This document shows positions 1-64,000 of a stretch of 64,000 bases of DNA, one piece after another. How positions within the stretch are numbered: the first letter of the stretch is position 1; every line of letters begins with the position of its first letter. A program made the position numbers and the translations under genes. This DNA comes from Candidatus Bipolaricaulota bacterium. Lineage in GTDB: Bacteria > Patescibacteriota > Patescibacteriia > UBA11705 > DATKZF01. The notes beneath the pieces were generated by a model. That model had not been told where the DNA came from, did not search any database, and worked only from the letters and a program-made list of their open reading frames with translations. The stretch lies in NCBI GenBank assembly GCA_035528115.1, contig DATKZF010000001.1, positions 92,508 to 156,507 of the forward strand, written 5' to 3'.

Positions 1-3000
1 AAATTGTCGGATCCTCTGTCAGCGCCAAAACGGACAAAAACGGAGTGGCCACGATCGATACGGGCAAAATTTTAAGCTTAACGGAGATCAAGGAGCAAAG
101 ATTGGAAAATAATTATTTGATGAAAATATCGGCCGATAACAAAGCTGTCATTATCCCATTGAGCGCCGATTATTATTATTTGGGAGAAAATGAGAGCGAT
201 CAATATTGGAATTATTTTTTCAGCGACAGATCGATGTACAAACCGAATGACACCCTTAATTTTTGGGGATTCGCGCAGAGTCGCAATGGCCAGGAAAATA
301 TAGATAAAGTGAAAATTTCTCTTACGGAATTCGATTACAAAAATTATTATTACGAATCAATCGACGTCAATCAGGTTGTCGCCGAGGTTTCCGGAGGCGG
401 CACTTTTTCAGGCAAGATGGATCTGAAAAGCTTGACTCCCGGATATTACAGTTTGGATTTTTATATCAATGATAATTTGGTTTCGCGAAGATCCATCTCG
501 ATCGAAGATTACATTAAGCCGGCATACAGCCTGAACATAGTGCCGGAGAAAAAAGCCATTATCGCCGGCGAGCCCATCAATATTGATGTTAACGCTTCTT
601 TTTTCGAAGGAACCCCGGTGCCTAATCTGGCGCTTAGCTATAATGCCGATAAAGAAGATAAAACAATAAAGACGGACGCGCGAGGCGACGCCAAGATAAC
701 CATCTCGACAAACGCCTCCAAGCTTAATGACGATTGCATCAAAACCGCGAGTTGCCATCTTTACGAAAGCTCATACCGGAATGTTAATATTTCTCAGCTC
801 GATTCCGAAGAAGCGGATATTTACGACACGGTGACAATCAGACTTTATAACGCCGCCATTCAAGCCGGCGCCAGATTCGAGGCCATCGGCAACAATAAGG
901 CCAAAATTGAAACTAGAATAAATAACATTGATTTTGATGAATTGAACGCGGGTGAAGCTTCCATTTACAACGCGCCCGTTTTCGAGGATGAGTCCAAGAC
1001 GGCGGTCGCCAACGCGACATTTCAGGCGGCGGTCACGGAAATCACTTATGTCAAAAACGAAACCGGGGAATATTACGATTTTATCAATAAAGTTGTCAAA
1101 AAAACTTATGATTACGACAGGCAAGAAAATGTGGTTTTGGTTTATGATGGAAAAACCGACGCCAATGGCAAACATATTTTCGAATTGAATATTGACCCCG
1201 AAAAAAGTTATCAGGTGCAAATTTTAACCAAGGATGCGGCCGGAAGACAAACAATCGCCGACGCGTACATGTCGGGCAATTATCAGCCGTCTCTTTTTTC
1301 TCAATACGAACTGAAATTTAAAAATAAAGATGATGATTATTCGGCGACCTTTGATTTGGGAGAAAAAGTTGATGTCTCTTTCAATAAAGATGGTGTGCAA
1401 CTGCCCGCCGGAGGCAAGGATTATCTTTACCTTAATCTTCAAAAAGGCTTGATGAATTACTTTGTTAGCGATGCCGCGGAATACGCTTTCGAGTTTGAAG
1501 AAAAACATATTCCCAACGTGAACGTGAAAGGAGTATTTTTCGATGGGCAGGCGTATCATGAGGCCAATTCGGATTGGTATTTGGGATTTTCTCAAAGTAT
1601 TATCGCCAGATACAACAGTCTGTCCAAAGAATTGAATATCGCGGTCAAAGCTGATAAAGATAAATACGAACCTGGCGAAAAAGTAACATTGGATGTAAAA
1701 GTGTCCGATCGAAACAATAAAGCCAAAAAAACCGACGTAAATTTCAGTCTGGTGGATGAAGCGTTTTTCAGTCTGAGCGACCAGACCGTCATGCCCCTGG
1801 ACACTTTGTACGAGCCGGTTTCCACCGGTTTGATAAGCACCTATAAATCTCACGATTATGTGAAGTTTATGGGAGGAGGAGGCGCTGAAGGCGGCGGTTG
1901 CTTTGCCGCCGGCACCAAGATAACCATGGCTGATGGCTCCAAGAAAAATATTGAAGACGTCAAAGAAGGCGATGAAATTTTAACTTTCGAAAACGAACGA
2001 GCAATAAAAACCGTTTCCGCGAAAGTGGTCGAAACATTCGAGCACACGGTTTCGGGATATTTGTTGATTAATGATTCCTTGCGGGTAACGCCCGAGCACA
2101 GAATGTTCATCAATAGCGGTTGGCAGATGATCGGGGAAGCGAAAGTCAATGATATGTTAATGGACGAATCGGGACAATTGGTCAGAATTGAGAAAATCGC
2201 TTATGAAAGGGAAATCGTCAAAGTTTACAATTTGCATATTGAGAAGTATCACACTTTTTTCGCCAATGGCATTTACGTCCATAATGAAAAAGGCGGCGCT
2301 CGAGTCAATTTTTTGGACGTGGCTTTGTTTCAAACCGTTTCCACGAATGCCAAAGGGGAGGGGCAGGTAAGCTTCACTTTGCCGGACAATTTGACCTCCT
2401 GGCGCGTGACCTGCCAGGCGATCAATCAGGATCTCTTCGCCGGTTCATCAGTCATTAATATCCCGGTCAGTTTGCCGGTTTTCGTGCAACCGAATGTTTC
2501 TTCGGAATATTTATCTAAGGACAAACCGATTATTAAAATGACCGCTTACGGAACGGAGTTGACTTCCAAAGATCCGGTGTCGTTTAATCTGAAATCCGAA
2601 ACGCTCGGTATCAATGAAAAGGGAATTGCCGGAGCGGCGTTTGTTCCGAATTATTATCAAATAGAATCAATGCCGCAAGGACAGCACGAGTTGGAATTGG
2701 GAGTAGAGAGCTCGAAAGGCAATGACGGCATGATAAAGAAAATAACGGTCTTGGCGTCGCGGCTTCGAGAATCCGCGCAAAGATTCTATACTTTGTCAGA
2801 TGATTTGAAGGTCGAAGGCGGCGCTGCGGGCCTGACCAAGCTGACTTTCAGCGATTTGAATCAAGGCAGCTTTTACTGGACATTGCAAAAGATGTCTTGG
2901 ACGGTCGGCGACAGAGTGGATCAAAAGCTTTCCAGAATTATCGGCGATGAATTGCTCCTGAAATATTTCAATGAAAATAAGTACGAGGCCGACGATCTTG

Positions 3001-4181
3001 ACGCGAGTTTGTATCAAGACGCGAAAACCGGCATCAGTTTGTTCCCGTACAGCGGCGGCGATTACGAGTTAACCGCGAAGATAGCGGCGGTGGCGGCCGA
3101 TCATTTCGATAAAAATAATTTGGCCAATTATTTTTACGCAAAATTGAATAGCGATAAATCCACGCGAGAAGAAGTGGCGCTGGCTTTGTTCGGTCTGGCC
3201 GGTTTGGACGAGCCCGTGTTATTGCCCGTTCAAGCTTTCGCGAAAATAGAAGATTTGCCGGTCATTGAAAAGTTGTATATAGGTTTGGCGCTGGAAAAGC
3301 TGGGCGACGGAGAATCGGCCAGGTCCATCTTAAAAGAGCTGTTGGACGATTATGGCGATGAAAAGGCGCCATACGCTTGGTTGAAAGCGGGTTCGGATCA
3401 AGACGATATTTTACGGGCGACATCTTTGGCGGCGGTGCTGGCCGGAGGATTGAATCATGAATCTCACGAAGCTCTTTGGAGATATGTCAGAGACAACAGA
3501 ACCGATGAAGTTTTGGTTAATCTTGAGCAGTTGATGTACACGACGTTTTCGATCGACCAACTCAGACCGGGAGAATCTTCTTTTTCCTATGAATTGAACG
3601 GAGAAGTGAAAAATATTTCGCTGGAAAAGGGATCTTGGCATCAAATCTATCTTTCTCCGGAACAATTGAGCCAAATCAAATTCAGTAACATTTCCGGCAA
3701 AATAGGCGTGGTGAGCGGTTATGAAATCGCGGCCACGGCCGTTAATTCCGAAGAAAACGGCCTTAAAATTTCAAGAGAGTATTATGTCAACGGTAAAAAG
3801 ACCAATACGTTCAAGGATACTGACTTGGTGCAGGTTAGAATTAATTATTCTTTCGACGCGGCCGCCGTGCAAGGCGAATATGAGGTGGTCGATTCTTTGC
3901 CCAGCGGTTTGAGAATCGTTACCAACCCCTTCAGCAGATATCGGGAATTTATTTCCTCGGCTTGCGGTTTGCGATATCCATACGAAATAAGCGGTCAAAG
4001 AGTCAAATTCGGCGTCTGGAAGACGACTTATTCCAATTATTGCAACAACGGGGAATTCACGTATTTCGCCAGAGTGGTCAATCCCGGAGAATATGAAGCT
4101 GAGCCGGTTTTATTGCAATCGATTAAATCAAGCGAATTGAAAAGATATTCGGAAAGCTCGAGGATAACCATTGAAAAATAA
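1..4181 (+). CDS. Large secreted/surface protein, 5'-truncated by the window edge; carries an embedded Hint/BIL domain
   Basis: The frame of the 45..4181 ORF stays open back to nt 3, so the true start lies upstream of the window. The 1378+ aa product is Asn/Asp/Tyr-rich with Ig-like repetitive segments and no obvious catalytic motif apart from the embedded Hint domain. Confidence 0.7.
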   Translation, partial: IVGSSVSAKTDKNGVATIDTGKILSLTEIKEQRLENNYLMKISADNKAVIIPLSADYYYLGENESDQYWNYFFSDRSMYKPNDTLNFWGFAQSRNGQENIDKVKISLTEFDYKNYYYESIDVNQVVAEVSGGGTFSGKMDLKSLTPGYYSLDFYINDNLVSRRSISIEDYIKPAYSLNIVPEKKAIIAGEPINIDVNASFFEGTPVPNLALSYNADKEDKTIKTDARGDAKITISTNASKLNDDCIKTASCHLYESSYRNVNISQLDSEEADIYDTVTIRLYNAAIQAGARFEAIGNNKAKIETRINNIDFDELNAGEASIYNAPVFEDESKTAVANATFQAAVTEITYVKNETGEYYDFINKVVKKTYDYDRQENVVLVYDGKTDANGKHIFELNIDPEKSYQVQILTKDAAGRQTIADAYMSGNYQPSLFSQYELKFKNKDDDYSATFDLGEKVDVSFNKDGVQLPAGGKDYLYLNLQKGLMNYFVSDAAEYAFEFEEKHIPNVNVKGVFFDGQAYHEANSDWYLGFSQSIIARYNSLSKELNIAVKADKDKYEPGEKVTLDVKVSDRNNKAKKTDVNFSLVDEAFFSLSDQTVMPLDTLYEPVSTGLISTYKSHDYVKFMGGGGAEGGGCFAAGTKITMADGSKKNIEDVKEGDEILTFENERAIKTVSAKVVETFEHTVSGYLLINDSLRVTPEHRMFINSGWQMIGEAKVNDMLMDESGQLVRIEKIAYEREIVKVYNLHIEKYHTFFANGIYVHNEKGGARVNFLDVALFQTVSTNAKGEGQVSFTLPDNLTSWRVTCQAINQDLFAGSSVINIPVSLPVFVQPNVSSEYLSKDKPIIKMTAYGTELTSKDPVSFNLKSETLGINEKGIAGAAFVPNYYQIESMPQGQHELELGVESSKGNDGMIKKITVLASRLRESAQRFYTLSDDLKVEGGAAGLTKLTFSDLNQGSFYWTLQKMSWTVGDRVDQKLSRIIGDELLLKYFNENKYEADDLDASLYQDAKTGISLFPYSGGDYELTAKIAAVAADHFDKNNLANYFYAKLNSDKSTREEVALALFGLAGLDEPVLLPVQAFAKIEDLPVIEKLYIGLALEKLGDGESARSILKELLDDYGDEKAPYAWLKAGSDQDDILRATSLAAVLAGGLNHESHEALWRYVRDNRTDEVLVNLEQLMYTTFSIDQLRPGESSFSYELNGEVKNISLEKGSWHQIYLSPEQLSQIKFSNISGKIGVVSGYEIAATAVNSEENGLKISREYYVNGKKTNTFKDTDLVQVRINYSFDAAAVQGEYEVVDSLPSGLRIVTNPFSRYREFISSACGLRYPYEISGQRVKFGVWKTTYSNYCNNGEFTYFARVVNPGEYEAEPVLLQSIKSSELKRYSESSRITIEK
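1899..2285 (+). other. Hint / bacterial intein-like (BIL, type A) domain inside the surface protein
   Basis: 129 aa that begin with Cys (CFAAGTKI), carry a TPEH block B, and end in HTFFANGIYVHN followed by Glu. A Gly-rich linker (GGGGAEGGG) sits immediately N-terminal. Confidence 0.6.
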
Positions 4182-5109
4182 CATGACAATCAGAAAAATA
4201 TTTTTAATTTTTCTCATACCGGCGGCGGTTGCTGCCGGTATGTTTTTTGTTTTTTTAAGCGGGGCTGAAATAAAAAACCATGTTACTGCCGATGAGACTG
4301 AACAACCCGTTCAAGAAATTTTGAGCGGTCAGATAATCAAAGCGGAGTTAAACCCGGATTATTTGTATCCGGCCTTGTTGTTCGCTGAAAGCGTGGAAAT
4401 AAAACAATACGGACTTATCAAAGGGGCAATTGTCACGCATCATGATTTGGCAATAAGGATGACCGCTGAAAATTTGTATAGAATTTCAAGAAATCAAAAA
4501 GTCGACAGATTGATTTTAATTTCGCCGAATCATTCTGACATCGGTTTGTCCCAGGCCATTGGCAGTCTGGCCGAGTATGACACTATATTCGGAAGATTGA
4601 GTCAGGATGAATCGATATTGGAGGATTTAAGGTCGGCCGGCTTGCTGTCTTATGATTATGAAAACATTAAAAATGAACATGGCATAAATTACATCGTGCC
4701 TTTGATAAAATATTATTTTCCGGAAGCCAAAGTCGCCGCGTTAAGTTTGTCTTCGAAACATGATTTAAAGCAGGATCTGAAATTAAGCAATGCGTTGTCG
4801 AAATATTTGGACGAAGCAAACACCGTCTTGATAGCGTCAATAGATTTTTCCCATTACCTTTCCACAAGCAGCGCCAATCAAAATGATTCGAAAACATTGG
4901 AAGCGATCAAGGCGCTTGATTTTGATTTTTTATCCACGTTCAATAATGATTTTTTTGATTCTCCGGCCGCGCTTTCGACCTTGATGAGCAGTCTCGATTT
5001 GGCTAAGGCGACGAATGACATAATTTTAGGTCATGCCAACTCCTCGGATTTTGTAGGCCATGAATTAAACAGCTCCACCGGTTACTTTTCGATTTTATTC
5101 TCAAAATAA
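4171..5109 (+). CDS. Membrane-anchored hypothetical protein
   Basis: ORF with an N-terminal TM helix. It overlaps the upstream gene by 11 nt; an alternative ATG lies at 4183. The His/Asp motifs (VTHHDLA, SPNHSD, IDFSHY) weakly resemble the Memo/LigB superfamily. Confidence 0.5.
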   Translation: MKNNMTIRKIFLIFLIPAAVAAGMFFVFLSGAEIKNHVTADETEQPVQEILSGQIIKAELNPDYLYPALLFAESVEIKQYGLIKGAIVTHHDLAIRMTAENLYRISRNQKVDRLILISPNHSDIGLSQAIGSLAEYDTIFGRLSQDESILEDLRSAGLLSYDYENIKNEHGINYIVPLIKYYFPEAKVAALSLSSKHDLKQDLKLSNALSKYLDEANTVLIASIDFSHYLSTSSANQNDSKTLEAIKALDFDFLSTFNNDFFDSPAALSTLMSSLDLAKATNDIILGHANSSDFVGHELNSSTGYFSILFSK

Positions 5110-5123
5110 AAAAAATAGTCCTA

Positions 5124-5159
5124 AAAAAGCTTGAAAAATAAGCTTTTTTTTGGTACAAT
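5124..5159 (+). promoter_or_regulatory. Terminator hairpin overlapping a sigma70-like promoter
   Basis: Hairpin AAAGCTT-gaaaaat-AAGCTTT followed by a T-run. TTGAAA (5131-5136) and TACAAT (5154-5159) are separated by a 17-bp spacer. The -10 ends about 8 nt before the ATG at 5168, so the downstream GT2 gene may be leaderless. Confidence 0.45.
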
Positions 5160-5167
5160 CAATTTAT

Positions 5168-6229
5168 ATGGAAAAAATCGCCATAATCATGATAAATTAT
5201 AAGGACTACGCCAAGCGGTTTTTAAAAGAAAGCGCGGAGTCTTTATCAAAAATAAATTATCCCAACGAAAATTGGCGGTTATACGTGGTGGACAATGAAA
5301 GCTCTCCTGAAACGGTGGCGAGCATAAAGGAATTGGCGCCGGAGGCCGTCATCGTGCCTTCCGGAGGCAATGGTTGGGGACATGGCAATAATGTCGGCGT
5401 TAAAAAGGCAATGGAGGACGGGTTTGACGATTATTTCTTTTTCGTCAATATGGACACGATTTTCGATCCGAAGTTTATCAATGAGGCCTTGAGCGTTTAT
5501 AAAAGCGATGATAAAATCGGCATTGTCCAATCAAAATTGCTTTTGCATCCGCCCCAAAACGGGCAATACTATCTGAATTCGGGCGGCAACGCCTTGACGT
5601 TTCTGGGCTTCGGCTATTGCGCCGGCGACGGCAAGGTTGACGATATTTCCATGGAGACGACGGATATTATTTCCGCGGCCGGAGCCGGACTTTTAATTTC
5701 AAAAGAAAAATTCATGGAGATCGGTCAATGCGATGAGACTTATTTCATGTACCATGATGATATTGAATTGAGCCAAAAAATAAAATTGGCCGGATACAGG
5801 TTGGTTTTGGCGCCAAAGTCAGTAATTTATCATAAACATGAATTCGGCCGATCAATTCGTCAAGTGTATTTCATGGAGAGAAACAGGTTAAGATTTTTAT
5901 TGGAATTTTTGCGCTGGCCGACTTTGATTATCATTTTCCCCGCCTTTGTTTTGATGGAAATCGGCATGTTGCCTTTTGAAATAATGAATAAATGGTTTGG
6001 CGCCAAATTGAAAGCTTATGGATATTTTTTCAGCTTGAAAAATTTGAAATTGATTTTTCAAAAAAGGAGAGCAATTCAGCGTTTGAGAAAAATCAAAGAC
6101 AGGGAATTTACGAAAAAATTCGTGGGCAAAATAGAATATCAGCAGATTGAAAATCCATTGCTCAAATACGTTGCCAATCCGCTGTTTAATTTGTATTGGA
6201 AAATAACGAAATATCTAATTTTTTGGTAA
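5168..6229 (+). CDS. Glycosyltransferase family 2
   Basis: N-terminus IAIIMINYKDY...VVDNESS matches the GT2 Rossmann start. DxD-like motifs are present and there is a C-terminal TM region. The ORF-track start at 5150 is a TTG; the ATG at 5168 is preferred. Confidence 0.8.
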   Translation: MEKIAIIMINYKDYAKRFLKESAESLSKINYPNENWRLYVVDNESSPETVASIKELAPEAVIVPSGGNGWGHGNNVGVKKAMEDGFDDYFFFVNMDTIFDPKFINEALSVYKSDDKIGIVQSKLLLHPPQNGQYYLNSGGNALTFLGFGYCAGDGKVDDISMETTDIISAAGAGLLISKEKFMEIGQCDETYFMYHDDIELSQKIKLAGYRLVLAPKSVIYHKHEFGRSIRQVYFMERNRLRFLLEFLRWPTLIIIFPAFVLMEIGMLPFEIMNKWFGAKLKAYGYFFSLKNLKLIFQKRRAIQRLRKIKDREFTKKFVGKIEYQQIENPLLKYVANPLFNLYWKITKYLIFW

Positions 6230-6232
6230 TAT

Positions 6233-7393
6233 ATGAGCGCTAAAGACAAGTCAAATTTGAAAATCGCGCAAGTAGTGTGCGTGGTGCCTCCGTACGGAGG
6301 CGGCATCGGAGTGGTGGCGCATTGTTATGCGTCCGAATTGTCGCGTTTGGGTCATCAAGTCGATGTTTTCGTGCCCAGATTCGATGTCGATCCGGATTAT
6401 AAACGCAATTACAATCTGCGATTATTAAGGCCGCTTATTCGTTCCGGCAACGCCTCCTTGGTCCCCAACTTGTATTGGCGATTGAAAAACAAATACGACA
6501 TTGTGCATTTGCATTATCCTTTTATCGGCGGCACAGAGGTGATTAACAGTTTGCGCAAGAAAAGATTTATAAAGAAGTTGGTGGTGAGCTATCACATGGA
6601 TTTCGTGGGTGAAGGAGTAAAAGGCAAATTATTGAAATATTACGCCAGTTGGCAGACGCCCAGAATCATTAAAACCGCGGACAAGGTGGTTGTTTCCTCC
6701 ATCGATTACATGATGGATAGCTCTATCAGGAAATTTTATTTGAAAGATAAGGCCAAGTTTTTGGAATTGCCGTTTGGCGTGAAAAGAACTTATCGAGTCA
6801 GACCCAAAGATCCGTATTTGCTGAAAAGGTTCAAAATAAAACCTGAGGACAAAATACTTTTGTTTGTCGGCGGTCTGGACGCGGCTCATTATTTCAAAGG
6901 CGTGAATTATTTGATTGACGCCATGAAGTATTTGGACGCAAATTACAAATTGATCGTCGTCGGGGAAGGGGATTTGAAAAAGACATATATCGAGCAAGCC
7001 AAATCGATCGGCCAAGAAAACAGAATATTTTTCACCGGCTATATTGAGAGCGACCAATTGCCGGATTATTACGCGCTGTGCGATTTATTCGTTTTGCCAT
7101 CCGTTGATAAATCGGAAGCTTTCGGCATTGTTTTAGTGGAAGCGCTCGCTTCCGGCAAGCCCGTGATAGCCTCAAATTTGAAAGGTGTCAGAACAGTGGT
7201 CGATTCCGGCAGAAACGGCCTTTTGTTTGAGCCAAAAAACTCAAAGGATATTTCGGATAAGGCTAAAATTATTTTGCAGAATACCAGATTATACGCGCAA
7301 TTTTCAGAAAACGCGACCAAGGTGGCGAATATGAAGTATCGTTGGCCTCAAATCGTGAAAAAACTGGAAGAAGCATATTTGGAGATATTATGA
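6233..7393 (+). CDS. Glycosyltransferase family 4 (GT-B)
   Basis: C-terminal EAFGIVLVEALASGKPVIAS motif (the EX7E region). Confidence 0.85.
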   Translation: MSAKDKSNLKIAQVVCVVPPYGGGIGVVAHCYASELSRLGHQVDVFVPRFDVDPDYKRNYNLRLLRPLIRSGNASLVPNLYWRLKNKYDIVHLHYPFIGGTEVINSLRKKRFIKKLVVSYHMDFVGEGVKGKLLKYYASWQTPRIIKTADKVVVSSIDYMMDSSIRKFYLKDKAKFLELPFGVKRTYRVRPKDPYLLKRFKIKPEDKILLFVGGLDAAHYFKGVNYLIDAMKYLDANYKLIVVGEGDLKKTYIEQAKSIGQENRIFFTGYIESDQLPDYYALCDLFVLPSVDKSEAFGIVLVEALASGKPVIASNLKGVRTVVDSGRNGLLFEPKNSKDISDKAKIILQNTRLYAQFSENATKVANMKYRWPQIVKKLEEAYLEIL

Positions 7394-8556
7394 AGATCGC
7401 CATTATCAGTAATTTATTCGCTCCTTATCAGCGTGGCGGCGCGGAAAAAATCGCCAAAGCGCAAGCGGAATTTCTGGTGAAAAATCATGAGGTTTTTGTG
7501 ATTTCTTCAAAGCCTGACGGCTCTGAAATTTCAGTGGAGCAAAAAAACGAATTAAAAATTTATCGTCTTTCTTCGGCCAACATATATTATTATCTCGACG
7601 ATTTTAGGCATGGCGTTTTGGCCAGACTGATTTGGCATTATTTAGATCAAATCAATTTGGTCAATTTTTTCAGGGTCAGGAAAATCCTAAAAAAAGAAAA
7701 ACCGGATTTGGTTGTCTCGCACAATTTAATGGGCTTGGGGTTTTTAATTCCGCTGGTTTTGAAAAAATACCAATGGACTCATGTTTTGCACGATGTTCAG
7801 CTGGCCGCGCCGAGTGGTTTGATTATCAAGGGCGAGGAAAATACTTTTTCAGTGGCGGGCTGGCCGGTAAAAATATATTCTTGGTTGAATAAGAGGCTTT
7901 TCAATTCGCCGACCAAAGTCGTGTCGCCATCAAATTGGCTGCTTGATTTTTATTTGGTCAAAGGATTTTTTAAAAAATCCAAAACGCAGGTTTTGCCCAA
8001 TCCGATTTTATTTGAAATTAAAAATTCTACGAAAGAAAAATCGTCATCTTTGAAATTGCTTTTTGTCGGACAAATCGAGGAGCACAAAGGCATATTATTT
8101 TTAATAAACGCTTTGAAGGAATCAAAACGAAATTTTATTTTAAGCATAGCCGGTTCCGGTTCGAAAGAATCCGAGGTTAAGTCTCTGCTCGGCGGAGATG
8201 AAAGATTTAAGTATTTGGGAAAGTTGGCTCCGATGGAAATCAAAGACTTGATAGCGACGTCTGATTTTTTGGTCGTTCCGTCTCTTTGTTATGAAAATTC
8301 TCCGACCGTGATTTATGAAGCGTTCAGTCAAGGAATGCCGGTTATCGCCTCGAAGATCGGCGGCATTGGAGAATTGGTGAAAGAAGGGGAGACGGGTTTT
8401 GTGTTTGAAGCGGGTGATCGAGACCAGCTTATTCTGGCGGTTCAAAAAGCCATGGCAACGCAAAATTACGGCCAACTCTCCCAAAATTGTCTGAGCACGG
8501 TAGGTGATTTTAATTCGAAACAATATTTGGAGAAATTATTGGACGTGTTTCAATAA
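7390..8556 (+). CDS. Glycosyltransferase family 4 (GT-B)
   Basis: ENSPTVIYEAFSQGMPVIASKIGG motif. The ATG at 7390 overlaps the upstream stop in an ATGA arrangement, and the product starts MKIAIISNLF. Confidence 0.85.
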   Translation: MKIAIISNLFAPYQRGGAEKIAKAQAEFLVKNHEVFVISSKPDGSEISVEQKNELKIYRLSSANIYYYLDDFRHGVLARLIWHYLDQINLVNFFRVRKILKKEKPDLVVSHNLMGLGFLIPLVLKKYQWTHVLHDVQLAAPSGLIIKGEENTFSVAGWPVKIYSWLNKRLFNSPTKVVSPSNWLLDFYLVKGFFKKSKTQVLPNPILFEIKNSTKEKSSSLKLLFVGQIEEHKGILFLINALKESKRNFILSIAGSGSKESEVKSLLGGDERFKYLGKLAPMEIKDLIATSDFLVVPSLCYENSPTVIYEAFSQGMPVIASKIGGIGELVKEGETGFVFEAGDRDQLILAVQKAMATQNYGQLSQNCLSTVGDFNSKQYLEKLLDVFQ

Positions 8557-8639
8557 TAGTAATAGACAGCCGGCTGGGAGCCAGCATCGCATAAAAACAT
8601 ACCACCTAACCCGGCAGAGAGCTTGACTCTCTGCTCTTA

Positions 8640-8672
8640 AGTTGTCATATTTCAATAATAATGATATAATCA
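8640..8672 (+). promoter_or_regulatory. Putative promoter of tRNA-Trp
   Basis: TTGTCA followed by TGATATAAT (an extended -10), about 20 nt upstream of the tRNA. Confidence 0.4.
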
Positions 8673-8693
8673 TAACGATTTCGATTTGATTAC

Positions 8694-8767
8694 GGGGGCG
8701 TCGTATAGTGGTAGTACAACGGTCTCCAAAACCGTTTGCGTGGGTTCGATTCCTACCGCCCCTGCCA
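8694..8767 (+). tRNA. trnW: tRNA-Trp (anticodon CCA)
   Basis: Cloverleaf: acceptor GGGGGCG/CGCCCCT, anticodon loop CTCCAAA, T-arm GTGGGTTCGATTCCTAC, with an encoded 3' CCA. Confidence 0.85.
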
Positions 8768-8802
8768 CGTCGCTCGCCACAGTCGTTCGTGAACGACGTG
8801 GC
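8764..8802 (+). terminator. Hairpin overlapping the tRNA 3' end (processing or termination structure)
   Basis: GCCACGTCG...CGACGTGGC, a 9-10 bp stem with an inner GTCGTT/GAACGAC sub-palindrome. No T-run follows. Confidence 0.35.
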
Positions 8803-8915
8803 TCGCGAGCAATATTTCAGCCAAATGCTGATTTTTTTTGTTTATCAACAAATTGGTTCGTTTGTTGCAAGGAGCGTGTTATAATAGCAATGATTTTAAT
8901 TAATTTTCAAATATT

Positions 8916-9887
8916 ATGAAAAAATCCAATCTAAAATGGATCTTGCTCGCGGTCGCGGTTATCATCGCCGCCGCCTTGATTTATTTTTTGGCGATCAAGG
9001 GAGTTTATAAAAAAGAAATTTACGAAAATTCGCGCTATCAGTACAGCTTGAATTATCCCGCGGATTGGACTTTGGGAGCGGAGGAGACAAATAACGCGGG
9101 CAGGGAAATATTTTCACCGGATAAAAAGGTTTATTGCTATGTTTACGGTTTTGAAAATGCGTTGGTAAACGACAACGGCGAGCCGCAGACGATCGATGAA
9201 TTTTCTGATTGGCTGGTCACGGCTTCCAAAGAGTTATCGACCGAGGAAGAGCCGATAAATCTGTTGACCAGAGAAGCGACAAAGCTCGACGGTTGGCCGG
9301 CAATGAAAATGTCGTTTGACGAAGGCGCGATTGTCAGAGAGGCTGTTTATACTCTGGGCAAAAGCACCGGATTGGGATTCTTTTGCGTCTATCCGACCCG
9401 AGATGATCAAACGCAATACGGAAAAGATTTCGAAAAGATGTATAAAAGTATTGCTATCAAATCAGATTTGGACGGCGCGGGAACAAACGCCATCAGCTGC
9501 GCCAATCTGCTCGGCGGCGCGACCACCCCGTTAAAGGGCAAGGAAGTTTTTTACGATACCGCCTACACCGAGGTTACCATGACCGGCCGCGAGGACTGGG
9601 ATCAAGATCGTTTGCCCTTGCAGGTGGTACAGCTGGAGCCGGCCGGATATGAGTGTTATCCGATGCCGTTTGAATTCTCGGATTCTTCGCCGGACGACGT
9701 GAACGCCCAGCCCGAAGTCACCAAAGTGGAATGGACGTGTGAATTGCCGTATGAGGAGTGGGGATACGTGGCGTTCGATGATGAAAATGAAAAAGCCGCG
9801 CAGGAGAAAGAAGGACTTGTTTGCAAGCAAGACAACTGCATGGATGAAAATTCCGCGCTGACGTCAATTTGGTTTTGTTCCAAATAA
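8916..9887 (+). CDS. Hypothetical secreted/membrane-anchored protein
   Basis: Signal-anchor N-terminus, Cys-rich C-terminal region, no recognisable motif. Confidence 0.6.
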   Translation: MKKSNLKWILLAVAVIIAAALIYFLAIKGVYKKEIYENSRYQYSLNYPADWTLGAEETNNAGREIFSPDKKVYCYVYGFENALVNDNGEPQTIDEFSDWLVTASKELSTEEEPINLLTREATKLDGWPAMKMSFDEGAIVREAVYTLGKSTGLGFFCVYPTRDDQTQYGKDFEKMYKSIAIKSDLDGAGTNAISCANLLGGATTPLKGKEVFYDTAYTEVTMTGREDWDQDRLPLQVVQLEPAGYECYPMPFEFSDSSPDDVNAQPEVTKVEWTCELPYEEWGYVAFDDENEKAAQEKEGLVCKQDNCMDENSALTSIWFCSK

Positions 9888-9890
9888 AAT

Positions 9891-9950
9891 GTTACGAATT
9901 ACAATATTCTTAAGCATAAAGCTACAAATGGATGTAATTTGTAAGAATAT
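9891..9950 (+). repeat. MITE-like repeat, short form (R1)
   Basis: GTTACGAATTACAA, then attcttaagcataaagctacaa, then gatgtaatttgtaagaatat. Lies between two convergent genes. Confidence 0.6.
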
Positions 9951-10973
<1,023 letters not shown>

Positions 10974-11022
10974 AAACCAAATTGTAACATTAAATTGTTT
11001 TTCGGTCAATTGAGGCGAGATT

Positions 11023-11050
11023 TGAGTTTTGGGAGGGGAAAGGGTAAAAT
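11023..11050. repeat. 28-bp direct repeat, left copy (tgagttttgggaggggaaagggtaaaat)
   Basis: Perfect 28/28 match to 16178..16205. The flanking bases differ. Confidence 0.8.
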
Positions 11051-11230
11051 ATGGTTGTGCGAGATACATGTTTTACTTTTGGGGCTATCGTCAGAGCTTT
11101 TAAAAGAAAGTGGATTTTTTTCTTTTTTATAGAGGGGATATAAGGAATTTTCACGCTACGCTCCAAAACTTTATTTTATAATTAGAGCTAAGGCGCTATA
11201 ATACAACAGAAATAAATTCGAAATACGCTT

Positions 11231-12895
11231 ATGCCTACATTAAATTGGATTGGAAAAGACGCAGTAATAAACCACGACAAAGAGGTTCCTTTTCGATTAC
11301 TCAAAAAAGTTAAGTCCGCTTCCGTAGGCAATTCTCAAAATCTCATTTTGCATGGCGACAATCTACATGCCTTGAAGGCTTTAATGCCATATTACACAGG
11401 TAAAATTGAGTGTATATATATTGATCCACCGTACAACACTGGGTCTGAAAAGTGGGTTTATAATGATAAAGTAAATTCACCCAAAATTAGAAGGTGGTTA
11501 AAAAAGATAGTAGATAGAGATGATCTTTGCAAACACGACAAATGGCTTTGCATGTTGTATCCAAGGTTGAAGCTTCTAAAAGATTTACTAAGTCAAGACG
11601 GTATTATTTTTATTAGCATTGACGATAATGAGTTCGCTCAACTTAAATTACTTTGTGATGAAATTTTTGGAGAATCAAATTTTATTTCGATGTTATCAAT
11701 TGAAAACAATCCTAAAGGTAGAAAAAATTCGGCTTTTATTTCTGTCAGTAATGAATATTGTTTAATATATGCCAAGGATAAAAATATTAGCTATTTTGTA
11801 GAAAATATTCCTAAAGGAGCAAAAGATTTAGCGCTTGATGAAAATGGAGTTTATGTACACAACAGTGGGAAAAGAGTGCTTGTAGGAGAAAACAAATTTA
11901 ATCCCGTTGTTGAAAATTTTGAATCGAGTAAACACTATAGCGTCTATTACAACAAATCCAAAAATGAAATAATCACCGTGAAAGAGAGATCTATTCATGA
12001 TAAAAATACAGATTTACTAAATAAAGGTTACAAAAGATATTATTCATATTTTGAAGATAAATTTGTTTTAAATACCTATACAGCGTCAAAAATTAAGCAA
12101 CTTTTTGAAAATGATGCTCTGGATTTTAAAAACGGAAAAATATATGAAAAGAACTTTAGTACAAAAATTAGGATTAAAAGCCTAGTTACCAATAGTAAAT
12201 ATGTAGCAGTTATAGACAACGAAAAAAAGGAATACCAAATAGATGTTAAAACTACTTCGGCAGGTACTGAATTAAAAAATCTTTTTGGCGCTAAAAAAAT
12301 CCCCTTCGATAACCCAAAAAATATAGGCCTGATTAAACTATTAGTTACTTTGTTTGAAAGAAAGGACATAACAATCCTTGATTCTTTTGCTGGCTCCGGC
12401 ACAACAGGTCACGCCGTTTTGGACTTAAACAAAGAAGATGAAGGAAATCGCAAATTCATCCTCGTTGAAATGGAGGACAATGTTGCCAAAGATATTACGG
12501 CGGAACGAGTAAAACGAGCGATCAAAAAATACGATTATAAAGACGGCTTCGAATATTGCGAACTCAGCAAACCACTTTTTGATGAAGAAGGCCAAATTGA
12601 GGACACTTGCGACTTTGACCAATTCGCAACCTACATTTACTTTACTGAAACGCAAACCAACATAGACCCTGCCAATGTATCGGGAAATTTTATCGGCGAA
12701 TACGCAGAAACCGAGTATTATTTGATATACAAAGAGAAGGGCGAAAATGTATTGAGTAAATCTTTTCTGAAAAAATTACGAAAAACCGACGGTACAAAAA
12801 TAATTTACGCCGACAAATGCTTGCTTGATGAGGCAACACTTGAGAGCCACAACATCATCTTCAAACAAATTCCTTACGAAGTTAAAGTTTACTAA
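11231..12895 (+). CDS. mod: Type III restriction-modification methyltransferase (Mod, N6-adenine, beta-class)
   Basis: DPPYNTG (motif IV) lies upstream of FAGSGTTGHAV (motif I). A large target-recognition region sits between them. Confidence 0.9.
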   Translation: MPTLNWIGKDAVINHDKEVPFRLLKKVKSASVGNSQNLILHGDNLHALKALMPYYTGKIECIYIDPPYNTGSEKWVYNDKVNSPKIRRWLKKIVDRDDLCKHDKWLCMLYPRLKLLKDLLSQDGIIFISIDDNEFAQLKLLCDEIFGESNFISMLSIENNPKGRKNSAFISVSNEYCLIYAKDKNISYFVENIPKGAKDLALDENGVYVHNSGKRVLVGENKFNPVVENFESSKHYSVYYNKSKNEIITVKERSIHDKNTDLLNKGYKRYYSYFEDKFVLNTYTASKIKQLFENDALDFKNGKIYEKNFSTKIRIKSLVTNSKYVAVIDNEKKEYQIDVKTTSAGTELKNLFGAKKIPFDNPKNIGLIKLLVTLFERKDITILDSFAGSGTTGHAVLDLNKEDEGNRKFILVEMEDNVAKDITAERVKRAIKKYDYKDGFEYCELSKPLFDEEGQIEDTCDFDQFATYIYFTETQTNIDPANVSGNFIGEYAETEYYLIYKEKGENVLSKSFLKKLRKTDGTKIIYADKCLLDEATLESHNIIFKQIPYEVKVY

Positions 12896-12897
12896 TT

Positions 12898-15168
12898 ATG
12901 GAACTCAAAAAATATCAACAATCAGCGCTAGACAAGCTCAAAGCCTACCTCAAAGGCATAGAGGCCGTCGGGCCAAAATATGCTTTCATGGGTGAAACCG
13001 ACCGACCGTATCACGGCGACTTTTTCGGTGATGTGCCTTTCGTTTGTGTAAAAATCCCGACTGGCGGAGGAAAAACGCTTGTCGGCTGTCATGCTATCAA
13101 CGAAATCATGCGCTCTTTCCTCAAGCACAAAATGGATAGAGGAATTGTGATGTGGTTTGTGCCGTCCGAGGCTATCAAATCCCAAACACTCAAAAAATTT
13201 AAAGACCGCAACGACTGGCACAGGCAGGTTTTGGACGAGGCATTTCAAAACAGCGTGCGTATTTTTTCAAACGAGGAAGCATTGCGAATCAGAAAAGAGG
13301 ATGTTCAGGACAATCTTTGCATTATCATTTCCAGTTTGGAGGCTTTCCGAAAAGAAAAAACGCTCCAAAAGAAATACAAGGTTTATCAAGAAAATGGCGC
13401 ACTATTGAGCCATTTTGAAAATCTTGATGACCGAGACGACCTAGAAAAAGACGAGGAAGGCACAATTATTAATTCCCTCGCAAATGTCGTCCGCATGAGC
13501 AACCCGCTTGTGGTGATTGATGAAGGTCACAAAACAAAGACCGAGCTTTCAATGGATTTTCTCAATAGTCTGAATCCAAGTTTTATAATTGAATACACTG
13601 CAACACCACGCTCCGGCAGTAATATTTTAGTGGATATTTCCCCCGCTGAACTCAAAGACGAGCAGATGGTGAAAATTCCACTTGTACTTGAAAGCTCCGC
13701 CCAATGGCAAAACGCCGTTGCCCGCGGTCTTGAGAAGCGAGCCGAAATTGAAAAAGAAGGTAAGAAAAATACAGGCGAATATATCCGTCCAATTGCCCTA
13801 ATCCAAGCCCAGCCAAAAAGCAAAACGCAAAACAACGTAACTGTTGATCAAATCAAGGAATATTTACTTTCCGCCAAAATTTCCGAAGAAGAAATTGCGA
13901 TCAAAACATCCGACCGAAACGATTTAGAGGGCGTTGATTTATTTAGCAAGAAATGTAAAATCCGCTACATAATAACCGTTAGTGCGCTCGCCGAAGGATG
14001 GGACTGTTCTTTTGCCTATGTTCTCATTTCCGTTGCCAATGTCGGCGCAAAAATAGCCGTTGAACAGATCATCGGACGCATTATCCGTATGCCGTATGCC
14101 AAACGAAAGAAAAACGAGGCATTAAACCGCTCTTACATTTTCGCCTCCGCCAAAAACTTCAATGAGGCAGCCAGCAACATCATTTCAGGACTAGAAAGAA
14201 ACGGCTACAGCAAACTGGACTTGATCGGCGCTTCATCAAACGGCGATACCGCAAAAGACCCGAAAGAAGTAAACCGAGCCGTGAAAAAGAATTTTGCCGT
14301 TCCGATGATGAGCTTGGAGGATGAAAAACTGACCTTTGAAGAACTGATCGGCGAAGATTTTGAGCTGGCCAAACAAAACGCTGAGTTTGATTTTGAAATT
14401 CATTATGATAATGACGGCAGAGCGATTATCGATATTCAAGCCGACAAATGGATTAAGGGCGCTCAACAATTCTTAAAGCTCACCTATAAAGATAAAAACT
14501 TCTCAAAAAAGGAACTAGTGCAATGGTTAGACAAAAAGCTACGCTACACCCTCCTGGCTCAACCTGATAAAGTAAATTTTATTGATAACGCTTTGGAATA
14601 TCAACTAAAGAAAAAATCATTGATTGAATTGTCAGTTAATCGCTATGTTTTACTTAATAAGCTCGGCGAGGTAATAGATGGCATTTTGGAAGCACACAGT
14701 AAAACTCAGTTTGATAAAGCATTGTCTGCCAAAAAAATTACTGTTAAACCGTTTGATAAATATCCCGAGACAATTATTTTGGATCAGGAAATGCCTCAAG
14801 AATTCAACAAATCATACTATGAAAAAGTTGGTAAATTGAATAAAGAAGAATTGAATTTGATTGACCGGCTGGATTTAGAGACTTTACCGAACATTGATTT
14901 TTGGATACGCAATAGAGAAAAGACTGATCCGTTCTATATTATTGGTTGGAAGAAAAATAAATTTTATCCCGATTTTGTCGTCTATACAAAAAAAGGCAAT
15001 ATTATTGCGTTAGAGTGGAAAGGCGAAGATCGGGTTAGCAACAAGGATACAGAATACAAAGTTGATATTAGTAACAAATGGGCAGCACTCGCTAAGGGCA
15101 AACTGCATTTCTTCTTGGTTCATATTGGGAATATTGAAGATGTGTTGAACAGCCTAAGAGGACTTTAA
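12898..15168 (+). CDS. res: Type III restriction endonuclease Res subunit (SF2 helicase plus C-terminal PD-(D/E)xK)
   Basis: KIPTGGGKT Walker A and VIDEGHK (DEGH) helicase motifs. The C-terminal YPDFVV...IIALEWK is PD-ExK-like. The gene starts 3 nt after mod. Confidence 0.9.
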   Translation: MELKKYQQSALDKLKAYLKGIEAVGPKYAFMGETDRPYHGDFFGDVPFVCVKIPTGGGKTLVGCHAINEIMRSFLKHKMDRGIVMWFVPSEAIKSQTLKKFKDRNDWHRQVLDEAFQNSVRIFSNEEALRIRKEDVQDNLCIIISSLEAFRKEKTLQKKYKVYQENGALLSHFENLDDRDDLEKDEEGTIINSLANVVRMSNPLVVIDEGHKTKTELSMDFLNSLNPSFIIEYTATPRSGSNILVDISPAELKDEQMVKIPLVLESSAQWQNAVARGLEKRAEIEKEGKKNTGEYIRPIALIQAQPKSKTQNNVTVDQIKEYLLSAKISEEEIAIKTSDRNDLEGVDLFSKKCKIRYIITVSALAEGWDCSFAYVLISVANVGAKIAVEQIIGRIIRMPYAKRKKNEALNRSYIFASAKNFNEAASNIISGLERNGYSKLDLIGASSNGDTAKDPKEVNRAVKKNFAVPMMSLEDEKLTFEELIGEDFELAKQNAEFDFEIHYDNDGRAIIDIQADKWIKGAQQFLKLTYKDKNFSKKELVQWLDKKLRYTLLAQPDKVNFIDNALEYQLKKKSLIELSVNRYVLLNKLGEVIDGILEAHSKTQFDKALSAKKITVKPFDKYPETIILDQEMPQEFNKSYYEKVGKLNKEELNLIDRLDLETLPNIDFWIRNREKTDPFYIIGWKKNKFYPDFVVYTKKGNIIALEWKGEDRVSNKDTEYKVDISNKWAALAKGKLHFFLVHIGNIEDVLNSLRGL

Positions 15169-15214
15169 AATATTTAAGTAGCATTAAAAATGACGGAAAA
15201 TAATATAAATTAAA

Positions 15215-16114
15215 ATGAGTGAAGAATTTACTAAAATAACTATAGACGAATTAATCGGCCCACCTATAGATATTTCTAAACTTGATGTGAGTTCTAAGTC
15301 AGCTTTATCAAAAGCCGCATTTGATTTATATAGAGAAACTGCAATGGTTGCTGTATTGGCATCCCATTTATATGAGTCTTATCAGCCAGAAAGAAGTGCA
15401 TTACCACGTGATCAGGCAATAGGTATTGGCCTAATCGTGAGGATATCAAAATTTATGTCATCGGTTTTAGCACTTTTGTGTGACAAAGAAAGAGAGCACG
15501 GCGAAGTCATAATGAGTTTGAATAGGTGTATTATTGAATCAGCAATAAACTTAAAATTTTTTTGCGAAGAAGCATTAGAACTGGATTTTGAAGAATTTGT
15601 TAAATCAAGTCTTAAACCAGAAAAGGAGGCATATGATTCAATTCAGAAAAATATTAGCAAAAGAGGATCGACATTACCAATTGAAAAAAGAATGCTCAAC
15701 TCAATTAACCTAACCTTTCGTACTTCTGGGATAAAAGAAGTAAGCGAGCTTACATCGATTCCCAAAAGGAAGAATTACAAAGATATTCTTACTATAATGG
15801 GGATGGAGTCATTCTATCCGTTTTTCCAAGGAATTCCATCCCACGCTATACATGGCACTTGGGTGGATCTTATACTTCACCACTTAGAAAAAACAGATGA
15901 CGGTTTTAGGCCTAAACCAGAGCCTACTGTTACAGACGCACGTTTACTGTGTCCCATTAACCTCATAATTCTAACGGCCATACAATCTTATATCAAAAAA
16001 TATTTTATACATGATAGTGAAGTGTTTGTGGCTCTCGTGGATAGAATTAGTGGACTACTAGAACTTAATAATAAAGTTGATACTGCTCACGAAGAGAGCA
16101 TTTCCAATAAATAA
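15215..16114 (+). CDS. Hypothetical protein attached to the Type III R-M pair
   Basis: 299 aa, same AT-rich composition as mod/res. No motif I recognise; it sits inside the repeat-bounded island. Confidence 0.6.
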   Translation: MSEEFTKITIDELIGPPIDISKLDVSSKSALSKAAFDLYRETAMVAVLASHLYESYQPERSALPRDQAIGIGLIVRISKFMSSVLALLCDKEREHGEVIMSLNRCIIESAINLKFFCEEALELDFEEFVKSSLKPEKEAYDSIQKNISKRGSTLPIEKRMLNSINLTFRTSGIKEVSELTSIPKRKNYKDILTIMGMESFYPFFQGIPSHAIHGTWVDLILHHLEKTDDGFRPKPEPTVTDARLLCPINLIILTAIQSYIKKYFIHDSEVFVALVDRISGLLELNNKVDTAHEESISNK

Positions 16115-16122
16115 ATGGCTAC

Positions 16123-16146
16123 AGGGGGCATTCACCCCTTTTATTC
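16123..16146 (+). terminator. Weak intrinsic terminator
   Basis: GGGGG-cattca-CCCC followed by TTTTATT. Confidence 0.35.
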
Positions 16147-16177
16147 CCCTCTGCCCTCCGCCCAAAAGCTAAAAAAA

Positions 16178-16205
16178 TGAGTTTTGGGAGGGGAAAGGGT
16201 AAAAT
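16178..16205. repeat. 28-bp direct repeat, right copy
   Basis: Identical to 11023..11050. Confidence 0.8.
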
Positions 16206-16237
16206 GCAGTTAGCTGAAATTCCAAAATTTCAATAAT

Positions 16238-16579
16238 ATGCTCATAAAAAAAACAGAAGCTAAAAAATTTGAAAATTCCAAAGACTGCGCGGTTTGGGAA
16301 TATGAATTTCCAAGTAAAGATTTCAGCTATGCGACCGCTTTGATCAATGGTCGCTATCCGGAACGGAAAAGAGTAACAAATTTGGAATGTGAAGAAATAT
16401 ATTTTGCTATCTCCGGTTCCGGAATCATTCATTCTGAAAAAGGAGATTTTAAAATTAATGAAGGCGATTTATACTTCTTTGAAAAAAGCGAAGTTTATTG
16501 GGTGGAAGGAAGTCAATTATTGTTAGCATTGGTAAATGCGCCCAAATGGACGCCTGAACAACATAAGATTGTTGACTAA
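16238..16579 (+). CDS. Cupin-fold small protein
   Basis: 113 aa with a beta-barrel cupin-like composition, immediately upstream of rmlC. Confidence 0.5.
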   Translation: MLIKKTEAKKFENSKDCAVWEYEFPSKDFSYATALINGRYPERKRVTNLECEEIYFAISGSGIIHSEKGDFKINEGDLYFFEKSEVYWVEGSQLLLALVNAPKWTPEQHKIVD

Positions 16580-16653
16580 GTGAGTGACTTGTTTAGGGAT
16601 CATGGAGTTTGAATTTCAGGCGAAAAAAAGGTAAAATGACTATATAAAATAAT

Positions 16654-17214
16654 ATGAAAACCTGCGGCAATTTCAATTTTATCGAAACCGAGCTCAAAGA
16701 CGTTTTTATTATCGAACCTAAAGTTTTCGGAGATGAGAGGGGATTCTTTTTGGAAACGTATAATGAAACCGCTTTTAAGGAATTCGGCCTGGACTTGAGA
16801 TTCGTTCAAGACAACCATTCGAAATCGCAAAAGGGCGTGTTGCGCGGTTTTCATTTTCAAAAAAAACACCCCCAAGGAAAACTGATCAGAGTCACGGCCG
16901 GAGCGGTTTTGGACGCGGCAATTGATATGAGAAAATCGTCTCCGACTTTCGGCCAAGCGCAAGCATTCGAATTATCAGCGGCCAACAAAAAAATGCTGTG
17001 GATTCCCAAGGGATTCGGTCATGCTTTTTTAAGCCTTGAGGATGATACCGGGTTTATGTACAAATGCACTGATTTATATCATGTTGAAGACGAGGGAGGA
17101 ATTATTTGGAATGATCCCAAAGTTAAAATCGATTGGGGCGTTTTGGCGCCGTTGGTTTCGGACAAGGATCAAAAGTGGCCGCGATTTGAAGAATCGGATT
17201 TTTATTTCGAATAA
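16654..17214 (+). CDS. rmlC: dTDP-4-dehydrorhamnose 3,5-epimerase
   Basis: RGFHFQ, GKLIRV and WIPKGFGHAF motifs. Confidence 0.9.
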   Translation: MKTCGNFNFIETELKDVFIIEPKVFGDERGFFLETYNETAFKEFGLDLRFVQDNHSKSQKGVLRGFHFQKKHPQGKLIRVTAGAVLDAAIDMRKSSPTFGQAQAFELSAANKKMLWIPKGFGHAFLSLEDDTGFMYKCTDLYHVEDEGGIIWNDPKVKIDWGVLAPLVSDKDQKWPRFEESDFYFE

Positions 17215-17226
17215 TTTTAAAAAAAT

Positions 17227-17454
17227 ATGTCGCCATCTGTCTTAAAATGTTCGGTTTGCGGCAGTGATCAACTTTTTATGTCAAAATTGCAAGCCGGATT
17301 CTCGGGCGCGCACGGTTTTTCGCTGGAACCTGACAGAAAAACCTGGAATAAAAAAGGCGTAAAGCCGCAAACGTGGGTGTGCGAAGATTGCGGTCAGGTG
17401 ATTTTTTTCATCGCGCCTCATGAAAAGGACAATATTTTCAGATTTACCAAATGA
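17227..17454 (+). CDS. Zinc-ribbon small protein
   Basis: Two CxxC pairs (CSVCG ... CEDCG). Confidence 0.55.
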   Translation: MSPSVLKCSVCGSDQLFMSKLQAGFSGAHGFSLEPDRKTWNKKGVKPQTWVCEDCGQVIFFIAPHEKDNIFRFTK

Positions 17455-17460
17455 AGCGGA

Positions 17461-17594
17461 GTTACGAATTACAAGATTCTAGTTGGATTTTAGGTAATTT
17501 GTTACTAATTACAAGATTCTTAGGCATAAAGCTATAAGTTCATGTATTTCGTAACAACCGCTTGGAAGCTAAATAGAAGAATGTAATTCGTAAC
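17461..17594 (+). repeat. MITE-like repeat, 134-bp form (R2)
   Basis: GTTACGAATTACAA at the 5' end and AATGTAATTCGTAAC at the 3' end. The internal blocks (attcttaggcataaagctataa, aaccgcttggaagctaa) are shared with R7. Confidence 0.7.
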
Positions 17595-17661
17595 AGTAAT
17601 ATCCACTTTTGAGGACATAAATATTTTTTTATGTCTTTTTTTGTGCTATAATTTTAACAAT

Positions 17662-17787
17662 ATGAAAGAAAAAACCTTTTTAACGATAGTTGTTATCGTG
17701 ATTTTAATTGTTGTTTTTTTTGGTTATTTATATCTAAAAAACGGTTTGAGTAGCGCGGCTTTGGAAATACCCATGCCGAGCAGATAA
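17662..17787 (+). CDS. Possible 41-aa single-TM micropeptide
   Basis: MKEKTFLTIVVIVILIVVFFGYLYLKNGLSSAALEIPMPSR. It follows an extended -10 (TGCTATAAT) and ends 4 nt before the protease gene. Confidence 0.3.
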   Translation: MKEKTFLTIVVIVILIVVFFGYLYLKNGLSSAALEIPMPSR

Positions 17788-17791
17788 AATT

Positions 17792-18628
17792 ATGAGCAAA
17801 ACAAAAAACGGCAAAGCCAAGCTATCGGCTTTGTGGCAGACTTTATTAACCTTTGCCTTGGCGCAAGTGGTGTCTCTTGTTACAGCCATTGTTATTTGGC
17901 AAGAACAAGACTTCACTCCAATAACCATGCCCGTTCCTTGGTACACTTTCGTTTTGTCTTTTTCGATTGCCACACTTTTCGTGCTTTTGGCCATAAAATA
18001 CCTTAAAGGCGGCAGGTTCTTCATCTTGTTTTTTTACTTACTGGTGGCCATCGGAGCCATGGAAGTTTTTAGCTCCTTTTTGATTTCCGAATTGGCTTTG
18101 CTGTGCGTTTTAATAATTTTGATAATCAGATTGTCAGCCCCCAGCATTTGGATTCATAATCTCGCCATTATTGTGGGCTTGGCCGGAATTTCAGCTTCGA
18201 TCGGCAAGGATTTGACGCCAATGGGAGTCATCGTGATTTTGATTGTCTTATCGGTTTACGATTACATCGCCGTATATAAAACTAAAACGATGGTAAAAAT
18301 GTTCAAAGGGCTTTTATCCAGAGGCGTGATATTTTCAATTATCATTCCCGAGCATGTTAAAAATTGGACAGTGCCCTTGCAGAAGGTCAGGCAAGGTGAA
18401 GGCTTTATGTTTTTGGGCACCGGAGATATTGCTTTGCCCATGATTTTCGCGGCCAGCGTCTTGCCGGAAGGCCTGATAGCTTCCTTGGGCGTGATCATCG
18501 GTTCGCTTGTCGGAGTTTTGTGCATCCACTTGATTTTCAACATACAAAAGAAACGCGCGCCCATGCCAGCTCTGCCTCCGATAGCGTTCTTTTCGATTTT
18601 GGGATATCTAATTTCCATGTTTATATAA
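17792..18628 (+). CDS. Presenilin / signal-peptide-peptidase-like intramembrane aspartyl protease (A22 family)
   Basis: Polytopic membrane protein with YD (SVYDYIAV), GxGD (FLGTGDIALP) and PAL (MPALPP) motifs in the canonical order and spacing. Confidence 0.6.
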   Translation: MSKTKNGKAKLSALWQTLLTFALAQVVSLVTAIVIWQEQDFTPITMPVPWYTFVLSFSIATLFVLLAIKYLKGGRFFILFFYLLVAIGAMEVFSSFLISELALLCVLIILIIRLSAPSIWIHNLAIIVGLAGISASIGKDLTPMGVIVILIVLSVYDYIAVYKTKTMVKMFKGLLSRGVIFSIIIPEHVKNWTVPLQKVRQGEGFMFLGTGDIALPMIFAASVLPEGLIASLGVIIGSLVGVLCIHLIFNIQKKRAPMPALPPIAFFSILGYLISMFI

Positions 18629-18631
18629 CTT

Positions 18632-19522
18632 ATGTGGGTATTTTTAGCGATACTTGGTTATTTGTTTTTTTCGATCGGAAATATTATAGATAAACTTGTT
18701 TTGACAAAGATAAAGAGAGCCACGGAATACGCTTTGTCGGTGGGAGTTTTCGGCAGTCTCGGCCTGTTGTTTGTTTTTTTCGGATTTGTTTGGCCGAGCG
18801 AACCCATAATTTTACTGGGTATTTTGGTCGGAGCCTTATACATTTTCGCGTTAATACCTTATTACAAAGCGATTCAACTGGGCCAGGCCAGCAGGGTGGC
18901 CTCGTTCATCGGCGGCTTGATACCGGTGGTTGTTTTAATCTTAACTACGCTGAGCGGCCTTGAACTTCTGACAACCAGGCAGTATTTCGCCTTTTTCTTG
19001 ATTTTGGGAGGCAGTTTCTTGATCTTTTACCATTTGCCGCGAGGCAAAAAATCCAAAACTTCGATTCTGTGGGCGCTGCTTAGCGCGACGGCTCTTGGTT
19101 GCTTTTATTTTTTGTCCAAATTTATTTTTCTTGAAACGGGGTTTGTTTCGGGCTTTGTGATCATGAGAGTCGGAGGAATATTGGCCAGCGTGTCGCTAAT
19201 GTTCTTTCCGCATGTGTTGTCCGATATTTTAAAGGATTATAAAAACAGAAGACGTGAGACCACCAAAGACAAAGCCTTTCTGGTTTTATTGGCGCAATCT
19301 TTGGCCGCGGCCGGATTCGTTTCGGTCAGTTATGCCGTAGCCATCGGCAAGGTCGCCTTGGTTAATGCCATGGCCGGAGCGCAATATGTGTTTTTGTTGA
19401 TCTTGGCGGTTTTATTGGCTAAAAAATTCCCGCAATTAAAAGAACAGGTCGGCAAGGAAGTCGTTATTCAAAAAATAATCGCCATAGTCATAATCATTAC
19501 CGGATTGATTCTAATCATTTGA
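18632..19522 (+). CDS. EamA/DMT-superfamily-like membrane transporter
   Basis: About 10 TM segments with two-repeat architecture. Translationally coupled to its neighbours. Confidence 0.5.
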   Translation: MWVFLAILGYLFFSIGNIIDKLVLTKIKRATEYALSVGVFGSLGLLFVFFGFVWPSEPIILLGILVGALYIFALIPYYKAIQLGQASRVASFIGGLIPVVVLILTTLSGLELLTTRQYFAFFLILGGSFLIFYHLPRGKKSKTSILWALLSATALGCFYFLSKFIFLETGFVSGFVIMRVGGILASVSLMFFPHVLSDILKDYKNRRRETTKDKAFLVLLAQSLAAAGFVSVSYAVAIGKVALVNAMAGAQYVFLLILAVLLAKKFPQLKEQVGKEVVIQKIIAIVIIITGLILII

Positions 19523-19523
19523 T

Positions 19524-20555
19524 ATGGAAAATTCGCAAATCGAACAAAAAAAAGGCCATGGAAAAATAAAATGCGTTTTTATCGTTATCTTAATGCTGGC
19601 GGCTTTGTTGGCCGGCGTGTTGTTTTTTCTTTACACCTTGATTCCGCCAAAGTCCGCCAATGACAACCCTGCTTGGGGCGTGACATATTCTCCCAGATTC
19701 GCCAGAGAACTGGGACTTGATTGGCAAAAAACCTATCTTGATATTTTGGACAATTTGAATTTCAAAAACATCAGACTGGCCGCTTATTGGGATGAAATCG
19801 AACCTGATATCGATGATTATGATTTTAATGATCTGGATTGGATGATTGATGAAGCGTCAAAAAGAAACGTTGACGTGATTTTGGTTTTCGGCAAAAAAGT
19901 TTTGCGTTGGCCCGAGTGTTATGAGCCTCGATGGACCAATACGATCAGCAATGATGAGAAAACGGTCCAGCTTTTGGAAATGGTAGATTTGATTGTAAAT
20001 CGCTACAAAGACAATGAACATATTATCATGTGGCAGGTGGAAAACGAGGTTTTCTTTCCTTTCGGCACTTGTCAAAAGCCTCAGCCAAATGTTTTCGAAA
20101 AAGAAATAGCTTTGGTGAAATCATTGGACGATCGGCCGATAATGCTGACCGATTCCGGGGAATTGAGCACTTGGAGAAAAATTTGCTCACGCGCCGATGT
20201 TTTGGGAATTACCATGTACAGAGATGTCGCCACGCCCATGACCGGCGATTTTCATTGGCCTCTGCCGCCCGAATGGTATTCGAAGCGAGCTTGGTTGGCT
20301 GAAAAAAAAGTCGATAAGGTTATAGTGGCTGAAATGCAAATGGAGCCTTGGTTTAATGTGCCGTTTAACAGCGTGTCCGTATCCGAACAAAGAAATAAAT
20401 TTGATGTGGAATTGTTTAACGATAATATCGATTTTGCCATGAAAGCGGGTTTTGAATCTTATTATTTATGGGGAGTGGAGTGGTGGTATTATATGAATGA
20501 GTACGGGTATTCCGAATATCTTGAAGCGGCGAAAAAGCTTACTCCGTTAAATTGA
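19524..20555 (+). CDS. Membrane-anchored glycoside hydrolase, TIM-barrel (GH5/GH113-like)
   Basis: An N-terminal TM segment, then WQVENEVFFPFG with a candidate catalytic Glu in the NE context. Confidence 0.5.
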   Translation: MENSQIEQKKGHGKIKCVFIVILMLAALLAGVLFFLYTLIPPKSANDNPAWGVTYSPRFARELGLDWQKTYLDILDNLNFKNIRLAAYWDEIEPDIDDYDFNDLDWMIDEASKRNVDVILVFGKKVLRWPECYEPRWTNTISNDEKTVQLLEMVDLIVNRYKDNEHIIMWQVENEVFFPFGTCQKPQPNVFEKEIALVKSLDDRPIMLTDSGELSTWRKICSRADVLGITMYRDVATPMTGDFHWPLPPEWYSKRAWLAEKKVDKVIVAEMQMEPWFNVPFNSVSVSEQRNKFDVELFNDNIDFAMKAGFESYYLWGVEWWYYMNEYGYSEYLEAAKKLTPLN

Positions 20556-20563
20556 TTTTTTGG

Positions 20564-20592
20564 TTGACAAAGATGAAAAGATATCTTAATAT
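20564..20592 (+). promoter_or_regulatory. Sigma70-like promoter TTGACA-N17-TAATAT
   Basis: TTGACA at 20564-20569 and TAATAT at 20587-20592, separated by a 17-bp spacer. Confidence 0.5.
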
Positions 20593-20616
20593 ATTACAAT
20601 AATCAACCGATTTTCT

Positions 20617-20772
20617 ATGAATATTTCATCAAAGAAATGCGCGGTTTGCGGCAAAGAAAGTAATAATCTCATTGAAAAACATGAGCAGGTTTTTTGCGGT
20701 CAGGAATGTTTGAATAAATTCGAAGAGCAACTCAAAGAGCTGGAAGGCATGTCGCTTGACGATTGCTGTTAA
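20617..20772 (+). CDS. 51-aa zinc-binding small protein
   Basis: MNISSKKCAVCGKESNN...FCGQEC...DDCC. Below the ORF-track length cutoff. Confidence 0.5.
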   Translation: MNISSKKCAVCGKESNNLIEKHEQVFCGQECLNKFEEQLKELEGMSLDDCC

Positions 20773-20807
20773 TTAAAAAATCCGGTCAGCGTGGCTGAAA
20801 CCGGATT
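20773..20807. terminator. Bidirectional intrinsic terminator
   Basis: AATCCGGT-cagcgtggctgaa-ACCGGATT with an A-run on the + side and a T-run on the - side. Confidence 0.6.
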
Positions 20808-20825
20808 CGTGGCGGCTATCGAGCC

Positions 20826-21029
20826 TCAGTGGAAATTGGTTTCCCTGATGATTTCTTGCCACTGCTCGAGAGTGGCAAAGGCTCGAGCGGTACGGTCTCT
20901 CCTTCCTCCCGGTCCATCGATGAAGTATCCGACGGACACGCGCAACTTGCTTACGGGAACCTTGTCTCCGCGCAAGCGTCCCAACACCACCTGTTTGTGC
21001 TGTTCGAAGGGATCATTCGGATTGGCCAT
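20826..21029 (-). CDS. GC-rich 67-aa hypothetical protein (MANPNDPFEQHKQ...)
   Basis: Preceded on the minus strand by AGGAGG and a TTGACA-N17-TAATAT promoter (21080..21108). Composition is strongly GC-rich relative to its neighbours. Confidence 0.4.
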   Translation of the reverse strand: MANPNDPFEQHKQVVLGRLRGDKVPVSKLRVSVGYFIDGPGGRRDRTARAFATLEQWQEIIRETNFH

Positions 21030-21079
21030 CCCCGCTTCCTCCTGTTGTCTCACACCAATAAAGGCAATTAGACAAAAAA

Positions 21080-21108
21080 ATATTAACATTAGAAAATCAG
21101 TTTGTCAA
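21080..21108 (-). promoter_or_regulatory. Consensus sigma70 promoter on the minus strand
   Basis: Reverse complement reads TTGACA aactgattttctaatgt TAATAT. Confidence 0.45.
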
Positions 21109-21123
21109 ACATAGTTTTGCTTT

Positions 21124-21588
21124 ATGGATCTAAAAATCCCAATCAATAATTGGCAAAGTGAAGACTCAACCGGAAAACCGTTTGATTTTTTTGATTGGCA
21201 AGGCGATGATTTCGCTCTTATAGTATTTTTTCGGGGCAAATTCTGCGGGTTGTGCCGAAAGTTTTTAATGAAATTAGGCGATGAGCGCGAATTTTTTAAA
21301 AAACACAAGGTAAAGATAACTGCGGTTTCTCCGGATTCCAGATTGGCCGCGGCCGTGCTTAAAACTTTTTTGCGGCTTGATTTCCCCAATTTAATCGACC
21401 CTGATTTTAAGGTGTCCGAGCTGTTCGGCGTTCCCAAAGAAGAAAAGAATCAAGCGAAATATTTAATCCCTTCGGTATTTTTAATCAATCCCAAGCATGA
21501 AATCGTCTGGGCGAAAAAAGGCGATAATTATGACGATTTTATCGAAATGAATGAAATGATGGCTAAAATAAAAGAAAATTTGGATTAA
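21124..21588 (+). CDS. Thioredoxin-fold redoxin (AhpC/TSA-like)
   Basis: FCGLC CxxC motif in a redoxin context. Confidence 0.65.
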   Translation: MDLKIPINNWQSEDSTGKPFDFFDWQGDDFALIVFFRGKFCGLCRKFLMKLGDEREFFKKHKVKITAVSPDSRLAAAVLKTFLRLDFPNLIDPDFKVSELFGVPKEEKNQAKYLIPSVFLINPKHEIVWAKKGDNYDDFIEMNEMMAKIKENLD

Positions 21589-22620
21589 ATGACTATGAGG
21601 GTGATCGATTTTAATTTCAATTTGCCTAAAAATCTTATCGCTCAAAAACCGGCCACGCCTCGAGACAGCTCGAGGCTGCTTGTTTATGCTAGAAAAACAA
21701 AAGCATTGTCGCATGAAAAATTTCATAATTTGGATAAATATTTGAACAAAGGAGATCTTTTGGTTTTTAACAATACCAAAGTGTTTCCGGCCAGGCTTTT
21801 GGGGAAAAAAGAAACAGGAGGAGCCATGGAAGTTTTTTTGCTCGAAGAAAAGAAAAAAAACGTTTGGCAGGCCTTGGTAAAAGGTAAAAATAAAAAGGCC
21901 GGGCAAAAAATCATTTTTGACAAAGTTTTAATCGCGGTTCTAAGCAAACAAATCAATGATTTCGAATGGTTGGTGAAATTTGAATACAAAGGAGATTTGC
22001 GCAAAAAATTGGAAAAAATCGGGCAAGTGCCATTGCCTCCATATATAAAATCCTCGGAGAGTCAAAGTAATCTTAAAAAGCAATATCAAACCATTTACGC
22101 AAAAAAACAGGGGTCTGTGGCCGCGCCCACGGCCGGATTTCATTTCACTGAGCAAGTTCTAAAAAAATTAAAAGCCAAAGGCGTGAAATTCGCTTATGTG
22201 ACTTTGCATGTTGGTTTGGGCACTTTCGGCCCGTTACGCCAGGCCAAAGTAGAGGATAACAAGCTTCATTATGAAAAAGTGGAAATCAATCAAACGAATT
22301 TCAACAAAATAAATAAAGCCAAAGAAGCCGGCCGCAGAGTAATTACGGTGGGCACGACCACGGCCAGAACGCTGGAAGGCGCAATGGGGGCAAAGGCCGT
22401 TAAAAAAGCTTGGAGCGGAGAATTGAATACTTTTATATATCCTGGTTATAAATTCAAAATAATCGATGGTTTGATCACTAATTTTCACTTGCCGCAAAGC
22501 TCTCTCATGATGCTCGTGGCCGCTTTAATAGGCCGAACAAATATTTTAAACGCCTATAAAACCGCGGTTAAGGAGGAATATCGATTTTACAGTTTCGGAG
22601 ACGCAATGTTGATACTCTAG
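21589..22620 (+). CDS. queA: S-adenosylmethionine:tRNA ribosyltransferase-isomerase
   Basis: The N-terminus (FNLPKNLIAQKPATPRDSSRLLV) matches the QueA N-terminal consensus I recall. Length 343 aa. Confidence 0.9.
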   Translation: MTMRVIDFNFNLPKNLIAQKPATPRDSSRLLVYARKTKALSHEKFHNLDKYLNKGDLLVFNNTKVFPARLLGKKETGGAMEVFLLEEKKKNVWQALVKGKNKKAGQKIIFDKVLIAVLSKQINDFEWLVKFEYKGDLRKKLEKIGQVPLPPYIKSSESQSNLKKQYQTIYAKKQGSVAAPTAGFHFTEQVLKKLKAKGVKFAYVTLHVGLGTFGPLRQAKVEDNKLHYEKVEINQTNFNKINKAKEAGRRVITVGTTTARTLEGAMGAKAVKKAWSGELNTFIYPGYKFKIIDGLITNFHLPQSSLMMLVAALIGRTNILNAYKTAVKEEYRFYSFGDAMLIL

Positions 22621-22667
22621 GTGGTAGCTTGTAGCTTATTAGGTTATTAGGTGGAGACGCAGGATAT

Positions 22668-23129
22668 ATGAAAAAAATTGTTTTAATTCTACCCAACATC
22701 AGAAGCGCGTTTAATGTCGGTTCGATTTTCAGAACCGCTGACGCGGCCGGCATTGAAAAAATCTATCTGTGCGGCTATACTCCGCGACCCGATAAGGATG
22801 AAAAGAAAATCGCCAAAACCGCCCTAGGCGCTGAAAATAAAGTAGCCTGGGAATATAAGAAACAGGCCGGCAGACTTATTGATGACTTGAAAAAACAAGG
22901 TTATCAAATTATTGCACTGGAAAAAACAAAAAAGAGCCTTAATTATTTGAAATTTAAACCGAAATTTTCGGCGGCTATTATTTTGGGTAATGAGGTAAAA
23001 GGCGTGTCCGCAGCGTTGCTCGAAAAATCGGATAAAACCGTTCATCTGCCCATGATGGGAGAAAAAGAATCCCTAAACGTGTCCGTGGCCTGTGGGATTT
23101 TCGCGTATTATCTCAAATTCAATGTATAA
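22668..23129 (+). CDS. SpoU/TrmH-family (SPOUT) RNA 2'-O-methyltransferase, TrmL-like
   Basis: ILGNEVKGVS and LNVSVACGI motifs in 153 aa. Confidence 0.8.
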   Translation: MKKIVLILPNIRSAFNVGSIFRTADAAGIEKIYLCGYTPRPDKDEKKIAKTALGAENKVAWEYKKQAGRLIDDLKKQGYQIIALEKTKKSLNYLKFKPKFSAAIILGNEVKGVSAALLEKSDKTVHLPMMGEKESLNVSVACGIFAYYLKFNV

Positions 23130-23173
23130 ATCGGGTGTGGTAAAAACTCGATTTTTTTAGTATAATGTAATAT

Positions 23174-23725
23174 ATGTTTTCGTTATCGGATTTTGAAAAA
23201 AAAGAACTGTTGAAACTGGCCAAAGCCGCCATTGAAGCTCAATTGGAAGGCGCGGATTTTAATCCGGAAACGCAAAATCCCGTTTTATTGGAAAATCACG
23301 GAGTTTTCGTCACTCTCTATAAAAACGGTGAATTAAGAGGTTGTATCGGCTACATCGAACCCGTTTCGACGATTTGGCAAGCTGTGATAAATAACGCGGT
23401 CAGCGCGGCTTTTGAAGATCCCAGATTTATGCCCTTGCAAAAGCAGGAATTGACGGACATTAAGCTTGAGATTTCCGTTTTGAGCGTTCCGCAAAAAACA
23501 AATATTAATCACGTCAAACAGGGGATCAATGGCGTGGTAATCCGTCGAGGAGGCAGGAAAGCGACTTACTTGCCGGATGTTTGGAAACATTTTAAAAACA
23601 AAGAGGACTTTTACGCCAGTCTTTGCGTCAAAGCGGGGCTCGAAGAAGGCGCTTGGAAAAAAAATGATGTTGATATTTACGTATATGAGACGGAGACGTT
23701 TGGACATGGATCATGTAACACATAA
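23174..23725 (+). CDS. AMMECR1-domain protein (AmmeMemoRadiSam system protein A)
   Basis: GELRGCIGYIEP core motif in 183 aa. Confidence 0.85.
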   Translation: MFSLSDFEKKELLKLAKAAIEAQLEGADFNPETQNPVLLENHGVFVTLYKNGELRGCIGYIEPVSTIWQAVINNAVSAAFEDPRFMPLQKQELTDIKLEISVLSVPQKTNINHVKQGINGVVIRRGGRKATYLPDVWKHFKNKEDFYASLCVKAGLEEGAWKKNDVDIYVYETETFGHGSCNT

Positions 23726-23743
23726 CATGAATCATGGAGTATT

Positions 23744-23997
23744 GTTACGAATTACAATAATCCGTTAGGCCGATTAATATATTTTACAAATTACATTCAC
23801 CTATAGCTTTAAGCCTGAGAATCTTGTAATTCGTAACAGATAACCTAAAAGCTTAATAGAATATTGTAATTAGTAACAAATTACTCATTACTATTTACTG
23901 ATCACTGAATTTATAAATTTGTAACCATTAGTAACGATTTATTAAACCAAAAATTAAGGCTAGTATAATAGCCGCAATAATTCGTAACGTGTAACGT
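23744..23997 (+). repeat. MITE-like repeat, composite (R3)
   Basis: A 94-bp unit (23744-23837) with perfect 14-bp TIRs GTTACGAATTACAA/TTGTAATTCGTAAC, followed by degenerate half-sites. It abuts the ATG at 23998. Confidence 0.7.
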
Positions 23998-24975
23998 ATG
24001 AAAATAAACTTCGTGGAAAATTTGGAGTTGGGACAAAAATTATCAGGTGAATCTTTTTTCGTAAAAAGCGTTAATAAATCGAAAACTCAAGCCGGCAAAG
24101 AATATTGGAATTTGCTTTTGGGTGATAAAACGGGCCAGGTCAGCGCCAAGGTCTGGGCGGATCATTTAAGCGATTGCCATGAAGCGCAAACCGGTCAAAT
24201 CGTATCCGTTTCAGGCTCTGTGCAGGAATTTAAGGGGAATAAGCAAATAATTGTGGAGTCGTTAAGCATCGCTCAAGACTATGATGAATCCGACTTCATG
24301 GGTAAATCAAAAAAGAACATTGATGATCTATATAAAATTGTGGAAAAAAATATTTTTTCGATAAAAAACGAATATCTGAAAAAATTGATTGACGGATTTT
24401 TCGGTGATTCTAATTTCGAGGAAAAATTCAAAAAAGCTCCTGGCGCCGAACGAATTCATCACGCTTATTTGGGAGGTTTGCTCGAACACGTGACAGAGAT
24501 GCTCAATCTCGCCTCGTTAATCGCCGAGGATTATCCGGTAGTCGATCATGATTTATTGATTTGCGGTGTTTTGTTGCATGATATCGGTAAAATGGAAGAG
24601 CTCGAAATAAACGGCGGCATTAAAAGAACGATCGGCGGCAAGCTCGTCGGGCATTTGCCATTGGGATTTTTAACCGTTGCCAAAAAAATTGATTCGATTA
24701 AAAATTTTCCCGATAATTTAAAATACAAACTGCACAATTTAATATTGAGCCATCATGGCAAGCGCGAATTCGGCAGTCCGATGTTGCCCATGTCGCTGGA
24801 AGCGGTGATTTTGTACCGCATAGATGAATTATCATCAAAGGCTAATGTGGCCGCCGAGGAATATGAACGCGGAGTCGAGGCCTCAAGCGTATTTTCCGAA
24901 AAAATATTCGCATTGGATAACACTGAGTTGTACATCGGCGATGATCGAGGCCCGGAACAAACTTCACTGATATAA
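23998..24975 (+). CDS. OB-fold plus HD-domain 3'-5' exoribonuclease (YhaM-like)
   Basis: An N-terminal OB fold, then HD motifs (HHAYLGGLLEH, LLHDIGK, SHHGKREFGSP). Confidence 0.75.
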   Translation: MKINFVENLELGQKLSGESFFVKSVNKSKTQAGKEYWNLLLGDKTGQVSAKVWADHLSDCHEAQTGQIVSVSGSVQEFKGNKQIIVESLSIAQDYDESDFMGKSKKNIDDLYKIVEKNIFSIKNEYLKKLIDGFFGDSNFEEKFKKAPGAERIHHAYLGGLLEHVTEMLNLASLIAEDYPVVDHDLLICGVLLHDIGKMEELEINGGIKRTIGGKLVGHLPLGFLTVAKKIDSIKNFPDNLKYKLHNLILSHHGKREFGSPMLPMSLEAVILYRIDELSSKANVAAEEYERGVEASSVFSEKIFALDNTELYIGDDRGPEQTSLI

Positions 24976-24998
24976 GGTTTAAATTTAGTAAAAAATAA

Positions 24999-26198
24999 AT
25001 GAACGTCACTTCTCGAATCAATATTTTGATGTTTAATATGTCTCCATATAGCGATTGGAGGCAAGGCATTTTTAATCGCAATTATTTTATTTTGCAAAAC
25101 CTGCAAAAAGATCCGAGAATCGGAAAAATTCTGGCGATTGATTTTTTGCCGCTCAAACTCTCCCAAGCTCCAAAATATTATTTTAAAAATTTAATGGCCA
25201 AATCAAAAAACAAAAATTTGATTTTCGGAGATTTAACCTCGATGTGCTACCGCGAATCCGACAAAATCTACGTGTACTCATCCATTGACTCGCTGATTTC
25301 GCCGAATATCGTCCTGCGGGAAATAAGCGGACTGCTCGGCAAGCTCGCCATGACTAAAAATTTGGTAGTCTGGTCGTATAACCCGATGTTCATGCAATTT
25401 GAAACCAAGATCAAAAGAGATCTCTTTGTTTTTGACACCGTGGACAATTGGACGGAACACAAAGGTTATCTGAAATTGATGAGCAAGAAAAAATTGATAA
25501 AAAATTACGAACGAGTGGCCGCCAAAGCCGACAGCATTTTTACCGTTTCCAAAGAATTGATCGATTTTTATAAAAAAATGGGCAGAGACGATAACCTTAC
25601 GCAGATAGCGAACGGGGTCGATGCCGAATTTTTCGATAATTTCAATTTATCGGAAAACTTGCCGGAAATCAAGGAAGGAAATAAAAAAATCATCGGTTAT
25701 AGCGGCACGATCCAAAACAGGTTCGATGTTGATTTGGCGGCTTATTTGGCGAAAAAAAATCCTGATAAAATTTTGGTTTTACTCGGACCGATTTGGCGGG
25801 AGAAAAAAGGCGAGATAAAGAAAAAATTGGGTAATTTGTCCAATGTGAAATTGCTCGGCCGGATTAAATACACTGACTTGCCCGCATATTTGAATCAATA
25901 CGATGTCTGCATTATTCCTCATAAAATCGATAATTTTATCAAATCAACGGATCCCATGAAATTATATGACTATTTGGCGGCCGGAAAACCGGTGGTAACG
26001 ACTCGCGGCGCGGGCGTTGAAGTTTATAAAAATGATATTTACATCGCCGACGATTTTGAACAATTCAACAAATTTGTTAATGAGGCCTTAAAAGAGGACT
26101 CCGCCGAAATGGCGGAAAAAAGAAAAAATATTGCGCGAAAGCAAGATTGGAAATTTAAAGTCGGCAAAATGATTGATATTGTCGAGAACAAATTATGA
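24999..26198 (+). CDS. Glycosyltransferase (GT-B, GT1/GT4-like)
   Basis: C-terminal Rossmann half (GYSGTI..., DYLAAGKPVV). Confidence 0.6.
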   Translation: MNVTSRINILMFNMSPYSDWRQGIFNRNYFILQNLQKDPRIGKILAIDFLPLKLSQAPKYYFKNLMAKSKNKNLIFGDLTSMCYRESDKIYVYSSIDSLISPNIVLREISGLLGKLAMTKNLVVWSYNPMFMQFETKIKRDLFVFDTVDNWTEHKGYLKLMSKKKLIKNYERVAAKADSIFTVSKELIDFYKKMGRDDNLTQIANGVDAEFFDNFNLSENLPEIKEGNKKIIGYSGTIQNRFDVDLAAYLAKKNPDKILVLLGPIWREKKGEIKKKLGNLSNVKLLGRIKYTDLPAYLNQYDVCIIPHKIDNFIKSTDPMKLYDYLAAGKPVVTTRGAGVEVYKNDIYIADDFEQFNKFVNEALKEDSAEMAEKRKNIARKQDWKFKVGKMIDIVENKL

Positions 26199-27085
26199 AA
26201 AAATTATCCATAATCACGGTTTCCTGGAATGTTAAAATCTTATTGATCGATTTTCTAAAATCGATTTTTTCTAATTTGGCGGATATTAATTTTGAAGTTA
26301 TTGTTGTCGATAATGCCTCGAAAGACGGCTCGGTTGAAGCGATAAAACACGAATATCAAAATGAAATCGCGGGCAGCCGGCTCAAAATTTTGGCGGAAAA
26401 AGAAAATCATGGGTTCTCCAAGGGCAATAATCTCGGTTGGCAAGCTTCAAGCGGAGAATATGTTTGGTTTTTAAATCCGGATATGAGATTTTTGGAAGAT
26501 TCCGCTGAAAAAATGTTGAATTTCATGAAAGCTCAAGAAAATGTCGGGGCCGTTGGCTGTCGATTGATTTATGCGGATGAAACGATCCAGCCGAGCGTTA
26601 AGAATTTCCCCAAGGTTTGGGATCAAAGTTTGATTTTGCTGAAATTGCATCATGTTTTCAAAACCAAAAGTTTGAAAAGATATTTGGCCAAGGGCTTTGA
26701 TTACAATCGGCAAGCCGAAGTCGAGCAATTGATGGGCGCTTGCATTCTGATCAAACGCGACGTTTTTGAAAAAATCGGCGGCTGGGACGAAGATTATTGG
26801 TTGTCTTGGGAAGATGTTGATTTGTGCGAAAAATTAAAATCCGCGGGCTTGAAAAATATTTATACGCCAATCACTTCAATCATTCATTTTGAGGGCAAGT
26901 CTTTTGAGCAAGTGCCCAGTTTATCAAAGCAAAAAAGGTTTAATAAGGGAATGCGAACCTATTTCAAAAAGCACGAAAGCTTTTTATCTTATTCCATTTT
27001 GTTGATATTGTCGCCATTTAGTTTGTTTTTAGCTTGGTTGACACAAATATTCAAGGTAAAGCAAAGGACTCAGTCTAAAATATAA
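26195..27085 (+). CDS. Glycosyltransferase family 2
   Basis: IITVSWN ... VVDNASKDGS ... FSKGNNLGW motifs and a C-terminal TM segment. Confidence 0.8.
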   Translation: MKKLSIITVSWNVKILLIDFLKSIFSNLADINFEVIVVDNASKDGSVEAIKHEYQNEIAGSRLKILAEKENHGFSKGNNLGWQASSGEYVWFLNPDMRFLEDSAEKMLNFMKAQENVGAVGCRLIYADETIQPSVKNFPKVWDQSLILLKLHHVFKTKSLKRYLAKGFDYNRQAEVEQLMGACILIKRDVFEKIGGWDEDYWLSWEDVDLCEKLKSAGLKNIYTPITSIIHFEGKSFEQVPSLSKQKRFNKGMRTYFKKHESFLSYSILLILSPFSLFLAWLTQIFKVKQRTQSKI

Positions 27086-27222
27086 GTTTAAAAACCATTT
27101 TGTCTCGGGACAAACTGAAGCGAGCGTCGCTAACGAAATAGAGAAATCCATTCCAGTCCGTTTGGAGAAGATCTCTCGACTGCGCTCGAGATGACAAAAA
27201 ACAATACGATTCACAAACAAAT

Positions 27223-28731
27223 ATGCCAAAACTATTCGATAAAACATTCTACATCGCCCTGGGAATATTCATTCTTACTGAAATTTTGTCGATTATTGGG
27301 TTTTTCAACGTCTTCATGGAAAAGCCCTTGTTCATTTTAATATTGCTTTTAACCGCTGTTTTGGGCTGTATAAAATATGAGTTCAGTGTAATTGTATTGA
27401 TTTCCGAATTGATTATCGGCTCAAAAGGTTATTTATTTTCCTGGCCGATAACTCAAGAAAGTGGCATTTCAATTCGGCTTGGTATTTTCCTAATTGTTTT
27501 CTTGATCGGTTTGATTAAAATTATTAGGGATTGTTTGAAAAAAGAGGGGAGATTCATCTTCTGGTATTCCAAATTAAGAAATTATTATTTTCTTATTTTT
27601 ATTGTTATTTTTTGGGGAGTCATTTGGGCCTTGATTAGAAAAATAAGCCCCGGTGATATTTTCTTTGACTCAAACGCCTATTTGTATTTAGGTTTGGCGC
27701 CGATTTTATATCAATTAATCACCTCAAAAGCTCAAATTTTGAATTTATTGAGAGTTTTTCTGGCGGCCACTGCCCATGTTTGTCTCAAATGTTTCGTTTT
27801 ACTTTATATCTTCTCGCATGGCCTGAGCTTTGCCGAACCGCTTTATCACTGGGTCAGGGACACCGGCTTTGGAGAAATCACTTTATTATCGGGCAATTTT
27901 TTCCGCGTTTTCTCACAAGCTCAGATTTACTCCTTAATCGGTTTTTTTATCGCTTTTGCATTACTGATTTCCTTGAAAAATTTAAGAACTAAGAATGCGA
28001 TCGGGCTGTTTATTATTTCCGCCTCGGCGCTATCAAATGTGATTTTCAGCTTGTCTCGAAGCTTTTGGGTGGCCGCGGCCGGAACTTTTATTATATTGAT
28101 CGGGGTAATGTTTTTTAAATATCGCCTAAAAATCAAAGAAGTGAGCAAAATAAAAGCTTGGTTTTTCAGCGCTTTGACAATCAGCGTTCTTTTGATCATC
28201 GCGGTGGTCAAATTTCCGATACCGCCGGTAAAAGTTGACCTTGACGCTTTGCGGCACAGGTTTCAAATCAGCGACGAAGCCGCGGTTTCCAGTCGTTGGA
28301 GCCAACTGCCCGAGCTCGGTCTGGCCATTGCCGGACATCCAATCATCGGCTCGGGCTTCGGTCAAACAGTCACTTACATTACTTCGGATCCCAGGCTTTT
28401 GTCCGAATTTCCGGATGGCAAATACACGACTTTCGCTTTTGAATGGGGCTACCTTGATCAAATCTTGAAATTCGGTCTGGCCGGATTGGTCATTTATCTG
28501 CTTTATATTTATAAAATATGGCGATTGGGTTGGTTTGCCGCTAAAAACGCGGTGAAGGAATTTGAGCGGCCGCTGATTTTGGGCTTGATCTTCGGCCTAC
28601 TGGCTCTGATGGCAACGCATATGTTCAGTCCATACCTTAACCATCCTCTTGGAATCGGGTATTTAATTTTGATTGGGATTTGGTTTGAAATTTTACCAAT
28701 ACCTGTCGTTTCAACCTCATCACAAAAATAA
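27223..28731 (+). CDS. O-antigen ligase/polymerase-like polytopic membrane protein
   Basis: More than 10 TM segments with a large periplasmic loop, in a glycosylation gene context. Confidence 0.5.
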   Translation: MPKLFDKTFYIALGIFILTEILSIIGFFNVFMEKPLFILILLLTAVLGCIKYEFSVIVLISELIIGSKGYLFSWPITQESGISIRLGIFLIVFLIGLIKIIRDCLKKEGRFIFWYSKLRNYYFLIFIVIFWGVIWALIRKISPGDIFFDSNAYLYLGLAPILYQLITSKAQILNLLRVFLAATAHVCLKCFVLLYIFSHGLSFAEPLYHWVRDTGFGEITLLSGNFFRVFSQAQIYSLIGFFIAFALLISLKNLRTKNAIGLFIISASALSNVIFSLSRSFWVAAAGTFIILIGVMFFKYRLKIKEVSKIKAWFFSALTISVLLIIAVVKFPIPPVKVDLDALRHRFQISDEAAVSSRWSQLPELGLAIAGHPIIGSGFGQTVTYITSDPRLLSEFPDGKYTTFAFEWGYLDQILKFGLAGLVIYLLYIYKIWRLGWFAAKNAVKEFERPLILGLIFGLLALMATHMFSPYLNHPLGIGYLILIGIWFEILPIPVVSTSSQK

Positions 28732-28802
28732 TCGCTGTCTCTCTATCCCGGCATCGGGGTCGTGAGGAAATAAGAGGGGAATCACTTATTCCTCTTTTAA
28801 TA

Positions 28803-28831
28803 TTGACAATTTCATTCAAAATGCTATATTT
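28803..28831 (+). promoter_or_regulatory. Sigma70-like promoter TTGACA-N16/17-TATATT
   Basis: First signal in the GC-rich islet. A strong SD (AAGGAGG) lies 7 nt before the ATG. Confidence 0.5.
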
Positions 28832-28861
28832 AATCTCCGATCGCAAAAAAGGAGGTGTCAC

Positions 28862-29086
28862 ATGTGGGACATTGATCCGTCGGGAACCGCGCTCAACAGA
28901 GAAGGCATGCTGGTGGCCATTGCGCTGGCCATCTTCGTTGTCGTCATCTACCTCGTCGTGAGAGGAGTCCTGATTCGACGAGAACTGCGGTACCTGGAGG
29001 AGCTCAGAAGAAACAGCGACCCACCCAGTACTGATGAACCGACTCCAATCACGGAATTGGGGGGAGACGGGGAGAAAAATGCTTGA
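28862..29086 (+). CDS. 74-aa single-TM peptide (P1)
   Basis: GC-rich ORF with a hydrophobic core (VAIALAIFVVVIYLVV) and an acidic/Pro C-tail. Strong SD. Confidence 0.4.
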   Translation: MWDIDPSGTALNREGMLVAIALAIFVVVIYLVVRGVLIRRELRYLEELRRNSDPPSTDEPTPITELGGDGEKNA

Positions 29087-29225
29087 TATCCTTTGGTTTC
29101 TCAATGACAAGCAGGCCGCGCTCCTCGTGGGCTTCGGCGGCTTGATCATCGCGTACTGCTGCATCTACTTTCTGTTTGCGACTGGAGCGAAAAAAAGCAC
29201 CTCGCAAGGTTGTCCGAGAAAGTGA
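29079..29225 (+). CDS. 48-aa single-TM peptide (P2)
   Basis: MLDILWFLNDKQAALLVGFGGLIIAYCCIYFLF... Its ATG overlaps the P1 stop, and a GGGGAG SD precedes it. Confidence 0.35.
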   Translation: MLDILWFLNDKQAALLVGFGGLIIAYCCIYFLFATGAKKSTSQGCPRK

Positions 29226-29268
29226 ATATCCCAAGCGCGGACTGAATCTGGTTCGCGTTTTTGAATTC

Positions 29269-29297
29269 TTGACAGCGAGCTAAGGCTTGTGTATATT
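29269..29297 (+). promoter_or_regulatory. Consensus sigma70 promoter TTGACA-N17-TATATT
   Basis: ttgacagcgagctaaggcttgtgtatatt, followed by a GAGGAG SD 8 nt before the ATG. Confidence 0.55.
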
Positions 29298-29337
29298 TAG
29301 GGGAGGAGGAACCCCTTCGCGGTGAGGAGCTAGTGCC

Positions 29338-29460
29338 ATGAAAGCTATGCCCGAAAACAGTCCTAAGGCGTACCGGTACTTCCCAGTGTTCCTGATCACT
29401 TTGTTGATCATCTTGGTGATCATCGAACTCCTCACTAAAACTTTATCCACGTGGCGCTGA
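29338..29460 (+). CDS. 40-aa single-TM peptide (P3)
   Basis: MKAMPENSPKAYRYFPVFLITLLIILVIIELLTKTLSTWR. It has its own promoter and SD. Confidence 0.4.
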   Translation: MKAMPENSPKAYRYFPVFLITLLIILVIIELLTKTLSTWR

Positions 29461-29526
29461 TCACGCCCCAAAGAGTCCGCCTGCCATAAAGGCGCGACAA
29501 ACGTGAAGTGAATCTACTTCGCGTTT

Positions 29527-30456
29527 TTATTGTAATTTTAATCCTATGAATTCCGGATGTCCGTTGATAAAATCATTGGCACCTACTTCTTTTTTCCCTT
29601 CCAACTTAACTTTTTTGATTTCCAAGCACCCGTTTTCGCATTGAACCAAAATCCTATCGTCATGTTTAAAAACCGAGCCGACCGGTTTAGCTTCACCGCA
29701 TTCGGCGACATCAGCCGACAATATATCCAATTTTTTATCGTTAAAAAAAGTAAAAGCGCCCGGCCAGGGAGTAAACGCTCTAATTTGATTAAAAATATGC
29801 TCGGCGGAACTTTGCCAGACAATACGGCCTTGGCCTTTGGTGATGGTGGGAAAGTAAGAAGCCGCCGAATCATCTTGTTTTTGCGGATTGATTTGACCTG
29901 ACAGATAATTAGAAATGGTTTTAGACATGAGTTCGGCGCCGAGCACGGACAAGCGGTCATGAAGCGTTTGAAAATTATCGCTCTTTTTGATTTGCGATTT
30001 GTTCTGAGAAATAATATCTCCCGTATCCAGACCGGCGTCCATTTTCATAATAGTAACCCCTGTTTCCTTGTCTCCGTTGAGCAAAGCGGCCTGAATGGGC
30101 GCGGCGCCGCGGTATTTGGGGAGTAGGGAAGCGTGAATATTCAAACAGCCATGTTTTGGCAGATCCAAAATTTCCTTGGGTAAAATTTTGCCGAAAGCCA
30201 CCACCACGCCGAGATCGGGTTGTATTTTTTTCAATTCATCAATGAAATTTTTATCCAACTTTTCCGGCTGTAAAATTAAAAAATCACGCGCTTGCGCGTA
30301 TTCTTTGATCGGCGAAGCCGATAATATTTTATTTCTGCCCTTTGGTTTATCAGGTTGCGTAACGACCGCTTCGATTGAGAAATTCTCAGCCAGCGCTCGA
30401 AGAGTCGGGATGGCAAAATCGGGCGTGCCGAAGAAAATTACTTTTATGTTGTTCAT
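29527..30456 (-). CDS. fmt: Methionyl-tRNA formyltransferase
   Basis: N-terminal IFFGTPDFA motif, SLLPKYRGAAPI, and a C-terminal domain. Confidence 0.9.
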   Translation of the reverse strand: MNNIKVIFFGTPDFAIPTLRALAENFSIEAVVTQPDKPKGRNKILSASPIKEYAQARDFLILQPEKLDKNFIDELKKIQPDLGVVVAFGKILPKEILDLPKHGCLNIHASLLPKYRGAAPIQAALLNGDKETGVTIMKMDAGLDTGDIISQNKSQIKKSDNFQTLHDRLSVLGAELMSKTISNYLSGQINPQKQDDSAASYFPTITKGQGRIVWQSSAEHIFNQIRAFTPWPGAFTFFNDKKLDILSADVAECGEAKPVGSVFKHDDRILVQCENGCLEIKKVKLEGKKEVGANDFINGHPEFIGLKLQ

Positions 30457-30482
30457 ACTTCCATTATACTCTTAAATTAGCT

Positions 30483-30530
30483 GTTACGAATTACAATCTT
30501 CTCAGGCTATGAAAATATTGGATAGCCAAA
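30483..30530 (+). repeat. MITE-like repeat, short form (R4)
   Basis: GTTACGAATTACAA, then tcttctcaggctatgaaaatattggatagcc (a 6-bp-stem hairpin). Lies between fmt and def. Confidence 0.6.
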
Positions 30531-30549
30531 CCTATATTCTTGCATCCTC

Positions 30550-30999
30550 TTATTTAACCATTTTATCAATAAACAAAATGCCATTTAAATGATCCACCTC
30601 ATGCTGAATCACTCTGGCGAACATGCCCTCGGCGTTAATTTCAAGCGGCTCGCCTTTCAAGGTCAATGTTTTGACTTTTATTTGTTTATGCCTCTTAACT
30701 TTCCCGAAAACGCCCGGAATGCTAAGGCATCCCTCTTCGTCAATTGATTTTCGAAAACTTCTTTTGATTATTTTGGGATTTATCAAAACCAAAACACCAT
30801 CCTCGGTATTGATCAAACAAACTTGAATGTTTTTGCCTATTTGCGGAGCGGCCAACCCAACACCATCTCGTTTCAACATAGTTTCTTTCATATCTGAAAT
30901 AAGCCGGTGAAATTCATCGGTTTTTATAAATTCAGGGCTGATCTCCTCATTTTTCGCCCTTAATATGTCGTTTGGATGTTTGACTATATATAGTATCAT
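30550..30999 (-). CDS. def: Peptide deformylase
   Basis: GVGLAAPQIG, EGCLSIPG and HEVDHLNG motifs. Confidence 0.9.
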   Translation of the reverse strand: MILYIVKHPNDILRAKNEEISPEFIKTDEFHRLISDMKETMLKRDGVGLAAPQIGKNIQVCLINTEDGVLVLINPKIIKRSFRKSIDEEGCLSIPGVFGKVKRHKQIKVKTLTLKGEPLEINAEGMFARVIQHEVDHLNGILFIDKMVK

Positions 31000-31079
31000 A
31001 AAATATACGAGGTAAATATTGGTGAGTTAATCTGTATAATCTGGTATATTCATCTGTAATCTTGTAAATTCAAATTATA

Positions 31080-32924
31080 TTATAACAGATTCAAAGGGTT
31101 TTTGTCAATTATAACATCATCGCTCAAATTGGAGATAAATTCGTTTTCGGCTTCATTTTTCAATAACTTCACAGCCATTTGCCATACGTAATAATCCCTG
31201 ATTTTTTTGGTATAAGCGGGATAGGGGGGAGAAATTTCAAGGCCCGCGATTTCTTTGATTTTTTCGTAAATATCATCGGCTTTTTTTTGTGCGGCAATTT
31301 CTGATTTATCCCGAACAATAATTTTGAACAGCGAAAAATAAGGGGGATATTTGAACTGTTTTCTTACAAATAATTCCTTTTTGTAAAATTCGATCGGGGA
31401 TAATAAAAAATCGCAGACCGCGAAATTATTCAAAAAATTGCTCTGAATCAAAAATTTCAAATTATTATTTTGTGAATAAAGCATGGCCACCGTTTTTCGA
31501 AGATCCCCGAAAATTTTCCCTGAATATGAAAAATCGGGCAAATAAAACAAACTGTCAAAATAGGCCAAAGCGGCTCGATCATATATTCTATCATCATCAA
31601 TCAACGAGGGCAGCCCGACGGTAATATCCGGGTAAGCGTATTTCTTTTTTATGAATTCGCTGAATCCGGCTTCGCCGATGCCAGAGGAGAAAAGATTCAC
31701 CCCGCCGCAATTAGAGCAATTTACCGGCATTTCAAAATATTTCAAACAATGATGGCAAAATAATTTATTTCCCGGATAAACGGTCAGGGGCAATTTGCAG
31801 TTTTCGCATTCAATGATTTTTTCGCAATCTTTGCAAATAAGCGAGCCGGCCACTCCTCTCTTGTTGACCAAAAGTAAGATCTTTTCTTTTTTTTCAATAC
31901 CTTTTTTAATGAATTGATCCAAGTTGTCCGTCAAATAATAATTTTCCCCGCCGCTTGAAAAAACCACGCGCTGTATATTTTTTTCAGGCATTGTTTGGCC
32001 TATTGATATCATTTTGAATTTTTCTTGCGCGCAGCGATAATAATCCTCAACTTTGGGCGCGAAACCGGACACAATCAGCTTGGCCGGCAAAAACTCTGCG
32101 AGCTTAAACGCGAGCTCGCTCGCTTGATATCTGGGACTTTGATCCCATTGCTTGTAATCATCCGCTTCGGCGCGATCAATCACTATTTCCGCAACGTTTT
32201 TCAGGTTAAAAAACAAGGCGGAGCGCGTGCCGATAAGCACTTTGAATTGGTTATCCGCGACCAACCGATAATATTCCAAATATTTGTTTTTACTGGTTTT
32301 GTAGGCCTTGCTGTCTAAAATCACCGCGACTTTTTTAACCTCCGGAGGCAAGAGATCGTAAAACTTGGAAATTTCAGCCACGGTCGGAAAAAGAAACAAT
32401 ATCTGACGCTTGGATTTGGTTCGCAGCGCGGCCAGATCGGCGTAAAACTCGGTCATCAGACGCGTATTGTTATTTATCAGTAAACAGCCCTTTTCTTTCC
32501 CCGAAAATATCGTTTTGGCCAAGTTCAAAGACTTGCCGGTCGATTCGATCTTTTTTCCGGTTTCCAAACCTTCCTTTTTTCCGTATTCTCCTCGTTTTTT
32601 CGGAAAATCCGGCAAAATCAATTTAACGGACGAAGCCAAAGAATAATGATAGTATTCGCTGAACCATTTTATGAATTTTATCTGATATTCGGAGATCAAC
32701 TCAGAGTCCTCAATCGCTAACACTTCCTTTAATTTGTATTTTGAAGGGCCGCGCTGATCAAACACTTCGGCGACCAAACCCAGCATCTTGCTGTTTTTGA
32801 ATATTATGGAAACAATGGCGCCGGGATTACAGACCGAAATCAAATTTTCAGGCACAATATAATCAAAAGCCTCCAGTTTTCTGGGTAATTTTTTCAGCGG
32901 TATAATTTTAGCTGTTTTGTTCAT
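31080..32924 (-). CDS. priA: Primosomal protein N' (PriA)-like, with degenerate Walker A/B
   Basis: PriA Cys-rich zinc region (CKDCEKIIECENCKLPLTVY...CHHCLKY...CSNCGG) and helicase-core homology. The GxxGSGKT position reads FSGKEKGC and the DEEH position reads DRAE. Confidence 0.5.
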   Translation of the reverse strand: MNKTAKIIPLKKLPRKLEAFDYIVPENLISVCNPGAIVSIIFKNSKMLGLVAEVFDQRGPSKYKLKEVLAIEDSELISEYQIKFIKWFSEYYHYSLASSVKLILPDFPKKRGEYGKKEGLETGKKIESTGKSLNLAKTIFSGKEKGCLLINNNTRLMTEFYADLAALRTKSKRQILFLFPTVAEISKFYDLLPPEVKKVAVILDSKAYKTSKNKYLEYYRLVADNQFKVLIGTRSALFFNLKNVAEIVIDRAEADDYKQWDQSPRYQASELAFKLAEFLPAKLIVSGFAPKVEDYYRCAQEKFKMISIGQTMPEKNIQRVVFSSGGENYYLTDNLDQFIKKGIEKKEKILLLVNKRGVAGSLICKDCEKIIECENCKLPLTVYPGNKLFCHHCLKYFEMPVNCSNCGGVNLFSSGIGEAGFSEFIKKKYAYPDITVGLPSLIDDDRIYDRAALAYFDSLFYLPDFSYSGKIFGDLRKTVAMLYSQNNNLKFLIQSNFLNNFAVCDFLLSPIEFYKKELFVRKQFKYPPYFSLFKIIVRDKSEIAAQKKADDIYEKIKEIAGLEISPPYPAYTKKIRDYYVWQMAVKLLKNEAENEFISNLSDDVIIDKNPLNLL

Positions 32925-33086
32925 ACCCGTATTTTATCAAGGAACGGATAAAATAAACAGGGCGCGGATTGCTCGCGTTCACGCGCGTAGAGGCGGAATA
33001 ATATTTCACCCCCCGCAATGGCAACGTCGTTATCCGCTGCCGACAAAAAAAACGCCGCGGCAGCGACGATTTGATGTTATTGGAAA

Positions 33087-33878
33087 TTATTTAAAGACAA
33101 ATTGTCCAACCAAATACCCGACGCCAAAAGGCGCTTCATATGATAAGACTTCGAATTCATAATTCATATTTTTCACCACTCCCAGCAAAATCAAAATTGA
33201 TCTCAAGCCGCATTCTCCGGCTTCCTCGATCAAATCTTTATCCATATTGACAATGTTTTCCGGTTTTTGGGCTTTGAGCAATTGGATCAACTTTTTATCG
33301 AATTCCTTGCCGCGTTTGGAAAAGCCCGCCGGAGCGTCTTTACTCAATCGATGAGACAAATCTCCGGACGCCACGATAGCGATTCTTTTATCCGAATTGA
33401 ATATGGCTTCTTTTAACGCTTTGCCGAATTCAATGTGACGCTGATAACTCAAAAGGCAATAATTAATCGGCACTATTTTTACTTTTTCAAGTCCGGCCGC
33501 CAAATAATAAAGAGGTACCGAACTGCCATGATCCAAATTCTGATGTTGACTTAGGAAAATAGGCAAATCCGTTTCCACCTGTTCTTTGAAACGATTGATG
33601 AATTCTAAGTCGGGTTTATACTTGAATTTGGTTTGAAAGTCGCCAAACTGCTCAAAATCAGCCGAGTATTCGGCGTTGGTATTGATATTGAAAGCGTCAG
33701 CGAAAAATTCTCCGTGCGGTGATATGACAATAATGATTTCCGGGTTCGCCGCGATCAAATCCTTATTCAGTTCTTTAAGCGAAACGATTGTTTTTTCCAC
33801 CTTATTAATATTATCCTTGCCGATGCTGGGAATAATAATCGGCGGATGGGGGACGATTGAAGCGAAAACTAATGGCAT
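33087..33878 (-). CDS. Memo-like / LigB-type extradiol-dioxygenase-superfamily protein (candidate AmmeMemoRadiSam protein B)
   Basis: VPHPPII, ISPHGEF, DHGSSVPL and ASGDLSHRL motifs in 263 aa. Confidence 0.6.
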   Translation of the reverse strand: MPLVFASIVPHPPIIIPSIGKDNINKVEKTIVSLKELNKDLIAANPEIIIVISPHGEFFADAFNINTNAEYSADFEQFGDFQTKFKYKPDLEFINRFKEQVETDLPIFLSQHQNLDHGSSVPLYYLAAGLEKVKIVPINYCLLSYQRHIEFGKALKEAIFNSDKRIAIVASGDLSHRLSKDAPAGFSKRGKEFDKKLIQLLKAQKPENIVNMDKDLIEEAGECGLRSILILLGVVKNMNYEFEVLSYEAPFGVGYLVGQFVFK

Positions 33879-33884
33879 AATGTT

Positions 33885-35261
33885 TTATTCGGTTTCCGTG
33901 TAATTTAAAGTGATTTCGGCGCCGTTCTCTATATTTACAATAGTAGATGGATCAATGACTTTAATGTTTGTCCATTTGTAGCCGATGGCGTCAAAAACCT
34001 GCTCGTTATCAATTAAGCACTTTTTGCCGTTGGAAATGACATAAACATTGGGAGCGTCGTAGGATTTAATCAAAGCACCGTCGCGCATCGAAATGGGCTC
34101 GCCTCTGGTGTATTTGGCCAATTCGTCCGAGGTTACTTGCCTCAACGATTGCCCCGCGTAATTGATTTCCAGTAAATATTTATTGATGATCGGATATTTA
34201 ATGCCGTTTTGAACGAAATATACTCCTCCGGTCTGATTGTCCTGCAACAGGGCTCCGGCCGGATAGGCCGTGTTCATGGTGATGGGTTCGCCGGCCGGAT
34301 AGGATTCGGCTTCAGCTTTTGTTATTTCAATGATTTCTTCCAAATTGAAACCTATGGTTTTGAAAACATCTTTGCTTTCGACTTTTCTGAGCTTATCGTC
34401 GGACAAAAGATAAATAGTTCCATCAGGATCGGACAAAAGCGAGTATTGAGCGTATTTTATCACTGCGCCGGCGGGATACTGACTCAAAGAATTTTTATCA
34501 ACGATTAAAATATTTTCCGGATTATATCTTGAAACTAAGGCGCCCCAAGAATCAAATGGTTTTTTCTCGCCGTTTCGGATCAGCCATACGCCTTTTTCGC
34601 CGTCAGCTCGCACAATTGATCCGTCCGGATATTTTTGAATAAAATATCTATTCCATAACTTCCAAAAATTATAATTGCCGTGCAGGTGCGGCGTGTAAAT
34701 ATAGAGATTGGCCGTCGCCTGATTGTAAATGGTGACATCTTCATCGTCGATTTGATAAGTGCCGCCTTTTTGAAACAAAAATTTGTGGGAATTTTCCGTG
34801 TAATATTTCATGGCGCCGGCCGCGCAATCGACTTGTTTGGCAAATCCTTTGAATTTTTGAATGGCCGGATCGTCTTTGGAACATGAATCGCAAACCGCAT
34901 ATCCTGTCGCCCAAGCCAATTGATTTTCCGACGGATCCGGATCTTCCAACAAACTTTGTTCTTTTTGCAAAACAACCATCAAATACTTCGGATTCACTCC
35001 GTATCTTTTGGCCGCCAAATAGATGATTTGCGCCGCATCCTTGACCTCGCCATCAATGTCTTCAAAAATCATGTCTTTTAATTTGCCCGGCTGAGACATC
35101 AAAAACAATCTGACGTTTTTCTCGTCCATGGCCGAATCATTAAAAAGCTCGAAATCCGAAATAATCAGTCCCGGATCGAATTCCGCCGCCTTGGCAACAC
35201 CAAAAGCGGGGGATAATAATAAACCGCAAACAGCGACATAAAACAAGATTTTTTTGGCCAT
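33885..35261 (-). CDS. Secreted protein with four C-terminal roughly 45-aa repeats (putative cell-wall-associated)
   Basis: The preferred start is MAKKILFYVAV at 35261, the signal anchor. The repeats are GVWLIRNGEKKPF, GTIYLLSDDKLRKV, GGVYFVQNGIKYPI and PNVYVISNGKKCLI. Confidence 0.6.
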   Translation of the reverse strand: MAKKILFYVAVCGLLLSPAFGVAKAAEFDPGLIISDFELFNDSAMDEKNVRLFLMSQPGKLKDMIFEDIDGEVKDAAQIIYLAAKRYGVNPKYLMVVLQKEQSLLEDPDPSENQLAWATGYAVCDSCSKDDPAIQKFKGFAKQVDCAAGAMKYYTENSHKFLFQKGGTYQIDDEDVTIYNQATANLYIYTPHLHGNYNFWKLWNRYFIQKYPDGSIVRADGEKGVWLIRNGEKKPFDSWGALVSRYNPENILIVDKNSLSQYPAGAVIKYAQYSLLSDPDGTIYLLSDDKLRKVESKDVFKTIGFNLEEIIEITKAEAESYPAGEPITMNTAYPAGALLQDNQTGGVYFVQNGIKYPIINKYLLEINYAGQSLRQVTSDELAKYTRGEPISMRDGALIKSYDAPNVYVISNGKKCLIDNEQVFDAIGYKWTNIKVIDPSTIVNIENGAEITLNYTETE

Positions 35262-35395
35262 ATTTATTTTGATGAAGTTATTTGTCATATTTAACATTAT
35301 AGTGGATAGCTTGCGATAATGCAAAGCGTATAAAGATGAAGACGCCGACCATTATCAATAATTACAAAAACCGCGGTCGGCGACATCGTCGCCGG

Positions 35396-35446
35396 CGTAG
35401 GAACAATTGCCCTGTTCCTACGCGCGCGAACGCGCGACCACGGTTT
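35396..35446. terminator. GC-rich multi-hairpin bidirectional terminator
   Basis: CGGCGAC-atc-GTCGCCG, TAGGAACA-attgccc-TGTTCCTA and CGCGCG-aa-CGCGCG, enclosed by AAAAACCGCGGTC...GACCACGGTTTTT. Confidence 0.5.
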
Positions 35447-38077
35447 TTATGAAAAATTGATTTTGCCATCGCTAAAATCAGCCGTAACGGTTTTTTGTTC
35501 ATTGATTTTATTGGTAACAATGCGCATGGCCAATTCATCCAAAATCTCATTTTGAATAACTCTTTTAAGCGGTCGAGCTCCATAAGCGGGATCAAAACCT
35601 TTTCGTGTCAAAAACTCCTTTAATTTATTCGTAAATTCTATAATGATCTGTTTTTTGGCCAATCTTTCCTTTATTTTAACCAACTGAAGTTCAACGATCG
35701 ATGCCAAATCGCTTTTAGATAAGCTTTCAAAGACAATAATATCATCAACTCTATTTAAAAATTCCGGTTTGAATCTTTCTTTCAGTAAATCCAATACTTT
35801 ATTTTTCATATTATCTCTCGATGAGGCTTTGTTATTCGCTTCGGCAAAGCCTATTTCTCCGCGCTGCGCCATTTGCAAAATCAAATCACTGCCGATATTT
35901 GAAGTCATTATAATAACCGTATTTTTAAAATTAACCACTCGACCTCGAGAATCGGTCAATCTGCCGTCATCTAACAATTGCAAAAGGGAATTGAACACTT
36001 CCGGATGAGCTTTCTCGATTTCGTCGAACAAAACCACGGAATACGGTTTTCTTCTGACCGCTTCGGTCAATTGTCCGCCTTCCTCGTGTCCGACATAGCC
36101 CGGAGGGGAGCCGATGAATTTGGCCACCGAGTGCCGCTCCATGTATTCGGACATATCGATTCTGATCATGGCGTTTTCGTCATTGAACATGAATTCCGCC
36201 AAAGCCTTGGCCAATTCGGTTTTACCCACGCCCGTCGGACCCAAAAAGATGAACGAGCCTATTGGTCGAGACTCTTCGGACAAGCCGGCTCGCGAACGTC
36301 GCAAGGCGTTGGCTACGGCGCCCACGGCTTTTGTTTGCCCGATAACTCTTTTTTGCAATTCCATTTCCGCATCCGCCAATTTTTCTATTTCGGATTGAAG
36401 CATTTTGGTAACGGGAATGCCGGTCCATTTCGAAACCACCGCGGCAATATCCTCGGCAGTGACCTCTTCTTTCAATATTTGCTTGCCGCCGGGGCCGGTC
36501 TGGAATTTAGCCAACGCTTCTTTTTGAGCCAAGATTTCCTTTTCGAGTTCGGGTATTTTGCCGTATCTGATCTCGGCCACCTTGTCGTATTCGGACTTTC
36601 TTTCCAAAATCTCCGCTTCTTGTTTTAATTTTTCAATTTCTTTGCTGGCTTCCTGAATTTTGGAAATGATTTCCTTTTCTTTTTTCCAATGAATTTCCAG
36701 CTGATTGGAAGATTCCTTCAATCCCGCCAATTGCTTTTCAAGTTCAGCCAATTTGGCAACGGAGTCTTCGTTTTTTTCCTTGCTTAAAGCCTGCTTTTCG
36801 ATCTCCAAGGTTTTAATCTTTCTTTGCAATTGATCCAATTCGTCAGGCATGCTGTTAATTTCAATTCTAAGCGCGGAAGTGGCTTCGTCAATCAAATCAA
36901 TGGCCTTATCAGGCAAAAATCTGTCTGAAATGTATCGTTGAGACAAGGCCACGGCCGAAACAATGGCGTCGTCAGTGATTCGCACGCCGTGATGGACTTC
37001 ATATTTTTCTTTGATGCCTCTTAAAATGGAGATGGCGTCTTCGCTCGACGGCTCGGAAACCAAGACGGGCTGAAATCTTCTTTCCAGCGCCGCGTCTTTT
37101 TCAATATATTTTCGATATTCTTTGATGGTCGTGGCGCCGACGCAGCGCAATTCGCCTCTGGCCAAGGCGGGCTTTAGCAAATTTGAAGCGTCCATGGCTC
37201 CTTCCGTGGCTCCGGCGCCGACAATGGTGTGGAGTTCATCGATAAAAACGATGAATTTATCTTTATTATTGTGAATTTCTTTCAAAACCGCTTTCAACCG
37301 GTCTTCGAATTCGCCGCGAAATTTGGAACCCGCGATCAAACTGCCCAAGTCAAGAGCGATGAGTTCTTTATTGGCCAAATTTTCCGGCACATCGCCTGAG
37401 ACGATTCGTTGAGCCAATCCTTCGGCAATGGCCGTTTTACCCGTGCCGGGCTCGCCGATCAATACCGGATTGTTTTTCGTTCTTCTGGATAAAACTTGCA
37501 GCACTCGTCTGATTTCGTCATTTCTGCCGATAACCGGATCCAATTTTTCTTCTCTCGCCAGCTGAGTTAAATTAACGGTGTATTTTTCCAAAGCTTGGTA
37601 TTTATTTTCCGGTTCTTGATCAGTGACCTTTTGCTTGCCCCGCACCTCGGATAATATTTTCAATACTTGCTCGTATGAAATTTCATTTTCAAACAATATT
37701 TTTTGCGCGTCGCTATCCACGTTGATCAGTGTCAAAAACAAATGCTCGGTGCTGATGAATTCATCACCCAGACTTTCCGCCATCTTTTCCGAATTGCCCA
37801 GAACGTAATTGAAAGCGGGGGAGACCAGCAATTGCCCGGCTTCGTTCGCCGTTTGGCCTTTCGGCAGGGCCCTGAGCGCGTTTTCGGTCGAAGCGATGAT
37901 GGCGTTAACGTTTTTATCCAATTTTTTTATGACCGTCAAAACAATACTGTCGTTTTGCTTAAGTAAAGCATACAAAAGATGCAGGACGTCCAATTGAGGA
38001 TTCTTGTATTCGAAAGCCGCATTTTGGGCGTTTTGAAGCGCCTCCTGAGATTTTATGGTGAATTTGTTGATATTCAT
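35447..38077 (-). CDS. clpB: ATP-dependent chaperone ClpB
   Basis: Two AAA+ modules (GEPGTGKT and GPTGVGKT) with a coiled-coil middle domain. 876 aa. Confidence 0.95.
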
Positions 38078-38127
38078 AAGGTTACAAATAATTATTTCGA
38101 GTAGGACAAGCTTGGTTGTGGTTTTTC

Positions 38128-38146
38128 GTTACGAATGGTTACAAAT
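38128..38146 (+). repeat. Degenerate MITE-like half-site (R5)
   Basis: GTTACGAAT-ggtt-ACAAAT, upstream of clpB. Confidence 0.35.
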
Positions 38147-38223
38147 AGTATGCGATCGTCGATTTTGTCACAAATTATATAGTATTTAGCACTCTTGATA
38201 CATGACTGCTAATATATTGTACC

Positions 38224-38250
38224 AAATAAAAAATGCCTGTCAAGGCATGC
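38224..38250 (-). terminator. Intrinsic terminator
   Basis: Reverse complement reads GCCTTGACAGGC followed by TTTTTT. Serves the radical-SAM gene. Confidence 0.5.
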
Positions 38251-38303
38251 GTCACATAACACGTAACATGAATCATCAAACATGGGGAGACCGATACTTC
38301 TTT

Positions 38304-39311
38304 TTATAAAACAAACGGCAGTTCTATCCCGCATTTTGGACAAACTTTGTTATTTCGATACTTTTCTTCAATAATATACCCGCGGCGCAAAATCAAAAGC
38401 TCTCCGCATTCGGTGCAATAAGTGTCTTCGTATTTTGAAGTTTTTAAATTGCCCGCATAAACAAAACTCAAATCATTATCCTTGGCGATGCGAATGGCGT
38501 TTTCGATCGAGCTTTCCGGCGTCGGTGGCAATGAATCCAATTTGTATTCCGGACAAAAAGCGGTCAGGTGCCAAGGGGTGTCACTGCCCAAATCAAAACG
38601 GATGAATTTGGCCATCTTGGAAACCTCTTCGTCCGAGTCGTTTAAGCCAGGGATGAGCAAAGTGGTAACTTCCAAATGAACTTTGGATTTGGACACTCTG
38701 ATCAGCGAGTCTTTGACATGTTTGAACTTGGCTCCGCAGATTTTGTTATAATTATCTTCCGTAAAAAATTTCAAATCAATGTTTATGGCGTCCAAATACG
38801 GTTCAATCAATTCAAACGTTTCCTTGGTGAAATACCCGTTTGATACCCAAACATTGAACAGTCCCTCTTTTTTGGCTTGTTTCATAACTTCCAGCGCGTA
38901 CTCGACGTAAATCGTCGGCTCGGTGTAAGTGTAAGCGATGCTTTTACAATTCAGGCTTTTTGCGGAATTGACCACTTGCCAAGGAGCCACGTCTTCTCCG
39001 GGAATTTCATCGAGCGGAGAAACTTGAGATATTGAATAATTTTGACAATGCAGACATCTAAAATTACAGCCCACGCTGGCTATCGAGTAAGAGAGAGATC
39101 CGGGCAAAAAATGAAACAGCGGCTTTTTCTCTATAGGATCAACATTTTGCGAAATCAATTTGCCGTAATTCAAACTGAAAAGAATGCCGTCAATATTTTG
39201 CCTGACCTGACACAAGCCTTTTTGGCCAGGATTGATTAAACAACCTTGCAAGCAATTGAAACATTTTATGGAGTGTTCTTTTGAGTTCTCCCAATTAATG
39301 GCTTCCTTCAT
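38304..39311 (-). CDS. AmmeMemoRadiSam-system radical SAM enzyme (PflA-like activase family)
   Basis: N-terminal Cys cluster (KCFNCLQGC...GLCQVRQN) plus SVGCNFRCLHCQNY (CxxxCxxC). Confidence 0.8.
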   Translation of the reverse strand: MKEAINWENSKEHSIKCFNCLQGCLINPGQKGLCQVRQNIDGILFSLNYGKLISQNVDPIEKKPLFHFLPGSLSYSIASVGCNFRCLHCQNYSISQVSPLDEIPGEDVAPWQVVNSAKSLNCKSIAYTYTEPTIYVEYALEVMKQAKKEGLFNVWVSNGYFTKETFELIEPYLDAINIDLKFFTEDNYNKICGAKFKHVKDSLIRVSKSKVHLEVTTLLIPGLNDSDEEVSKMAKFIRFDLGSDTPWHLTAFCPEYKLDSLPPTPESSIENAIRIAKDNDLSFVYAGNLKTSKYEDTYCTECGELLILRRGYIIEEKYRNNKVCPKCGIELPFVL

Positions 39312-39325
39312 AAATTATAAAGACG

Positions 39326-39366
39326 TTACGAATTACAATATTCACAAACATCGTAATTTTACTTAT
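39326..39366 (+). repeat. MITE-like repeat, short form (R6)
   Basis: GTTACGAATTACAA, then tattcacaaacatcgtaatttta. Upstream of ligT. Confidence 0.55.
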
Positions 39367-39447
39367 ATTTACACTGGCGCTGATTTAGGATATAATTAAA
39401 TACAATAATATTATATCAAAATTGAGATATAATTGAAATAGACGAAT

Positions 39448-39987
39448 ATGCGTTGCTTCTTGGCGATTGAAATACCTCAAAATGTAAAAAATCAAATTTT
39501 CGCCATGGTGAAGGAATTAAAGTCTTTGAATACTGAAAACCGGATAAAATGGACATCGCCCGACAATATGCATCTGACCATGCAATTTATCGGCGAAGTG
39601 GAGTATGATCGACTTGAAGCGGTCAAACAATCTTTGAGCAACATAAAATTCGCGCCGTTTGATATTGAATTTGACTTCAGGCCGAGCTATTTCCCGAATA
39701 AGACCAATCCTAACATTATTAAATTATCAATCATAAAAGGCGACCATGAACTTAAAAAAATCAATGAGTCCATCAAGGCCGGGCTGGACAAAGAGGGGAT
39801 TGAGTATGAAAAAAAGGATTTTTCTCCCCACCTTACATTAGGCCGAATAAAATATTTGAACGGGGAGTTTAAGGAAATAACTATTAGTAAAATTAACGGG
39901 TTTACTGTTCGGAATTTCAATTTATATTGCAGCGATTTGACCGAAGAAGGCCCCATTCACACCAAGCTGGCACAATTTAATTTATGA
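39448..39987 (+). CDS. RNA 2',3'-cyclic phosphodiesterase / 2'-5' RNA ligase (LigT/ThpR, 2H family)
   Basis: Two HxT motifs (HLTMQF and HLTLGR). Confidence 0.8.
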   Translation: MRCFLAIEIPQNVKNQIFAMVKELKSLNTENRIKWTSPDNMHLTMQFIGEVEYDRLEAVKQSLSNIKFAPFDIEFDFRPSYFPNKTNPNIIKLSIIKGDHELKKINESIKAGLDKEGIEYEKKDFSPHLTLGRIKYLNGEFKEITISKINGFTVRNFNLYCSDLTEEGPIHTKLAQFNL

Positions 39988-41192
39988 AAAAATACGATAA
40001 AAATATTTCCACGATTTTGGGCGTAAATATTTCCCTCGATAATAAAAGCGAAATATTATTTAAGATCGGAGAATTTTTAAAATCAAAGACCGGGCATAAA
40101 ATTTATACACCTAATCCGGAAATCTGCTTGCTGGCGAACAGAGATCATAAATTCAAAAAATTGTTGAATTTTGCAGACATCAATATCGCGGATGGCTTCG
40201 GCCTTAAGGTTGGCGCGGCCATTTTGGGTCAAAAAATTCCCAATCGCCTGACCGGCGTGGATTTAACTTGGGATATCTTAAACATAGCCAGTCAAAACGG
40301 TTATCGAGTTATGCTGCTCGGCGGAGCCGGCAAGGTGGCCAAAACAGCGGCGAAAAACATTAAACAGCAACTGCCAAACATCAACATCGTGGGCGCGGGC
40401 GAGGGGATTGAAATAAAATATCAGCGCGGAAGCATTGCTTATGATATCAATAAAAACAATAAAGTCTTGGATTTTATAAATAAGGCTCAAGCAGATATTG
40501 TTTTCGTGGCTTTTGACGCGGCCAAGCAAGTTTATTGGATCGATCAAAATTTATTGAAGCTCAAAACCGTCAAACTGGCCATGGGAGTGGGTGGAACATT
40601 TGACTTTATGGCCGCCAAAGTAAAAAGGTCTCCAAGCTGGCTGAGAAAAATCGGTCTGGAATGGCTTTTCAGATTGCTGAAACAGCCCAAACGAATCAAA
40701 AGAATTCTAAACGCCGTAATTGTTTTTCCACTGATCTGCTTAAAATGGAGAATAGGCTGGCTCTGCAAATATAGACCGAATCTGCTCAACATTATCTACA
40801 ATAAAAACAATGAAATTTTATTGATGCTTAATCCCAGATTCAATTACTGGACATTGCCTCAAGGCGGGGTGGAAAAAAACGAGGATTTGCGCTCAGCGGG
40901 CAAAAGAGAATTGAATGAAGAATTGGGTTTGCCCGAAGATAAAATCGAATTGATAAAAATCCTGCCCGATGAATACAAGTATGACTGGCCCGACTGGGCG
41001 AGATTAAAACAGCCATACAAAGGCCAGAAACAAAAATTCGCGCAATGGAGATTTATGGGCGAGGAAAATGATTTCAAATTCAGGCGCTCGGATGAAGCTC
41101 AGAAAATACAGTGGGTCAAGAAAGAAAATATTTTCAAGGTGCTGGCCAAAGTGAGGCAAGAAACGATTAAAAAAATCTTTGATAAAATTTAA
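39984..41192 (+). CDS. Fusion protein: WecB/TagA/CpsF (GT26) glycosyltransferase plus C-terminal Nudix hydrolase
   Basis: N-terminal GT26-like domain. The C-terminus carries the Nudix box GGVEKNEDLRSAGKRELNEELGL. Confidence 0.7.
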   Translation: MKKYDKNISTILGVNISLDNKSEILFKIGEFLKSKTGHKIYTPNPEICLLANRDHKFKKLLNFADINIADGFGLKVGAAILGQKIPNRLTGVDLTWDILNIASQNGYRVMLLGGAGKVAKTAAKNIKQQLPNINIVGAGEGIEIKYQRGSIAYDINKNNKVLDFINKAQADIVFVAFDAAKQVYWIDQNLLKLKTVKLAMGVGGTFDFMAAKVKRSPSWLRKIGLEWLFRLLKQPKRIKRILNAVIVFPLICLKWRIGWLCKYRPNLLNIIYNKNNEILLMLNPRFNYWTLPQGGVEKNEDLRSAGKRELNEELGLPEDKIELIKILPDEYKYDWPDWARLKQPYKGQKQKFAQWRFMGEENDFKFRRSDEAQKIQWVKKENIFKVLAKVRQETIKKIFDKI

Positions 41193-41197
41193 AATTC

Positions 41198-41331
41198 GTT
41201 ACGAATTACAGTCATCTTTTAGGCTTTCAGGTTATTTGTTACAAATTACAATCTTCTCAGGCATAAAGCTATAAATGAACGTACTTCGCAACAACCGCAT
41301 AGAAGCTAACCGGAAGAATGTAATTTGTAAC
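41198..41331 (+). repeat. MITE-like repeat, 134-bp form (R7)
   Basis: GTTACGAATTACA at the 5' end and AATGTAATTTGTAAC at the 3' end, collinear with R2. It abuts the GC-rich islet. Confidence 0.7.
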
Positions 41332-41348
41332 TTTTTTAAAATACTGAA

Positions 41349-41378
41349 CCCGCGAAGAATGACCTCGCGGGTTTTTGG
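41349..41378. terminator. Bidirectional terminator
   Basis: ACCCGCGA-agaatgacc-TCGCGGGT followed by TTTTT. Confidence 0.5.
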
Positions 41379-41413
41379 GTAGGATTTGGGGGTGGGTGAG
41401 TTACCGGTGGGAA

Positions 41414-42733
41414 CTACTTGCCGCCGTTCACGAGCTTCAGGCGCACGCGGACGGAGCCGGAAGCGACCTCGGAAGCCGCGCGCTGGAGCTTTCGCTCGTT
41501 CGCGCGCTGGAAGCGATTCCACAGCCAGCTCAGCGTGGTGCTGAGAGGCTGAGCCTCCGCCTCAACCTCGATCCTGCTTCCATCGCGGAAGCGAGAATCC
41601 TTGAGGCCGGACTTTCTGGCCAGCGCCACGGCCATGGAGGCCTCGCTCGAGTGGAGGAGAACGACCCGATCCTTGTCCTTGACCTTGAAGGTCATGACGA
41701 GAATCGGGCAGACGTCCATGCCCGCAATGGCGTCCGGGTGAGGGCCGAAACCGGTCGGGAACAAGCCGCTTTCGACGCAGAAGGCAACGATCTCCTTCCA
41801 GTCGAACACCGGCCATTCCACCCGATCGCTCGGGTGTGCGAACCTCTCGGTCTCCGAGTTTTCGAAGACCTCCTTGAGCCGCCGCATGAGCTCGAACGGC
41901 TCGAAGTTCAGCGGGTCGCTCGACTCGAGGCGAGCGACCACCTTCGCCGTCTTCTCCTGACGCTTCTTGTCGCGGCCGGCCATGTGCTTGGCCAGCCGGA
42001 ACAGATCGGCCGCTCCGTCCTCGAGGCGGTCGAAGACCAGATCCTTTCGGACCTGGCAGATCGCCACCGCGTTCAAGCGGCCGAGGATGGCGAATCCGGG
42101 CCGTCCGGTCGCCCGCGACACGAGAGCGAAGTCGCGCTCGCTCTTGTCGAGCGCGAGCGCTTTGGCGCGCTCGGCCAACCTTTCGGGGTTGAGCTTGCCC
42201 TTGCCGACGATGTCGTCGCCGAGAGCCTCGGTCATGGCTTCGGCCGAGAGGAACTTCCCCTCGCCGGAAATAGCCGCCTTGACCTGCTCCTGCCGAGCGG
42301 CCCAGGCCAGAGGGTTGATGAGCGGTACGATCTGCCGCTGATCGATCTTGGCCTGACGGCTAATGCCCAGCCGTCGCGCCTCTTCCTTGTCGCGCGCGGC
42401 CAGCACCGCGGCCGCGCACTTGCGGTGGTAGATGTCGCCCTCGCCCTTGACAACGAAGGCTTCTGACACGGAGATGACACCTGTCATTTCCGCCTTCCGG
42501 CACACTCTGCAGTGCACCTTCAGCTTGTCTAGGGGGAGCGAGACCTTGCGGTCATCAACTCCCGACTTTATTAGGTGGGTGATCTGGTCCGGGCCGGAAA
42601 TGGTCGTCTTGCCTTCCTCGCCGATGAAGGTCACCGGCAGGATCTCGTTGTTCCCGTTCTTGACCGCCACGGTCGTGCCGTGGAATGCGATCACCTGGGC
42701 CACAGTCTTCAATTCCTTAGTCGCCATGATCAT
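41414..42733 (-). CDS. GC-rich 439-aa hypothetical protein (foreign-looking)
   Basis: Marked GC enrichment across 41340-42830 between AT-rich flanks. Composition is protein-like (K/E/A/R-rich), and AAGGAGC precedes an ATGATCATG start. The antisense ORF 41375..42466 looks like a GC-shadow ORF. Confidence 0.55.
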   Translation of the reverse strand: MIMATKELKTVAQVIAFHGTTVAVKNGNNEILPVTFIGEEGKTTISGPDQITHLIKSGVDDRKVSLPLDKLKVHCRVCRKAEMTGVISVSEAFVVKGEGDIYHRKCAAAVLAARDKEEARRLGISRQAKIDQRQIVPLINPLAWAARQEQVKAAISGEGKFLSAEAMTEALGDDIVGKGKLNPERLAERAKALALDKSERDFALVSRATGRPGFAILGRLNAVAICQVRKDLVFDRLEDGAADLFRLAKHMAGRDKKRQEKTAKVVARLESSDPLNFEPFELMRRLKEVFENSETERFAHPSDRVEWPVFDWKEIVAFCVESGLFPTGFGPHPDAIAGMDVCPILVMTFKVKDKDRVVLLHSSEASMAVALARKSGLKDSRFRDGSRIEVEAEAQPLSTTLSWLWNRFQRANERKLQRAASEVASGSVRVRLKLVNGGK

Positions 42734-42989
42734 GCTCCTTGCCCGACCTCGCGGGCTTTTCTGGGTGTTCTCGAATCTGGCCGATCTTGCGATCGGATTA
42801 CTCGCGCTTTAATGCTTGCTTAGCGGAACTTTTTGGCAATATACTAAATAATCGTTCGGCTTTTTCGCCGAATCGAACATTAAATAATATCACATTTTAC
42901 TCAAAAAGTCAATATAGTGCTTATTTTTAAGCTAATTTTAGCGAATTTTAAAAACATTTCATTTAATCAACCGATTTTAACAGCTAAAA

Positions 42990-43018
42990 TTGACAGCGGG
43001 GGATAGCTGGCTTATAAT
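42990..43018 (+). promoter_or_regulatory. Consensus sigma70 promoter TTGACA-N17-TATAAT for gltX
   Basis: ttgacagcgggggatagctggcttataat. Confidence 0.55.
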
Positions 43019-43046
43019 TATAAACAAGTGTTTATAGCTTAAAATT

Positions 43047-44576
43047 ATGGAAAACAAACCCTATTCAAAGGTAAGGGTGCGCATAGCGCCAAGTCCGACA
43101 GGATTCGTGCATATCGGCAATTTACGGACAATTTTATATAATTACCTGTTCGCCAAACATTATGACGGCGATTTTTTGGTTAGAATCGAAGATACGGATC
43201 AATCAAGATACGTGGAAGGCGCGGTGGAAAATTTACTGAATGTTTTGAATTGGACAGATATAGAATACGATGAAGGGCCTTTTTTGACTGAAGGAAAGAT
43301 AGCTCAAAAAGGGGAGAGCGGACCGTATTTTCAATCCGAGCGTTTGGATATTTACAAAGAACATATCGCGCATTTGATTGACAGCGGCAAAGCCTATTAT
43401 TGTTTTTGCGACAAAATCCGTTTGGACAATTTGCGGGAAGAGCAAGCAAAAAATAACCTGCCGCCAAAATACGACAATCATTGCCGTCATTTAAGCAGGG
43501 AGGAAATTGAAAAAAAATTAAACAACAAAGCGCCTCATGTGATCCGTTTCAAAATGCCGGAGGAAAAAGATATTGTAATCAATGATGAAATTCACGGGAC
43601 AATAACGGTCAACACAAAGGATTTGGACGACTATGTTTTAATCAAATCCGACGGTTTCCCGACCTATCATTTCGCCAATGTCATTGACGATCATTTGATG
43701 AAAATAACGCATGTTCTACGCGGAGACGAATGGATCCCCAGCACGCCCAAGCATGTGTTGCTTTATGAAGCTTTCGGTTGGCAGCCTCCGATATTCGCTC
43801 ATTTGCCGCCACTGGTCAATAAACAAAAAAAGAAGTTGAGCAAAAGGGAAGCGTCGGCTTCTGTCCATGATTTTATGGACAAAGGTTATTTGCCCGAAGC
43901 ATTGATTAATTTCATCGCTCTTTTAGGCTGGAATTCCGGGTCGGATCAGGAAATTTTCACCATGCACGAATTAATCAAACAGTTTAATCTGGACAGAGTG
44001 CATAAAAGCGCGGCGGTTTTGGACGTGGACAAATTGGACTGGATGAACGGCTATTACCTGAAACAACTCACGGTTGAAAAATTCATGGCCATGGCTCTGC
44101 CTGTTTTGGAAAAAGCCGAATTGATCGCTTTGACCAAAAAGGAGTACAAGGTTCTCGAAACCAAAGAAAAATTGACATATCCCGTGTTGAAACAAATTAT
44201 AGAATTGGAGAAGAACCGCGTTAAAAAACTTTCGGATTTGCCCGAGGCTTTAAAATATTTCTTTGTGGCGGATATTGATTATGATGTAAAAAGCCTTTTA
44301 TGGAAAAAGAACACCAAGGATTCCACTGAAAAACATTTGAGCGCCTTGCTTAACTTTCTGTCGAAATTGAAAACCGACGACTTTTCCGTAACCCGCTTGG
44401 ATTCGCTGATCAAAAATTTTATTCAGGAAAATAGCTTCGAAAACGGGGATGTTTTGTGGCCGATGAGAGTCGCTCTTTCTGGCAGACAGGCTTCTCCGGG
44501 ACCGTTTGAAATAGCGGCCGCTCTGGGCAAAAAGAAAACCATTGCCAGAATCAAAAAAGCCATTTCCATGCTTTGA
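43047..44576 (+). CDS. gltX: Glutamyl-tRNA synthetase
   Basis: HIGH (PTGFVHIGNLRT) and KLSKR motifs. 509 aa. Confidence 0.95.
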   Translation: MENKPYSKVRVRIAPSPTGFVHIGNLRTILYNYLFAKHYDGDFLVRIEDTDQSRYVEGAVENLLNVLNWTDIEYDEGPFLTEGKIAQKGESGPYFQSERLDIYKEHIAHLIDSGKAYYCFCDKIRLDNLREEQAKNNLPPKYDNHCRHLSREEIEKKLNNKAPHVIRFKMPEEKDIVINDEIHGTITVNTKDLDDYVLIKSDGFPTYHFANVIDDHLMKITHVLRGDEWIPSTPKHVLLYEAFGWQPPIFAHLPPLVNKQKKKLSKREASASVHDFMDKGYLPEALINFIALLGWNSGSDQEIFTMHELIKQFNLDRVHKSAAVLDVDKLDWMNGYYLKQLTVEKFMAMALPVLEKAELIALTKKEYKVLETKEKLTYPVLKQIIELEKNRVKKLSDLPEALKYFFVADIDYDVKSLLWKKNTKDSTEKHLSALLNFLSKLKTDDFSVTRLDSLIKNFIQENSFENGDVLWPMRVALSGRQASPGPFEIAAALGKKKTIARIKKAISML

Positions 44577-44623
44577 GAAATTATGCTATAATATTGTCAG
44601 CGTAATATTCACTCAATTTTGAA

Positions 44624-45898
44624 ATGGAAACAAAAACAAAAGGGTTGATTAAAATTTGCGCGATCGCGGCGATAATCGGTTTATTCGCCAATTTTGGTTT
44701 TGCCAGAGCGGATATAGACAGCGAAATCAATGACATTAATTCCCAAATAAAAGACAAACAAAAAACCCTGGAATCATTGAAAAAACAAGCTGATTCTTAT
44801 CTTGATAATATTAATGCAAAACAAAACGAAACGGTCAGTTTGCAAAATCAATTATCAATACTTGAAAATAAGATCGCCAAGGCGGAAATAGATATTCAAA
44901 CCACGGAAGCCACCATTGAAAAAACCCAGCTTGAAATAAAAGACGTGGCGATTCAAATTTCAAACAGGGAAGCGGATATTCTAAAAAAAGACGACGAACT
45001 CCAAGAATTGGTCAGATTATTGTATAAATCGGATCAACAGGGGACACTGCAAATATTATTGGCCAATGACACCTTGTCCGACTTTTTCGATCAAGTTAAA
45101 CACACCAAATCATTGCAAGGAAACCTGCAGAACTCATTGATTTCCGTCAAATCATACAAAGCTCAATTGGAAAGCAAAAAAGATACTTTGAATAAAAAAA
45201 ATGATGAGTTGGACAAGTTAAGGAAACAAGCTGAGCAGCAAAAAATAGCTTTGCAAGAAGAATTGGATTCCAAAGGATATTTATTGAAAGAAACGAAAAA
45301 TTCCGAAGAAAAGTTTTACAATTTATACTGGCAAACCAAACAGGAACAGCAAAATTCCAGCGCGGAAATTTATTCATTGGAAAAAGAAGCGAGATTAAAA
45401 CTCGAAGAGTTGGAAAACAAAAGAAAAGAAGCCTCCCCATCAAAAACGGAGTCCGGATTTAAGCCTTTGAGCGATTCGACCATAATGTGGCCGATCAAAG
45501 ATATTTCCAGAGGCATTTCTGCCACTTTTCACGACCCGACTTATCCGTTCAGACATTTGTTCGAGCATCCCGGCATCGATGTCAGGGCTTATCAAAGCAC
45601 GGCCATATACGCGGCATCCGATGGTTATGTGATATCAGCCAAGGATAACGGCTATGGCTACAATTATATTTCAATCATGCATGCCAACGGCATTTCCACG
45701 GTTTACGGCCATGTCAGTAAAATTCTGGTCAAACCGGATCAATATGTCATCAAGGGGCAACAAATAGGCCAAACCGGCGGCATGCCCGGCACGCTTGGAG
45801 CGGGCAATCTGTCCACCGGGCCTCATCTTCACTTTGAAGTCAGATTAAACGGTATTCCGGTCAATCCGCTGGATTATCTGCCGGATATGGGATTTTAA
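44624..45898 (+). CDS. M23/LytM-family peptidoglycan metallo-endopeptidase with an N-terminal coiled coil (EnvC-like)
   Basis: Signal peptide, a long coiled coil, then a C-terminal HxxxD...HLHFE M23 domain. Confidence 0.8.
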   Translation: METKTKGLIKICAIAAIIGLFANFGFARADIDSEINDINSQIKDKQKTLESLKKQADSYLDNINAKQNETVSLQNQLSILENKIAKAEIDIQTTEATIEKTQLEIKDVAIQISNREADILKKDDELQELVRLLYKSDQQGTLQILLANDTLSDFFDQVKHTKSLQGNLQNSLISVKSYKAQLESKKDTLNKKNDELDKLRKQAEQQKIALQEELDSKGYLLKETKNSEEKFYNLYWQTKQEQQNSSAEIYSLEKEARLKLEELENKRKEASPSKTESGFKPLSDSTIMWPIKDISRGISATFHDPTYPFRHLFEHPGIDVRAYQSTAIYAASDGYVISAKDNGYGYNYISIMHANGISTVYGHVSKILVKPDQYVIKGQQIGQTGGMPGTLGAGNLSTGPHLHFEVRLNGIPVNPLDYLPDMGF

Positions 45899-45920
45899 TA
45901 AATAGCAAAATAAATAAAAA

Positions 45921-45947
45921 ATCGCCTCAAAAAGGCGTTTTTTCTTT
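45921..45947 (+). terminator. Intrinsic terminator
   Basis: CGCCT-caaaa-AGGCG followed by TTTTTT. Confidence 0.6.
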
Positions 45948-45955
45948 TAAAATGA

Positions 45956-46229
45956 TTCAGCCGTCCACTTGTTAGCAGACGGCTGAAAATGTCGTAGAGT
46001 CCGACCAAGATCTGCCATCACTCGATGGCTTCACTCAGTCGGCGCCGCCGGGTCACTCGGTCAGGTCGCGTCGCGCTGGCCGTCACGATGCCGTCGTCGA
46101 GGCACAGACATTTGGAACCGTATGCCGAAACAGCGACTCACTGGGAACCCTCCATGGCTTTCCTCCTTGCCATGTGAGTTTTAGACACCCTCGCACACCT
46201 TTGTGCAAGAGATCCAAAGAAAAGAACTG
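45956..46229 (-). ncRNA. Candidate structured RNA or leader transcript (unclassified)
   Basis: Bounded by the minus-strand promoter at 46236-46263 and the hairpin TCAGCCGTC...GACGGCTGA (45957-45986). GC-rich with several 6-bp hairpins. No ORF of 60 aa or more. Confidence 0.3.
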
Positions 46230-46235
46230 ACAACA

Positions 46236-46263
46236 TTATAGCAAATATTTATATATTGTCAAT
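46236..46263 (-). promoter_or_regulatory. Consensus sigma70 promoter (TTGACA-N16-TATAAT), near-palindromic and possibly bidirectional
   Basis: Reverse complement reads ttgacaatatataaatatttgctataat. The plus strand reads CTGACA-N17-TATATA. Confidence 0.5.
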
Positions 46264-46338
46264 AGCCAGAAGGCATTATTGATGTTTTTTATCTTATTTT
46301 AGACAAAAAATCAAAATTCATCCATTACATTTAAAATT

Positions 46339-46556
46339 AAAAAACCGTCCGCTCAAGAGCAACGGACGGTCAGGTTGTGGGCGCCACTTGGTGGACGCCG
46401 GTTGCCGGTTTCGGAGCTCTCCCGAGAGACGCTCCAGCCCAACGGACAGGACCAGAACCAGCACATCGAGCTATCTTTCGCTCTTCCAACCTAACGCTAG
46501 TCCATTTTTTTGGCCAACAGCTGAAGCGTTAGGGCGCTTGCGAATTAGCTCGATGG
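46339..46556 (-). ncRNA. Candidate structured RNA of about 215 nt (unclassified)
   Basis: Runs from the minus-strand promoter TTGACG-N17-TATTAT (46561-46590) to the terminator CCGTCCG...CGGACGG plus U-run (46339-46370). Long-range pairing CATCGAGCTA...TAGCTCGATG, and GC-rich hairpins. Confidence 0.35.
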
Positions 46557-46560
46557 CATA

Positions 46561-46590
46561 ATAATATCAAACATCGTAAAACCCGTCAAG
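46561..46590 (-). promoter_or_regulatory. Sigma70-like promoter TTGACG-N17-TATTAT
   Basis: Reverse complement reads ttgacgggttttacgatgtttgatattat. Confidence 0.5.
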
Positions 46591-47229
46591 TATATCAATA
46601 TTTGCATTTCGTGGGTCATAAAACTCAAAAACCATGGGGGATAGCAAAAATTTGTCTATAATTTGAAATGAGCGATATTATTTACAACAAGTTAAGAAGA
46701 AGGAAAACAAGCAGCCGTTGATTTATTATTTATTTAATTGTCTTTGCTTCAAGCTCAGATTTTGAGATTCAGGCGGGGAGAGTAGCGCTCATCGCATTGG
46801 ATTGGAGGATATGAAGCGTCGCACAATATACCTTATGCGACACATTAACCAACTTTCCTTGGGCTATGTGTCGCATAAGGTTCGCATATTTTGCAACGCT
46901 TGCGGTGCAATCTCGCAAAATATGCGTAATAGGCCTTAAAACGCAATTTTGAGCCTCGCTTTTGGTCTATTTTGTGTTAATATTATTGACTTAAACGAAT
47001 CTTCAACAGAAAAAAATTTCAGCTCCTTTAAGACATTTAAAATTTAAAAATCCGGATTTGCCATCCGAACCCTTTTTCCATGATTTATTTTTTATTTTCT
47101 ATTACTTAATACTCGTTACCTATTGCTGGTTTATAAAAACCCATTTCCCCATTATCTTCATCGCTCTCTCCCACTATGCGTCGCAAAACATGATACCAAA
47201 ATTTTAGCAACCGGATTAACTTGAAATAT

Positions 47230-48066
47230 CTATTGATAAAACACTTTCTCCCCGAAACGCAGGTCAATATAGTTCAATCTGTCCAGCTTGTCCGAAAGCC
47301 CCTCTTCCCTAATCAATAGATTCAACCTCTTCAGTTGATCGGTGATGCTCAGCTTTTGGTTGAAGTATATCTCAAACCCTTTTTCGGTCATCACTCGAAG
47401 ATCCGAATTTGAATCGGAAATTTGCTTAAATGTCTTTACCTTGTTGCCTTGGCCTTCCAACTGGTCATTCAATTCAATGATATAGTTTATTTCCTCCGAC
47501 GACAGTACATTGTCTCCCACGCCGACGCTCTTATCCCCTTCAAATCTGATTTGAATAAACTCGGAGCTTCGATCATTGCATTTCTCAACGATATCTCCCT
47601 TAATATCTATATTAAAACAATTTTCCTGCGTGATGTAAGCCAAGGTGGAAACTTTTTCTTGTAAAATTATTGACACATAGGCGGGATGAAAGCTTTTTTG
47701 AATTTCTATCCATTCCAATAAATAAGTTTGAGCTATTTCACTCTGCAGATCATTGATATTGAACAAAAAAACATTATTATGTTTGAATAAAACCCCTCTT
47801 TGCATCTCCTGCTTGACTATGTTATCGAAATCTTCATTTTTAATGTATTTCAACCCAAAAATCTCCACTTGCTCTATTCTAAAATAAGAAGACAGATAAA
47901 AAAAATAAACAAACGCCATGCCTAAAATAATAACCGCGATCAAGGTTATTATCAAATTTTTCTTTTTCAAAACTTTCCCGTCTCTGACCTTTTTCGGATT
48001 TTGATAATTGGACACGACAAAATCCTTTGACAAGTGACTTTTGTTTTGGTCCATTCTCATAATCAT
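47230..48066 (-). CDS. FtsQ/DivIB-like cell-division protein (single TM plus POTRA-like)
   Basis: N-terminal cytoplasmic tail, one TM helix (LIITLIAVIILGMAFVYFFY), and a periplasmic beta-rich domain. Overlaps the alr stop. Confidence 0.5.
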   Translation of the reverse strand: MIMRMDQNKSHLSKDFVVSNYQNPKKVRDGKVLKKKNLIITLIAVIILGMAFVYFFYLSSYFRIEQVEIFGLKYIKNEDFDNIVKQEMQRGVLFKHNNVFLFNINDLQSEIAQTYLLEWIEIQKSFHPAYVSIILQEKVSTLAYITQENCFNIDIKGDIVEKCNDRSSEFIQIRFEGDKSVGVGDNVLSSEEINYIIELNDQLEGQGNKVKTFKQISDSNSDLRVMTEKGFEIYFNQKLSITDQLKRLNLLIREEGLSDKLDRLNYIDLRFGEKVFYQ

Positions 48067-49208
48067 TTGATTTTTCGCCTTATGGAGCTATTTACTCTGA
48101 CCAATATTTCGTATGAAATCGTATTAATCTGTTGGGTGATACTGTCCACGGAATTCAAATCCCGGGGGTGTTCACTGATTATCGTTATTTCATCGCCTAT
48201 TTTCAAATTATGATCCTTCAAGTCAATCGCCGTCAAATTCATGCAGACTCTCCCCACAATGGGTAAAAAATCGTTTTCATATTTGACTTTGCCCAAATTG
48301 CTCAAGCGGCGATCCAAAAACTCATAATATCCCACGGGTAAGATTCCTATTTTTATCGGTTTGTCAGCGCTAAAGGCGCAATTGTAGCTGACCTTTTCGC
48401 CTTCGCTCAGCGATTGAACCGACACAATGGTGCTGATAAGCCGCAAAGCCGGCCTTAGATTGGCATCAAACGGCTTTATGGGATTATAACCGTATAAGCC
48501 GATGCCAAGCCTAATGGCGTTTATTTCAGGGTTTTTAATCCGAAAAGAACCGCCGGTGGCCGAGATATGTCTATATTTGGGATTAAAGCCTTCTTTTTCA
48601 ATAATGGTTAAAGCTTGGCTGAATTTTTGACGCTGACTCTCGGTAAATGATTGGTCCTCATTGTCCGCGTCAGCCAAATGTGAACACACTCCTTCCAGAT
48701 TTATACGTGAATACTTTTTTAGTTCGGCCAAATACAGCGGTAAATCGTCCATGGATATTCCCTCGCGATTCATTCCCGTGTTGATGAACAAATGAATGTT
48801 TATCTTCTTACCCAAATTCCCTATCGCCTTTAAACTCCCTGAATCAAAAATGGCAATCGAGAGATTTTTCCATTTGAAATTTTTATAATTTTCCGGTTTG
48901 GTATAACCGATCAGCAATATTTTTCTATTCGTAACCTCTCTTATCTGAAGAGCTTCATAATAACTGTCAACCACGTAATACTCCACTCCCCTCTTCTCCA
49001 ATATTTGAGTAACTTCTTTTAAGCCATGGCCGTAAGCATTTGATTTTAAAACCGGGAAAATTTTAGCTTGGGGATTTTCTTTTTGAAAATAATCGAAATT
49101 ATGCAAAATATTGGCCGAAAGAATCTCAACCCTGCTTAAAGTTGCCACCTGCCGCTCAAATTTCGATAAATATCTGTTATATAACATTTTAAACATAAAC
49201 AAAATCAA
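48063..49208 (-). CDS. alr: Alanine racemase
   Basis: PLP-lysine motif VLKSNAYGHG. 381 aa. Confidence 0.85.
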   Translation of the reverse strand: MILFMFKMLYNRYLSKFERQVATLSRVEILSANILHNFDYFQKENPQAKIFPVLKSNAYGHGLKEVTQILEKRGVEYYVVDSYYEALQIREVTNRKILLIGYTKPENYKNFKWKNLSIAIFDSGSLKAIGNLGKKINIHLFINTGMNREGISMDDLPLYLAELKKYSRINLEGVCSHLADADNEDQSFTESQRQKFSQALTIIEKEGFNPKYRHISATGGSFRIKNPEINAIRLGIGLYGYNPIKPFDANLRPALRLISTIVSVQSLSEGEKVSYNCAFSADKPIKIGILPVGYYEFLDRRLSNLGKVKYENDFLPIVGRVCMNLTAIDLKDHNLKIGDEITIISEHPRDLNSVDSITQQINTISYEILVRVNSSIRRKIK

Positions 49209-50479
49209 ACTTTTCGCTCAATTCGCTTTTGGCCATCCATGTATGGCCTTAAAACTTCCGGGATTTCCACCGAGCCATCCTGATTTTGATAAATTTCCAG
49301 CAATGGAATTAAAATCCTGGGCGTGGCAATGGCCGTATTATTCAGCGTATGGCAATAATGGACTTTGCCATCCATGTCGCGGTAGCGCATATTGAGTCTC
49401 CTGGATTGAAAATCGTGGAATGTGGTGCAAGAATGAGTTTCACCATAGCCTTTTCTCGATGGCATCCATGTTTCAATATCATTGGCGTAAACCTTACACA
49501 TACCCATGTCTCCTGTGCATAAAACCACCACTCGATAAGGCAGTCGCAATTCCTGCAATATCTCTTTGGCGTTTTGCATCAATTCCTCATGCATGCGCTC
49601 GCTTTCCTTGGAATCGTTTTTGCAAACAATCACTTGTTCGACTTTATTGAATTGATGGACTCGGTACAATCCTCTGGTGTCTTTGCCGTAGGTGCCGGCC
49701 TCTCTGCGAAAACAGCTGGAAACGCCGATAAACTTTTTCGGCAAAGTCTCTTCATTCAAAATTTCATCCGCGTGATATGAAGTCACGGCCACCTCAGAGG
49801 TTCCGGCCAAGTACTTGTCATCTTTTTCCATGAAATATGTTTGTTCTTCAGCTCCGGGGAAATAGCCGGTGCCAACCAGCGCCGCTTGATTAAGCAAAAC
49901 CGGCGCGCTCATTAACGTGTAACCTTTATTTATCAATTTGGACATGGCGAATTGCAAAAGAGCCTGCTCCAATCTGGCTCCATCGCCCACCAAAAAATAT
50001 GACCTCGAACCGGCGATTTTCACGCCTCTGACGGAATCGATAATTCCCAGTTTTTCGCCTAATTCCAAATGATCCTTAATATTGAAAGCAAACTGCGGTA
50101 TTTCTCCCCAACTTTCAATTTCAACATTTTCCGAGTCATCTTTGCCTTCGGGGATCCGAGGATCCATAACCGCCGGCACAAAAAGCATCAAATGTTCGAA
50201 TTCTTCGTATATTTCTTTATGTTTTAATTCCAATTTCTTCTCTTTTTTCGATTGTTTTTTGAGCGATTTCAAAACTTTCTTTTTCTCAGCCTCGGATATG
50301 CCGCTCATTTTTTTGCTGAATTCTTTTTTTTCTGCCTTGATTTTTTCTATTTCCTGTTGCAATTCACGCCTTTTCTCGTCCAATTTCAAAAGCCGCTTCA
50401 AATCCAAATCAATACCTTTCAATTGCGCGGTTTTTTGGATAAGTTTTGGATTTTCTCTGATGAATTTTATATCCAGCAT
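49205..50479 (-). CDS. serS: Seryl-tRNA synthetase
   Basis: N-terminal coiled-coil arm plus class II core. Confidence 0.9.
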   Translation of the reverse strand: MLDIKFIRENPKLIQKTAQLKGIDLDLKRLLKLDEKRRELQQEIEKIKAEKKEFSKKMSGISEAEKKKVLKSLKKQSKKEKKLELKHKEIYEEFEHLMLFVPAVMDPRIPEGKDDSENVEIESWGEIPQFAFNIKDHLELGEKLGIIDSVRGVKIAGSRSYFLVGDGARLEQALLQFAMSKLINKGYTLMSAPVLLNQAALVGTGYFPGAEEQTYFMEKDDKYLAGTSEVAVTSYHADEILNEETLPKKFIGVSSCFRREAGTYGKDTRGLYRVHQFNKVEQVIVCKNDSKESERMHEELMQNAKEILQELRLPYRVVVLCTGDMGMCKVYANDIETWMPSRKGYGETHSCTTFHDFQSRRLNMRYRDMDGKVHYCHTLNNTAIATPRILIPLLEIYQNQDGSVEIPEVLRPYMDGQKRIERKV

Positions 50480-50493
50480 ATTTTACATCAGAT

Positions 50494-50523
50494 CAACGGA
50501 TAACAACGGATGAAACGGACTAA
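50494..50523. promoter_or_regulatory. Three 10-bp-phased direct repeats (caacggataa / caacggatga / aacggactaa) upstream of serS
   Basis: Helical-phase spacing. Lies in the serS 5' region on the minus strand. Confidence 0.3.
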
Positions 50524-50568
50524 ACTAAATTTCAATGTATCGGTTGCCAATCCGTCGATCAGTGTTAA

Positions 50569-52053
50569 TTATTCTTTTGTTTTCATAAGAGGAAAAAAGA
50601 CCACGTCTCTCAAATTCTCCTGCCCCGTTAAAATCGTCATCAATCTGTCAATTCCAATCCCCCAGCCGGAAATGGGAGGCATGCCGTATTCCATGGCCGT
50701 GATAAAATCCTCATCAATCTCAGACGCTTCCTCGTCTCCCGCGGCCCTGTCCTTCATTTGTTGCTCGAATCTTTGTCGCTGATCGATGGGGTCAACCAAT
50801 TCGGAATAAGCCTTGGCCAGCTCCCAAGTATTGATTACCAATTGAAATTGATCGACGACTCTGGGGTCTTTATTGTTTCTGCGAGCCAAAGGCTGGAGCG
50901 ATTCCGGGTAGTAATATAAGAACGTGGGCTGTATTAATTTTGGCCGACTCACTTTTTTATACAGGTTATCTATCAGTGTATACAGGTTCATTTTTTCCAT
51001 GCCCTCAATCTTAATCCCTTTCTTTTTTATATCTTTCAACAATTCTTTGACGTCGGTATAATCCAAAACATCAAGTCCCGTATCCTTTTTTAATAAATCA
51101 ATAAAATTCACTCTTTTAAACGGCGTGCTGAAATCGACTTTTTTCATTTTGCCGTCTCTGTCAGGCACGTCTATTTTTCGATCGAGGCCGAGTTTATCAA
51201 ATAAATAATCAAACATCTTTTCCGTAAAAGCTATATTATCCTCAAAATTCCAATAGGCCGCGTAATGCTCCAAATGCGTATGCTCGGGCAAATGCGATGG
51301 ATCAATCCCTTCGTTTCTGAATGCTTTGCCAAGCTCAAAAATCTTCTCATAACCTCCGACGATCAGCTCCTTGAGCGGCAATTCATGCGAAATCCTCAAA
51401 TATACATCCATATCAAGCGCGTTGTGATGAGTTTTATAAGGTTTTGCATGCGCTCCGGTCGCTTCATGCAGTAAAACGGGGGTTTCAACCTCTTGGAATC
51501 CTTGCTCCCAATAAAACTCGCGCAGGCTTTTAATCAAGCGACTGCGCAAATTAAAAATCTGTCTCGCTTCATCATTCATTATCAAATCCAAATAACGCTG
51601 CCTGTATCTGGTTTCAACATCTTTTAAACCATGCCACTTCTCGGGCAGAGGCCTCAAAGCTTTGCCCAAAAATTCATATTTTTTAACCAAAACCGAAATT
51701 TCTCCTTTTTGGGTGGTAAAAATCTCTCCATTAACTCCCAAAAAGTCCCCAATGTCAAAATTCTTAACAAAAACCTTGTACGCTTCCTTGCCGACCTCAT
51801 CTTGTTTCAAAACAATCTGCATTTTACCGGAAGCGTCCAATAAGTGGCAAAAAGTCAATTTGCCCATGTCGCGCAAAAGCATGATTCTGCCCGCGACGCT
51901 GACTTTTTTGCCTTCAAACAATTTTTTCGCCTGAGCCAAGGTCTGCTTTTTTTCAAATTTCTCAGGATATGGCTCAATACCGGCCGCTCTGATTTTTTCA
52001 AGATTTTGCAATCTCGCTTCTTGCTCTTTGGTTATTTTTTGGTCCATATTCAA
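50569..52053 (-). CDS. lysS: Lysyl-tRNA synthetase (class II)
   Basis: OB-fold N-domain, FRNEG motif, class II motifs. 494 aa. Confidence 0.9.
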   Translation of the reverse strand: MNMDQKITKEQEARLQNLEKIRAAGIEPYPEKFEKKQTLAQAKKLFEGKKVSVAGRIMLLRDMGKLTFCHLLDASGKMQIVLKQDEVGKEAYKVFVKNFDIGDFLGVNGEIFTTQKGEISVLVKKYEFLGKALRPLPEKWHGLKDVETRYRQRYLDLIMNDEARQIFNLRSRLIKSLREFYWEQGFQEVETPVLLHEATGAHAKPYKTHHNALDMDVYLRISHELPLKELIVGGYEKIFELGKAFRNEGIDPSHLPEHTHLEHYAAYWNFEDNIAFTEKMFDYLFDKLGLDRKIDVPDRDGKMKKVDFSTPFKRVNFIDLLKKDTGLDVLDYTDVKELLKDIKKKGIKIEGMEKMNLYTLIDNLYKKVSRPKLIQPTFLYYYPESLQPLARRNNKDPRVVDQFQLVINTWELAKAYSELVDPIDQRQRFEQQMKDRAAGDEEASEIDEDFITAMEYGMPPISGWGIGIDRLMTILTGQENLRDVVFFPLMKTKE

Positions 52054-52267
52054 ATATTACTATTACGAATAATTAAATGTATTAGGATTTAGCTTGGTTT
52101 TCAGCATTTGATTTTAAGTTTTACTGCAAATAGTTGCGAATATCTAATATCTAAATCCAAAAGGACTATTAATGTCTATATTTTACCGCATTCGATTACC
52201 TTTGGCAAATTCAAAAACCGGACAAAAGCCCGGCTTGAAGCGCCAACGAGCCAAGACGTCTGGCTCT

Positions 52268-52723
52268 CTATCTTATCTCTATAATCTCATACGAGATCAC
52301 CCCGGCAGGGACTTCTACTTCCACCACTTGCCCTTTTCTCTTGCCTAAAAACGCGCTGCCCAAAGGAGATTCATTGGAAATAAAACCGGCCGAAGGATTG
52401 GCCTCATTATATCCCACTATTTTGTAAGTTTGTTCGCCGAATTTGGATTTAACCACCACTTCGGATCCTACCCCTACTTCTTCCTTGCTGCCGCTGGCTT
52501 CGGACACCACCGCGCTTTTCAACAAACCTTCAAGCTCCTTTATTCTAGCTTCAACCATGCCTTGTTCGTCTTTGGCCTCATGATATTCCGCGTTTTCAGA
52601 CAAATCGCCCAGTTCCTTGGCTTTTTCTATTTTTTCGCTAATTTCTCTTCTTTTTTTATTCTTTAAATAATCAAGCTCTTTTTTAATCTTTTCCAAACCA
52701 TCTGGAGTTAATACTGGAACCAT
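52268..52723 (-). CDS. greA: Transcription elongation factor GreA
   Basis: N-terminal coiled coil (LT..G...L..EL..L) plus C-terminal FKBP-like domain. 151 aa. Confidence 0.9.
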   Translation of the reverse strand: MVPVLTPDGLEKIKKELDYLKNKKRREISEKIEKAKELGDLSENAEYHEAKDEQGMVEARIKELEGLLKSAVVSEASGSKEEVGVGSEVVVKSKFGEQTYKIVGYNEANPSAGFISNESPLGSAFLGKRKGQVVEVEVPAGVISYEIIEIR

Positions 52724-52801
52724 AAAATATTTTTTTAATTATATTGATAAATACTACAATTTTTTAATTATCGCGTCAAGAAGCTATCCACATGAATGAT
52801 T

Positions 52802-52960
52802 GTTATGAATTACAATCATCTAGTAGGCCGATGAATATATGTTACAAATTACATTCATCCATGGCTTTAAGCCTGAGAATCTTGTAATACGTAACAAATT
52901 ACCTAAAAACTAAATGGACGCTTGTAATTCGTAACACTTTACCCATTACCCTTTACTAAT
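52802..52960 (+). repeat. MITE-like repeat, composite (R9)
   Basis: A 94-bp unit (52802-52895) with GTTATGAATTACAA/TTGTAATACGTAAC, about 85% identical to the R3 unit, plus an extra TIR copy CTTGTAATTCGTAAC at 52921-52935. Confidence 0.7.
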
Positions 52961-54972
52961 TACAACTTCTTATATTCAGCAAAATACCATTTCAAAAAAT
53001 CGTAGGCCACGGGAGCGGCGGTGACGCTGCCTTCTTCTCCCTCTTCAATTAAAACGGTAACCGCTATCTCCGCGTCTTCATACGGAGCGAAAGCCGTAAA
53101 CCAGGCATGCGCGTCCTTATCAGTTCCCCACTGAGCGGTCCCCGTCTTGGCCGCGGAAGTGACCGGCAAGCCGGATAGAATCTTGGCGCTGCCAAAGGTC
53201 ACCGCCTGCCTCATGCCTTGCCTGACGATATTGAGATTGTATGGCGATATGAAATTCTCCCTTTCCACTTCATAATTGACGTTCTTCACTTCTCCCGTAT
53301 CAACGGAAATAAATTTATTCACCAAATGAGGTTTGATAAACTTGCCCTTATTCGCCATGATCGCGGTCATATTGGCTATTTGCAAAGGAGTAACCAGAAA
53401 ATCTCCTTGCCCGATGGCCAAATGATAAGTGTCGCCGATGTACCACTGCTCGCCCTTTACTTCGAATTTCCATTCCGGGGTTGGCAGAAATCCTTGATTT
53501 TCTCCGGCCAAATCAATTCCGGTCGCCTGACCGAAGCCAAACAAGGCCGCGTAATAATTTATTTTCTTTACGCCAAGTCCTTCAAAATTGTTATATCCTC
53601 CGCCGATAATGTAAAAAAATGTATTCACCGAATCCGACAGAGCTTTTTTCACGTCCGTCAATCCGTGGCCTCCCGCTTTCCAGTCAGGAAAAAACCACTC
53701 GCCTATTCGAATGCCACCGGTGCTCAAAAATGAAGTGTTTTCCGTGATTATTTTTTCTTCGAGCGCGGCGCTGGCGATAACCGGTTTAATGGTTGATCCG
53801 GACGGATACTCGCCTTTAATAACGCGATTAAAAAGCGGATTATCTTCATTGTCGATCAATTGCTTGTATTTATCCGCCTTCATGCCTTGAGCGAAATCAT
53901 TATTGTTGTAACTCGGCAAACTTACCATGCCCAAAATCTCACCGTTTTGCGGATTCATCGCTATGGCCACTCCTTTCTTTTTCTCCGCGAGAAGTAGTTC
54001 GTTTCGCAACAATTCTTCAAGTTTTTTCTGAATATCCAAGTCAATGGTCAGCACTACGCCTTGACCTCGTTCGGCGTCTTCTTGCGCGATTATTTTCTTT
54101 TCCTTGCCTTGAGAATCGACTTCTATTTGCTTTTTCCCATGCTTGCCCTTCAATGCTTTTTCATAACTCAATTCTATGCCGCTTTTACCCGTCCGGTCGC
54201 TCAACAAATAGCCCGACTCTTTCCAATCATCGTATTCTTGCTCGGAAATCTTTCCCTCATACCCGATAATATGCGATAAACTGTTATATAAATATTCATT
54301 TGCCGACACTTCTTCAATAAATTCATATTTTCTTTTGGCGTCATACAAAACACCGACTCCGGATAAATTAGACGTGTAAACATCCAACCTCAAAGCGATG
54401 TCGTAAGGAATGTCCTCGCACAAATCAAGCGGCTCGAAATACTCACGTTGGCGCGGAGTAAACTTCCTTATGTCTTCCAGACGATCTCCCAGCGGGTAAC
54501 CCACGATTTTATCCAATTCGGCAATTATTTCATTTTGCTCTTGTTCATCTTTGGGAAAATCAAACGGCGTGATGTACAAATGAAAATTAGGCACATTGGA
54601 AACCAGCGCTCTGCCCGCTCGATCATAAATAATGCCGCGCGGCGCTTTAACATACTGAATTCTGATTCTGTTTTGTTCGGCCGTGGCCAAATATTCATCC
54701 CCTTTAATCACTTGCAAATGCACCGAACGAGCCAAAAGCAAACCCAACCCCAAAAAAACGATAAATAAAAAAATATGAATAACCTTCTGGTTGATCGACA
54801 AGCCGAAATAAATTTTGTCGGATCGGTTTATATCTCTATCCGAATAATTGATATACGCTTCTTCGGTCCAAAACACACGGCTGTTTCTGGATAACGCCTT
54901 GTCTTTTATTTTCGTCAAACTGAAAATATCGGAATTCTCGGATGATTTTTTCTCTTGATCCTTTTTTTCCAT
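52960..54972 (-). CDS. mrdA: Penicillin-binding protein 2 (elongasome transpeptidase)
   Basis: SGSTIKP (SxxK) and KTGTA motifs. The preferred start is MEKKDQEKK at 54972, abutting mreD. Confidence 0.85.
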   Translation of the reverse strand: MEKKDQEKKSSENSDIFSLTKIKDKALSRNSRVFWTEEAYINYSDRDINRSDKIYFGLSINQKVIHIFLFIVFLGLGLLLARSVHLQVIKGDEYLATAEQNRIRIQYVKAPRGIIYDRAGRALVSNVPNFHLYITPFDFPKDEQEQNEIIAELDKIVGYPLGDRLEDIRKFTPRQREYFEPLDLCEDIPYDIALRLDVYTSNLSGVGVLYDAKRKYEFIEEVSANEYLYNSLSHIIGYEGKISEQEYDDWKESGYLLSDRTGKSGIELSYEKALKGKHGKKQIEVDSQGKEKKIIAQEDAERGQGVVLTIDLDIQKKLEELLRNELLLAEKKKGVAIAMNPQNGEILGMVSLPSYNNNDFAQGMKADKYKQLIDNEDNPLFNRVIKGEYPSGSTIKPVIASAALEEKIITENTSFLSTGGIRIGEWFFPDWKAGGHGLTDVKKALSDSVNTFFYIIGGGYNNFEGLGVKKINYYAALFGFGQATGIDLAGENQGFLPTPEWKFEVKGEQWYIGDTYHLAIGQGDFLVTPLQIANMTAIMANKGKFIKPHLVNKFISVDTGEVKNVNYEVERENFISPYNLNIVRQGMRQAVTFGSAKILSGLPVTSAAKTGTAQWGTDKDAHAWFTAFAPYEDAEIAVTVLIEEGEEGSVTAAPVAYDFLKWYFAEYKKL

Positions 54973-54974
54973 AA

Positions 54975-55511
54975 TTATGTTGCGGAATCCAAATAAACCG
55001 TCTTTAATTTTCTGGAAATAAAATTCACCAAGTAAAAAACGATTATGACGAAAATCGAGGACAAGATCAATTGCCAAACAAAACCGCTCGCCAAGAAAGA
55101 CAACCTGACAAAGCCTTCCACTGTTTTATTCACATAAAAATAGTAGGATAAATACAAACTCGCGGAAAGCGACTGATAAATCAGCAAAAATATGAAATTT
55201 AAAAAAATTATAGAATAAAGAGATTTGTTGGTGAAGAATTTGTTATAAATCGCGATTAAAAGGATCGAAGCGAAAGGCACCGAAATCATGACAAAAATAA
55301 ACGGCAAGGAAGATGTTAATGAGATAAATATCGCGAACACGACCGCAAATATCAAAGTGATTTTTTCTCCGTATAAAATCATGATGAAGATCAACATGGG
55401 CAAAAAAATATTAAAAGCGCTGATCGGATAAAAAAAACCCGTAATTAAACTGGTATGAAAAACATACAAGGCCGCCAACGACAAAACGATTTTGAGCCAT
55501 TTAATCAGCAT
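54975..55511 (-). CDS. mreD: Rod shape-determining protein MreD-like
   Basis: Small polytopic membrane protein between mreC and mrdA. Confidence 0.5.
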   Translation of the reverse strand: MLIKWLKIVLSLAALYVFHTSLITGFFYPISAFNIFLPMLIFIMILYGEKITLIFAVVFAIFISLTSSLPFIFVMISVPFASILLIAIYNKFFTNKSLYSIIFLNFIFLLIYQSLSASLYLSYYFYVNKTVEGFVRLSFLASGFVWQLILSSIFVIIVFYLVNFISRKLKTVYLDSAT

Positions 55512-56310
55512 ATTCTATGGTCAAAACATTTACGTAGTGTATTTTGTTAAAATCTATCGGGGATCTCACAAAAGCCGTTTGGAACAATTCTCCCTCGGTG
55601 TAAACGACATTATCTATTTGACCGACCAAAAGACCTCGAGGCACGGCTTCTTCCAGCCCGGAAGAGATGACAAAATCTTCTTCGCTCAATTTTTCAGTTT
55701 GGGGTATCAAATCTATCTTCATGCCCAGACCGAATTCCCCGCTCAAAATGCCGACGGAATTATCGTTGTTGTTCACGGACACAGCCAACTTGGAAAAACT
55801 GTCATTGACAAGCAATGCTTTGGACGTGTATTTGGATACTTCGTAAATCTTCCCTACAATGACATTTTCATTGGTCACCGCGTTGCCGACCTTGATTCCG
55901 TGCTTTTCTCCTTTATCAATTATTAAAAAATTTTGATAATTGTCGTTGCTTTTGCCGATAACGTCGGCGATCACGCCTTTAACATTCCGACTGTTTTGAA
56001 AATCAATTTGTCTTTTATAAAAATCGAGCTGCGATTTCAATTCCTGATTTTCGCTTTCCACAATTTGCATTTGTATCAACTCTTCATGTAATTTGTCGTT
56101 TTCCGCAATCAATTCATTTTGTTTTTTCTGATTGTAGTAAAAGTCATTGATCCTGCCGGACAATCGATAAACCGCTCCGCCGACCGGCTTAACCGCGGCC
56201 ATGAATAAATTTTCAACGGGAGAGAGCGCTCCCGTGTAATGCAAAATCACGATAATTAAAATCGAGGCAAAAGAAACAATACTGATTTTTTTTAGATTAC
56301 CGCTTTGCAT
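55501..56310 (-). CDS. mreC: Rod shape-determining protein MreC
   Basis: N-terminal TM helix, coiled coil, then beta domains. Confidence 0.7.
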   Translation of the reverse strand: MQSGNLKKISIVSFASILIIVILHYTGALSPVENLFMAAVKPVGGAVYRLSGRINDFYYNQKKQNELIAENDKLHEELIQMQIVESENQELKSQLDFYKRQIDFQNSRNVKGVIADVIGKSNDNYQNFLIIDKGEKHGIKVGNAVTNENVIVGKIYEVSKYTSKALLVNDSFSKLAVSVNNNDNSVGILSGEFGLGMKIDLIPQTEKLSEEDFVISSGLEEAVPRGLLVGQIDNVVYTEGELFQTAFVRSPIDFNKIHYVNVLTIEYAD

Positions 56311-56338
56311 ATAAAAAAGGTAGCAAGCTTAAGGCTTG

Positions 56339-57394
56339 CTATCTCACCATTTTTTCTTCATTGGCCGGAGGCAGCACTACCTCATTGAGCAGTTTATGGT
56401 CATCGAGCAAGATACTCAGCCCCCTGATGGTGCAAGTTTGCGGGTCATCAGCCACTCTGACCGGGATCTCAATGCTTGACGAGATGGCGATATCAAGCCC
56501 TTTGAGCAAAGCGCCTCCTCCGGCCAGAACAACTCCGCGCTCATATATGTCCGCCACAAGTTCGGGCGGAGTATTTTCCAGCGTGGCTTTAATATTATCA
56601 ATAATCTGGCTAATCGACCCTTTGATCGCTTCCCTGATCTGATAATCATCCACGATTATTTCTTTCGGCAAACCGGAAACCAAATCTCGTCCGCGCATTT
56701 CTATCGAGGCGGATTCGCCCGTTTGATAAGCCGAGCCAATGGCGATTTTAATATTTTCCGCTATTTTCTCGCCGATCAATAAATTAAAATGATCTCTGGC
56801 GAAATAAACAATATTTTTATTGAGCTCTTCGCCGGCCACGTCCAGTGACTTCCAGGTGACCACCCCGTTGAGCGAGGTGACGGCGATTTCGGTTTTGCCG
56901 CCTCCGACATTGATGATCATGCTGCCCGACGGATCCTGAATCGGCAATCTGGCGCCGATGGCGGCGGCCATAATTTCCTCCACCAAGTAAACCTGGCCGG
57001 CTCCGGCGGACAAAGCGGCGTCTTCAACCGCCTTTTTTTCCACTTCCGTGACGTCCAGCGGAATGCCTATAACCACCATTGGCCTGGCCGAAAGATTAAA
57101 ACTTTCTCTTTGAATTTTATCGATGAAATACTTTAGCATTTTTTCCGTAACTTCAAAATCCGAAATAATCCCATTCACCAATGGTTTGGAAATCGTAATG
57201 AACTTCGGCGTCTTGCCCAACATTTTTTTGGCATCTTCGCCCACGGCGATAATTTGGTCAAATCTGTTATTTACCGCCACAATCGAGGGCTCATTGATAA
57301 TAATCCCCTTTTCTTGAACGCAAATAATGGTATTGGAAGTTCCCAAATCAATACCCAATCTTTTCGAGAATTTATTGAAGAATTTTTTAAACAT
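56339..57394 (-). CDS. mreB: Rod shape-determining actin homologue MreB
   Basis: Actin-fold phosphate motifs (GIDLGTSNT, VGGGKTE). Confidence 0.95.
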   Translation of the reverse strand: MFKKFFNKFSKRLGIDLGTSNTIICVQEKGIIINEPSIVAVNNRFDQIIAVGEDAKKMLGKTPKFITISKPLVNGIISDFEVTEKMLKYFIDKIQRESFNLSARPMVVIGIPLDVTEVEKKAVEDAALSAGAGQVYLVEEIMAAAIGARLPIQDPSGSMIINVGGGKTEIAVTSLNGVVTWKSLDVAGEELNKNIVYFARDHFNLLIGEKIAENIKIAIGSAYQTGESASIEMRGRDLVSGLPKEIIVDDYQIREAIKGSISQIIDNIKATLENTPPELVADIYERGVVLAGGGALLKGLDIAISSSIEIPVRVADDPQTCTIRGLSILLDDHKLLNEVVLPPANEEKMVR

Positions 57395-58649
57395 AATACT
57401 TGATCAACTCTTCATCAAACTTTTTAATCTTTATCAATTCACTTTCCTTCTTATTTCTGTGTTTGATTTCAAAACTGTTTTTTTCCAGGCTCTTCGGACT
57501 GACGATAATCCTCAGCGGCAAACCAAGCAAATCGCTTTCCGCCAATTTTTCTCCGGCGGATTTATCCTCGCGATCGTCAAATAATATTTCATCCGGATGC
57601 TGTTTCGACAAGCGGTCGTAAAGCTCTCGAGCTTGCTTCATCACAACGTCATCTTCCGCTCCTATGGCCACCAAATGAATCTTAAAAGGCGCTATTTCCC
57701 ACGGCCAGATCAGACCGCTTGAATCATGGTGAATCTCGGCCACCGCGCCCATCACTCTGCTCGGACCCAAGCCGTAACAACCCATGATTATCGGCTTTTT
57801 CACTCCTTTTTCATCCGTATAATGAGCCTTCATTTGCTCCGTATACTTGGTCTCCAGCGTAAATATATTACCAACCTCAATCGCTTTGTCAATTTTCAAT
57901 TTTGCTCCGCATTTGGGGCAAAGATCGTTCAACTCTTTCTCCACAATTTCCTTATTCTGAGAAAAATCGCAATCCGTGCAGTGGATGATGGTATCTTCTC
58001 CGCTCGGACAAATCACTTGAAATTCATGAGAATATTTTTCCGTAAAATCTCCGCCGGACGCTTCGGTGATGATCGAATCCAGACCGCATCTTTTGAAAAT
58101 ACTGAGATAAGATTCCTTCACTCGCGCGTAAAATTCATCAAAGTCGTCCATATCTCGATGAAAACCGTACAAATCTTTCATGGAAAATTCCACGCCGCGA
58201 AGCAATCCTGATTTCGCTCTGGGTTCATTTCTGAATTTGTCTTGAATTTGATACAACGCGACGGGTAAATCCTTGTACGAACTTATCTTTTTTCTGATAA
58301 TGTCCGTGATAATTTCTTCATGAGTCCAGCCCAAGCCCATTTTCTTCCCCGAACGTCCTTCAAACTGGAACATAATTTCCTTGCCTTCTTCCCAACGGCC
58401 CGTTTCCTCCCAAATTTCCTTGGGGTGAAGCGCGGGCATCAACAGTTCTTGCGCGTCCAGCTTATTCATTTCATCTCTGACTATGTTTTTAATGTTATTC
58501 AAAACTCTAAATCCGATCGGCAAAAAGGAATAAACACCGGCCATTAATTTATCGATGAAGCCGCCGCGGATCAATAGTTCCGCGTTAATGGACGTTTCGT
58601 CCTTTGGTTTTTCCTTGGTGGTTTTTAAAAAATACTTTGATTGAAGCAT
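57387..58649 (-). CDS. proS: Prolyl-tRNA synthetase (bacterial type, no INS editing domain)
   Basis: The N-terminus (MLQSKYFLKTTKE...LIRGGFIDKLMAGVYSFLPIG) matches the bacterial ProRS start. Class II motifs. 420 aa. Confidence 0.85.
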   Translation of the reverse strand: MLQSKYFLKTTKEKPKDETSINAELLIRGGFIDKLMAGVYSFLPIGFRVLNNIKNIVRDEMNKLDAQELLMPALHPKEIWEETGRWEEGKEIMFQFEGRSGKKMGLGWTHEEIITDIIRKKISSYKDLPVALYQIQDKFRNEPRAKSGLLRGVEFSMKDLYGFHRDMDDFDEFYARVKESYLSIFKRCGLDSIITEASGGDFTEKYSHEFQVICPSGEDTIIHCTDCDFSQNKEIVEKELNDLCPKCGAKLKIDKAIEVGNIFTLETKYTEQMKAHYTDEKGVKKPIIMGCYGLGPSRVMGAVAEIHHDSSGLIWPWEIAPFKIHLVAIGAEDDVVMKQARELYDRLSKQHPDEILFDDREDKSAGEKLAESDLLGLPLRIIVSPKSLEKNSFEIKHRNKKESELIKIKKFDEELIKYYV

Positions 58650-58706
58650 AATTTTTATTTAAGAAAAAAAAACAATTATTGAATTTTTTAATTTTACTTT
58701 TTACGG

Positions 58707-59087
58707 TTATCTGAACTTGCGATAAGAAATTAAGAAAATTTCAATCAGCAACGTAATCGCCAGCAAAATGATGAAGTTCCACCAGGTCAAAAGACGTTGT
58801 GATTGCAAAACCAAAGCGACAATGAAAAGCAATCCCAAAATGATCGACTGCCTGGACGAAATATCAATTTTTTTATAAATCTTTTCATCCTTGTTGAAAA
58901 TCATTCGAAACACGAAGCCAAGCAGCGAAAACGAACCCACGATCGACACGAATAAACTCAGATAAAAGAATGAAAACCCCAACCAACCGGCCGCGTTGGG
59001 ATTTGTGTAATTCACGGCCAAAGCGAAAGTCAACCAGCATAATGCCGTGCAGGCGGTCAAAAAAATTAAATATTTACGTAAGGTCAT
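58707..59087 (-). CDS. Small integral membrane protein
   Basis: Four predicted TM segments, 126 aa. Confidence 0.4.
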   Translation of the reverse strand: MTLRKYLIFLTACTALCWLTFALAVNYTNPNAAGWLGFSFFYLSLFVSIVGSFSLLGFVFRMIFNKDEKIYKKIDISSRQSIILGLLFIVALVLQSQRLLTWWNFIILLAITLLIEIFLISYRKFR

Positions 59088-59148
59088 AATTTACGCTCTC
59101 TGTTTTAATTTTAGCAAAAAATATCGGATTTTGCAAATGAATGGATAG

Positions 59149-59454
59149 CTATTCCGAATTGATAATTATGGCTATTTTTACGGTCATAGACCCCTTCAGT
59201 TTGGCGCCTAATTGAAGAATCAATTCCCTTTCGCGCAATTTAATCTCTTGCGCCACCACGGAGCTGGAACAGCCGATTTTAATCGTTTTATTTTTATAAC
59301 TCACGAATTTCAGGCTTCGATAAATATCAGGACTTAACTTTTCCCGGCACAGCATTTTAAACTTATCCAAAACAATGCTGGCGTAAAGCGGTCTAGCCAG
59401 TTTTGATCTTGCTTTGCCGGAAAGCAAATTTTTCAGTGATTCCAAATCTTTCAT
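59149..59454 (-). CDS. DUF721/DciA-like small protein
   Basis: About 100 aa, basic, with the DUF721-like pattern. Confidence 0.4.
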   Translation of the reverse strand: MKDLESLKNLLSGKARSKLARPLYASIVLDKFKMLCREKLSPDIYRSLKFVSYKNKTIKIGCSSSVVAQEIKLRERELILQLGAKLKGSMTVKIAIIINSE

Positions 59455-59459
59455 AAAAT

Positions 59460-62405
59460 CTATAACTTTTTGTATTCACAAATATCTTTGAAGTCACAAA
59501 AACCGCAGACGTGCGAACCGGGCGTCGGAGCAAAATCCAAATCATGTATCCGGCGGATATCTTCCAATATTTTCTGAACCAATTTCTCCTTGTCTTTTTC
59601 AACTCCTACAAACGGCAATTTTTTATTTCCTTCCAAAAAATAATAAACCAAATTCCCGGCTTGTTTGTTCAATTCTTTTTCCACGGCCAATTGATAAAGC
59701 AAAAGTTGCCGTTTGGAATCGGCGTCAAGGGACTCTTTGGCCTGGCCGGTTTTATAATCAATAATTTCCACTTGGTCGCCGGCGATTTTATCGATTCTGT
59801 CGATTCTGCCGGAAATGGTGTAATCCCCCACTTTCATGGTGAACGGCCGCTCGAGCAACCAGACGTCAGGCCGTGTTTCTTCAAAATCGCGATAAAAATT
59901 TTTCAAAGCGACGCGTCCTTTTTTCCGATATTTCATTTCGGTTTCTTTATCCGGATACCAATCAGAGCTCCAGTTTTTCTCATACATCTCCAGCAAATCT
60001 TTTTCCGACAAAACATCGGCGGATTCTTTGGACTGGGAGCCGAAAAGATCGGCTTGCGGCGAAGCGCCCGCATTGGCGCGAATGGCCAAAAATTGATTCA
60101 AAGTGCGATGAATAACGTCGCCGAAAGTGAACTGAAATTTCCCGGGCACCGGAATTTTTAAAACATTGGCGAATTTATATTTCAGCGGACAGCTCTCGTA
60201 GGCGGTCAGCTGACTGTGGCTGAATCTTTTGGGAATTTCATAAAAAGGTTTTTCATCTTTTTTCTCCTGAGTTCTTTCCATTTCCAAAGCAGGCTCAATC
60301 TCCTTTTTTTCATAACCCATTTCCGCCAAAAACCTGGAAGGTTTTCTGGCGCGGCCGGAACCGAAGTCCTTGGCGGACAGAAAAAACAAACCGTTTTTGG
60401 CTCGCGTGGCCGCCACGTAAAAAAGCCGGCGTTCTTCCTCAATATGAACATCTCCGGACGGCAGTTCAAGGTGCAACAAAGCGTCGGGAATCTCGATCGG
60501 GTCTTTTCGGCGATCCGGCGGAAATTTTCTTTCCACCAAATCAGGGATAAAAACATATTTGAATTCCAAACCTTTGGCTCCGTGTACGGTCATCACCTTC
60601 ACCATGTCCGGCCCGCTGTCAAAATCAATTTCCACGGCGCCGGTTTCCCCTGACGACAATTCCAGAGTCATCAATTCTTTGAAATCCGCCAGCTTGGCGC
60701 CAATGGCTTCTTTTTCGAATTGTTGAATTTTTTTGTAAAAAGTTTGCAAATAAGAGAGGCTGAGTTGATTCTCTTTGTTTTCTTTGGATTTTAAATAATC
60801 AATACAACCGGAATCATACAAAAAGCCGACAAATACTTTAGATATTTGATCTTTTTGCGACAAATTCAAATATTTATCTATCAATTGAATCAAGCCTGAC
60901 GCTTTCGAGTATGTCCGTTCTTCCAAACCTTTGATCGCGTTGATTTGTTTTACGGTCTCATAATATGATTCGTTTTTTCTTTTGGCTTGATAAATGATTT
61001 TAACCACGTCCTTTTCCGGCAAACCCAGCCAAGGACTGATCAAAACGCGATACATGGCCGAGGCCTCATGATAATTGTCCAGTAAATTAAAGAAAGCCAG
61101 CGTGTCCAAAATAACCGGTTTGGAATATAAACCTTTGAGCGATAAAAATTGGTGCGGCACGTCGGCGTCTTCGAGCAGATGATTGAAAAATTCTCCGGAG
61201 TCGTTTGATCTGACCAGGATCGCGAAATCATTCCATTCTGCGTTGACATCGTTTTTTTTCAATTCAATGATTTTTTTGATAATAATATCGGCCTGATCTT
61301 TCTGGCTTTGAGCCAAAAAATATTCGATTTGACAATCTTCGTCTTTTTGAGAAATCAACCGCTTGTTGATGTTCAATTCAACCTCGAGTCTGTTGGGATT
61401 GTTCAGTTTGATGAATTCATAGGCTTTGTCCAAAATTTTCTGGCAAGAACGGTAATTGTTTATCAAAACTATTTCCTTGGCGTCAGGATAATCTTTTTTG
61501 AACTGCATGATATTGCTAACCGAAGCGCCGCGAAACCTGTAAATGGCCTGGTCATCGTCTCCGACCACGGTCAAATTATTCGTTGGCGCGGCCAGCATTT
61601 TAATCAATTCGTATTGAGCCGTGTTGGTGTCCTGAAATTCGTCAACCAGAATGTATTTGAATTGTTTTCTAAAACGACTCAGGATCGCCGGCCTTTTCTT
61701 GAAAAGCTCGATCGCGTAATTTATCAAGTCGCCGAAATCCAAACAATCATTGTCCAGCAACAATTGCTGGTAAACATGATACGCCTCGGCCACCTCGCCG
61801 ACTCTGAGAATTTCCTGCTTGGTCGCCTCTTCCCTTTCCGACGAGGACATGTTTTCCAAATCCAGAGTCTGCACGAAATCAGCGGAATCGGTGTTCAACT
61901 TCAATTCCTCGGCGTATTTTAAATAATCGGCCGGGGAAATCAATTCATCCTTGCAACGCGAAAAATGCCTAAGCAGAGAATGAATGTGTTTATTGGGATT
62001 TCCCAGCGGACGATAATAATCGAGCTTGAATTTGTCGAAATTTTTCTTTACCAAAATCCATTGGCCGGTCTGGTCCAGCAATTTGTAACCAATGGGCAGG
62101 CCCATGTCCGAGCCGTAAAGCCTCAAAATTCTATCCGCGAAAGAATGAAAAGTCAGAATCCAATTATCGAAAGTCCCGTACGGCAACAAGCGATCGACTC
62201 GCTCGGCCATTTCCTCGGACGCTTTTTCGGTAAATGTGACGGCCAAAATTTGATCCGGAGAAATCTTTTTTTCCTCGATCAAATAAGCTATTCTGCTCGT
62301 AATCACCGTTGTTTTGCCCGTGCCCGCGCCTGCCACGATCAAAAGCGGCCCGTCACTATGAACAATAGCCTCTTTTTGCTCTTGATTGAACTTAGATATA
62401 TCCAT
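59460..62405 (-). CDS. UvrD/PcrA-family helicase with C-terminal PD-(D/E)xK nuclease and Cys cluster (AddA/AddB-like)
   Basis: AGAGTGKT Walker A and UvrD motifs. The C-terminus (CGFCDFKDICEYK) is a Cas4/RecB-like nuclease with Cys ligands. Confidence 0.8.
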   Translation of the reverse strand: MDISKFNQEQKEAIVHSDGPLLIVAGAGTGKTTVITSRIAYLIEEKKISPDQILAVTFTEKASEEMAERVDRLLPYGTFDNWILTFHSFADRILRLYGSDMGLPIGYKLLDQTGQWILVKKNFDKFKLDYYRPLGNPNKHIHSLLRHFSRCKDELISPADYLKYAEELKLNTDSADFVQTLDLENMSSSEREEATKQEILRVGEVAEAYHVYQQLLLDNDCLDFGDLINYAIELFKKRPAILSRFRKQFKYILVDEFQDTNTAQYELIKMLAAPTNNLTVVGDDDQAIYRFRGASVSNIMQFKKDYPDAKEIVLINNYRSCQKILDKAYEFIKLNNPNRLEVELNINKRLISQKDEDCQIEYFLAQSQKDQADIIIKKIIELKKNDVNAEWNDFAILVRSNDSGEFFNHLLEDADVPHQFLSLKGLYSKPVILDTLAFFNLLDNYHEASAMYRVLISPWLGLPEKDVVKIIYQAKRKNESYYETVKQINAIKGLEERTYSKASGLIQLIDKYLNLSQKDQISKVFVGFLYDSGCIDYLKSKENKENQLSLSYLQTFYKKIQQFEKEAIGAKLADFKELMTLELSSGETGAVEIDFDSGPDMVKVMTVHGAKGLEFKYVFIPDLVERKFPPDRRKDPIEIPDALLHLELPSGDVHIEEERRLFYVAATRAKNGLFFLSAKDFGSGRARKPSRFLAEMGYEKKEIEPALEMERTQEKKDEKPFYEIPKRFSHSQLTAYESCPLKYKFANVLKIPVPGKFQFTFGDVIHRTLNQFLAIRANAGASPQADLFGSQSKESADVLSEKDLLEMYEKNWSSDWYPDKETEMKYRKKGRVALKNFYRDFEETRPDVWLLERPFTMKVGDYTISGRIDRIDKIAGDQVEIIDYKTGQAKESLDADSKRQLLLYQLAVEKELNKQAGNLVYYFLEGNKKLPFVGVEKDKEKLVQKILEDIRRIHDLDFAPTPGSHVCGFCDFKDICEYKKL

Positions 62406-62440
62406 ATGAGCCTATTTTATCGCAAAAACATTTAAAAATC

Positions 62441-62467
62441 AAAAGGCGCGATCCTCGCGCCTTTTCA
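62441..62467. terminator. Bidirectional intrinsic terminator
   Basis: GGCGCGA-tcc-TCGCGCC flanked by A- and T-runs. Confidence 0.6.
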
Positions 62468-62478
62468 TACCGATTTCA

Positions 62479-63420
62479 TTATTTCAGGGCAACTTCAACG
62501 GCCGAAATAGCCTTGTGCAACGCATTCACTTGAGCCATCAAGTTTTGAACTCTCACGTCAATTTTTTTCTTTTTTACTTCAACTCTTGTTTTGTGCAAAA
62601 ACGAGAACATCAACCATTTTCTGAAAGAAGAGGCCAAACTGCGATTGAGAAGGATCAATTTATTGGTTTCCTCATCAAGCTGTTTTTCCACCATAGACAT
62701 CTGCGACATGAGCTCCTTTTTCGCTCTGACTAATTCTTTTTTCGTGTCTTTATCCGCCGATTGTTCCCCTGTCGTCTTCTCCGCGGCTACCGCTTCCTTG
62801 GCGACTTCGCATTCTTTTGCCGCCACCTCTTTTTCTCCGGATGCTTCCTTTATCTCTTTTTTTCTTTTTTCTATTTTGGTTTTCAATTCTAATGCCCGCA
62901 TTTTCTCTTCAAAAGTCAATTGACTGGTCGGCAAGGCCGCATGCTCCAATATATCTTCATATTCGAACGCGATTTCAATCACCTTGGCCTCCTTGTCCTT
63001 TAACCCGCTGACTTCGCTTTTCTTTTTTGGAATATTAAATTCGTTATCCAAAGCCTTCATTTTTTCCTCAAAAGTCAGCTGACTTGACGGCAAATAAGCG
63101 TATTCAATATTTTTAAATTGTTCGGCTTCTTTTTCAAGCGAGCCCAGCTCTTTTTCAGCTTCCGCCAATCTTCTCGAGGATTCCATTTGAAGCAGGGTAT
63201 CTTTCCAGACCGTAAATTCGGGAGATGAGTTATTAAATTCCACTTTTTCTCCGGCTTCGATTTTTTGTCTTATTTGATCCGCGATTGTCAAAGCTTCTTT
63301 TTTTAATTCTTTATTATCCTTTCCGCCCTCAAGAAGCGTCAAGACAGGTTTTTCACCGGTTTGTTTTTTCCCCCCATCAAACTTATTCGGCGCATAAAAA
63401 TTTCTTTCCGCAAGAACCAT
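62479..63420 (-). CDS. Glu/Lys-rich coiled-coil protein with a duplicated roughly 31-aa repeat
   Basis: The repeats are EYAYLPSSQLTFEEKMKALDNEFNIPKKKSE and EHAALPTSQLTFEEKMRALELKTKIEKRKKE. Confidence 0.6.
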   Translation of the reverse strand: MVLAERNFYAPNKFDGGKKQTGEKPVLTLLEGGKDNKELKKEALTIADQIRQKIEAGEKVEFNNSSPEFTVWKDTLLQMESSRRLAEAEKELGSLEKEAEQFKNIEYAYLPSSQLTFEEKMKALDNEFNIPKKKSEVSGLKDKEAKVIEIAFEYEDILEHAALPTSQLTFEEKMRALELKTKIEKRKKEIKEASGEKEVAAKECEVAKEAVAAEKTTGEQSADKDTKKELVRAKKELMSQMSMVEKQLDEETNKLILLNRSLASSFRKWLMFSFLHKTRVEVKKKKIDVRVQNLMAQVNALHKAISAVEVALK

Positions 63421-63489
63421 AAATTTTCAATTATTTGTTAGAAACAAGTTATATTTTATCAAAAAAATCGACTTATTAACAAATTTTAT

Positions 63490-63522
63490 CCACAATTCAA
63501 AAAGCGTCGCTTGGCGACGCTT
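63490..63522 (-). terminator. Intrinsic terminator
   Basis: AAGCGTCGC-ttg-GCGACGCTT followed by a U-run on the minus strand. Overlaps the stop of the upstream CDS. Confidence 0.55.
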
Positions 63523-64000
63523 ATTCGTAATATTGTCTCTCCCACGCGTCGGGCATGAAATCCCTGTGAGTCCGACTGAAATAATTAAACGCGTAAATGG
63601 CCCCAATCTCGAGCAGAACCCCGCTTGGATTTTGACCCAATCTTGACGAGGGGGAAAGCCCACTCAGCCGTTTGGCCAAACACTCGATCTCCCTCCTCTC
63701 TGTCATTAACTGGCCTTTTGGCTTGTTTGTGTAGTAACTCGGAGACAGGGCTTCACAAAAAGACCTCCACAATGAGCTTCTGGCTCGCTCTTTTTTCAGT
63801 ATGATTTGAAGCCGGTTCTCGGAATCAATCGAAAAAAGTAGCCCGTTATCCTCTCGCGGATACCAAAGACGATATCCGTCTTCCCATTTGGCAACATTGC
63901 CAAAGCCCGAGCTGATTGAGGAAACCGCGTAAAACATACCGATTTCTTGGTAGCTGGGCCTTTCCGCGACTTGAGCGACAAAGCCGAGGCATTTCAACAA
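63521..64000 (-). CDS. Hypothetical protein, 5' end beyond the window
   Basis: The ORF stays open to the window edge. No motif recognised. Confidence 0.45.
   Translation of the reverse strand: MLKCLGFVAQVAERPSYQEIGMFYAVSSISSGFGNVAKWEDGYRLWYPREDNGLLFSIDSENRLQIILKKERARSSLWRSFCEALSPSYYTNKPKGQLMTERREIECLAKRLSGLSPSSRLGQNPSGVLLEIGAIYAFNYFSRTHRDFMPDAWERQYYE

Follow-up and report, generated by a model that had tools for sequence, protein, structure and literature searches.

A type-A bacterial intein-like domain predicted at the bait site of alpha-2-macroglobulin-family proteins

The 64,000-nucleotide stretch of DNA analysed here (the window) encodes most of a predicted membrane-anchored alpha-2-macroglobulin (A2M) family protein, whose bait-site linker appears to be occupied by a 129-residue Hint domain. 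[quoted passage not shown] In earlier descriptions BILs are scattered among variable secreted proteins, as additions of uncertain purpose. The present domain stands at the bait or activation site of the A2M-complement fold in over 100 genomes at species level, of which those with informative names are nearly all CPR. It may thus offer a natural system for asking what BILs are for, and for studying A2M maturation or triggering without an external protease. A search of the literature in full text returned nothing relevant on BIL, Hint or intein combined with macroglobulin, bait region or Patescibacteria.

Fold, active-site residues and class of the Hint domain

The Hint domain was located at 1899-2285 of the plus strand, to the base where the original prediction had put it. 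Translation gives 129 stop-free residues (CFAAGTKI...TPEHRMF...HTFFANGIYVHN), in frame with a host ORF that is open at the 5' end of the window and stops at 4179-4181. Its features are the following.

1899-2285, plus strand: 129-aa mini-Hint domain, type-A BIL-like, without endonuclease insert (Pfam, NCBIfam, AF2, Foldseek, PDB profile search)
1899-1901, plus strand: Cys1 of block A, predicted nucleophile of the N-S acyl shift (invariant 23/23, 64/64)
2088-2099, plus strand: block B, Thr64-Pro-Glu-His67 (TPEH; Thr and His invariant 23/23, 96/96, 64/64)
2223-2231, plus strand: block F, Val-Tyr-Asn111 (Asn111 invariant 96/96, 64/64)
2280-2285, plus strand: block G, His128-Asn129, whose Asn is predicted to cyclise in C-terminal cleavage (invariant 23/23, 64/64; NCBIfam intein_Cterm)

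The Hint fold of this segment is confirmed. PT-HINT (PF07591) is the best Pfam match (E=6e-16, profile positions 4-136 of 137), Vint, Hint_2 and Intein_splicing also match the region, and the NCBIfam models intein_Nterm and intein_Cterm both exceed their own cut-offs. The AF2 model reaches a mean pLDDT of 86.7 with a core above 93, and its best Foldseek matches are BIL domains (E=4e-12, TM 0.77-0.86). Profile search and structure prediction, named at the outset as ways to check the proposed Hint fold, both place the segment in it. When aligned, the Cys, TxxH and His-Asn from which the fold had been proposed match blocks A, B and G of Hint domains. Cys1, Thr64, His67, His128 and Asn129 are invariant in 23/23 homologs found by whole-protein similarity; the same residues, together with Asn111 and Gly-1, are present in 64/64 further HMM-found representatives. 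Thr64, His67 and Asn111 recur in 96/96 sequences of a third set, for which Cys1 was a selection criterion. In the profile search against PDB sequences, Thr64 and His67 line up with block B of two BILs, 2lwy and 6tmm, and an alignment finds the VYN of block F in the Clostridium thermocellum BIL as well. At the block-F position of Asn111, class-1 inteins carry Asp.

The class of the domain is indicated by what it resembles and by what follows it. In the family-profile search of PDB sequences, the C. thermocellum BIL was the best match (1.2e-17) and Tetrahymena BIL2 the second (1.4e-16), against 5.9e-9 at best for inteins, a distance of 8-9 orders of magnitude; Hedgehog was recovered by fold only (Foldseek compared with the PDB profile search). 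The C. thermocellum type-A BIL (PDB 2lwy; Amitai 2003, Dassa 2004 and Aranko 2013, as cited in PMC4031507) shares with the present domain the Hint fold, Cys1, the block-B TxxH, His-Asn, VYN and an extracytoplasmic host, and likewise has neither a +1 nucleophile nor an endonuclease (TM 0.86). BIL2 of the Tetrahymena thermophila BUBL protein (PDB 6tmm/6y75) leads the structural matches, with E=4e-12 and a TM near 0.8. Its N-extein also ends in Gly-Gly, although BIL2 is eukaryotic, lies between ubiquitin-like domains and is 27-28% identical. The BIL-type claim is thus upheld by both the sequence and the structure matches, which favour BILs over inteins, and by its fit to the published type-A definition (PMC4031507, PMC7765530), in which a C-terminal His-Asn like that of inteins sets type A apart from type B (PMC4031507).

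The residue after Asn129 is Glu (2286-2288), as first read. Among the 23 homologs the +1 residue is D13/E6/Q2/N2, and among the 64 representatives D47/E6/Q5/S3/T1/A1, so that D/E/Q/N accounts for 58/64 of the latter and for about 95% of relatives overall. The canonical splicing step, which depends on a +1 nucleophile, is therefore unavailable, and we assign the domain by its sequence to A-type BIL-like domains and not to inteins. A true mobile intein with standard splicing would agree with the matches to both NCBIfam splicing models, with the Ser or Thr found at +1 in 4/64 representatives and with the interleaved presence and absence of the domain among relatives. Mini-inteins such as Ssp/Npu DnaB, the Mtu RecA splicing domain and gp41-1 also share its fold and the layout of blocks A/B/F/G. 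However, inteins need Cys, Ser or Thr at +1, so the Glu contradicts this reading for the window protein, and intein E-values were 6e-9 or worse. The length is fixed at 129 aa with no homing endonuclease, and the domain is inserted in a flexible linker, whereas inteins sit at conserved functional sites. Taken together, an intein is highly improbable here.

An A2M-family host and its bait-site linker

The host protein and the regions that flank the Hint domain comprise the following.

3-4181, plus strand: host gene, the 3' 1392 codons and stop of an 1878-codon gene of the A2M family (ORF, translation, Pfam, Foldseek)
1353-1775, plus strand: A2M bait-region domain A2M_BRD (PF07703), directly N-terminal of the insertion (E=1.9e-7, window-protein aa 451-591)
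1872-1898, plus strand: N-flank linker GGGGAEGGG with Gly at -1 (translation; GAEGGG conserved)
2286-2303, plus strand: C-flank EKGGAR, with Glu+1 (no nucleophile) and Lys+2 (translation, alignments)
2322-2543, plus strand: Pfam A2M (PF00207; second part of MG6 / MG7), directly C-terminal of the insertion (E=4e-8)
2907-2924, plus strand: GDRVDQ, equivalent of the A2M thioester GC[VT]EQ with Cys replaced by Arg (C-terminal-half alignment)
3759-4121, plus strand: bacterial A2M MG10 domain (PF17973), host C-terminus (E=4.8e-6)
4183-5109, plus strand: Memo-like gene (PF01875), starting right after the A2M stop (E=3e-22)
Native flanks of the BIL: N side YVKFMGGGGAEGGG; C side EKGGARVNFLD

The full protein (P0001, 100% identical to the window ORF) has 1878 aa, in keeping with the more than 1378 aa expected. 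It carries one hydrophobic N-terminal TM anchor (residues 82-106) and the Pfam domains MG2, A2M_BRD, A2M and bMG10, and matches ECAM, human A2M, CD109 and C3/C4/C5 in Foldseek and HMM comparisons. Its sequence features identify it as a type-II membrane-anchored, thioester-less A2M-family protein, and with its single N-terminal TM segment an extracytoplasmic location is probable, in line with the extracellular host first proposed. The array of MG domains with A2M_BRD, A2M and bMG10 is that of the bacterial A2Ms (E. coli ECAM/YfhM, PDB 4ziq/5a42), of human A2M and of the thioester-less YfaS/MagD type. The host differs from these in its N-terminal TM anchor, the missing thioester Cys (GDRVDQ) and its conserved genomic neighbours, which are a Memo-like gene and, in many cases, an ECF sigma factor. 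In place of the bait it has a short linker rich in Gly together with a predicted self-processing domain.

The thioester site was assigned by aligning C-terminal halves with those of classical A2Ms and of thioester-bearing relatives that also hold the Hint domain. The internal thioester CxEQ is absent from the window protein, and 5 Hint-bearing relatives retain the Cys. An NLEQ near the C-terminus was rejected as a thioester remnant because the alignment with classical A2Ms placed the true equivalent at GDRVDQ.

On the N-terminal side of the insertion, the A2M_BRD profile aligns with residues 530-611 of the C5 beta chain; past the Hint domain, 6-8 residues lead back into the A2M fold, and the A2M domain there aligns with human A2M 722-813 and with residues 107-168 of the C5 alpha chain. 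The classical variable bait is shrunk to about 5-15 residues in Hint-bearing proteins. These alignments put the Hint domain in the linker at the bait site, a Gly-rich stretch with A2M_BRD ahead of it and A2M/MG7 behind it, and we infer that it splits MG6. Topologically this is the position of the beta/alpha site and the anaphylatoxin domain in complement C3/C4/C5, the part before the Hint domain resembling C5 beta and the part after it C5 alpha. In complement, a furin-type protease cuts to give a two-chain protein and a convertase removes the inserted anaphylatoxin domain, whereas in the present host the inserted domain would remove itself.

Both junctions are conserved. The Gly-rich linker noticed at first ahead of the Hint domain is GGGGAEGGG at 1872-1898; its GAE.GG is kept in Hint-bearing proteins, with GAE[KMCR]GG in Hint-less relatives, and Gly-1 is found in 64/64 representatives. 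The AF2 model shows a confident Hint domain between two low-confidence linkers, and a pLDDT below 50 in the N-flank linker suggests that it is flexible. On the other side, Lys+2 is present in 64/64 representatives, and in the first set Lys stands at +2 in 20/23 and at +3 in 3/23; Hint-less relatives have Gly where Hint-bearing proteins have Lys+2. Splicing the Hint domain out in silico yields GAEGGG|[DE]KGGxRxxFxD, equal in length and register to the Hint-less linker GAE[KMCR]GG|[ED]GGGxRxDFxD.

A pretoxin HINT of the polymorphic-toxin kind, releasing a C-terminal toxin, is suggested by the best Pfam family (PT-HINT) and by the NCBI product name 'polymorphic toxin-type HINT domain-containing protein'. 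The class 1 BIL of MafB is comparable in that an A-type BIL joins N-terminal constant and C-terminal parts of a secreted protein (PMC4287609). However, the about 630 residues past the Hint domain are conserved A2M/MG7, the thioester-site equivalent and bMG10, with no variable toxin tip, and the gene that follows is Memo-like and conserved, not an immunity gene; the cassettes of the toxin systems are likewise missing. The domains present C-terminally of the Hint contradict the pretoxin reading, which is scarcely credible. Minus-strand ORFs over the region (e.g. 1856-2149, 97 aa) were also set aside, being without support and inside a strongly supported plus-strand gene.

Spread and conservation among relatives

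The Hint-in-A2M architecture was found in 111 GTDB species genomes, and the informative names among them are nearly all CPR/Patescibacteria. The surmise of a CPR-like source organism is favoured by these relatives but runs against the NCBI label of the exact protein, Candidatus Bipolaricaulota; we regard it as likely. Lys+2 invariance, the conservation across the CPR and the A2M-family host with a Hint domain at its bait site had all been missed in the first reading.

The Hint domain measures 129 aa in 78/80 related loci, with no endonuclease insert, and the junctions of Hint-bearing proteins are alike in 80 loci and 64 representatives, which means one fixed site in a conserved A2M family. The domain is under strong constraint, as Hint identity exceeds host identity in 99.6% of 4560 pairs (mean 47% against 30%). 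The two identities are correlated (r=0.53-0.68), and no outlier pairs besides near-identical genomes were seen. A recent horizontal arrival of the domain was rejected, as its GC equals that of the remainder of the host gene and GC3 is also the same. These observations suggest that the Hint domain may be an old, vertically kept resident of the host family and not a recent mobile insertion. Hint-less proteins are interleaved among Hint-bearing ones at similar host identity by nearest-neighbour comparison, and monophyly of the Hint-bearing proteins was rejected because an NJ tree of 1598 host columns mixes the two kinds; this tree is crude, its deep branches are short and unreliable, and it does not tell gains from losses.

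Alternative hosts were sought among the shorter single-domain matches of a search of 1.84 billion proteins, and 9/9 of those tested proved to be A2M fragments. The sole other host found, in locus L079, carries this BIL, its junctions unchanged, between an SLH domain and a beta-propeller. Published BILs are described from hypervariable regions of non-conserved proteins (PMC7765530). The A2M Hint domain differs from them in occupying one fixed site of a conserved family in much of the CPR, with invariant Lys+2 and Gly-1 and a fixed length of 129 aa.

The domain might be a non-catalytic insert, a folded spacer or a bait for outside proteases that never processes itself. Its bait position and the reduction of the classical bait to about 5-15 residues would fit such a role. 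Yet the residues for both cleavages, which a simple spacer could do without, are invariant in two independently collected samples and across host divergence reaching 14-20% identity, and a compact beta-domain with pLDDT above 93 makes a poor protease bait. We therefore find an inert insert very unlikely.

Proposed self-processing of the host

Since the Hint domain stands at the bait spot and is kept in more than 100 CPR species, self-cleavage or re-joining of the A2M host at that point is probable, with no need for an outside protease. Every step of the scheme below is drawn from the conserved residues and from characterised BILs. Type-A BILs combine an N-terminal thioester with C-terminal cleavage by Asn cyclisation and mainly cleave, with some ligation to free amino groups (PMC4031507, PMC7664689). 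After export and folding, Cys1 with Thr64 and His67 of block B would turn the Gly(-1)-Cys1 bond into a thioester, and Asn129, aided by His128, would cyclise and cut the Asn129-Glu(+1) bond. With no Cys, Ser or Thr at +1, the thioester would be barred from the branched intermediate of inteins. It may be resolved by water, giving a two-chain protein presumably joined via the MG6 halves that flank the site, like the beta and alpha chains of C3/C4/C5. Alternatively, an amine may resolve it and re-join the halves, the candidates being the alpha-amine of Glu+1 and the epsilon-amine of Lys+2, which by homology may lie near Cys1. Tetrahymena BIL2 forms such an isopeptide, ligating its N-extein to a Lys epsilon-amine (PMC8616854), and the like role of Lys+2 is putative. 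By either route the 14-kDa domain would be gone, and the bait site would be left nicked or with a linker of the Hint-less type in length and composition.

The thioester could also be attacked by an external nucleophile, be it a lipid, an amine of the cell wall or a lysine in a different protein, to which the N-terminal fragment of about 1100 residues would become covalently attached through its C-terminal Gly. Hedgehog attaches cholesterol in this manner, and Tetrahymena BIL2 joins a ubiquitin-like domain to other proteins. In the alignments Gly-Gly-Gly closes the N-extein, comparable to the RGG in the ubiquitin-like domain ahead of BIL2; BIL2, the best structural match, moves its N-extein to lysines (PMC8616854); and the SLH domain ahead of the same junctions in L079 is a cell-wall anchor. 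In contrast to the Hedgehog Hog domain, however, the A2M Hint domain has His128-Asn129, whose invariance a pure N-terminal transfer would not need, and no sterol (adduct) recognition region follows it before the A2M fold returns. The N-terminal fragment is moreover already anchored in the membrane. Transfer to an external acceptor is thus quite unlikely, and self-excision from the bait linker is preferred.

In classical A2Ms, cutting of the bait region triggers the trap, so that constitutive self-cleavage would seem to disarm it, and the thioester motif in 5 Hint-bearing relatives makes a purely harmless nick a less comfortable reading. The BIL might instead be a domesticated, protease-independent trigger, with conditional excision that would switch the protein to its processed conformation and in which the thioester passes to Lys+2 to give an isopeptide-linked two-chain product, possibly with a transmembrane readout; we hold this to be unlikely. 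An ECF sigma-factor gene is a frequent neighbour and overlaps the host gene from upstream in many genomes, and with the cytoplasmic N-terminal tail and the one TM helix, excision could be read as a transmembrane signal. Pfam found no anti-sigma domain in the cytoplasmic N-terminus of the host, so the sigma link is drawn from gene order. On the other side, the Memo-like gene lies directly downstream in 51/79 Hint-bearing loci, and also in a Hint-less Uhrbacteria locus (L007).

A 129-aa, endonuclease-free, cysteine-poor Hint domain with tiny Gly-rich exteins may be of use in protein engineering, should it ligate. The database names 'polymorphic toxin-type HINT domain-containing protein' (that of P0001 at NCBI), 'Ig-like domain-containing protein' and 'hypothetical protein' now carried by members of this family call for correction.

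Hint fold, class and host protein

The Hint domain comprises 129 residues translated from window 1899-2285 on the plus strand (CFAAGTKITMADG...VTPEHRMF...KYHTFFANGIYVHN), in frame with an ORF that enters at the 5' edge of the window and has its stop at 4179-4181. The Gly-rich linker, Cys1, the TPEH block, His-Asn and Glu+1 named in the original prediction each lie in the window translation at the position claimed for them.

Junction and catalytic features of the Hint domain (window positions)
1872-1898, + strand: linker GGGGAEGGG
1899-1901, + strand: Cys1
2088-2099, + strand: Thr-Pro-Glu-His
2280-2285, + strand: His-Asn
2286-2288, + strand: Glu+1

Profile comparison and structure prediction agree on the Hint fold that had been proposed. 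The Pfam model PT-HINT matches at 6e-16 with nearly the entire model covered, and Vint, Hint_2 and Intein_splicing also score above the Pfam threshold. The AlphaFold2 model of Hint with short flanks has a core pLDDT >93, and its top PDB matches are BIL2 of Tetrahymena (E=4e-12, TM 0.77-0.82), the closest solved structure, and 2lwy, a BIL of C. thermocellum (TM 0.86); mini-inteins and Hedgehog follow in the ranking. The Hint assignment is no chance resemblance. A family profile built from 23 members scored, against PDB sequences, 1.2e-17 for 2lwy and 1.4e-16 for BIL2, and inteins reached 6e-9 or worse in the same search. Together with Glu+1, this ranking upholds the idea of a BIL-type domain without canonical splicing. 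The NCBIfam intein N-terminal and C-terminal models both match, but a canonical intein is very improbable given Glu+1 and the missing endonuclease. By the criteria tested (fold, Cys1, TxxH, His-Asn, no +1 nucleophile, known BILs nearest) the domain classifies as a putative type-A BIL.

The ORF in the window represents the C-terminal 1392 residues of a 1878-residue protein in public collections (P0001, 100% identity). Pfam domains follow in the order MG2, A2M_BRD (window aa 451-591), Hint (633-761), A2M (774-847) and a C-terminal bMG10. The full-length host has one hydrophobic segment only (residues 82-106), with basic residues before it, so a type-II anchored topology with ~1770 residues outside the cell is predicted. 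The earlier description of a protein of >1378 aa, probably extracellular, thus holds and is extended in length and by the A2M-family identity.

In the model of residues 430-870, confident beta-sandwich domains flank a confident Hint, and the low-confidence stretches are the two joins, at the linkers GGGGAEGGG and EKGGARV. This model matches ECAM, human A2M, A2ML1, CD109 and C3/C4/C5. In profile-sequence alignments, the segment before Hint aligns with the C5 beta chain 530-611 and the segment after it with human A2M 722-813 and the C5 alpha chain 107-168. The alignments and models on both sides point to the topological site of the A2M bait region as the position of Hint; in complement C3/C4/C5, the beta/alpha processing site and the anaphylatoxin domain occupy the same position. 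A polymorphic toxin, as the NCBI name implies, is hardly credible, since the C-terminal half is conserved A2M and the gene neighbours also contradict it.

Where A2Ms carry the thioester motif (YPYGC[VT]EQ), the host reads WTVGDRVDQ, so the window protein lacks a thioester. NLEQ was considered as a thioester remnant and rejected, WTVGDRVDQ being the true equivalent. Most of the family likewise does not carry the canonical motif, which is kept ~223 aa after Hint in five Hint-bearing A2Ms (loci L032, L037, L065, L075 and L088), members of a thioester-containing A2M subfamily. Host identity between these five and the rest is only 17-20%, and Hint identity is ~55%.

Conservation, insertion site and distribution

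Searching with the whole protein retrieved 23 A2M-family proteins that bear Hint (32-47% identity), together with many that do not, and Hint forms a clean block insertion in their joint alignment. The 23-protein set was gathered by host similarity and is hence unselected for Hint residues. In it, Cys1, Thr64, His67, His128 and Asn129 are each present in 23/23, position +1 is D13/E6/Q2/N2, and Lys stands at +2 in 20/23 and at +3 in 3/23. The HMM contributed 64 more representatives, all of which have Gly-1, Cys1, Thr and His of block B, Asn of block F, His128, Asn129 and Lys+2 (64/64 at every position); their +1 residue is D47/E6/Q5/S3/T1/A1. Hint identity exceeds host identity in 99.6% of 4560 pairs (means 47% vs 30%), and GC and GC3 of Hint equal those of the whole gene. 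Residue invariance, the conservation of Hint over host and equal GC argue for a long-resident domain, with strong purifying selection probably acting on both junction chemistries. They speak against a recent arrival and against an inert insert; a role as non-catalytic spacer or bait, which the bait-region position would accommodate, is quite improbable with the catalytic set invariant.

Hint-less members from CPR, Bacillota, Dehalococcoidia and others carry the linker GAE[KMCR]GG-[ED]GGGxRxDFxD. When Hint was removed in silico from Hint-bearing members, GAEGGG-[DE]KGGxRxxFxD remained, with the same length and register. Hint is therefore seated inside an older linker motif, between GG and the acidic residue, and the non-nucleophilic +1 is just the residue already present there. 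Lys+2 is specific to Hint-bearing proteins, whereas Hint-less ones have Gly there. The motif GAE[KMCR]GG[ED]GGGxR is kept even in Hint-less members of Bacillota and other phyla (P0030-P0058 etc.), so flexibility is apparently not the linker's sole function.

Proteins with and without Hint are intermixed: all of the five nearest relatives of Hint-less P0025 bear Hint, and Hint-less P0016-19 are as near to Hint-bearing P0010/P0011 as these two are to each other. A crude NJ tree fits repeated loss and repeated gain alike. In both cases the family functions with the insert as well as without it, around one and the same linker.

Scanning GTDB with each species represented by one genome confirmed 111 Hint-bearing loci; 80 were kept, all of them from MAGs. 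Hint is exactly 129 aa long in 78/80, the host ORF has 1700-1900 aa (~1000-1100 residues before Hint and ~620-640 after), and the A2M motif PDNxTSWR follows Hint in 74/80. Informative MAG names almost all denote CPR/Patescibacteria lineages (Magasanik-, Uhr-, Falkow-, Peregrini- and Peribacteria; Gracili-, Collier-, Levy- and Gottesmanbacteria; Moran-, Portnoy- and Buchananbacteria; Parcubacteria). MAGs with this protein are also often titled 'uncultured Gammaproteobacteria/Pseudomonadales' or 'Nanoarchaeia' (L009, L010, L016, L019-L021 and others). P0001, the exact match, is labelled Ca. Bipolaricaulota, and all lineage-specific names among carriers are CPR; the non-CPR labels have the appearance of artefacts from binning or submission. 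From the names of its relatives, the source organism is probably a CPR bacterium; the 64,000-nt window contains no rRNA to fix the lineage. When 1.84 billion representatives were searched exhaustively by HMM, 1004 clusters reached E<=1e-30. Within the top 150, single-domain matches that also span the flanks are A2M-type, and 9/9 shorter single-domain matches examined are A2M fragments.

Possible self-excision at the bait site

Type-A BILs form a thioester at the N-terminal Cys and cleave C-terminally through Asn cyclisation; their products arise mainly by cleavage, attributed to the missing +1 nucleophile, and some are ligated through attack of the released amino group on the thioester (PMC4031507, PMC7664689, PMC7765530). 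In Tetrahymena BIL2 the thioester is resolved by a lysine epsilon-amine, giving an isopeptide (PMC8616854). We apply this chemistry to Hint because every residue required is invariant. Hint would most likely excise itself after export. Resolution of the Gly-Gly-Gly-thioester by water would yield a two-chain protein, nicked at the furin site of C3/C4/C5; resolution by an amine, supplied by Glu+1 (alpha-amine) or by Lys+2 (epsilon-amine), would re-join the halves. Amine attack fits the flexible all-Gly flanks and invariant Lys+2, and the experimental record of BILs favours cleavage. We place active self-excision at the bait site, with either product, at a probability of about 70%. A Hedgehog-like transfer of the N-terminal fragment onto an external nucleophile is unlikely, as it leaves the invariant His-Asn unexplained.

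Bait cleavage springs the trap of classical A2Ms, and constitutive self-cleavage would be in tension with this. It would need to be harmless, as in C3 beta/alpha processing, or else subject to regulation, or itself the purpose of the design.

Published BILs are described from hypervariable regions of non-conserved proteins (PMC7765530), whereas this Hint occupies a constant site, critical to function, in a conserved family; in this one respect it departs from the published description. Fold and chemistry are familiar, unlike the placement, the conservation and the invariant Lys+2. A full-text literature search of incomplete coverage found no paper joining Hint, BIL or intein domains with macroglobulins or bait regions; domain databases already show the Hint-A2M architecture implicitly.

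The same BIL subfamily occurs in another surface protein, SLH-SLH-BIL-beta-propeller (PF09826, Beta_propel), at L079 ~7200-10118 of the Gracilibacteria MAG JBAZQU01, which also holds an A2M-type locus (L043). Its junctions, AEKGG|C...HN|DKGE, match those of the A2M type. Tandem proteins P0100 (1285 aa), P0104 (662 aa; prepilin-like N-terminus) and P0108 (410 aa) contain 2-12 BILs of related type, with short Gly-rich spacers and Lys/Arg right after His-Asn (e.g. VHN|GKGGGG|CF). A basic residue just past the C-junction may therefore be a trait of this clade.

Gene neighbourhood

Neighbouring features (window positions unless L001, the source contig, is named)
L001 9451-10020: ECF sigma-70 gene upstream of the window, overlapping the A2M gene start
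4183-5109, + strand: Memo-like gene (PF01875) with N-terminal hydrophobic segment, right after the A2M stop codon; listed ORF start TTG 4171
5150-8556, + strand: glycosyltransferase genes GT2, GT4, GT4
8694-8767, + strand: tRNA-Trp (CCA)
11231-16114, + strand: N6/N4 DNA methylase, ResIII-type helicase and DUF5677 protein in a row

Among Hint-bearing loci with sufficient flank, the next gene after A2M is the Memo-like one in 51/79, and the sigma factor is the gene directly before it in 30/70; the overlap of the ECF sigma-70 gene with the A2M start recurs at L002, L005 and L007. A Hint-less Uhrbacteria locus has both neighbours, and the loci of Bacillota relatives have neither. With its cytoplasmic tail of ~85 aa and one TM helix, the A2M protein resembles anti-sigma factors in topology; no anti-sigma domain was recognised in this tail by Pfam. 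The methylase-helicase-DUF5677 row resembles a defence module, of type III restriction-modification or a related kind.

Follow-up and report, generated by a model that had tools for sequence, protein, structure and literature searches.

What is the gene directly behind res doing in a mobile Type III R-M cassette? It could be a third part of the restriction enzyme, a guard or regulator of that enzyme, a passenger, or a defense gene in its own right. The question is raised by an open reading frame (ORF) of 299 aa in a stretch of 64,000 nucleotides from Candidatus Bipolaricaulota bacterium, the whole of which is referred to here as the window. An earlier note on this DNA had singled out the ORF as a candidate accessory defense component of an R-M island, with the proviso that homologues widespread outside defense contexts, or a clear housekeeping domain, would speak against it. 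The canonical Type III R-M enzyme consists of two subunits (EcoP15I-like Mod2Res). The gene product belongs to DUF5677 (PF18928), a family that to our knowledge is not part of the canonical enzyme and has been assigned neither a function nor a structure or mechanism. The reading favored here, to which we give an even chance, is that the gene is autonomous conflict- or defense-type cargo of a mobile Type III cassette, probably expressed by read-through from mod-res and coding for a protein with an enzyme-like site.

The gene product and its family

The 299-aa gene is real, conserved and a member of DUF5677, a family name already in use at NCBI, where the identical protein is listed as a 'DUF5677 domain-containing protein' of a Candidatus Bipolaricaulota MAG. 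The earlier note had seen no motif that it could place; that statement is superseded by a Pfam match to PF18928 whose score of 59.8 bits exceeds the cut-off of 27.1 (E 4.5e-16) and in which residues 68-230 cover profile positions 2-165 of 166. In an alignment the N-terminus is collinear with those of 48 homologues, and the start codon is therefore right. The gene begins 47 nt past the final base of res, which leaves an intergenic gap of 46 nt, and lies on the same strand as mod and res, exactly as had been noted. The claim that the protein lacks a transmembrane segment also holds: the highest 19-residue Kyte-Doolittle average, 1.84, falls on a core helix in the confident model of a soluble helical protein, and none of the averages delineates a convincing membrane-spanning segment, so that a reading as a membrane protein was rejected. 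No match to the protein was obtained in PADLOC, NCBIfam or PHROGs, and among the PADLOC-DB v2 models no family reached E <= 1 either with the window protein or with its homologue in locus L013.

When 1.84 billion cluster representatives were searched exhaustively with a profile, only 1,125 clusters (50% identity) related to DUF5677 were recovered at E <= 0.001; 406 of them reach E <= 1e-30, and nearly all are standalone proteins of ~300 aa. This full-length subfamily exceeds the Pfam core by ~65 aa at the N-terminal and ~70 aa at the C-terminal side. All 49 aligned homologues match DUF5677 alone in Pfam, and low-stringency scans of the same proteins revealed no second Pfam domain and no consistent second family. 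In a recurrent fusion of ~590 aa (P0201, P0242, P0246, P0251 and others) DUF5677 is preceded by an N-terminal domain of ~290 aa; N-terminal extensions of 80-300 aa (P0156, P0201, P0214 and others) match nothing in Pfam, and a 586-aa fusion modeled with AlphaFold reached a pLDDT of only 34. No source searched offers a functional name for members of the family.

Among 49 sequences that are 27-73% identical, R76, K79, E108, E136, S209, H210, H213, G214 and W216 are invariant, and the near-invariant positions of the alignment include N103, R104, E157, D218 and D241. The window protein shares the conserved residue set with diverse members of DUF5677. A distant fused branch of 590 aa retains R76, K79, R104, E108, E136, E157, H213, G214, W216 and D241, with H210 replaced by Asn in two of its proteins (P0262 and P0263). 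The structure model of the 299-aa protein has a pLDDT of 91 and is mostly alpha-helical, with the conserved Arg/Lys/Arg/Glu/Glu/His/Trp/Asp residues placed on successive helices. The invariant Arg, Lys, Glu, His and Trp residues suggest an enzyme site or a ligand pocket, the substrate of which would most plausibly bear a phosphate (nucleic acid or nucleotide), a guess drawn from residue chemistry and not from homology.

The earlier note had recommended Foldseek on a structure model. Against PDB and the viral structures of BFVD it gave only unspecific matches to helical bundles, GPCRs and BAR domains among them (E >= 0.13), and a profile search of the PDB sequences with DUF5677 returned nothing. 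Within the reach of these searches DUF5677 has no detectable characterized structural relative.

The repeat-bounded unit

That the gene resides in a repeat-bounded island, as had been claimed, is substantiated by a 28-nt direct repeat (TGAGTTTTGGGAGGGGAAAGGGTAAAAT), the two copies of which match perfectly and are the only ones in the 64-kb window, where 0 are expected by chance. The copies have sharp edges and unrelated flanks and bracket a unit of 5.2 kb that holds mod, res and the DUF5677 gene (Table 1) and in which no integrase or transposase was found. The DUF5677 gene is a physical part of the mobile mod-res unit and moves within the repeat-bounded unit. The metagenome collection contains no exact match to the 28-mer and no relative with an empty site; all contigs with the exact flanking cupin-like protein also have the island.

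Table 1. Features of the repeat-bounded unit and its edges, in window coordinates
Feature	Coordinates	Strand	Description
Left direct repeat	11023..11050	+	perfect, 28 nt; overlaps promoter-like TTGAGT-17-TAAAAT
Promoter-like site	11175..11202	+	TTTATA-16-TATAAT, 10/12; 29 nt upstream of mod, inside the island
Mod, Type III R-M methyltransferase	11231..12895	+	554 aa; PADLOC MTase_III PDLC03644, E 1.7e-138; Pfam N6_N4_Mtase
Res, Type III R-M restriction subunit	12898..15168	+	756 aa; PADLOC REase_III, E 3.5e-85; Pfam ResIII
DUF5677-family gene	15215..16114	+	intact ORF, ATG start, 299 aa, pI 5.7, 33.8 kDa
Terminator-like hairpin and T-run	16123..16139	+	consensus match, 5-bp stem; 9 nt past the stop codon
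Right-end motif	16126..16156	+	31 nt; 96.8% shared with L063; single copy in the window
Right direct repeat	16178..16205	+	perfect, 28 nt; 32 nt upstream of the cupin-like gene

No terminator-like site was found between res and the DUF5677 ORF. The weak terminator that the earlier note had placed behind the gene matches the consensus, but its hairpin does not exceed shuffled sequence in stability (z = 0.36). The claim of a shared AT-rich composition likewise stands in part. The GC content of the gene is 0.352 (GC3 0.273) and that of the whole island 0.368, compared with 0.425 and 0.415 in the flanks; however, res has a GC content of 0.407, and the cupin-like gene, which lies beyond the repeat, is AT-rich too (0.354), so that composition is only a soft argument for the origin of the island.

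On the left side, the RlmN-like radical-SAM ORF at 9951-11069 (-) is probably called too long, as its RlmN_N domain starts at residue 33; the left repeat would then fall in a 5' leader or promoter region and not in coding sequence. The sole Rfam/ARAGORN match in the window is a tRNA-Trp (CCA) gene at 8694-8767, overlapped by a probably spurious ORF (8686..8919); it lies ~2.3 kb away from the island and does not adjoin it. Elsewhere in the window, positions 41000-43000 have a GC content of 0.53-0.57 versus a mean of 0.41 and two overlapping long ORFs at 41375-42466 (+) and 41414-42733 (-); the stretch has no Rfam match and is thus not rRNA.

Related Type III cassettes and their third gene

The cassette was compared with 80 metagenome loci (L060-L139) whose Res proteins are 59-96% identical to that of the window and in 71 of which Mod is encoded upstream. 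Nucleotide similarity to the related cassettes starts at ~11154, near the promoter-like site, spans mod and res and ends at the res stop codon. It is interrupted in the central region of mod, at ~11690-12370, while both ends of mod and the whole of res are similar. This region is presumably the target-recognition domain, and the pattern is consistent with diversification of specificity.

Neither tblastn (E <= 1e-5) nor hmmsearch of every ORF of at least 50 aa (E <= 10) detected DUF5677 in any of the 80 loci. In 62 of them res is followed by sufficient sequence, and for these the upper 95% bound of DUF5677 carriage is ~5%. By its strand, the gap to res, the lack of an intervening terminator and its place inside a shared mobile unit the gene is situated as a dedicated Type III subunit would be, whereas the co-occurrence expected of such a subunit is seen in 0/80 loci. 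DUF5677 therefore does not form an integral part of the enzymes of this Type III R-M family, and the specific link to Type III res that had been implied is contradicted by the close relatives of the enzyme.

The space behind res is seldom empty: where at least 700 nt follow res (62 loci), a downstream ORF is present in 60 cases. It is co-oriented with res in 50 of these 60 (p = 8e-8), often after a gap of 0-41 nt. The third genes are nearly all different and fall into 7 small clusters and 45 singletons (examples are L077:6124-8619, L100:5212-6696 and L065:4480-5163). A Pfam census of 40 of them identified AAA_21, AAA_15 and SMC_N (3 members) and AAA_13 (2 members), together with DUF4435, DUF3644, NUDIX, an MNT-type nucleotidyltransferase, a serine recombinase and HTH proteins, and left many of the 40 genes without any match. 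The more general claim of the earlier note, that Abi-type factors often occur behind res, agrees with the prevailing co-orientation and with the presence of AbiEii/OLD/PARIS-type ATPases, DUF4435 and MNT-like nucleotidyltransferases.

One related locus, L063, encodes a Res protein 85% identical to that of the window, and its cargo comprises a 205-aa HTH protein and a 322-aa ORF. The 31-nt motif that follows the DUF5677 gene in the window and includes the terminator-like hairpin recurs there at L063:3923-3953; the contig of L063 stops just after it. The motif could be the right end of the cassette or a recombination site. The R-M family thus consists of a conserved mod-res pair and a swappable cargo slot, with a right end common to at least two members. 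It is possible that the variable slot behind res is a hotspot of accessory genes.

Neighbors of DUF5677 homologues

The 40 genome loci with DUF5677 that were inspected belong to Gammaproteobacteria, Patescibacteria, Acidobacteriota, Chloroflexota/Dehalococcoidia and Elusimicrobiota, and to one cyanobacterium and one methanogenic archaeon. Copies from Gammaproteobacteria and Patescibacteria are 54-58% identical to the window protein, which is from Bipolaricaulota, and such identity across phyla indicates horizontal spread. DUF5677 is rare, and its distribution over phyla is patchy; no gene accompanies it as a conserved partner, and it turns up repeatedly in defense islands and mobile elements. 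Four of the 40 genomic copies (L007, L011, L035 and L039) contain an in-frame stop or a frameshift as judged by tblastn, which is consistent with a dispensable accessory gene.

Fourteen contexts of close homologues (47-73% identity) were inspected. They include a split Type IIG R-M system; a ParB-methylase with an 880-aa methylase and a serine recombinase; a Type IIS R-M system (REase_II, E 4e-122) 163 nt downstream; Shedu with PDC-M49A/B, the latter ending 6 nt upstream; PDC-S26; Prim-Pol and DnaG/NERD/SocA elements; a C-protein-like HTH; and, in several cases, ordinary genes. An R-M or methylase gene lies within three genes in 4 of the 14 contexts, which corresponds to p values of 9e-6 to 4e-3 at a background of 1-5% that was assumed and not measured. 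The contig of homologue P0016 (L044:1-16900) is a perfect inverted duplication with two convergent DUF5677 copies (8001-8900 (+) and 9519-10418 (-)) at the center of a Prim-Pol element; it reflects either faulty assembly or a linear element of the hairpin type.

Outside a block of genes in Dehalococcoidia described below, no neighboring family recurs and 286 neighbors are singletons. In the 29 loci that lack this block, the two neighbors on either side are mostly unrelated housekeeping genes, with DNA methylases accounting for 2 of 119. ORFs of ~200 aa are located just upstream of several close homologues, but they are mutually unrelated and hence do not represent a conserved partner. No relative of DUF5677 was found in 50,697 phage genomes, and plasmid carriage is limited to two cases, both Vibrio IncC plasmids with a protein of 26% identity encoded next to traN. 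As to the proviso about homologues outside defense, the close homologues include several near defense genes, whereas the 29 loci have mainly housekeeping neighbors.

These data bear on the possibility that the gene is a hitchhiker, neutral or selfish, that was carried along in a variable region and serves a purpose other than defense, such as maintenance of a mobile element, anti-defense or a niche enzyme activity. The heterogeneous contexts with their singleton neighbor families, the many homologues amid housekeeping genes, the copies beside the tra genes of a conjugative plasmid and in Prim-Pol elements, and the absence of the family from PADLOC would all be expected of such a gene. A full-text search for DUF5677 yielded one 2025 preprint (PMC12632615) and one Salmonella machine-learning study. 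According to the preprint, DUF5677 is enriched with, and predicted to be co-transcribed with, defense-linked serine recombinases in Bacillota. One DUF5677 ORF was among nine candidates constitutively expressed in E. faecalis and exposed to six phages; it is not among the five ORFs that are reported to have conferred protection (PMC12632615), a negative outcome that also fits a hitchhiker. The Salmonella study lists DUF5677 among accessory or mobile-type domains. Arguing against a mere passenger are the position of the gene inside the repeat-bounded R-M unit and the co-oriented placement of DUF5677 genes directly behind defense genes, namely behind PDC-M49B and res, as well as the retention of the Dehalococcoidia block in 7 contexts over 54-76% divergence. 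Absence from the phage genomes argues against a role in phage anti-defense. On balance a hitchhiker is a possible but doubtful explanation.

A further homologue touches on regulation. In L003, a contig of 1.4 kb, a 78-aa HTH_3 ORF (185-421) that resembles a C protein ends 14 nt before a DUF5677 gene whose product is 58% identical to the window protein. This arrangement, and the location of the window gene at the end of an R-M operon, could be taken to mean that DUF5677 regulates or modulates the adjacent R-M system in the style of a C protein, by delaying restriction at establishment or by tuning Res. However, Pfam reveals no DNA-binding domain in DUF5677, and a protein of 299 aa with enzyme-like invariant residues is unlike a controller. 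In addition, the sister cassettes function without DUF5677 (0/80) and most homologues have no R-M neighbor. Regulation of the adjacent system is very improbable, and a C-protein-like controller was rejected because DUF5677 contains no HTH.

A Res-Mod-DUF5677-UvrD block in Dehalococcoidia

Eight Dehalococcoidia genomes (L013, L017, L019, L022, L027, L030, L032 and L038) share a block of co-oriented, tightly spaced genes that includes DUF5677. In L013 (3519-12983), where the block adjoins ZacA (DUF6361), the order is ResIII helicase, PIN, Type III methyltransferase, DUF5677 and UvrD/GajB-like helicase. The ResIII helicase comprises ~1,050-1,180 aa and the methyltransferase 930-990 aa (PDLC03632, E = 0); the PIN domain protein was confirmed in 4 of the 8 genomes. 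Seven different flanking contexts were observed for the block, and the mutual identity of its DUF5677 copies is only 54-76%, which indicates that the block is maintained and mobile as a unit. In L030 the block is decayed; L019 and L027 each have Mod divided over two ORFs. The Mod and Res proteins of the block are only remotely related to their counterparts in the window (E 1e-16 and 1e-4), and the gene order is different; hence the block represents a second, separate Type III-like association of DUF5677. The block may be an undescribed composite defense system. The check on co-occurrence with Type III res that the earlier note had advised therefore has two outcomes, a negative one among the 80 close relatives of Res and a positive one in the 8 genomes with the Type III-like block.

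The embedding of DUF5677, co-oriented, in an R-M operon both in the window and in the Dehalococcoidia block raises the scenario of an R-M guardian. According to this scenario DUF5677 is inhibited by Res-Mod or monitors it, and fires abortive infection when a phage blocks restriction. Such a function is an established concept for PrrC and PARIS (PMC12707154), and ATPase domains of the PARIS/PrrC type (AAA_15, AAA_21 and AAA_13) as well as DUF4435 occupy the same slot in the sister cassettes. Other close homologues adjoin Type IIG and Type IIS R-M systems. This breadth is also what speaks against a guardian: the neighboring systems belong to unrelated R-M types or are not R-M systems at all, and the surroundings of most homologues contain no R-M gene, which makes a specific physical partnership of DUF5677 unlikely. 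Nor is DUF5677 carried by any of the 80 closely related Res cassettes, and it has neither an NTPase nor a recognized effector domain. We consider a guardian function to be quite unlikely.

Also improbable, if somewhat less so, is the most far-reaching interpretation, in which DUF5677 is an enzyme with a possibly new fold that serves as a portable second-line effector of R-M and other defense cassettes, the Dehalococcoidia block a new composite system and the slot behind res a hotspot of discovery.

Proposed course of events

Guilt by association is what makes a role in defense plausible. The designation as an accessory defense component holds insofar as the family recurs in defense and mobile contexts; it does not extend to a dedicated partnership with the R-M system, given its absence from all related cassettes. 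For the favored reading, autonomous cargo of a mobile Type III cassette, the following course of events is proposed. A compact cassette composed of promoter, mod, res, cargo and right-end motif would have been acquired horizontally and inserted between the rlmN-like and the cupin-like gene with duplication of 28 bp. The DUF5677 gene would have been gained either together with mod-res or into the cargo slot of the cassette. Its spacing suggests that it is transcribed by read-through from mod-res. The protein would act autonomously, as a second line beside the R-M system and not as a part of the restriction enzyme, and its conserved residues would, to judge from their chemistry, form a catalytic or ligand-binding pocket.

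If DUF5677 is a true defense or guardian effector, it adds a family without a solved structural relative to the defense repertoire. If it is mere cargo, a mobile R-M unit has simply taken along a DUF gene, and the finding is an ordinary one. Of more immediate use is the third-gene slot behind the widespread Type III mod-res pair, which provides a ready list of R-M-linked accessory candidates. Most worth pursuing are this hypervariable slot and the conserved five-gene block of the Dehalococcoidia.

Comparison with known systems

The nearest conceptual precedent for a DUF5677 gene in an R-M locus is the guardian concept. A 2025 review (PMC12707154) describes PARIS and PrrC, the latter situated within a Type IC locus, as 'RM guardian systems'. 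Like the PrrC gene of EcoprrI and like PARIS, the DUF5677 gene lies physically within an R-M locus as an accessory gene, and PARIS- or PrrC-type ATPase domains are encoded in its slot in sister cassettes. By contrast, DUF5677 has no ABC-ATPase domain, Walker A motif, HEPN or Toprim effector, displays no similarity to these proteins in sequence or fold and is not tied to one R-M type. Membership in the PrrC/RloC or PARIS type was rejected, as there is no AAA/ABC match in Pfam and no GxxxxGK[ST] in the sequence.

With the HEPN Abi RNases AbiV and AbiD/F, DUF5677 has in common that it is small, soluble and all-alpha, contains an invariant His and occurs in defense islands and mobile elements. It differs from them in that no conserved Arg precedes H210 or H213 by 4-6 residues; position 206 is Gly in the window protein and G, E, S or R across the family. 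Comparison of the model with PDB by Foldseek gave no match to any solved HEPN structure. A HEPN protein, one of the options put forward earlier for a gene behind res, was rejected, since a conserved Rx4-6H motif is absent and PADLOC and Pfam reveal no HEPN/Abi match.

The mod and res genes of the window form a bona fide Type III pair, like those of EcoP15I-like Mod2Res enzymes. DUF5677, unlike a subunit of the canonical Type III R-M enzyme, is missing from 80 close relatives of the window's own system. The closest likeness is to DUF5677 (PF18928) itself: the window protein matches nearly the whole profile, and its homologues carry that domain alone.

Follow-up and report, generated by a model that had tools for sequence, protein, structure and literature searches.

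The gene at 17792-18628 of the window (the whole 64,000-nucleotide stretch of DNA analysed here) encodes a full-length PSH/presenilin-family (MEROPS A22) intramembrane aspartyl protease, both the identity and the fold of which are established by the evidence given below. The adjacency of this gene to an upstream micropeptide gene is strict throughout the clade of its closest relatives. The micropeptide is a conserved and previously undescribed gene, while the protease itself is an ordinary annotated family member. The reading favoured overall, though held tentatively and a little short of probable, is that of a PSH-type protease with a clade-specific micropeptide as its dedicated membrane partner, in the role of an accessory or regulatory subunit. 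The features of the locus are collected in Table 1.

Table 1. Features of the protease locus and their positions in the window
Feature	Position	Strand	Remarks
Terminator-like hairpin, GGACATAAATA...TATTTATGTC, then T-run	17611..17642	+	directly before the micropeptide promoter
Extended −10 element, TGcTATAAT	17644..17652	+	9 nt separate it from the micropeptide ATG
Micropeptide gene, 41 aa, MKEKTFLTIVVIVILIVVFFGYLYLKNGLSSAALEIPMPSR	ATG 17662 .. TAA 17785-17787	+	one TM segment of ~21 residues
PSH/presenilin-family protease gene, 278 aa	ATG 17792 .. TAA 18626-18628	+	A22, PF06550, 9 TM, predicted N-in/C-out
YD motif, SVYDYIAV	Y156-D157, nt 18257-18262	+	first catalytic Asp D157, TM6
GxGD motif, LGTGDIA	G209-T-G-D212, nt 18416-18427	+	second catalytic Asp D212, TM7 start
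PAL motif, MPALPP	P259-A-L261, nt 18566-18574	+	just before the TM9 helix
EamA/DMT-superfamily polytopic membrane protein, 296 aa	18632..19522	+	PF00892, 33.6 bits (cutoff 28.2)
Glycoside hydrolase, 343 aa, N-terminal TM anchor	19524..20555	+	clan-A-like TIM barrel, similar to GH5/GH42/GH10

The match of the protease to the presenilin family is far beyond chance, as evident from the E-values of the searches with Pfam and with the PSH sequences of the PDB. The profile search against PF06550 gave 71.1 bits (cutoff 23.9, E=1.5e-19) in a full-length alignment of residues 25-276 to profile positions 8-278 of 283, and PSH of the PDB (4hyc/4hyg) was matched with an E-value of 8e-13, the YD, GxGD and PAL motifs all being aligned. 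PF06550 is also present in 120 of 120 homologues among the matches listed. Against NCBIfam NF041679, the archaeal PSH equivalog, the protease scores 71.5 bits, which is under the cutoff of 125; it is a member of the family, yet no equivalog of the euryarchaeal PSH. The assignment to the presenilin/SPP-family intramembrane aspartyl proteases, made in a preliminary description of this DNA, is thus borne out by the above-threshold PF06550 match and by an AF2 model that resembles archaeal PSH, PS1 and SPPL2a.

Reading of the sequence places YD, GxGD and PAL, the A22 triad, in order and at the positions first claimed for them. In 30 homologues Y156, D157, G209, G211, D212, A260, L261 and P262 are invariant, both catalytic Asp residues among them, and P259 is at least 90% conserved. 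The AF2 model of the protease (pLDDT 89.5, pTM 0.87) displays nine TM helices. Residues Y156-D157 lie within helix 143-164 and align to the YD of PSH, a strand at 205-209 followed by helix 210-222 sets GxGD at the start of TM7, and PAL stands directly before helix 261-277, so that in the model the motifs fall in TM6 and at the starts of TM7 and TM9. The comparison of the model with archaeal PSH by Foldseek yielded the match that had been anticipated: the top matches are PSH (4y6k/4hyg), PS1 in gamma-secretase and SPPL2a, and the 18 matches with E<=0.001, as well as all 24 with a probability of 1.0, are PSH, presenilin or SPPL2a. Matches beyond this set have E>0.7.

The TM6-TM7 loop of the protease comprises ~45 residues, with 55 residues between D157 and D212. 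By the positive-inside rule, Lys and Arg average 17.8 on the side of the N-terminus and loops L2-3, L4-5, L6-7 and L8-9 as compared to 2.5 on the other side, and the Lys-rich N-terminus occurs in all clade members. This charge difference across the membrane leads to a predicted N-in orientation, like that of presenilin and PSH and opposite to that of SPP. Of the SPP-like spacing claimed earlier, only the short TM6-TM7 loop holds, while the predicted orientation is that of presenilin/PSH. The nine-TM protease would have its N-terminus and TM6-TM7 loop in the cytoplasm and its catalytic Asp residues on TM6 and TM7, and is predicted to be a catalytically competent PSH-type GxGD enzyme of a Patescibacteria (CPR) bacterium.

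Relatives of the protease are found in 517 species genomes, mostly of Patescibacteria and DPANN archaea among the matches listed, and the identical protein already carries the name "presenilin family intramembrane aspartyl protease" at NCBI. The view that bacterial presenilin homologues are rare is thus overstated, the family being common in Patescibacteria/DPANN. The branch of the protease is made up of CPR/DPANN sequences with roughly 35-47% identity to the window protein. The close clade comprises nine loci, the proteases of which are 59-66% identical to the window protein; a scan of metagenome contigs for clade members added two loci. Fifteen residues, lying on both membrane faces, are invariant only in the close-clade protease (V48, P49, W50, Y51, E100, D140, T166, H188, N191, E203 and others). 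The literature found on presenilin homologues in CPR bacteria was either gut-microbiome/Alzheimer work or CPR work without mention of presenilin. The locus documents the wide distribution of a presenilin-type family among CPR bacteria and the mingling of its CPR members with DPANN archaeal ones, which bears on the origin of presenilin-type proteases and on the exchange of genes between the two kinds of ultra-small symbiont.

The 41-aa single-TM micropeptide lies 4 nt before the protease ORF, and its coordinates agree with those first given. Its orthologues are 39-50 aa long, with tails of 4-11 and 14-21 residues and a TM segment rich in Ile, Val and Thr. Residues F6, K26, P37, M38 and P39 are invariant in the nine close-clade loci, so that every orthologue has the Lys that follows the TM and, close to its C-terminal end, the PMP motif, both within the conserved tail K-[AS]-N-L-N-x-D-x-F-x-[IV]-P-M-P. 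The dN/dS values (0.06-0.58) are below 1 in all measurable pairs of the nine loci, synonymous sites are saturated (pS 0.41-0.86), and all four synonymous codons are in use for the invariant Pro residues. The presence in 9/9 loci, the invariant residues, dN/dS below 1 and the synonymous Pro codons demonstrate, at the level of codon comparison, a real protein-coding gene under purifying selection. It is highly improbable that the 41-codon ORF yields no functional protein and is instead a product of chance, a regulatory uORF or a stretch of the 5' leader RNA of the protease gene. Its very short length, the lack of a Shine-Dalgarno sequence and of any known family would fit such an ORF; however, frame, length and motifs are kept in nine loci at these pS and dN/dS values, in seven of them the promoter position suits leaderless translation, the neighbouring genes, inspected by eye, likewise lack a Shine-Dalgarno sequence, and Rfam finds no RNA family in the micropeptide region. 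A chance ORF or leader RNA is largely refuted by the codon-level evidence and the empty Rfam result.

At NCBI the micropeptide (P0123) is annotated as a hypothetical protein. A Pfam scan of eight members assigned no family; the best model, DUF7859, reached 21.8 bits against a cutoff of 27, over the TM region only and in one of the eight orthologues, and was rejected. Other Pfam matches were scattered TM-composition noise. Nothing significant was obtained with NCBIfam, and the PEN-2 model of Pfam gave no match. An origin by gene fission, in which the micropeptide would be an additional N-terminal helix split off from the protease, was also discarded, since 30/30 protease homologues begin at the same TM1, with the full nine helices and no extra N-terminal TM. 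The resemblance of the micropeptide PMP to PMPALPP of the protease is a coincidence; five of the nine clade proteases read AAMPALPP. Four orthologues have a flanking charge difference Delta(N-C) of 0, one has −1 and the remaining four have +1 to +4, and with charges so ambiguous the type-II-like topology first proposed for the micropeptide is not established.

The hairpin before the micropeptide promoter folds with a dG of −13.5 kcal/mol (z −3.8), none of 200 shuffled sequences being as stable, and closes off the transcription unit that precedes it; a similar hairpin with T-run was seen by eye before the promoter in L001, L082 and L083. The proposal that the micropeptide has its own extended −10 promoter is upheld by the occurrence of TGnTATAAT 5-12 nt before the micropeptide ATG in 7/9 orthologous loci. 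The pattern TGNTATAAT occurs nine times in the window as against 2.7 expected, and a consensus promoter scan missed the element owing to the absence of a −35 element. The short distance between the −10 element and the ATG suggests a leaderless or near-leaderless mRNA. A DMT transporter and a membrane-anchored glycoside hydrolase do follow the protease, as first described: the EamA gene begins 3 nt after the protease stop and the hydrolase 1 nt after the EamA stop, and both are syntenic in L001, L002 and L086. The hydrolase matches PF02449 (34.1 bits, cutoff 21) and PF00150 (30.6 bits, cutoff 23.5), both partially. Translational coupling of these genes, also claimed earlier, is not kept across orthologous loci, where gaps range from −4 to 78 nt. 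The transcription unit would run in the order terminator, extended −10 promoter, micropeptide, PSH, EamA and glycoside hydrolase, with the micropeptide as the first and probably leaderless gene and the protease as the second.

The micropeptide lies directly upstream of the protease in 9/9 close-clade loci, and a profile HMM detects it in 0/78 more distant PSH loci, so its conservation as a neighbouring partner in homologous loci extends to all the close ones. Protein sets of 5.8e9 and 1.84e9 sequences hold three to four micropeptide clusters, each adjacent to a PSH gene, and no micropeptide away from PSH. The micropeptide originated at the base of the clade in which the protease gained its 15 clade-specific invariant residues. 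A general pattern of single-TM ORFs upstream of PSH was considered and rejected, as non-homologous ORFs of this kind precede PSH in only 3 of ~70 loci of other clades (L016, L053, L060).

It is rather unlikely that the micropeptide, though a real small membrane protein, has no direct functional tie to the protease beyond a common promoter and an inherited gene order, with a possible role for EamA, the glycoside hydrolase or the envelope in general. In favour of such a mere neighbour, synteny with L001, L002 and L086 extends over the entire block, functionally unrelated genes included: it consists of micropeptide, PSH, EamA and glycoside hydrolase, sometimes with DUF389, a Zn-ribbon ORF, AhpC and QueA. 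As the adjacency within the clade also keeps such unrelated downstream genes (Zn-ribbon ORF, AhpC, QueA), inherited synteny alone could explain much. Micropeptide and PSH are anywhere from 4 to 68 nt apart in the clade loci, and PSH homologues at <=47% identity manage without a micropeptide. On the other side, the genes to the left of the micropeptide differ between loci, being a Zn-ribbon gene and rmlC in the window, an ABC ATPase in L083 and L086, and a 345-352-aa ORF (not family-scanned) in L001 and L002; in each locus, therefore, the micropeptide promoter forms the exact left end of the conserved block. The confinement of the micropeptide to PSH loci and its origin together with the 15 protease residues also speak against a mere neighbour.

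The micropeptide is more readily seen as a partner dedicated to the protease and associated with it within the membrane, as we infer from the comparative evidence. The part of an accessory or regulatory subunit is possible, if short of an even chance, and is preferred over that of a substrate, which is somewhat doubtful. The preference is drawn from the soluble tail, the most conserved part of the micropeptide, which remains invariant as the protease diverges to ~60% identity while the TM core varies freely, and from the 15 clade-specific invariant residues of the protease on both membrane faces. Single-TM micropeptides encoded in operons, KdpF and CydX for example, mostly act as subunits, and by analogy this would favour the same role here, as would the precedent of BofA and SpoIVFB (PMC9042235). 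The conserved tail may dock on the clade-specific loops of the protease, and the micropeptide might act as a pseudo-substrate that escapes cleavage, or as a gatekeeper, in or beside the substrate cleft. Against a subunit, the Methanoculleus PSH is active alone in vitro (PMC2947513), so that a cofactor is not needed in principle, and the short tails on both sides with a TM rich in beta-branched residues would be the expected look of a shedding-independent presenilin/SPP substrate.

As a dedicated native substrate, a role that we regard as somewhat unlikely, the micropeptide would need no prior shedding, both tails being short, and its cleavage would free the C-terminal ...F-x-I-P-M-P as an extracellular signal or into the cytoplasm, depending on orientation. 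The strict, clade-specific adjacency, the tails of such limited length and the Ile-, Val- and Thr-rich TM are all compatible with this. The invariant Lys right after the TM recalls the Lys/Arg anchor that follows the TM of APP and Notch. Dedicated proteases of prokaryotes, such as sortases and prepilin peptidases, are often encoded beside their substrates. With an N-in protease, a micropeptide oriented N-out/C-in would be a canonical type I substrate, with which the charges of five of the nine orthologues are compatible; Eep and the enterococcal pheromones offer an example of small precursors turned into peptide signals by an intramembrane protease (PMC4173765). However, the charges of the other four favour N-in/C-out, the wrong polarity for an N-in presenilin-type enzyme by the orientation rule (PMC2947513), although this argument is weak because the sequence does not decide the orientation of the micropeptide. 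Signal peptides of this kind usually diversify fast, yet the PMP and the tail are nearly invariant, and a receptor gene is not evident in the operon.

A bolder form, also considered doubtful, takes micropeptide and PSH as a dedicated two-gene module, in which the micropeptide is either a substrate releasing ...F-x-[IV]-P-M-P or an inverted, uncleavable pseudo-substrate gating the protease. If this were true, a native ligand would for the first time be genetically linked to a presenilin homologue of a prokaryote, and the released peptide of the substrate form could be, for example, an extracellular signal of an episymbiotic CPR cell. Archaeal and bacterial presenilin homologues serve as simple models of gamma-secretase, although neither their substrates in nature nor their regulation are known; for the homologue of Haloferax volcanii, the function is listed as 'Unknown' in a review of 2022 (PMC9263693). 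A protease that is always paired with one conserved 41-residue single-pass protein provides a concrete candidate two-component system. Should the micropeptide be only a neighbour, the locus would hold an ordinary, already annotated family member.

Among known systems, the window protease is closest to the archaeal PSH/MCMJR1 of Methanoculleus marisnigri (4HYG, 4HYC, 4Y6K), with which it has in common the Pfam family PF06550, MEROPS A22, the nine-TM fold, the YD motif on TM6, GxGD at the start of TM7, PAL at the start of TM9 and the single-chain organization. The TM-score of this top structural match is 0.64-0.72 at 21-24% identity. The short TM6-TM7 loop, with its 55 residues between the Asp residues, is also like that of PSH/MCMJR1, and endoproteolytic activation of the window protease is therefore not expected. 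To our knowledge, no co-encoded micropeptide has been described for PSH, the M. marisnigri locus itself lying outside this comparison. SPP/SPPL (A22B; SPPL2a, PDB 9K92) is similar in its GxGD aspartyl mechanism, short TM6-TM7 loop and cofactor-free activity, SPPL2a matching in structure with a probability of 1.0 at 15% identity. SPP has the inverse membrane topology, and the TM segments that it cleaves are of type II (PMC2947513), whereas the window protease is predicted to be N-in, with its N-terminus and TM6-TM7 loop in the cytoplasm.

With presenilin-1 in gamma-secretase, the window protease shares the catalytic fold and the predicted orientation, but it is without the long self-cleaved loop, and no nicastrin, APH-1 or PEN-2 gene is found in the operon. 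PEN-2, as a small membrane protein that is an obligatory partner of a presenilin-type protease, offers a parallel in idea only; it is a multi-helix protein of roughly 100 aa, and the micropeptide is a single-pass protein of 41 aa. For the micropeptide as a substrate, the model is the pheromone system of Enterococcus, in which short hydrophobic precursors are processed by the intramembrane protease Eep to a signalling peptide (PMC4173765). Eep is, however, a metalloprotease whose precursors are the signal peptides of lipoproteins with genes at other sites of the genome, and no peptide receptor or exporter was identified at the window locus. For the favoured subunit reading, the mechanistic model is BofA (with SpoIVFA) and SpoIVFB. 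These differ from the present pair in that SpoIVFB is an S2P metalloprotease, BofA has no sequence similarity to the micropeptide and the circuit is specific to sporulation; the likeness lies in BofA being a small membrane protein that places its TM in the active-site cleft of SpoIVFB and blocks the access of substrate (PMC9042235).

The 278-residue protein encoded at the locus is a presenilin-family aspartyl protease, as evident from its match to Pfam PF06550 ('SPP', the archaeal presenilin-homologue (PSH) family; cutoff 23.9 bits) at 71.1 bits (E = 1.5e-19) over nearly the entire profile, and from the motifs of the A22 triad, which follow in the order SVYDYIAV (Y156-D157), LGTGDIA (G209-x-G-D212) and MPALPP (P259-A-L261). 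The NCBIfam archaeal PSH equivalog model gave 71.5 bits, under its strict cutoff of 125. The sole solved structure matched by sequence was that of Methanoculleus marisnigri PSH (4hyc/4hyg/4y6k; E = 8e-13), the alignment spanning all three motifs. Among 30 aligned homologues (36-65% identity to the window protein), Y156, D157, G209, G211, D212, A260, L261 and P262 are invariant, and neither catalytic aspartate has been lost. The AF2 model built from this alignment is confident (pLDDT 89.5, pTM 0.87) and displays nine transmembrane (TM) helices, with YD inside helix 143-164 (TM6), GxGD opening helix 210-222 (TM7) after a short strand, and PAL directly ahead of helix 261-277 (TM9). Foldseek comparison of the model with the PDB ranked PSH first (TM-score 0.64-0.72), presenilin-1 (many gamma-secretase structures) second and SPPL2a third, unrelated folds appearing only at E > 0.7. 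The family assignment and motif placement of the preliminary description are thus borne out, and the protease adds a new member to a family that is known and already annotated.

The mean number of Lys and Arg residues over the 30 homologues is 17.8 for the N-terminus and loops L2-3, L4-5, L6-7 and L8-9, as compared to 2.5 on the opposite side; the protease N-terminus is Lys-rich in every member of the close clade. This loop asymmetry predicts an N-in/C-out orientation with a cytoplasmic TM6-TM7 loop, the same as that of presenilin and PSH but opposite to that of SPP, whose topology is the inverse of presenilin and is linked to a preference for type II substrates (PMC2947513). The earlier term 'SPP-like' therefore suits the short spacing of 55 residues between the catalytic aspartates, but not the predicted orientation.

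NCBI already lists an identical protein under the name 'presenilin family intramembrane aspartyl protease', protein search revealed 380 relatives, and a one-genome-per-species scan gave 517 PSH loci; therefore the family, though rare over all bacteria as had been remarked, is common in this lineage and is recognised by automatic annotation. The best 80 of the 517 loci are nearly all from Patescibacteria (Parcu-, Azam-, Falkow-, Staskawicz- and Nealsonbacteria), together with nine DPANN archaeal contigs (loci L009, L011, L017, L019, L027, L034, L043, L061 and L066) whose PSH is 35-47% identical to the window protein. Seven of these nine carry, upstream of PSH, large ORFs resembling by eye archaeal replication genes (MCM-like or PolD-small-subunit-like). 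In a rough neighbour-joining tree calculated without support values the DPANN sequences are nested among bacterial ones, which hints at inter-domain exchange of PSH. A literature search found no paper on presenilin homologues of the CPR. The source MAG bears the label Candidatus Bipolaricaulota, as against Patescibacteria for its syntenic relatives (NCBI; contig-linked records P0001 and P0123, the latter the micropeptide entry), and some 'binchicken' MAGs with close homologues are entered as Gammaproteobacteria or Saccharibacteria; the taxonomy given for these MAGs is probably unreliable.

Features of the PSH locus and its surroundings (positions within the window)
Feature	Position	Strand	Remarks
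Type III restriction-modification pair, N6_N4 methylase	11231-12895	+
Type III restriction-modification pair, ResIII helicase	12898-15168	+
DUF5677 protein	15215-16114	+	After the type III pair
Small Cys-rich zinc-ribbon/treble-clef-like ORF	17227-17454	+	75 aa; flanks operon
Terminator-like element	17611-17642		Stable hairpin and T-run; dG -13.5, z -3.8
Extended -10 element TGcTATAAT	17644-17652		Putative promoter; after the hairpin, 9 nt upstream of micropeptide ORF
Micropeptide	17662-17787	+	ATG 17662, TAA 17785-17787; 41 codons; product MKEKTFLTIVVIVILIVVFFGYLYLKNGLSSAALEIPMPSR
PSH protease	17792-18628	+	ATG 17792, TAA 18626-18628; 278 codons; 4 nt after micropeptide ORF
EamA-family membrane protein	18632-19522		3-nt gap after protease
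TM-anchored TIM-barrel glycoside hydrolase	19524-20555		1-nt gap after EamA gene
Small Cys-rich zinc-ribbon/treble-clef-like ORF	20617-20772	+	51 aa; flanks operon

The micropeptide, and not the protease, is the interesting element of the locus. Its ORF lies exactly where it had been described, and a small ORF of the same architecture is found on the same strand just upstream of PSH in all nine loci (the window, L001, L002 and L081-L086) whose proteases are 59-66% identical to that of the window. The encoded peptides share the consensus MKEKTF-x-T-(about 18 hydrophobic)-YY-x-K-[AS]-N-L-N-x-D-x-F-x-[IV]-P-M-P and end in 0-8 variable residues; F6, K26, P37, M38 and P39 are invariant. At synonymous sites the copies are nearly saturated with changes (pS 0.41-0.86), and non-synonymous differences are low, dN/dS being 0.06-0.58 in all measurable pairs; furthermore, all four Pro codons are used across the two invariant prolines. 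By these substitution patterns the micropeptide gene is both real and conserved. A profile HMM recovered the nine copies, each at E <= 1e-20, whereas for the remaining 78 PSH loci its best hit to a six-frame ORF was only E = 0.28; conservation as a neighbour thus holds within the close clade and not beyond. A profile search of 5.8 billion proteins and exhaustive HMMER on 1.84 billion representatives yielded only 3-4 clusters, every one adjoining a PSH gene. The window copy is a hypothetical protein in the NCBI annotation, and no family of Pfam or NCBIfam was matched; a sub-threshold DUF7859 match in one of eight members was dismissed as TM-composition noise. The micropeptide constitutes an orphan family whose linkage to the protease is strict within a single Patescibacteria clade. 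Since the sister group in the rough tree (L003/L004/L006) is without it, the gene seems to have arisen at the base of that clade.

Other small ORFs precede PSH elsewhere. At least 15 of the 80 loci (L008, L012, L018, L025, L036, L045, L049, L050, L054, L057, L058, L059, L067, L070 and L074; also L062 and L077) carry, at most 4 kb upstream and in the same orientation, another conserved, very basic 28-50-aa ORF (MKKYSSK+AKKGKxAYRTPSRF...) that abuts or overlaps the PSH start in about nine loci and matched no Pfam family. In a Nealsonbacteria-like clade (L031, L079 and L080) a Lys-rich protein of 63-69 aa (...KRKRKEKIKKLKEKYL...HYPIxEILK) lies directly upstream of or overlaps the PSH start; of the L031 and L079 copies, both scanned, one exceeds the DUF6800 cutoff of 25 bits with a score of 43, the other reaching only 17.9 bits.

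The extended -10 element described earlier recurs as TGnTATAAT 5-12 nt ahead of the micropeptide ATG in seven of the nine loci, a distance suggesting that transcription may start at or beside the ATG to give a leaderless mRNA; the window holds 9 copies of TGNTATAAT, more than the 2.7 expected. Genes to the left vary, being a Zn-ribbon ORF and rmlC preceded by the type III island in the window, a 345-352-aa ORF in L001 and L002, and an ABC ATPase in L083 and L086, while the block to the right (micropeptide, PSH, EamA, glycoside hydrolase, sometimes DUF389, the 51-aa Zn-ribbon ORF, AhpC and QueA) is kept in L001, L002 and L086; the conserved block therefore starts at the micropeptide promoter. 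The transporter and anchored hydrolase are present downstream as reported, but the translational coupling ascribed to them is not a conserved feature, as gaps range from -4 to 78 nt among downstream genes (4-68 nt between micropeptide and PSH). Unrelated genes are also kept in the block, so synteny alone is no proof of a functional link; that the micropeptide is an unrelated operon mate is the least probable of three readings, and we consider it unlikely.

The restriction-modification pair and DUF5677 gene look like an inserted island, other genes occupying this place in syntenic relatives. The intergenic region of about 200 nt ahead of the hairpin (17455-17610) holds the direct repeats 'aattacaagattct' and 'attcgtaaca', twice each, and no Rfam family was found in it. 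The 51-aa Cys-rich ORF is kept in the L001 block, and L086 has a 51-aa gene at the same position. Elsewhere in the window, 45-4181 (+) encodes a 1378-aa alpha-2-macroglobulin-like protein (MG2, A2M_BRD, A2M and bMG10 domains) with a Hint/PT-HINT/intein-like domain at residues 618-747, between bait region and A2M domain. Cumulative GC skew peaks at about 28000-30000, where gene orientation changes from the + to the - strand, and this region resembles a replication terminus.

Through its linkage to PSH, the micropeptide offers a testable way into the native biology of presenilin homologues in prokaryotes; the function of the Haloferax volcanii homologue is listed as unknown (PMC9263693). We tentatively favour an accessory or regulatory subunit of the protease. 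The soluble tail is the best-conserved part of the micropeptide, fixed though the protease diverges to about 60% identity, and the TM core is free to vary; furthermore, 15 residues distributed over both faces of the protease are invariant in the clade and specific to it, among them VPWY at the outer TM2 end, E100, D140 and, in the cytoplasmic loop, T166/H188/N191/E203. A dedicated substrate is somewhat less probable. Both tails are short, which would make shedding unnecessary, beta-branched residues abound in the TM, which is followed by an invariant Lys, and in the N-out/C-in orientation the micropeptide would present itself to an N-in enzyme as a canonical type I substrate. The 'type-II-like' orientation proposed earlier, if correct, argues against this, but the flanking charge difference is mixed (four orthologues at 0, one at -1 and four between +1 and +4), leaving that label unproven; the orientation would separate the two readings. 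Each has a precedent: for the substrate, Eep, an intramembrane protease that turns small precursors into peptide signals (PMC4173765), and for the favoured subunit, BofA-SpoIVFB, in which a small membrane protein blocks an intramembrane protease by occupying its cleft (PMC9042235).

Follow-up and report, generated by a model that had tools for sequence, protein, structure and literature searches.

Laterally acquired bacterial ORFans are thought to derive largely from phages, and integron cassettes as a rule lack a promoter and carry at their end an attC site with RYYYAAC/GTTRRRY cores. Phage morons have been defined as DNA that is extra in comparison with related genomes, deviates in GC content and has its own promoter and terminator (PMC3594210). 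In T4-type phages, mobile regulatory cassettes composed of a promoter and a stem-loop are reported to shuffle small novel ORFs (PMC2839356).

Here we describe a 67-aa gene with its own predicted signals, located antisense in the 351-bp spacer that separates the genes for a zinc-ribbon protein and a redoxin in the chromosome of an uncultured Patescibacteria (CPR) bacterium; the window is the whole stretch of DNA that was analysed, with a length of 64,000 nucleotides. The unit has in common with ORFans that it is short, compositionally atypical and lineage-specific and that it has few homologues where ORFans have few or none, its few relatives being found partly in phage-like DNA, but it differs from them in having a definable tiny family, invariant residues and a confident predicted fold. 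As in integron cassettes, a single small gene forms a discrete insert with a hairpin-forming 3' end. Classification as an integron cassette was nonetheless rejected, because the unit has its own predicted promoter and its 3' hairpin, judged by eye, lacks RYYYAAC/GTTRRRY cores and looks like an ordinary terminator.

The resemblance to phage morons of the HK97/HK022 type ('The moron comes of age', PMC3594210) extends to several features: one small gene lies between two adjacent genes, is absent at the same position in four relatives (spacers of -14, 2, 70 and 120 bp), deviates in GC content (54.9% in the CDS compared with a window mean of 41.3%) and has its own predicted promoter and terminator. 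Although the unit appears to work like a moron, it is not classed as one because it lies outside any phage or prophage, between housekeeping genes of a Patescibacteria chromosome. The T4-type cassettes (PMC2839356) likewise contain small ORFs that are bracketed by a promoter and a stem-loop and inserted between conserved genes; in contrast to the unit, for whose signals neither the window nor the related loci yielded a repeated copy, they are described within phage genomes and have repeated regulatory sequences as recombination sites. Taken as a whole, the unit appears to be a moron-like or ORFan acquisition, which is a known kind of event, and its predicted small four-helix family, with its apparent links to phages, was previously unannotated.

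Anatomy and composition of the unit

The zinc-ribbon gene (20617..20772, plus strand) encodes 51 aa, is conserved in relatives and was, by comparison with them, ancestrally adjacent to the AhpC/TSA-redoxin gene (21124..21588, plus strand). The latter is followed by queA, and its ATG lies 16 bp from the -35 box of the unit. A sigma-70-type promoter is predicted on the minus strand at 21080..21108, with a -35 box TTGACA (21108-21103) separated by a 17-nt spacer from an extended -10 element TGnTAATAT (21088-21080, with TAATAT itself at 21085-21080). It scored 10/12 in our scan, plus the TGn ahead of the -10 box. Transcription is predicted to start at ~21073, giving a 5' leader of ~44 nt (21030..21073, minus strand) that comprises a small 5' hairpin, whose folding is not significant (z = -0.4), and a Shine-Dalgarno (SD) motif AGGAGG at 21043-21038, 8 nt upstream of the ATG. 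The CDS occupies 20826..21029 of the minus strand including the stop codon (ATG at 21029, TGA at 20828-20826) and encodes the 67-aa protein MANPNDPFEQHKQVVLGRLRGDKVPVSKLRVSVGYFIDGPGGRRDRTARAFATLEQWQEIIRETNFH, which begins with the peptide MANPNDPFEQHK. NCBI already annotates this ORF as a 75-aa hypothetical protein with an upstream GTG start (HUT21880.1), derived from a metagenome-assembled genome labelled Candidatus Bipolaricaulota.

Downstream of the stop codon lies a predicted intrinsic terminator (20775..20808, minus strand), consisting of an interrupted hairpin (8+5 pairs, 20808-20778) that runs into T6. The hairpin reads GAAUCCGG-UU-UCAGC-CAC-GCUGA-CCGGAUUU, and its last three pairs use the U6 run at 20780-20775. 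The terminator region folds with -21 kcal/mol on the minus strand (z = -4.3); the plus strand has the same hairpin without a U-tract after it. Promoter, SD and terminator are all matches to consensus, and by these matches the 67-aa gene appears to be a compact, self-contained, monocistronic transcription unit of atypical composition that is probably expressed. RNA polymerase would start at the extended -10 promoter, the leader would offer its strong AGGAGG to the ribosome, the 67-aa protein would be translated, and the hairpin with U6 would end transcription just short of the convergent zinc-ribbon stop codon. A preliminary description of the window had placed a promoter, an ORF and a terminator on this strand; all three are present, essentially where it had put them, and its 67-aa translation was reproduced exactly. 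The AGGAGG that it reported ahead of the ATG is also there, at a spacing of 8 nt rather than the 6 nt it gave.

The strong GC enrichment that had drawn attention to this stretch is real, but moderate only. Across the unit, 150-200-nt windows peak at 57-59% GC, and the richest patch of the whole window is found elsewhere, at 41.3-42.8 kb (up to 70%). Third codon positions of the CDS are GC in 43/68 cases (0.63), compared to 0.469 across 43 genes of the host (P = 0.005, binomial test). Codon-position GC1/2/3 amounts to 0.59/0.43/0.63 versus 0.45/0.31/0.47 in the host, so that the CDS parallels the host pattern with an upward shift. The promoter part of the unit is AT-rich and blends into host-like sequence.

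A rare protein family and its genomic contexts

A word-indexed search of 5.8e9 proteins recovered the gene itself only, and k-mer-prefiltered searches, whether started from the single sequence or from a profile, yielded no more than the gene and two relatives; an exhaustive phmmer search over 1.84e9 cluster representatives was needed to find the true relatives. This search revealed three, matching along almost the whole length with 33-42% identity: P0124 (E = 7.6e-5; 113 aa as called and 97 aa in table 11; contig with 28% GC), P0125 (E = 1.1e-4; 151 aa, in which the domain occurs twice in tandem; 49% GC) and P0126 (E = 3.0e-4; 68 aa; 44% GC). The top non-self matches of the same search (P0122 and P0123) were discarded as low-complexity repeat proteins. 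The motif of the family is hL-x-G-x-x-V-x4-L-x-V-[AS]-V-G-Y-F-x2-G-x-G ... W-x2-[LI][LI]-x-[DE]-T-G-R.

We back-translated the gap-free core of the family into a degenerate 54-nt DNA pattern, which had one match in the window (0 expected) and 21 in a metagenome collection. Based on hmmsearch of six-frame translations, five of the 21 are real members (L015, L018, L023, L029 and L030; E = 1e-9 to 1e-13), constituting subfamily 2; the other 16 were rejected as chance matches, many of them hydrophobic segments resembling membrane proteins. The single match of the pattern in IMG/VR was also attributed to chance, and a second pattern, specific to subfamily 2, matched nothing there. Because the pattern itself fixes the core motif, the flanks of the five subfamily-2 members were scored separately. 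The members ranked first to fifth by the C-terminal flank alone and first to fourth by the N-terminal flank alone, with L030 in eleventh place, and flanks alone were individually significant only for L030 and L015 (two of the five; E = 3-4e-4). Alignment of subfamily 1, which includes the window gene, to subfamily 2 with hhalign gave a probability of 98.8% over 59 columns.

Across an alignment of ten sequences (A3), the domain spans ~60 aa, with L19, G21, V24, L29, V33, F36, G41 and T64 invariant and H11, G34 and Y35 nearly invariant; G41, T64 and H11 fall outside the search pattern. When applied to the six-frame translated window by hmmsearch, the A3 profile, which includes the query, matched only the 67-aa ORF (E = 2.4e-25), and a second copy of the family was not found within the window. 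No family in Pfam, NCBIfam, PHROGs or PADLOC matched the window protein, and for the ten members these collections yielded only isolated sub-threshold matches, each to one member: DUF5925 (E = 0.022), PTS_IIA (E = 0.07), carph-isopro (E = 0.17) and phrog_2920 (E = 0.006), the last on the N-terminal extension of L018. A profile search of PDB sequences returned nothing, and no family member was found in IMG/VR or, using tblastn, in GenBank phages and PLSDB plasmids. The family thereby comprises ~10 members in >15 billion predicted proteins plus the metagenome scan, mostly on contigs of 0.7-2.7 kb. By sequence, the 67-aa protein appears to belong to this unnamed and extremely rare 'VGYF...TGR' family of small, probably four-helix proteins, which we define here. 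A complete lack of conservation of the ORF, which the preliminary description had regarded as fatal to its reading, is contradicted by these remote homologues.

The neighbourhoods of subfamily 2 point to phages. In L015 and L029, the gene is located between tRNA-Asp and tRNA-Glu. A conserved ORF of ~61 aa, which contains Cys and has ..TD[YF]S.W at its end, lies ahead of the gene in L015, L023 and L029. The products of other neighbours include a protein matching Phage_L5_gp82/phrog_586 (E = 1e-14) and an enzyme matching Methyltransf_24/phrog_2675; in addition, L023 encodes an HNH endonuclease (phrog_1271) and L030 a protein with hexapeptide repeats (phrog_7964; E = 3e-33). Judged by this gene content, subfamily 2 appears to sit in phage-like DNA. 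The relatives of the window gene in subfamily 1 (P0124-P0126) are on contigs of 692-1336 bp, which are too short to classify, so a phage location is not demonstrable for that subfamily; the neighbour in L007 is phosphoribosyltransferase-like. AGGAGG is found ahead of the start codon in L007 and L009, and L007 has a TTGACA box upstream, yet the scan calls no promoter there. The partner ORF of the phage-type members is absent from the window.

We used AlphaFold to predict the structure of the window protein. Given an alignment of five sequences, it returned four helices (residues 7-19, 26-37, 42-51 and 54-64) with a pLDDT of 81.8 and a pTM of 0.67. Prediction without an alignment gave an alpha/beta topology with a pLDDT of 61, and the two models thus differ in topology. 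Foldseek searches with the five-sequence model detected nothing significant in the PDB (best E = 2, TM < 0.47) or in BFVD (best E = 0.7), and those with the single-sequence model were uninformative. Among the best PDB matches were two kinds of helix-turn-helix domain, the N-terminal domains of TetR proteins and sigma region 4, neither of them significant (E >= 2, TM < 0.47). The window protein has a net charge of +3, whereas P0126 and the subfamily-2 members are clearly negative. This variability speaks, if weakly, against a conserved nucleic-acid-binding surface, and we slightly prefer an accessory role in binding other proteins to conserved binding of DNA. The tandem domain copies in P0125 suggest that single-domain members may act as dimers. 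A benefit of the 67-aa protein to the host, for example through interference with phage infection, is speculative.

Origin of the unit and alternative explanations

We consider it probable that the unit is a horizontally gained, self-sufficient monocistronic cassette that was inserted antisense between the zinc-ribbon and redoxin genes. The location of subfamily 2 in phage-like contigs among tRNA genes suggests a phage-derived, moron-like passenger as its history, the most likely course being that a phage-borne small gene was transferred into a cellular chromosome and is now fixed there. Insertion would have split a zinc-ribbon/redoxin pair that was probably co-transcribed before, and, as a side effect, the redoxin gene may now be read through the cassette in antisense or from a weak promoter-like site on the plus strand (21069-21097).

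An unlikely alternative, which accepts the insertion of foreign, phage DNA, is that this DNA is a neutral relic, either silent or functionless in this host. Its occurrence in a single genome only, the lack of amelioration in its composition and the absence from the window of both a second copy and a partner ORF like that of the phage members would all be expected of such a relic. Its state of preservation is harder to reconcile with decay: all eight family-invariant residues are intact in an open frame, and the promoter (10/12 plus TGn), SD and terminator are intact and correctly spaced, which would be rare in 300 bp of unselected debris.

The boundaries of the unit carry one possible trace of insertion. 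An imperfect 11-nt direct repeat is present at 20772..20782 (left copy, ATTAAAAAATC) and, 316 bp away inside the promoter spacer, at 21088..21098 (right copy, ATTAGAAAATC). Shuffling the boundary zones, which had been selected post hoc, gave a match of at least 10/11 in 1.6% of cases, and the repeat is possibly a target-site duplication or else a product of chance. No inverted repeats were found flanking the unit, and neither the window nor the related loci contained another copy of it or of its signals; on this anatomy, a MITE or IS element is not favoured. A prophage remnant was rejected on anatomy. The genes on either side (GH, zinc ribbon, redoxin, queA, SpoU and AMMECR1) are cellular and conserved, and five genomes share their order. 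A more far-reaching version of the history, which we regard as a long shot, would make the unit one instance of a mobile gene, minimal and self-expressing, that passes back and forth between phages and the chromosomes of CPR/Patescibacteria, inserts into AT-rich intergenic spacers with an 11-bp duplication (ATTARAAAATC) and encodes a new type of four-helix factor in phage-host conflict with a link to phage tRNA regions.

It could also be asked whether the unit is a gene for RNA. A structured small RNA or dual-function RNA with an incidental ORF, serving as an antisense regulator of zinc-ribbon-to-redoxin read-through, would fit the 306-nt promoter-to-terminator stretch, which folds with z = -4.4, and the position of the cassette antisense to any such read-through transcript. 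In addition, the window has at 45.95-46.59 kb two GC-rich units of comparable size that run from promoter to terminator and lack an ORF, which suggests that RNA genes of this kind exist in the genome. However, the CDS alone folds with z = -1.8, and the excess RNA folding of the unit comes mainly from its terminator. With Rfam, the whole window had no match at the gathering threshold except one tRNA, and positions 20700-21200 had none at E <= 10 (families including tmRNA, 6S, SRP and RNase P); ARAGORN found no tmRNA. On these null results, together with the z of -1.8 without the terminator, known structured RNAs (tmRNA, 6S, SRP, RNase P or riboswitch) were rejected. Full-length protein homologues with invariant residues are present in contigs of 28%, 49% and 44% GC that have no DNA similarity, and we infer from this that the protein rather than the DNA is conserved. 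With a strong, properly spaced SD and coding periodicity in addition, an RNA gene is very improbable, and the unit appears to be a protein gene.

The best non-self matches of the neighbouring queA gene (62-66% identity) are all from Patescibacteria/CPR, and they place the organism in this group. The order SPP-EamA-GH-(DUF389)-zinc ribbon-redoxin-queA-SpoU-AMMECR1 is kept in three relatives, with zinc-ribbon genes of 51-52 aa. No ORF is present in the zinc-ribbon-to-redoxin spacer of any of them: it measures 120 bp and is AT-rich in L002/L032 (GCA_049319825.1), -14 bp in L003 (Ga0309772_1000015) and 70 bp in L006/L033 (Ga0248667_100066). A further outgroup (L035; queA identity 55%) has the two genes 2 bp apart, also without an ORF. 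When genome contigs were scanned with the redoxin protein, the sole match, from Cyclobacteriaceae and 27% identical, was of no use for synteny. In the queA identity matrix, the three relatives form a clade (70-79% mutually) to which the window is an outgroup at 63-66%, and absence in this clade alone therefore does not polarize the event. The outgroup does: its 2-bp spacing indicates that adjacency of the zinc-ribbon and redoxin genes is ancestral.

By this comparison, the 351-bp spacer with its ORF appears to be a gain in the window lineage, which fits the atypical GC and GC3 of the CDS. The opposite event, loss in the relatives of a gene ancestral to the locus, draws on the fact that the three closest relatives form one clade, in which shared absence could reflect a single loss, but it is highly improbable given the 2-bp spacing in the outgroup, GC and GC3 values far above those of host genes and the otherwise sporadic, partly phage-borne distribution of the family. 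Presence or absence in related genomes had been proposed as a check on the insertion, with conservation of the stretch as an ordinary spacer counting against it; what we found instead were four syntenic relatives with neither the ORF nor a GC-rich spacer, which favours the earlier reading. An assembly chimera, in which a cluster of foreign reads became wrongly incorporated into the contig, can practically be dismissed: the sequence is from a metagenome-assembled genome and the 75-aa and 87-aa forms of the protein had no match in a contig look-up, but the complete unit sits exactly between an intact stop and an intact start in a 267-kb contig, and its AT-rich promoter part grades into host-like sequence.

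The 28.7-kb islet and other Shine-Dalgarno-led units

The preliminary description had grouped the unit with a GC-rich islet at 28.7 kb, suggesting that both may belong to a single class of inserted mini-genes. In the islet, two overlapping ORFs encode single-pass membrane peptides, one of 74 aa (28862-29086) and one of 48 aa (MLDILW...), with the second ORF overlapping the 3' end of the first at ~29.08-29.23 kb. Both are unrelated to the 67-aa protein. A positional analogue in L032, directly after the same Wzy_C gene, encodes membrane peptides of 74 and 58 aa behind TTGACT-17-TAATAT and GGGAGG, which is the same promoter and SD layout as in the islet; similarity between the two pairs is weak and confined to the membrane segment. 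This analogue suggests that the islet is ancestral in position and not a recent insertion. What holds of the proposed class is a general layout common to unit and islet (own promoter, leader and strong SD), whereas the unrelated proteins and the ancestral position of the islet speak against it, and neither common descent nor a common mechanism of insertion is supported.

The shared architecture stands out because ordinary host genes lack a 5-mer SD (0/47); a 4-mer is present in 2/47, and in several host genes the ATG follows a TATAAT-like box at a distance of a few nucleotides. A leader combined with a strong SD was found for the 67-aa gene, the membrane-peptide pair and a 439-aa ORF (41414-42733, minus strand; 65-70% GC). 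Small units with a leader and an SD, set in an SD-free and apparently leaderless gene complement, may bear on partitioned translation initiation in this lineage.

As an unannotated family, the 'VGYF...TGR' proteins are candidates for a domain-of-unknown-function entry and for studies of small proteins or phage-host interactions. Their presence here is no major surprise, since laterally acquired orphan small genes are common. For the organism, the locus suggests that a streamlined Patescibacteria genome can gain and keep a complete, foreign-looking mini-gene within a conserved row of housekeeping genes.

Initiation signals and stand-alone units

Shine-Dalgarno sequences are essentially absent from the ordinary genes of the window, with a 5-mer ahead of 0 and a 4-mer ahead of 2 of the 47 gene starts in the whole window. 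Several of these genes instead have a TATAAT-like box just a few nucleotides upstream of the start codon, a proximity that suggests leaderless or Shine-Dalgarno-independent initiation. The genes that are led by a Shine-Dalgarno sequence are few, and all are small stand-alone units.

An overlapping pair of small single-pass membrane ORFs with its own promoter and Shine-Dalgarno sequence (28862-29225) lies directly 3' of the Wzy_C (O-antigen ligase-like) gene. In the related genome GCA_049319825.1 the pair (L032, 18431-18818) has kept its position and layout, but hardly its sequence.

A GC-rich island of 1.85 kb (41193-43046), reaching 70-74% GC compared with 41% for the genome, carries a 439-aa ORF on the minus strand (41414-42733). 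The island has its own promoter (TTGACT-17-TGnTATTAT, 42912-42884), the ORF is preceded by a long leader and AAGGAG, and a terminator hairpin is found at 41373-41347. Searches with the ORF returned no matches in Pfam or among GenBank phages, the sole hints being a marginal match to PHROG (E = 0.025) and a faint eRF1-like match in the PDB (E = 0.28). This island may be another foreign autonomous unit.

Two neighboring GC-rich units on the minus strand (45950-46262 and 46336-46589; GC 0.61-0.63) contain no ORF exceeding ~50 aa. Both start from near-perfect promoters with an extended -10 (46262-46235, scoring 12/12, and 46589-46561, respectively) and end in strong terminators (45987-45956 and 46371-46343). 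The first is ~270 nt long with a fold z of -3.5 and the second ~210 nt with a fold z of -4.5. Because neither matched Rfam, both are candidates for novel small RNAs.

Family members on other contigs

The predicted four-helix family of the 67-aa protein also has members on phage-like metagenome contigs. On two of these, L015 and L029, the family ORF (1671-1934 and 533-952, respectively) lacks a stop codon of its own and extends 19 nt into the adjoining tRNA-Glu gene (1916-1990 and 934-1008), so that the stop codon would be removed by tRNA 5' processing. This overlap gives rise to a C-terminal [FL]PSS[ST]G tail, which is also found in the family ORF of a third contig (L023, 711-995), where no tRNA was called. 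Another relative, P0124, is encoded on a 28% GC contig (L008, 137-478). The call for this protein passes through a TGA to reach 113 aa, while the table-11 reading ends at 97 aa. This suggests either that the organism uses genetic code 4 or 25 or that the 113-aa call is a miscall.

Source genome and repeats

The source MAG is labeled Candidatus Bipolaricaulota at NCBI. As the nearest named relatives of its queA and the genomes with conserved gene order are all Patescibacteria/CPR, this label is probably a taxonomic mis-assignment.

An AT-rich intergenic repeat of ~65-140 bp, with a core of GTTACGAATTACAAGATTCT units and copies 77-82% identical, is dispersed through the window (9885-9950, 17456-17598 and 41193-41335; reverse-complemented at 23785-23890 and 52836-52940; shorter pieces at 23744-23798 and 30482-30507). 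Similar TTACAAGATT / TTTACGAGAT units compose the spacer between the zinc-ribbon and redoxin genes in GCA_049319825.1 (L002). The repeat may belong among REP/MITE-like elements, or it may serve as a shared regulatory module.

The cassette encoding the 67-aa protein is bracketed by an imperfect 11-nt direct repeat (20772-20782 and 21088-21098; 10/11 identical), a match attained in 1.6% of shuffles with the zones picked post hoc. Were this repeat a target-site duplication, the cassette's -35 box would be derived from the host and the -10 box from the insert.
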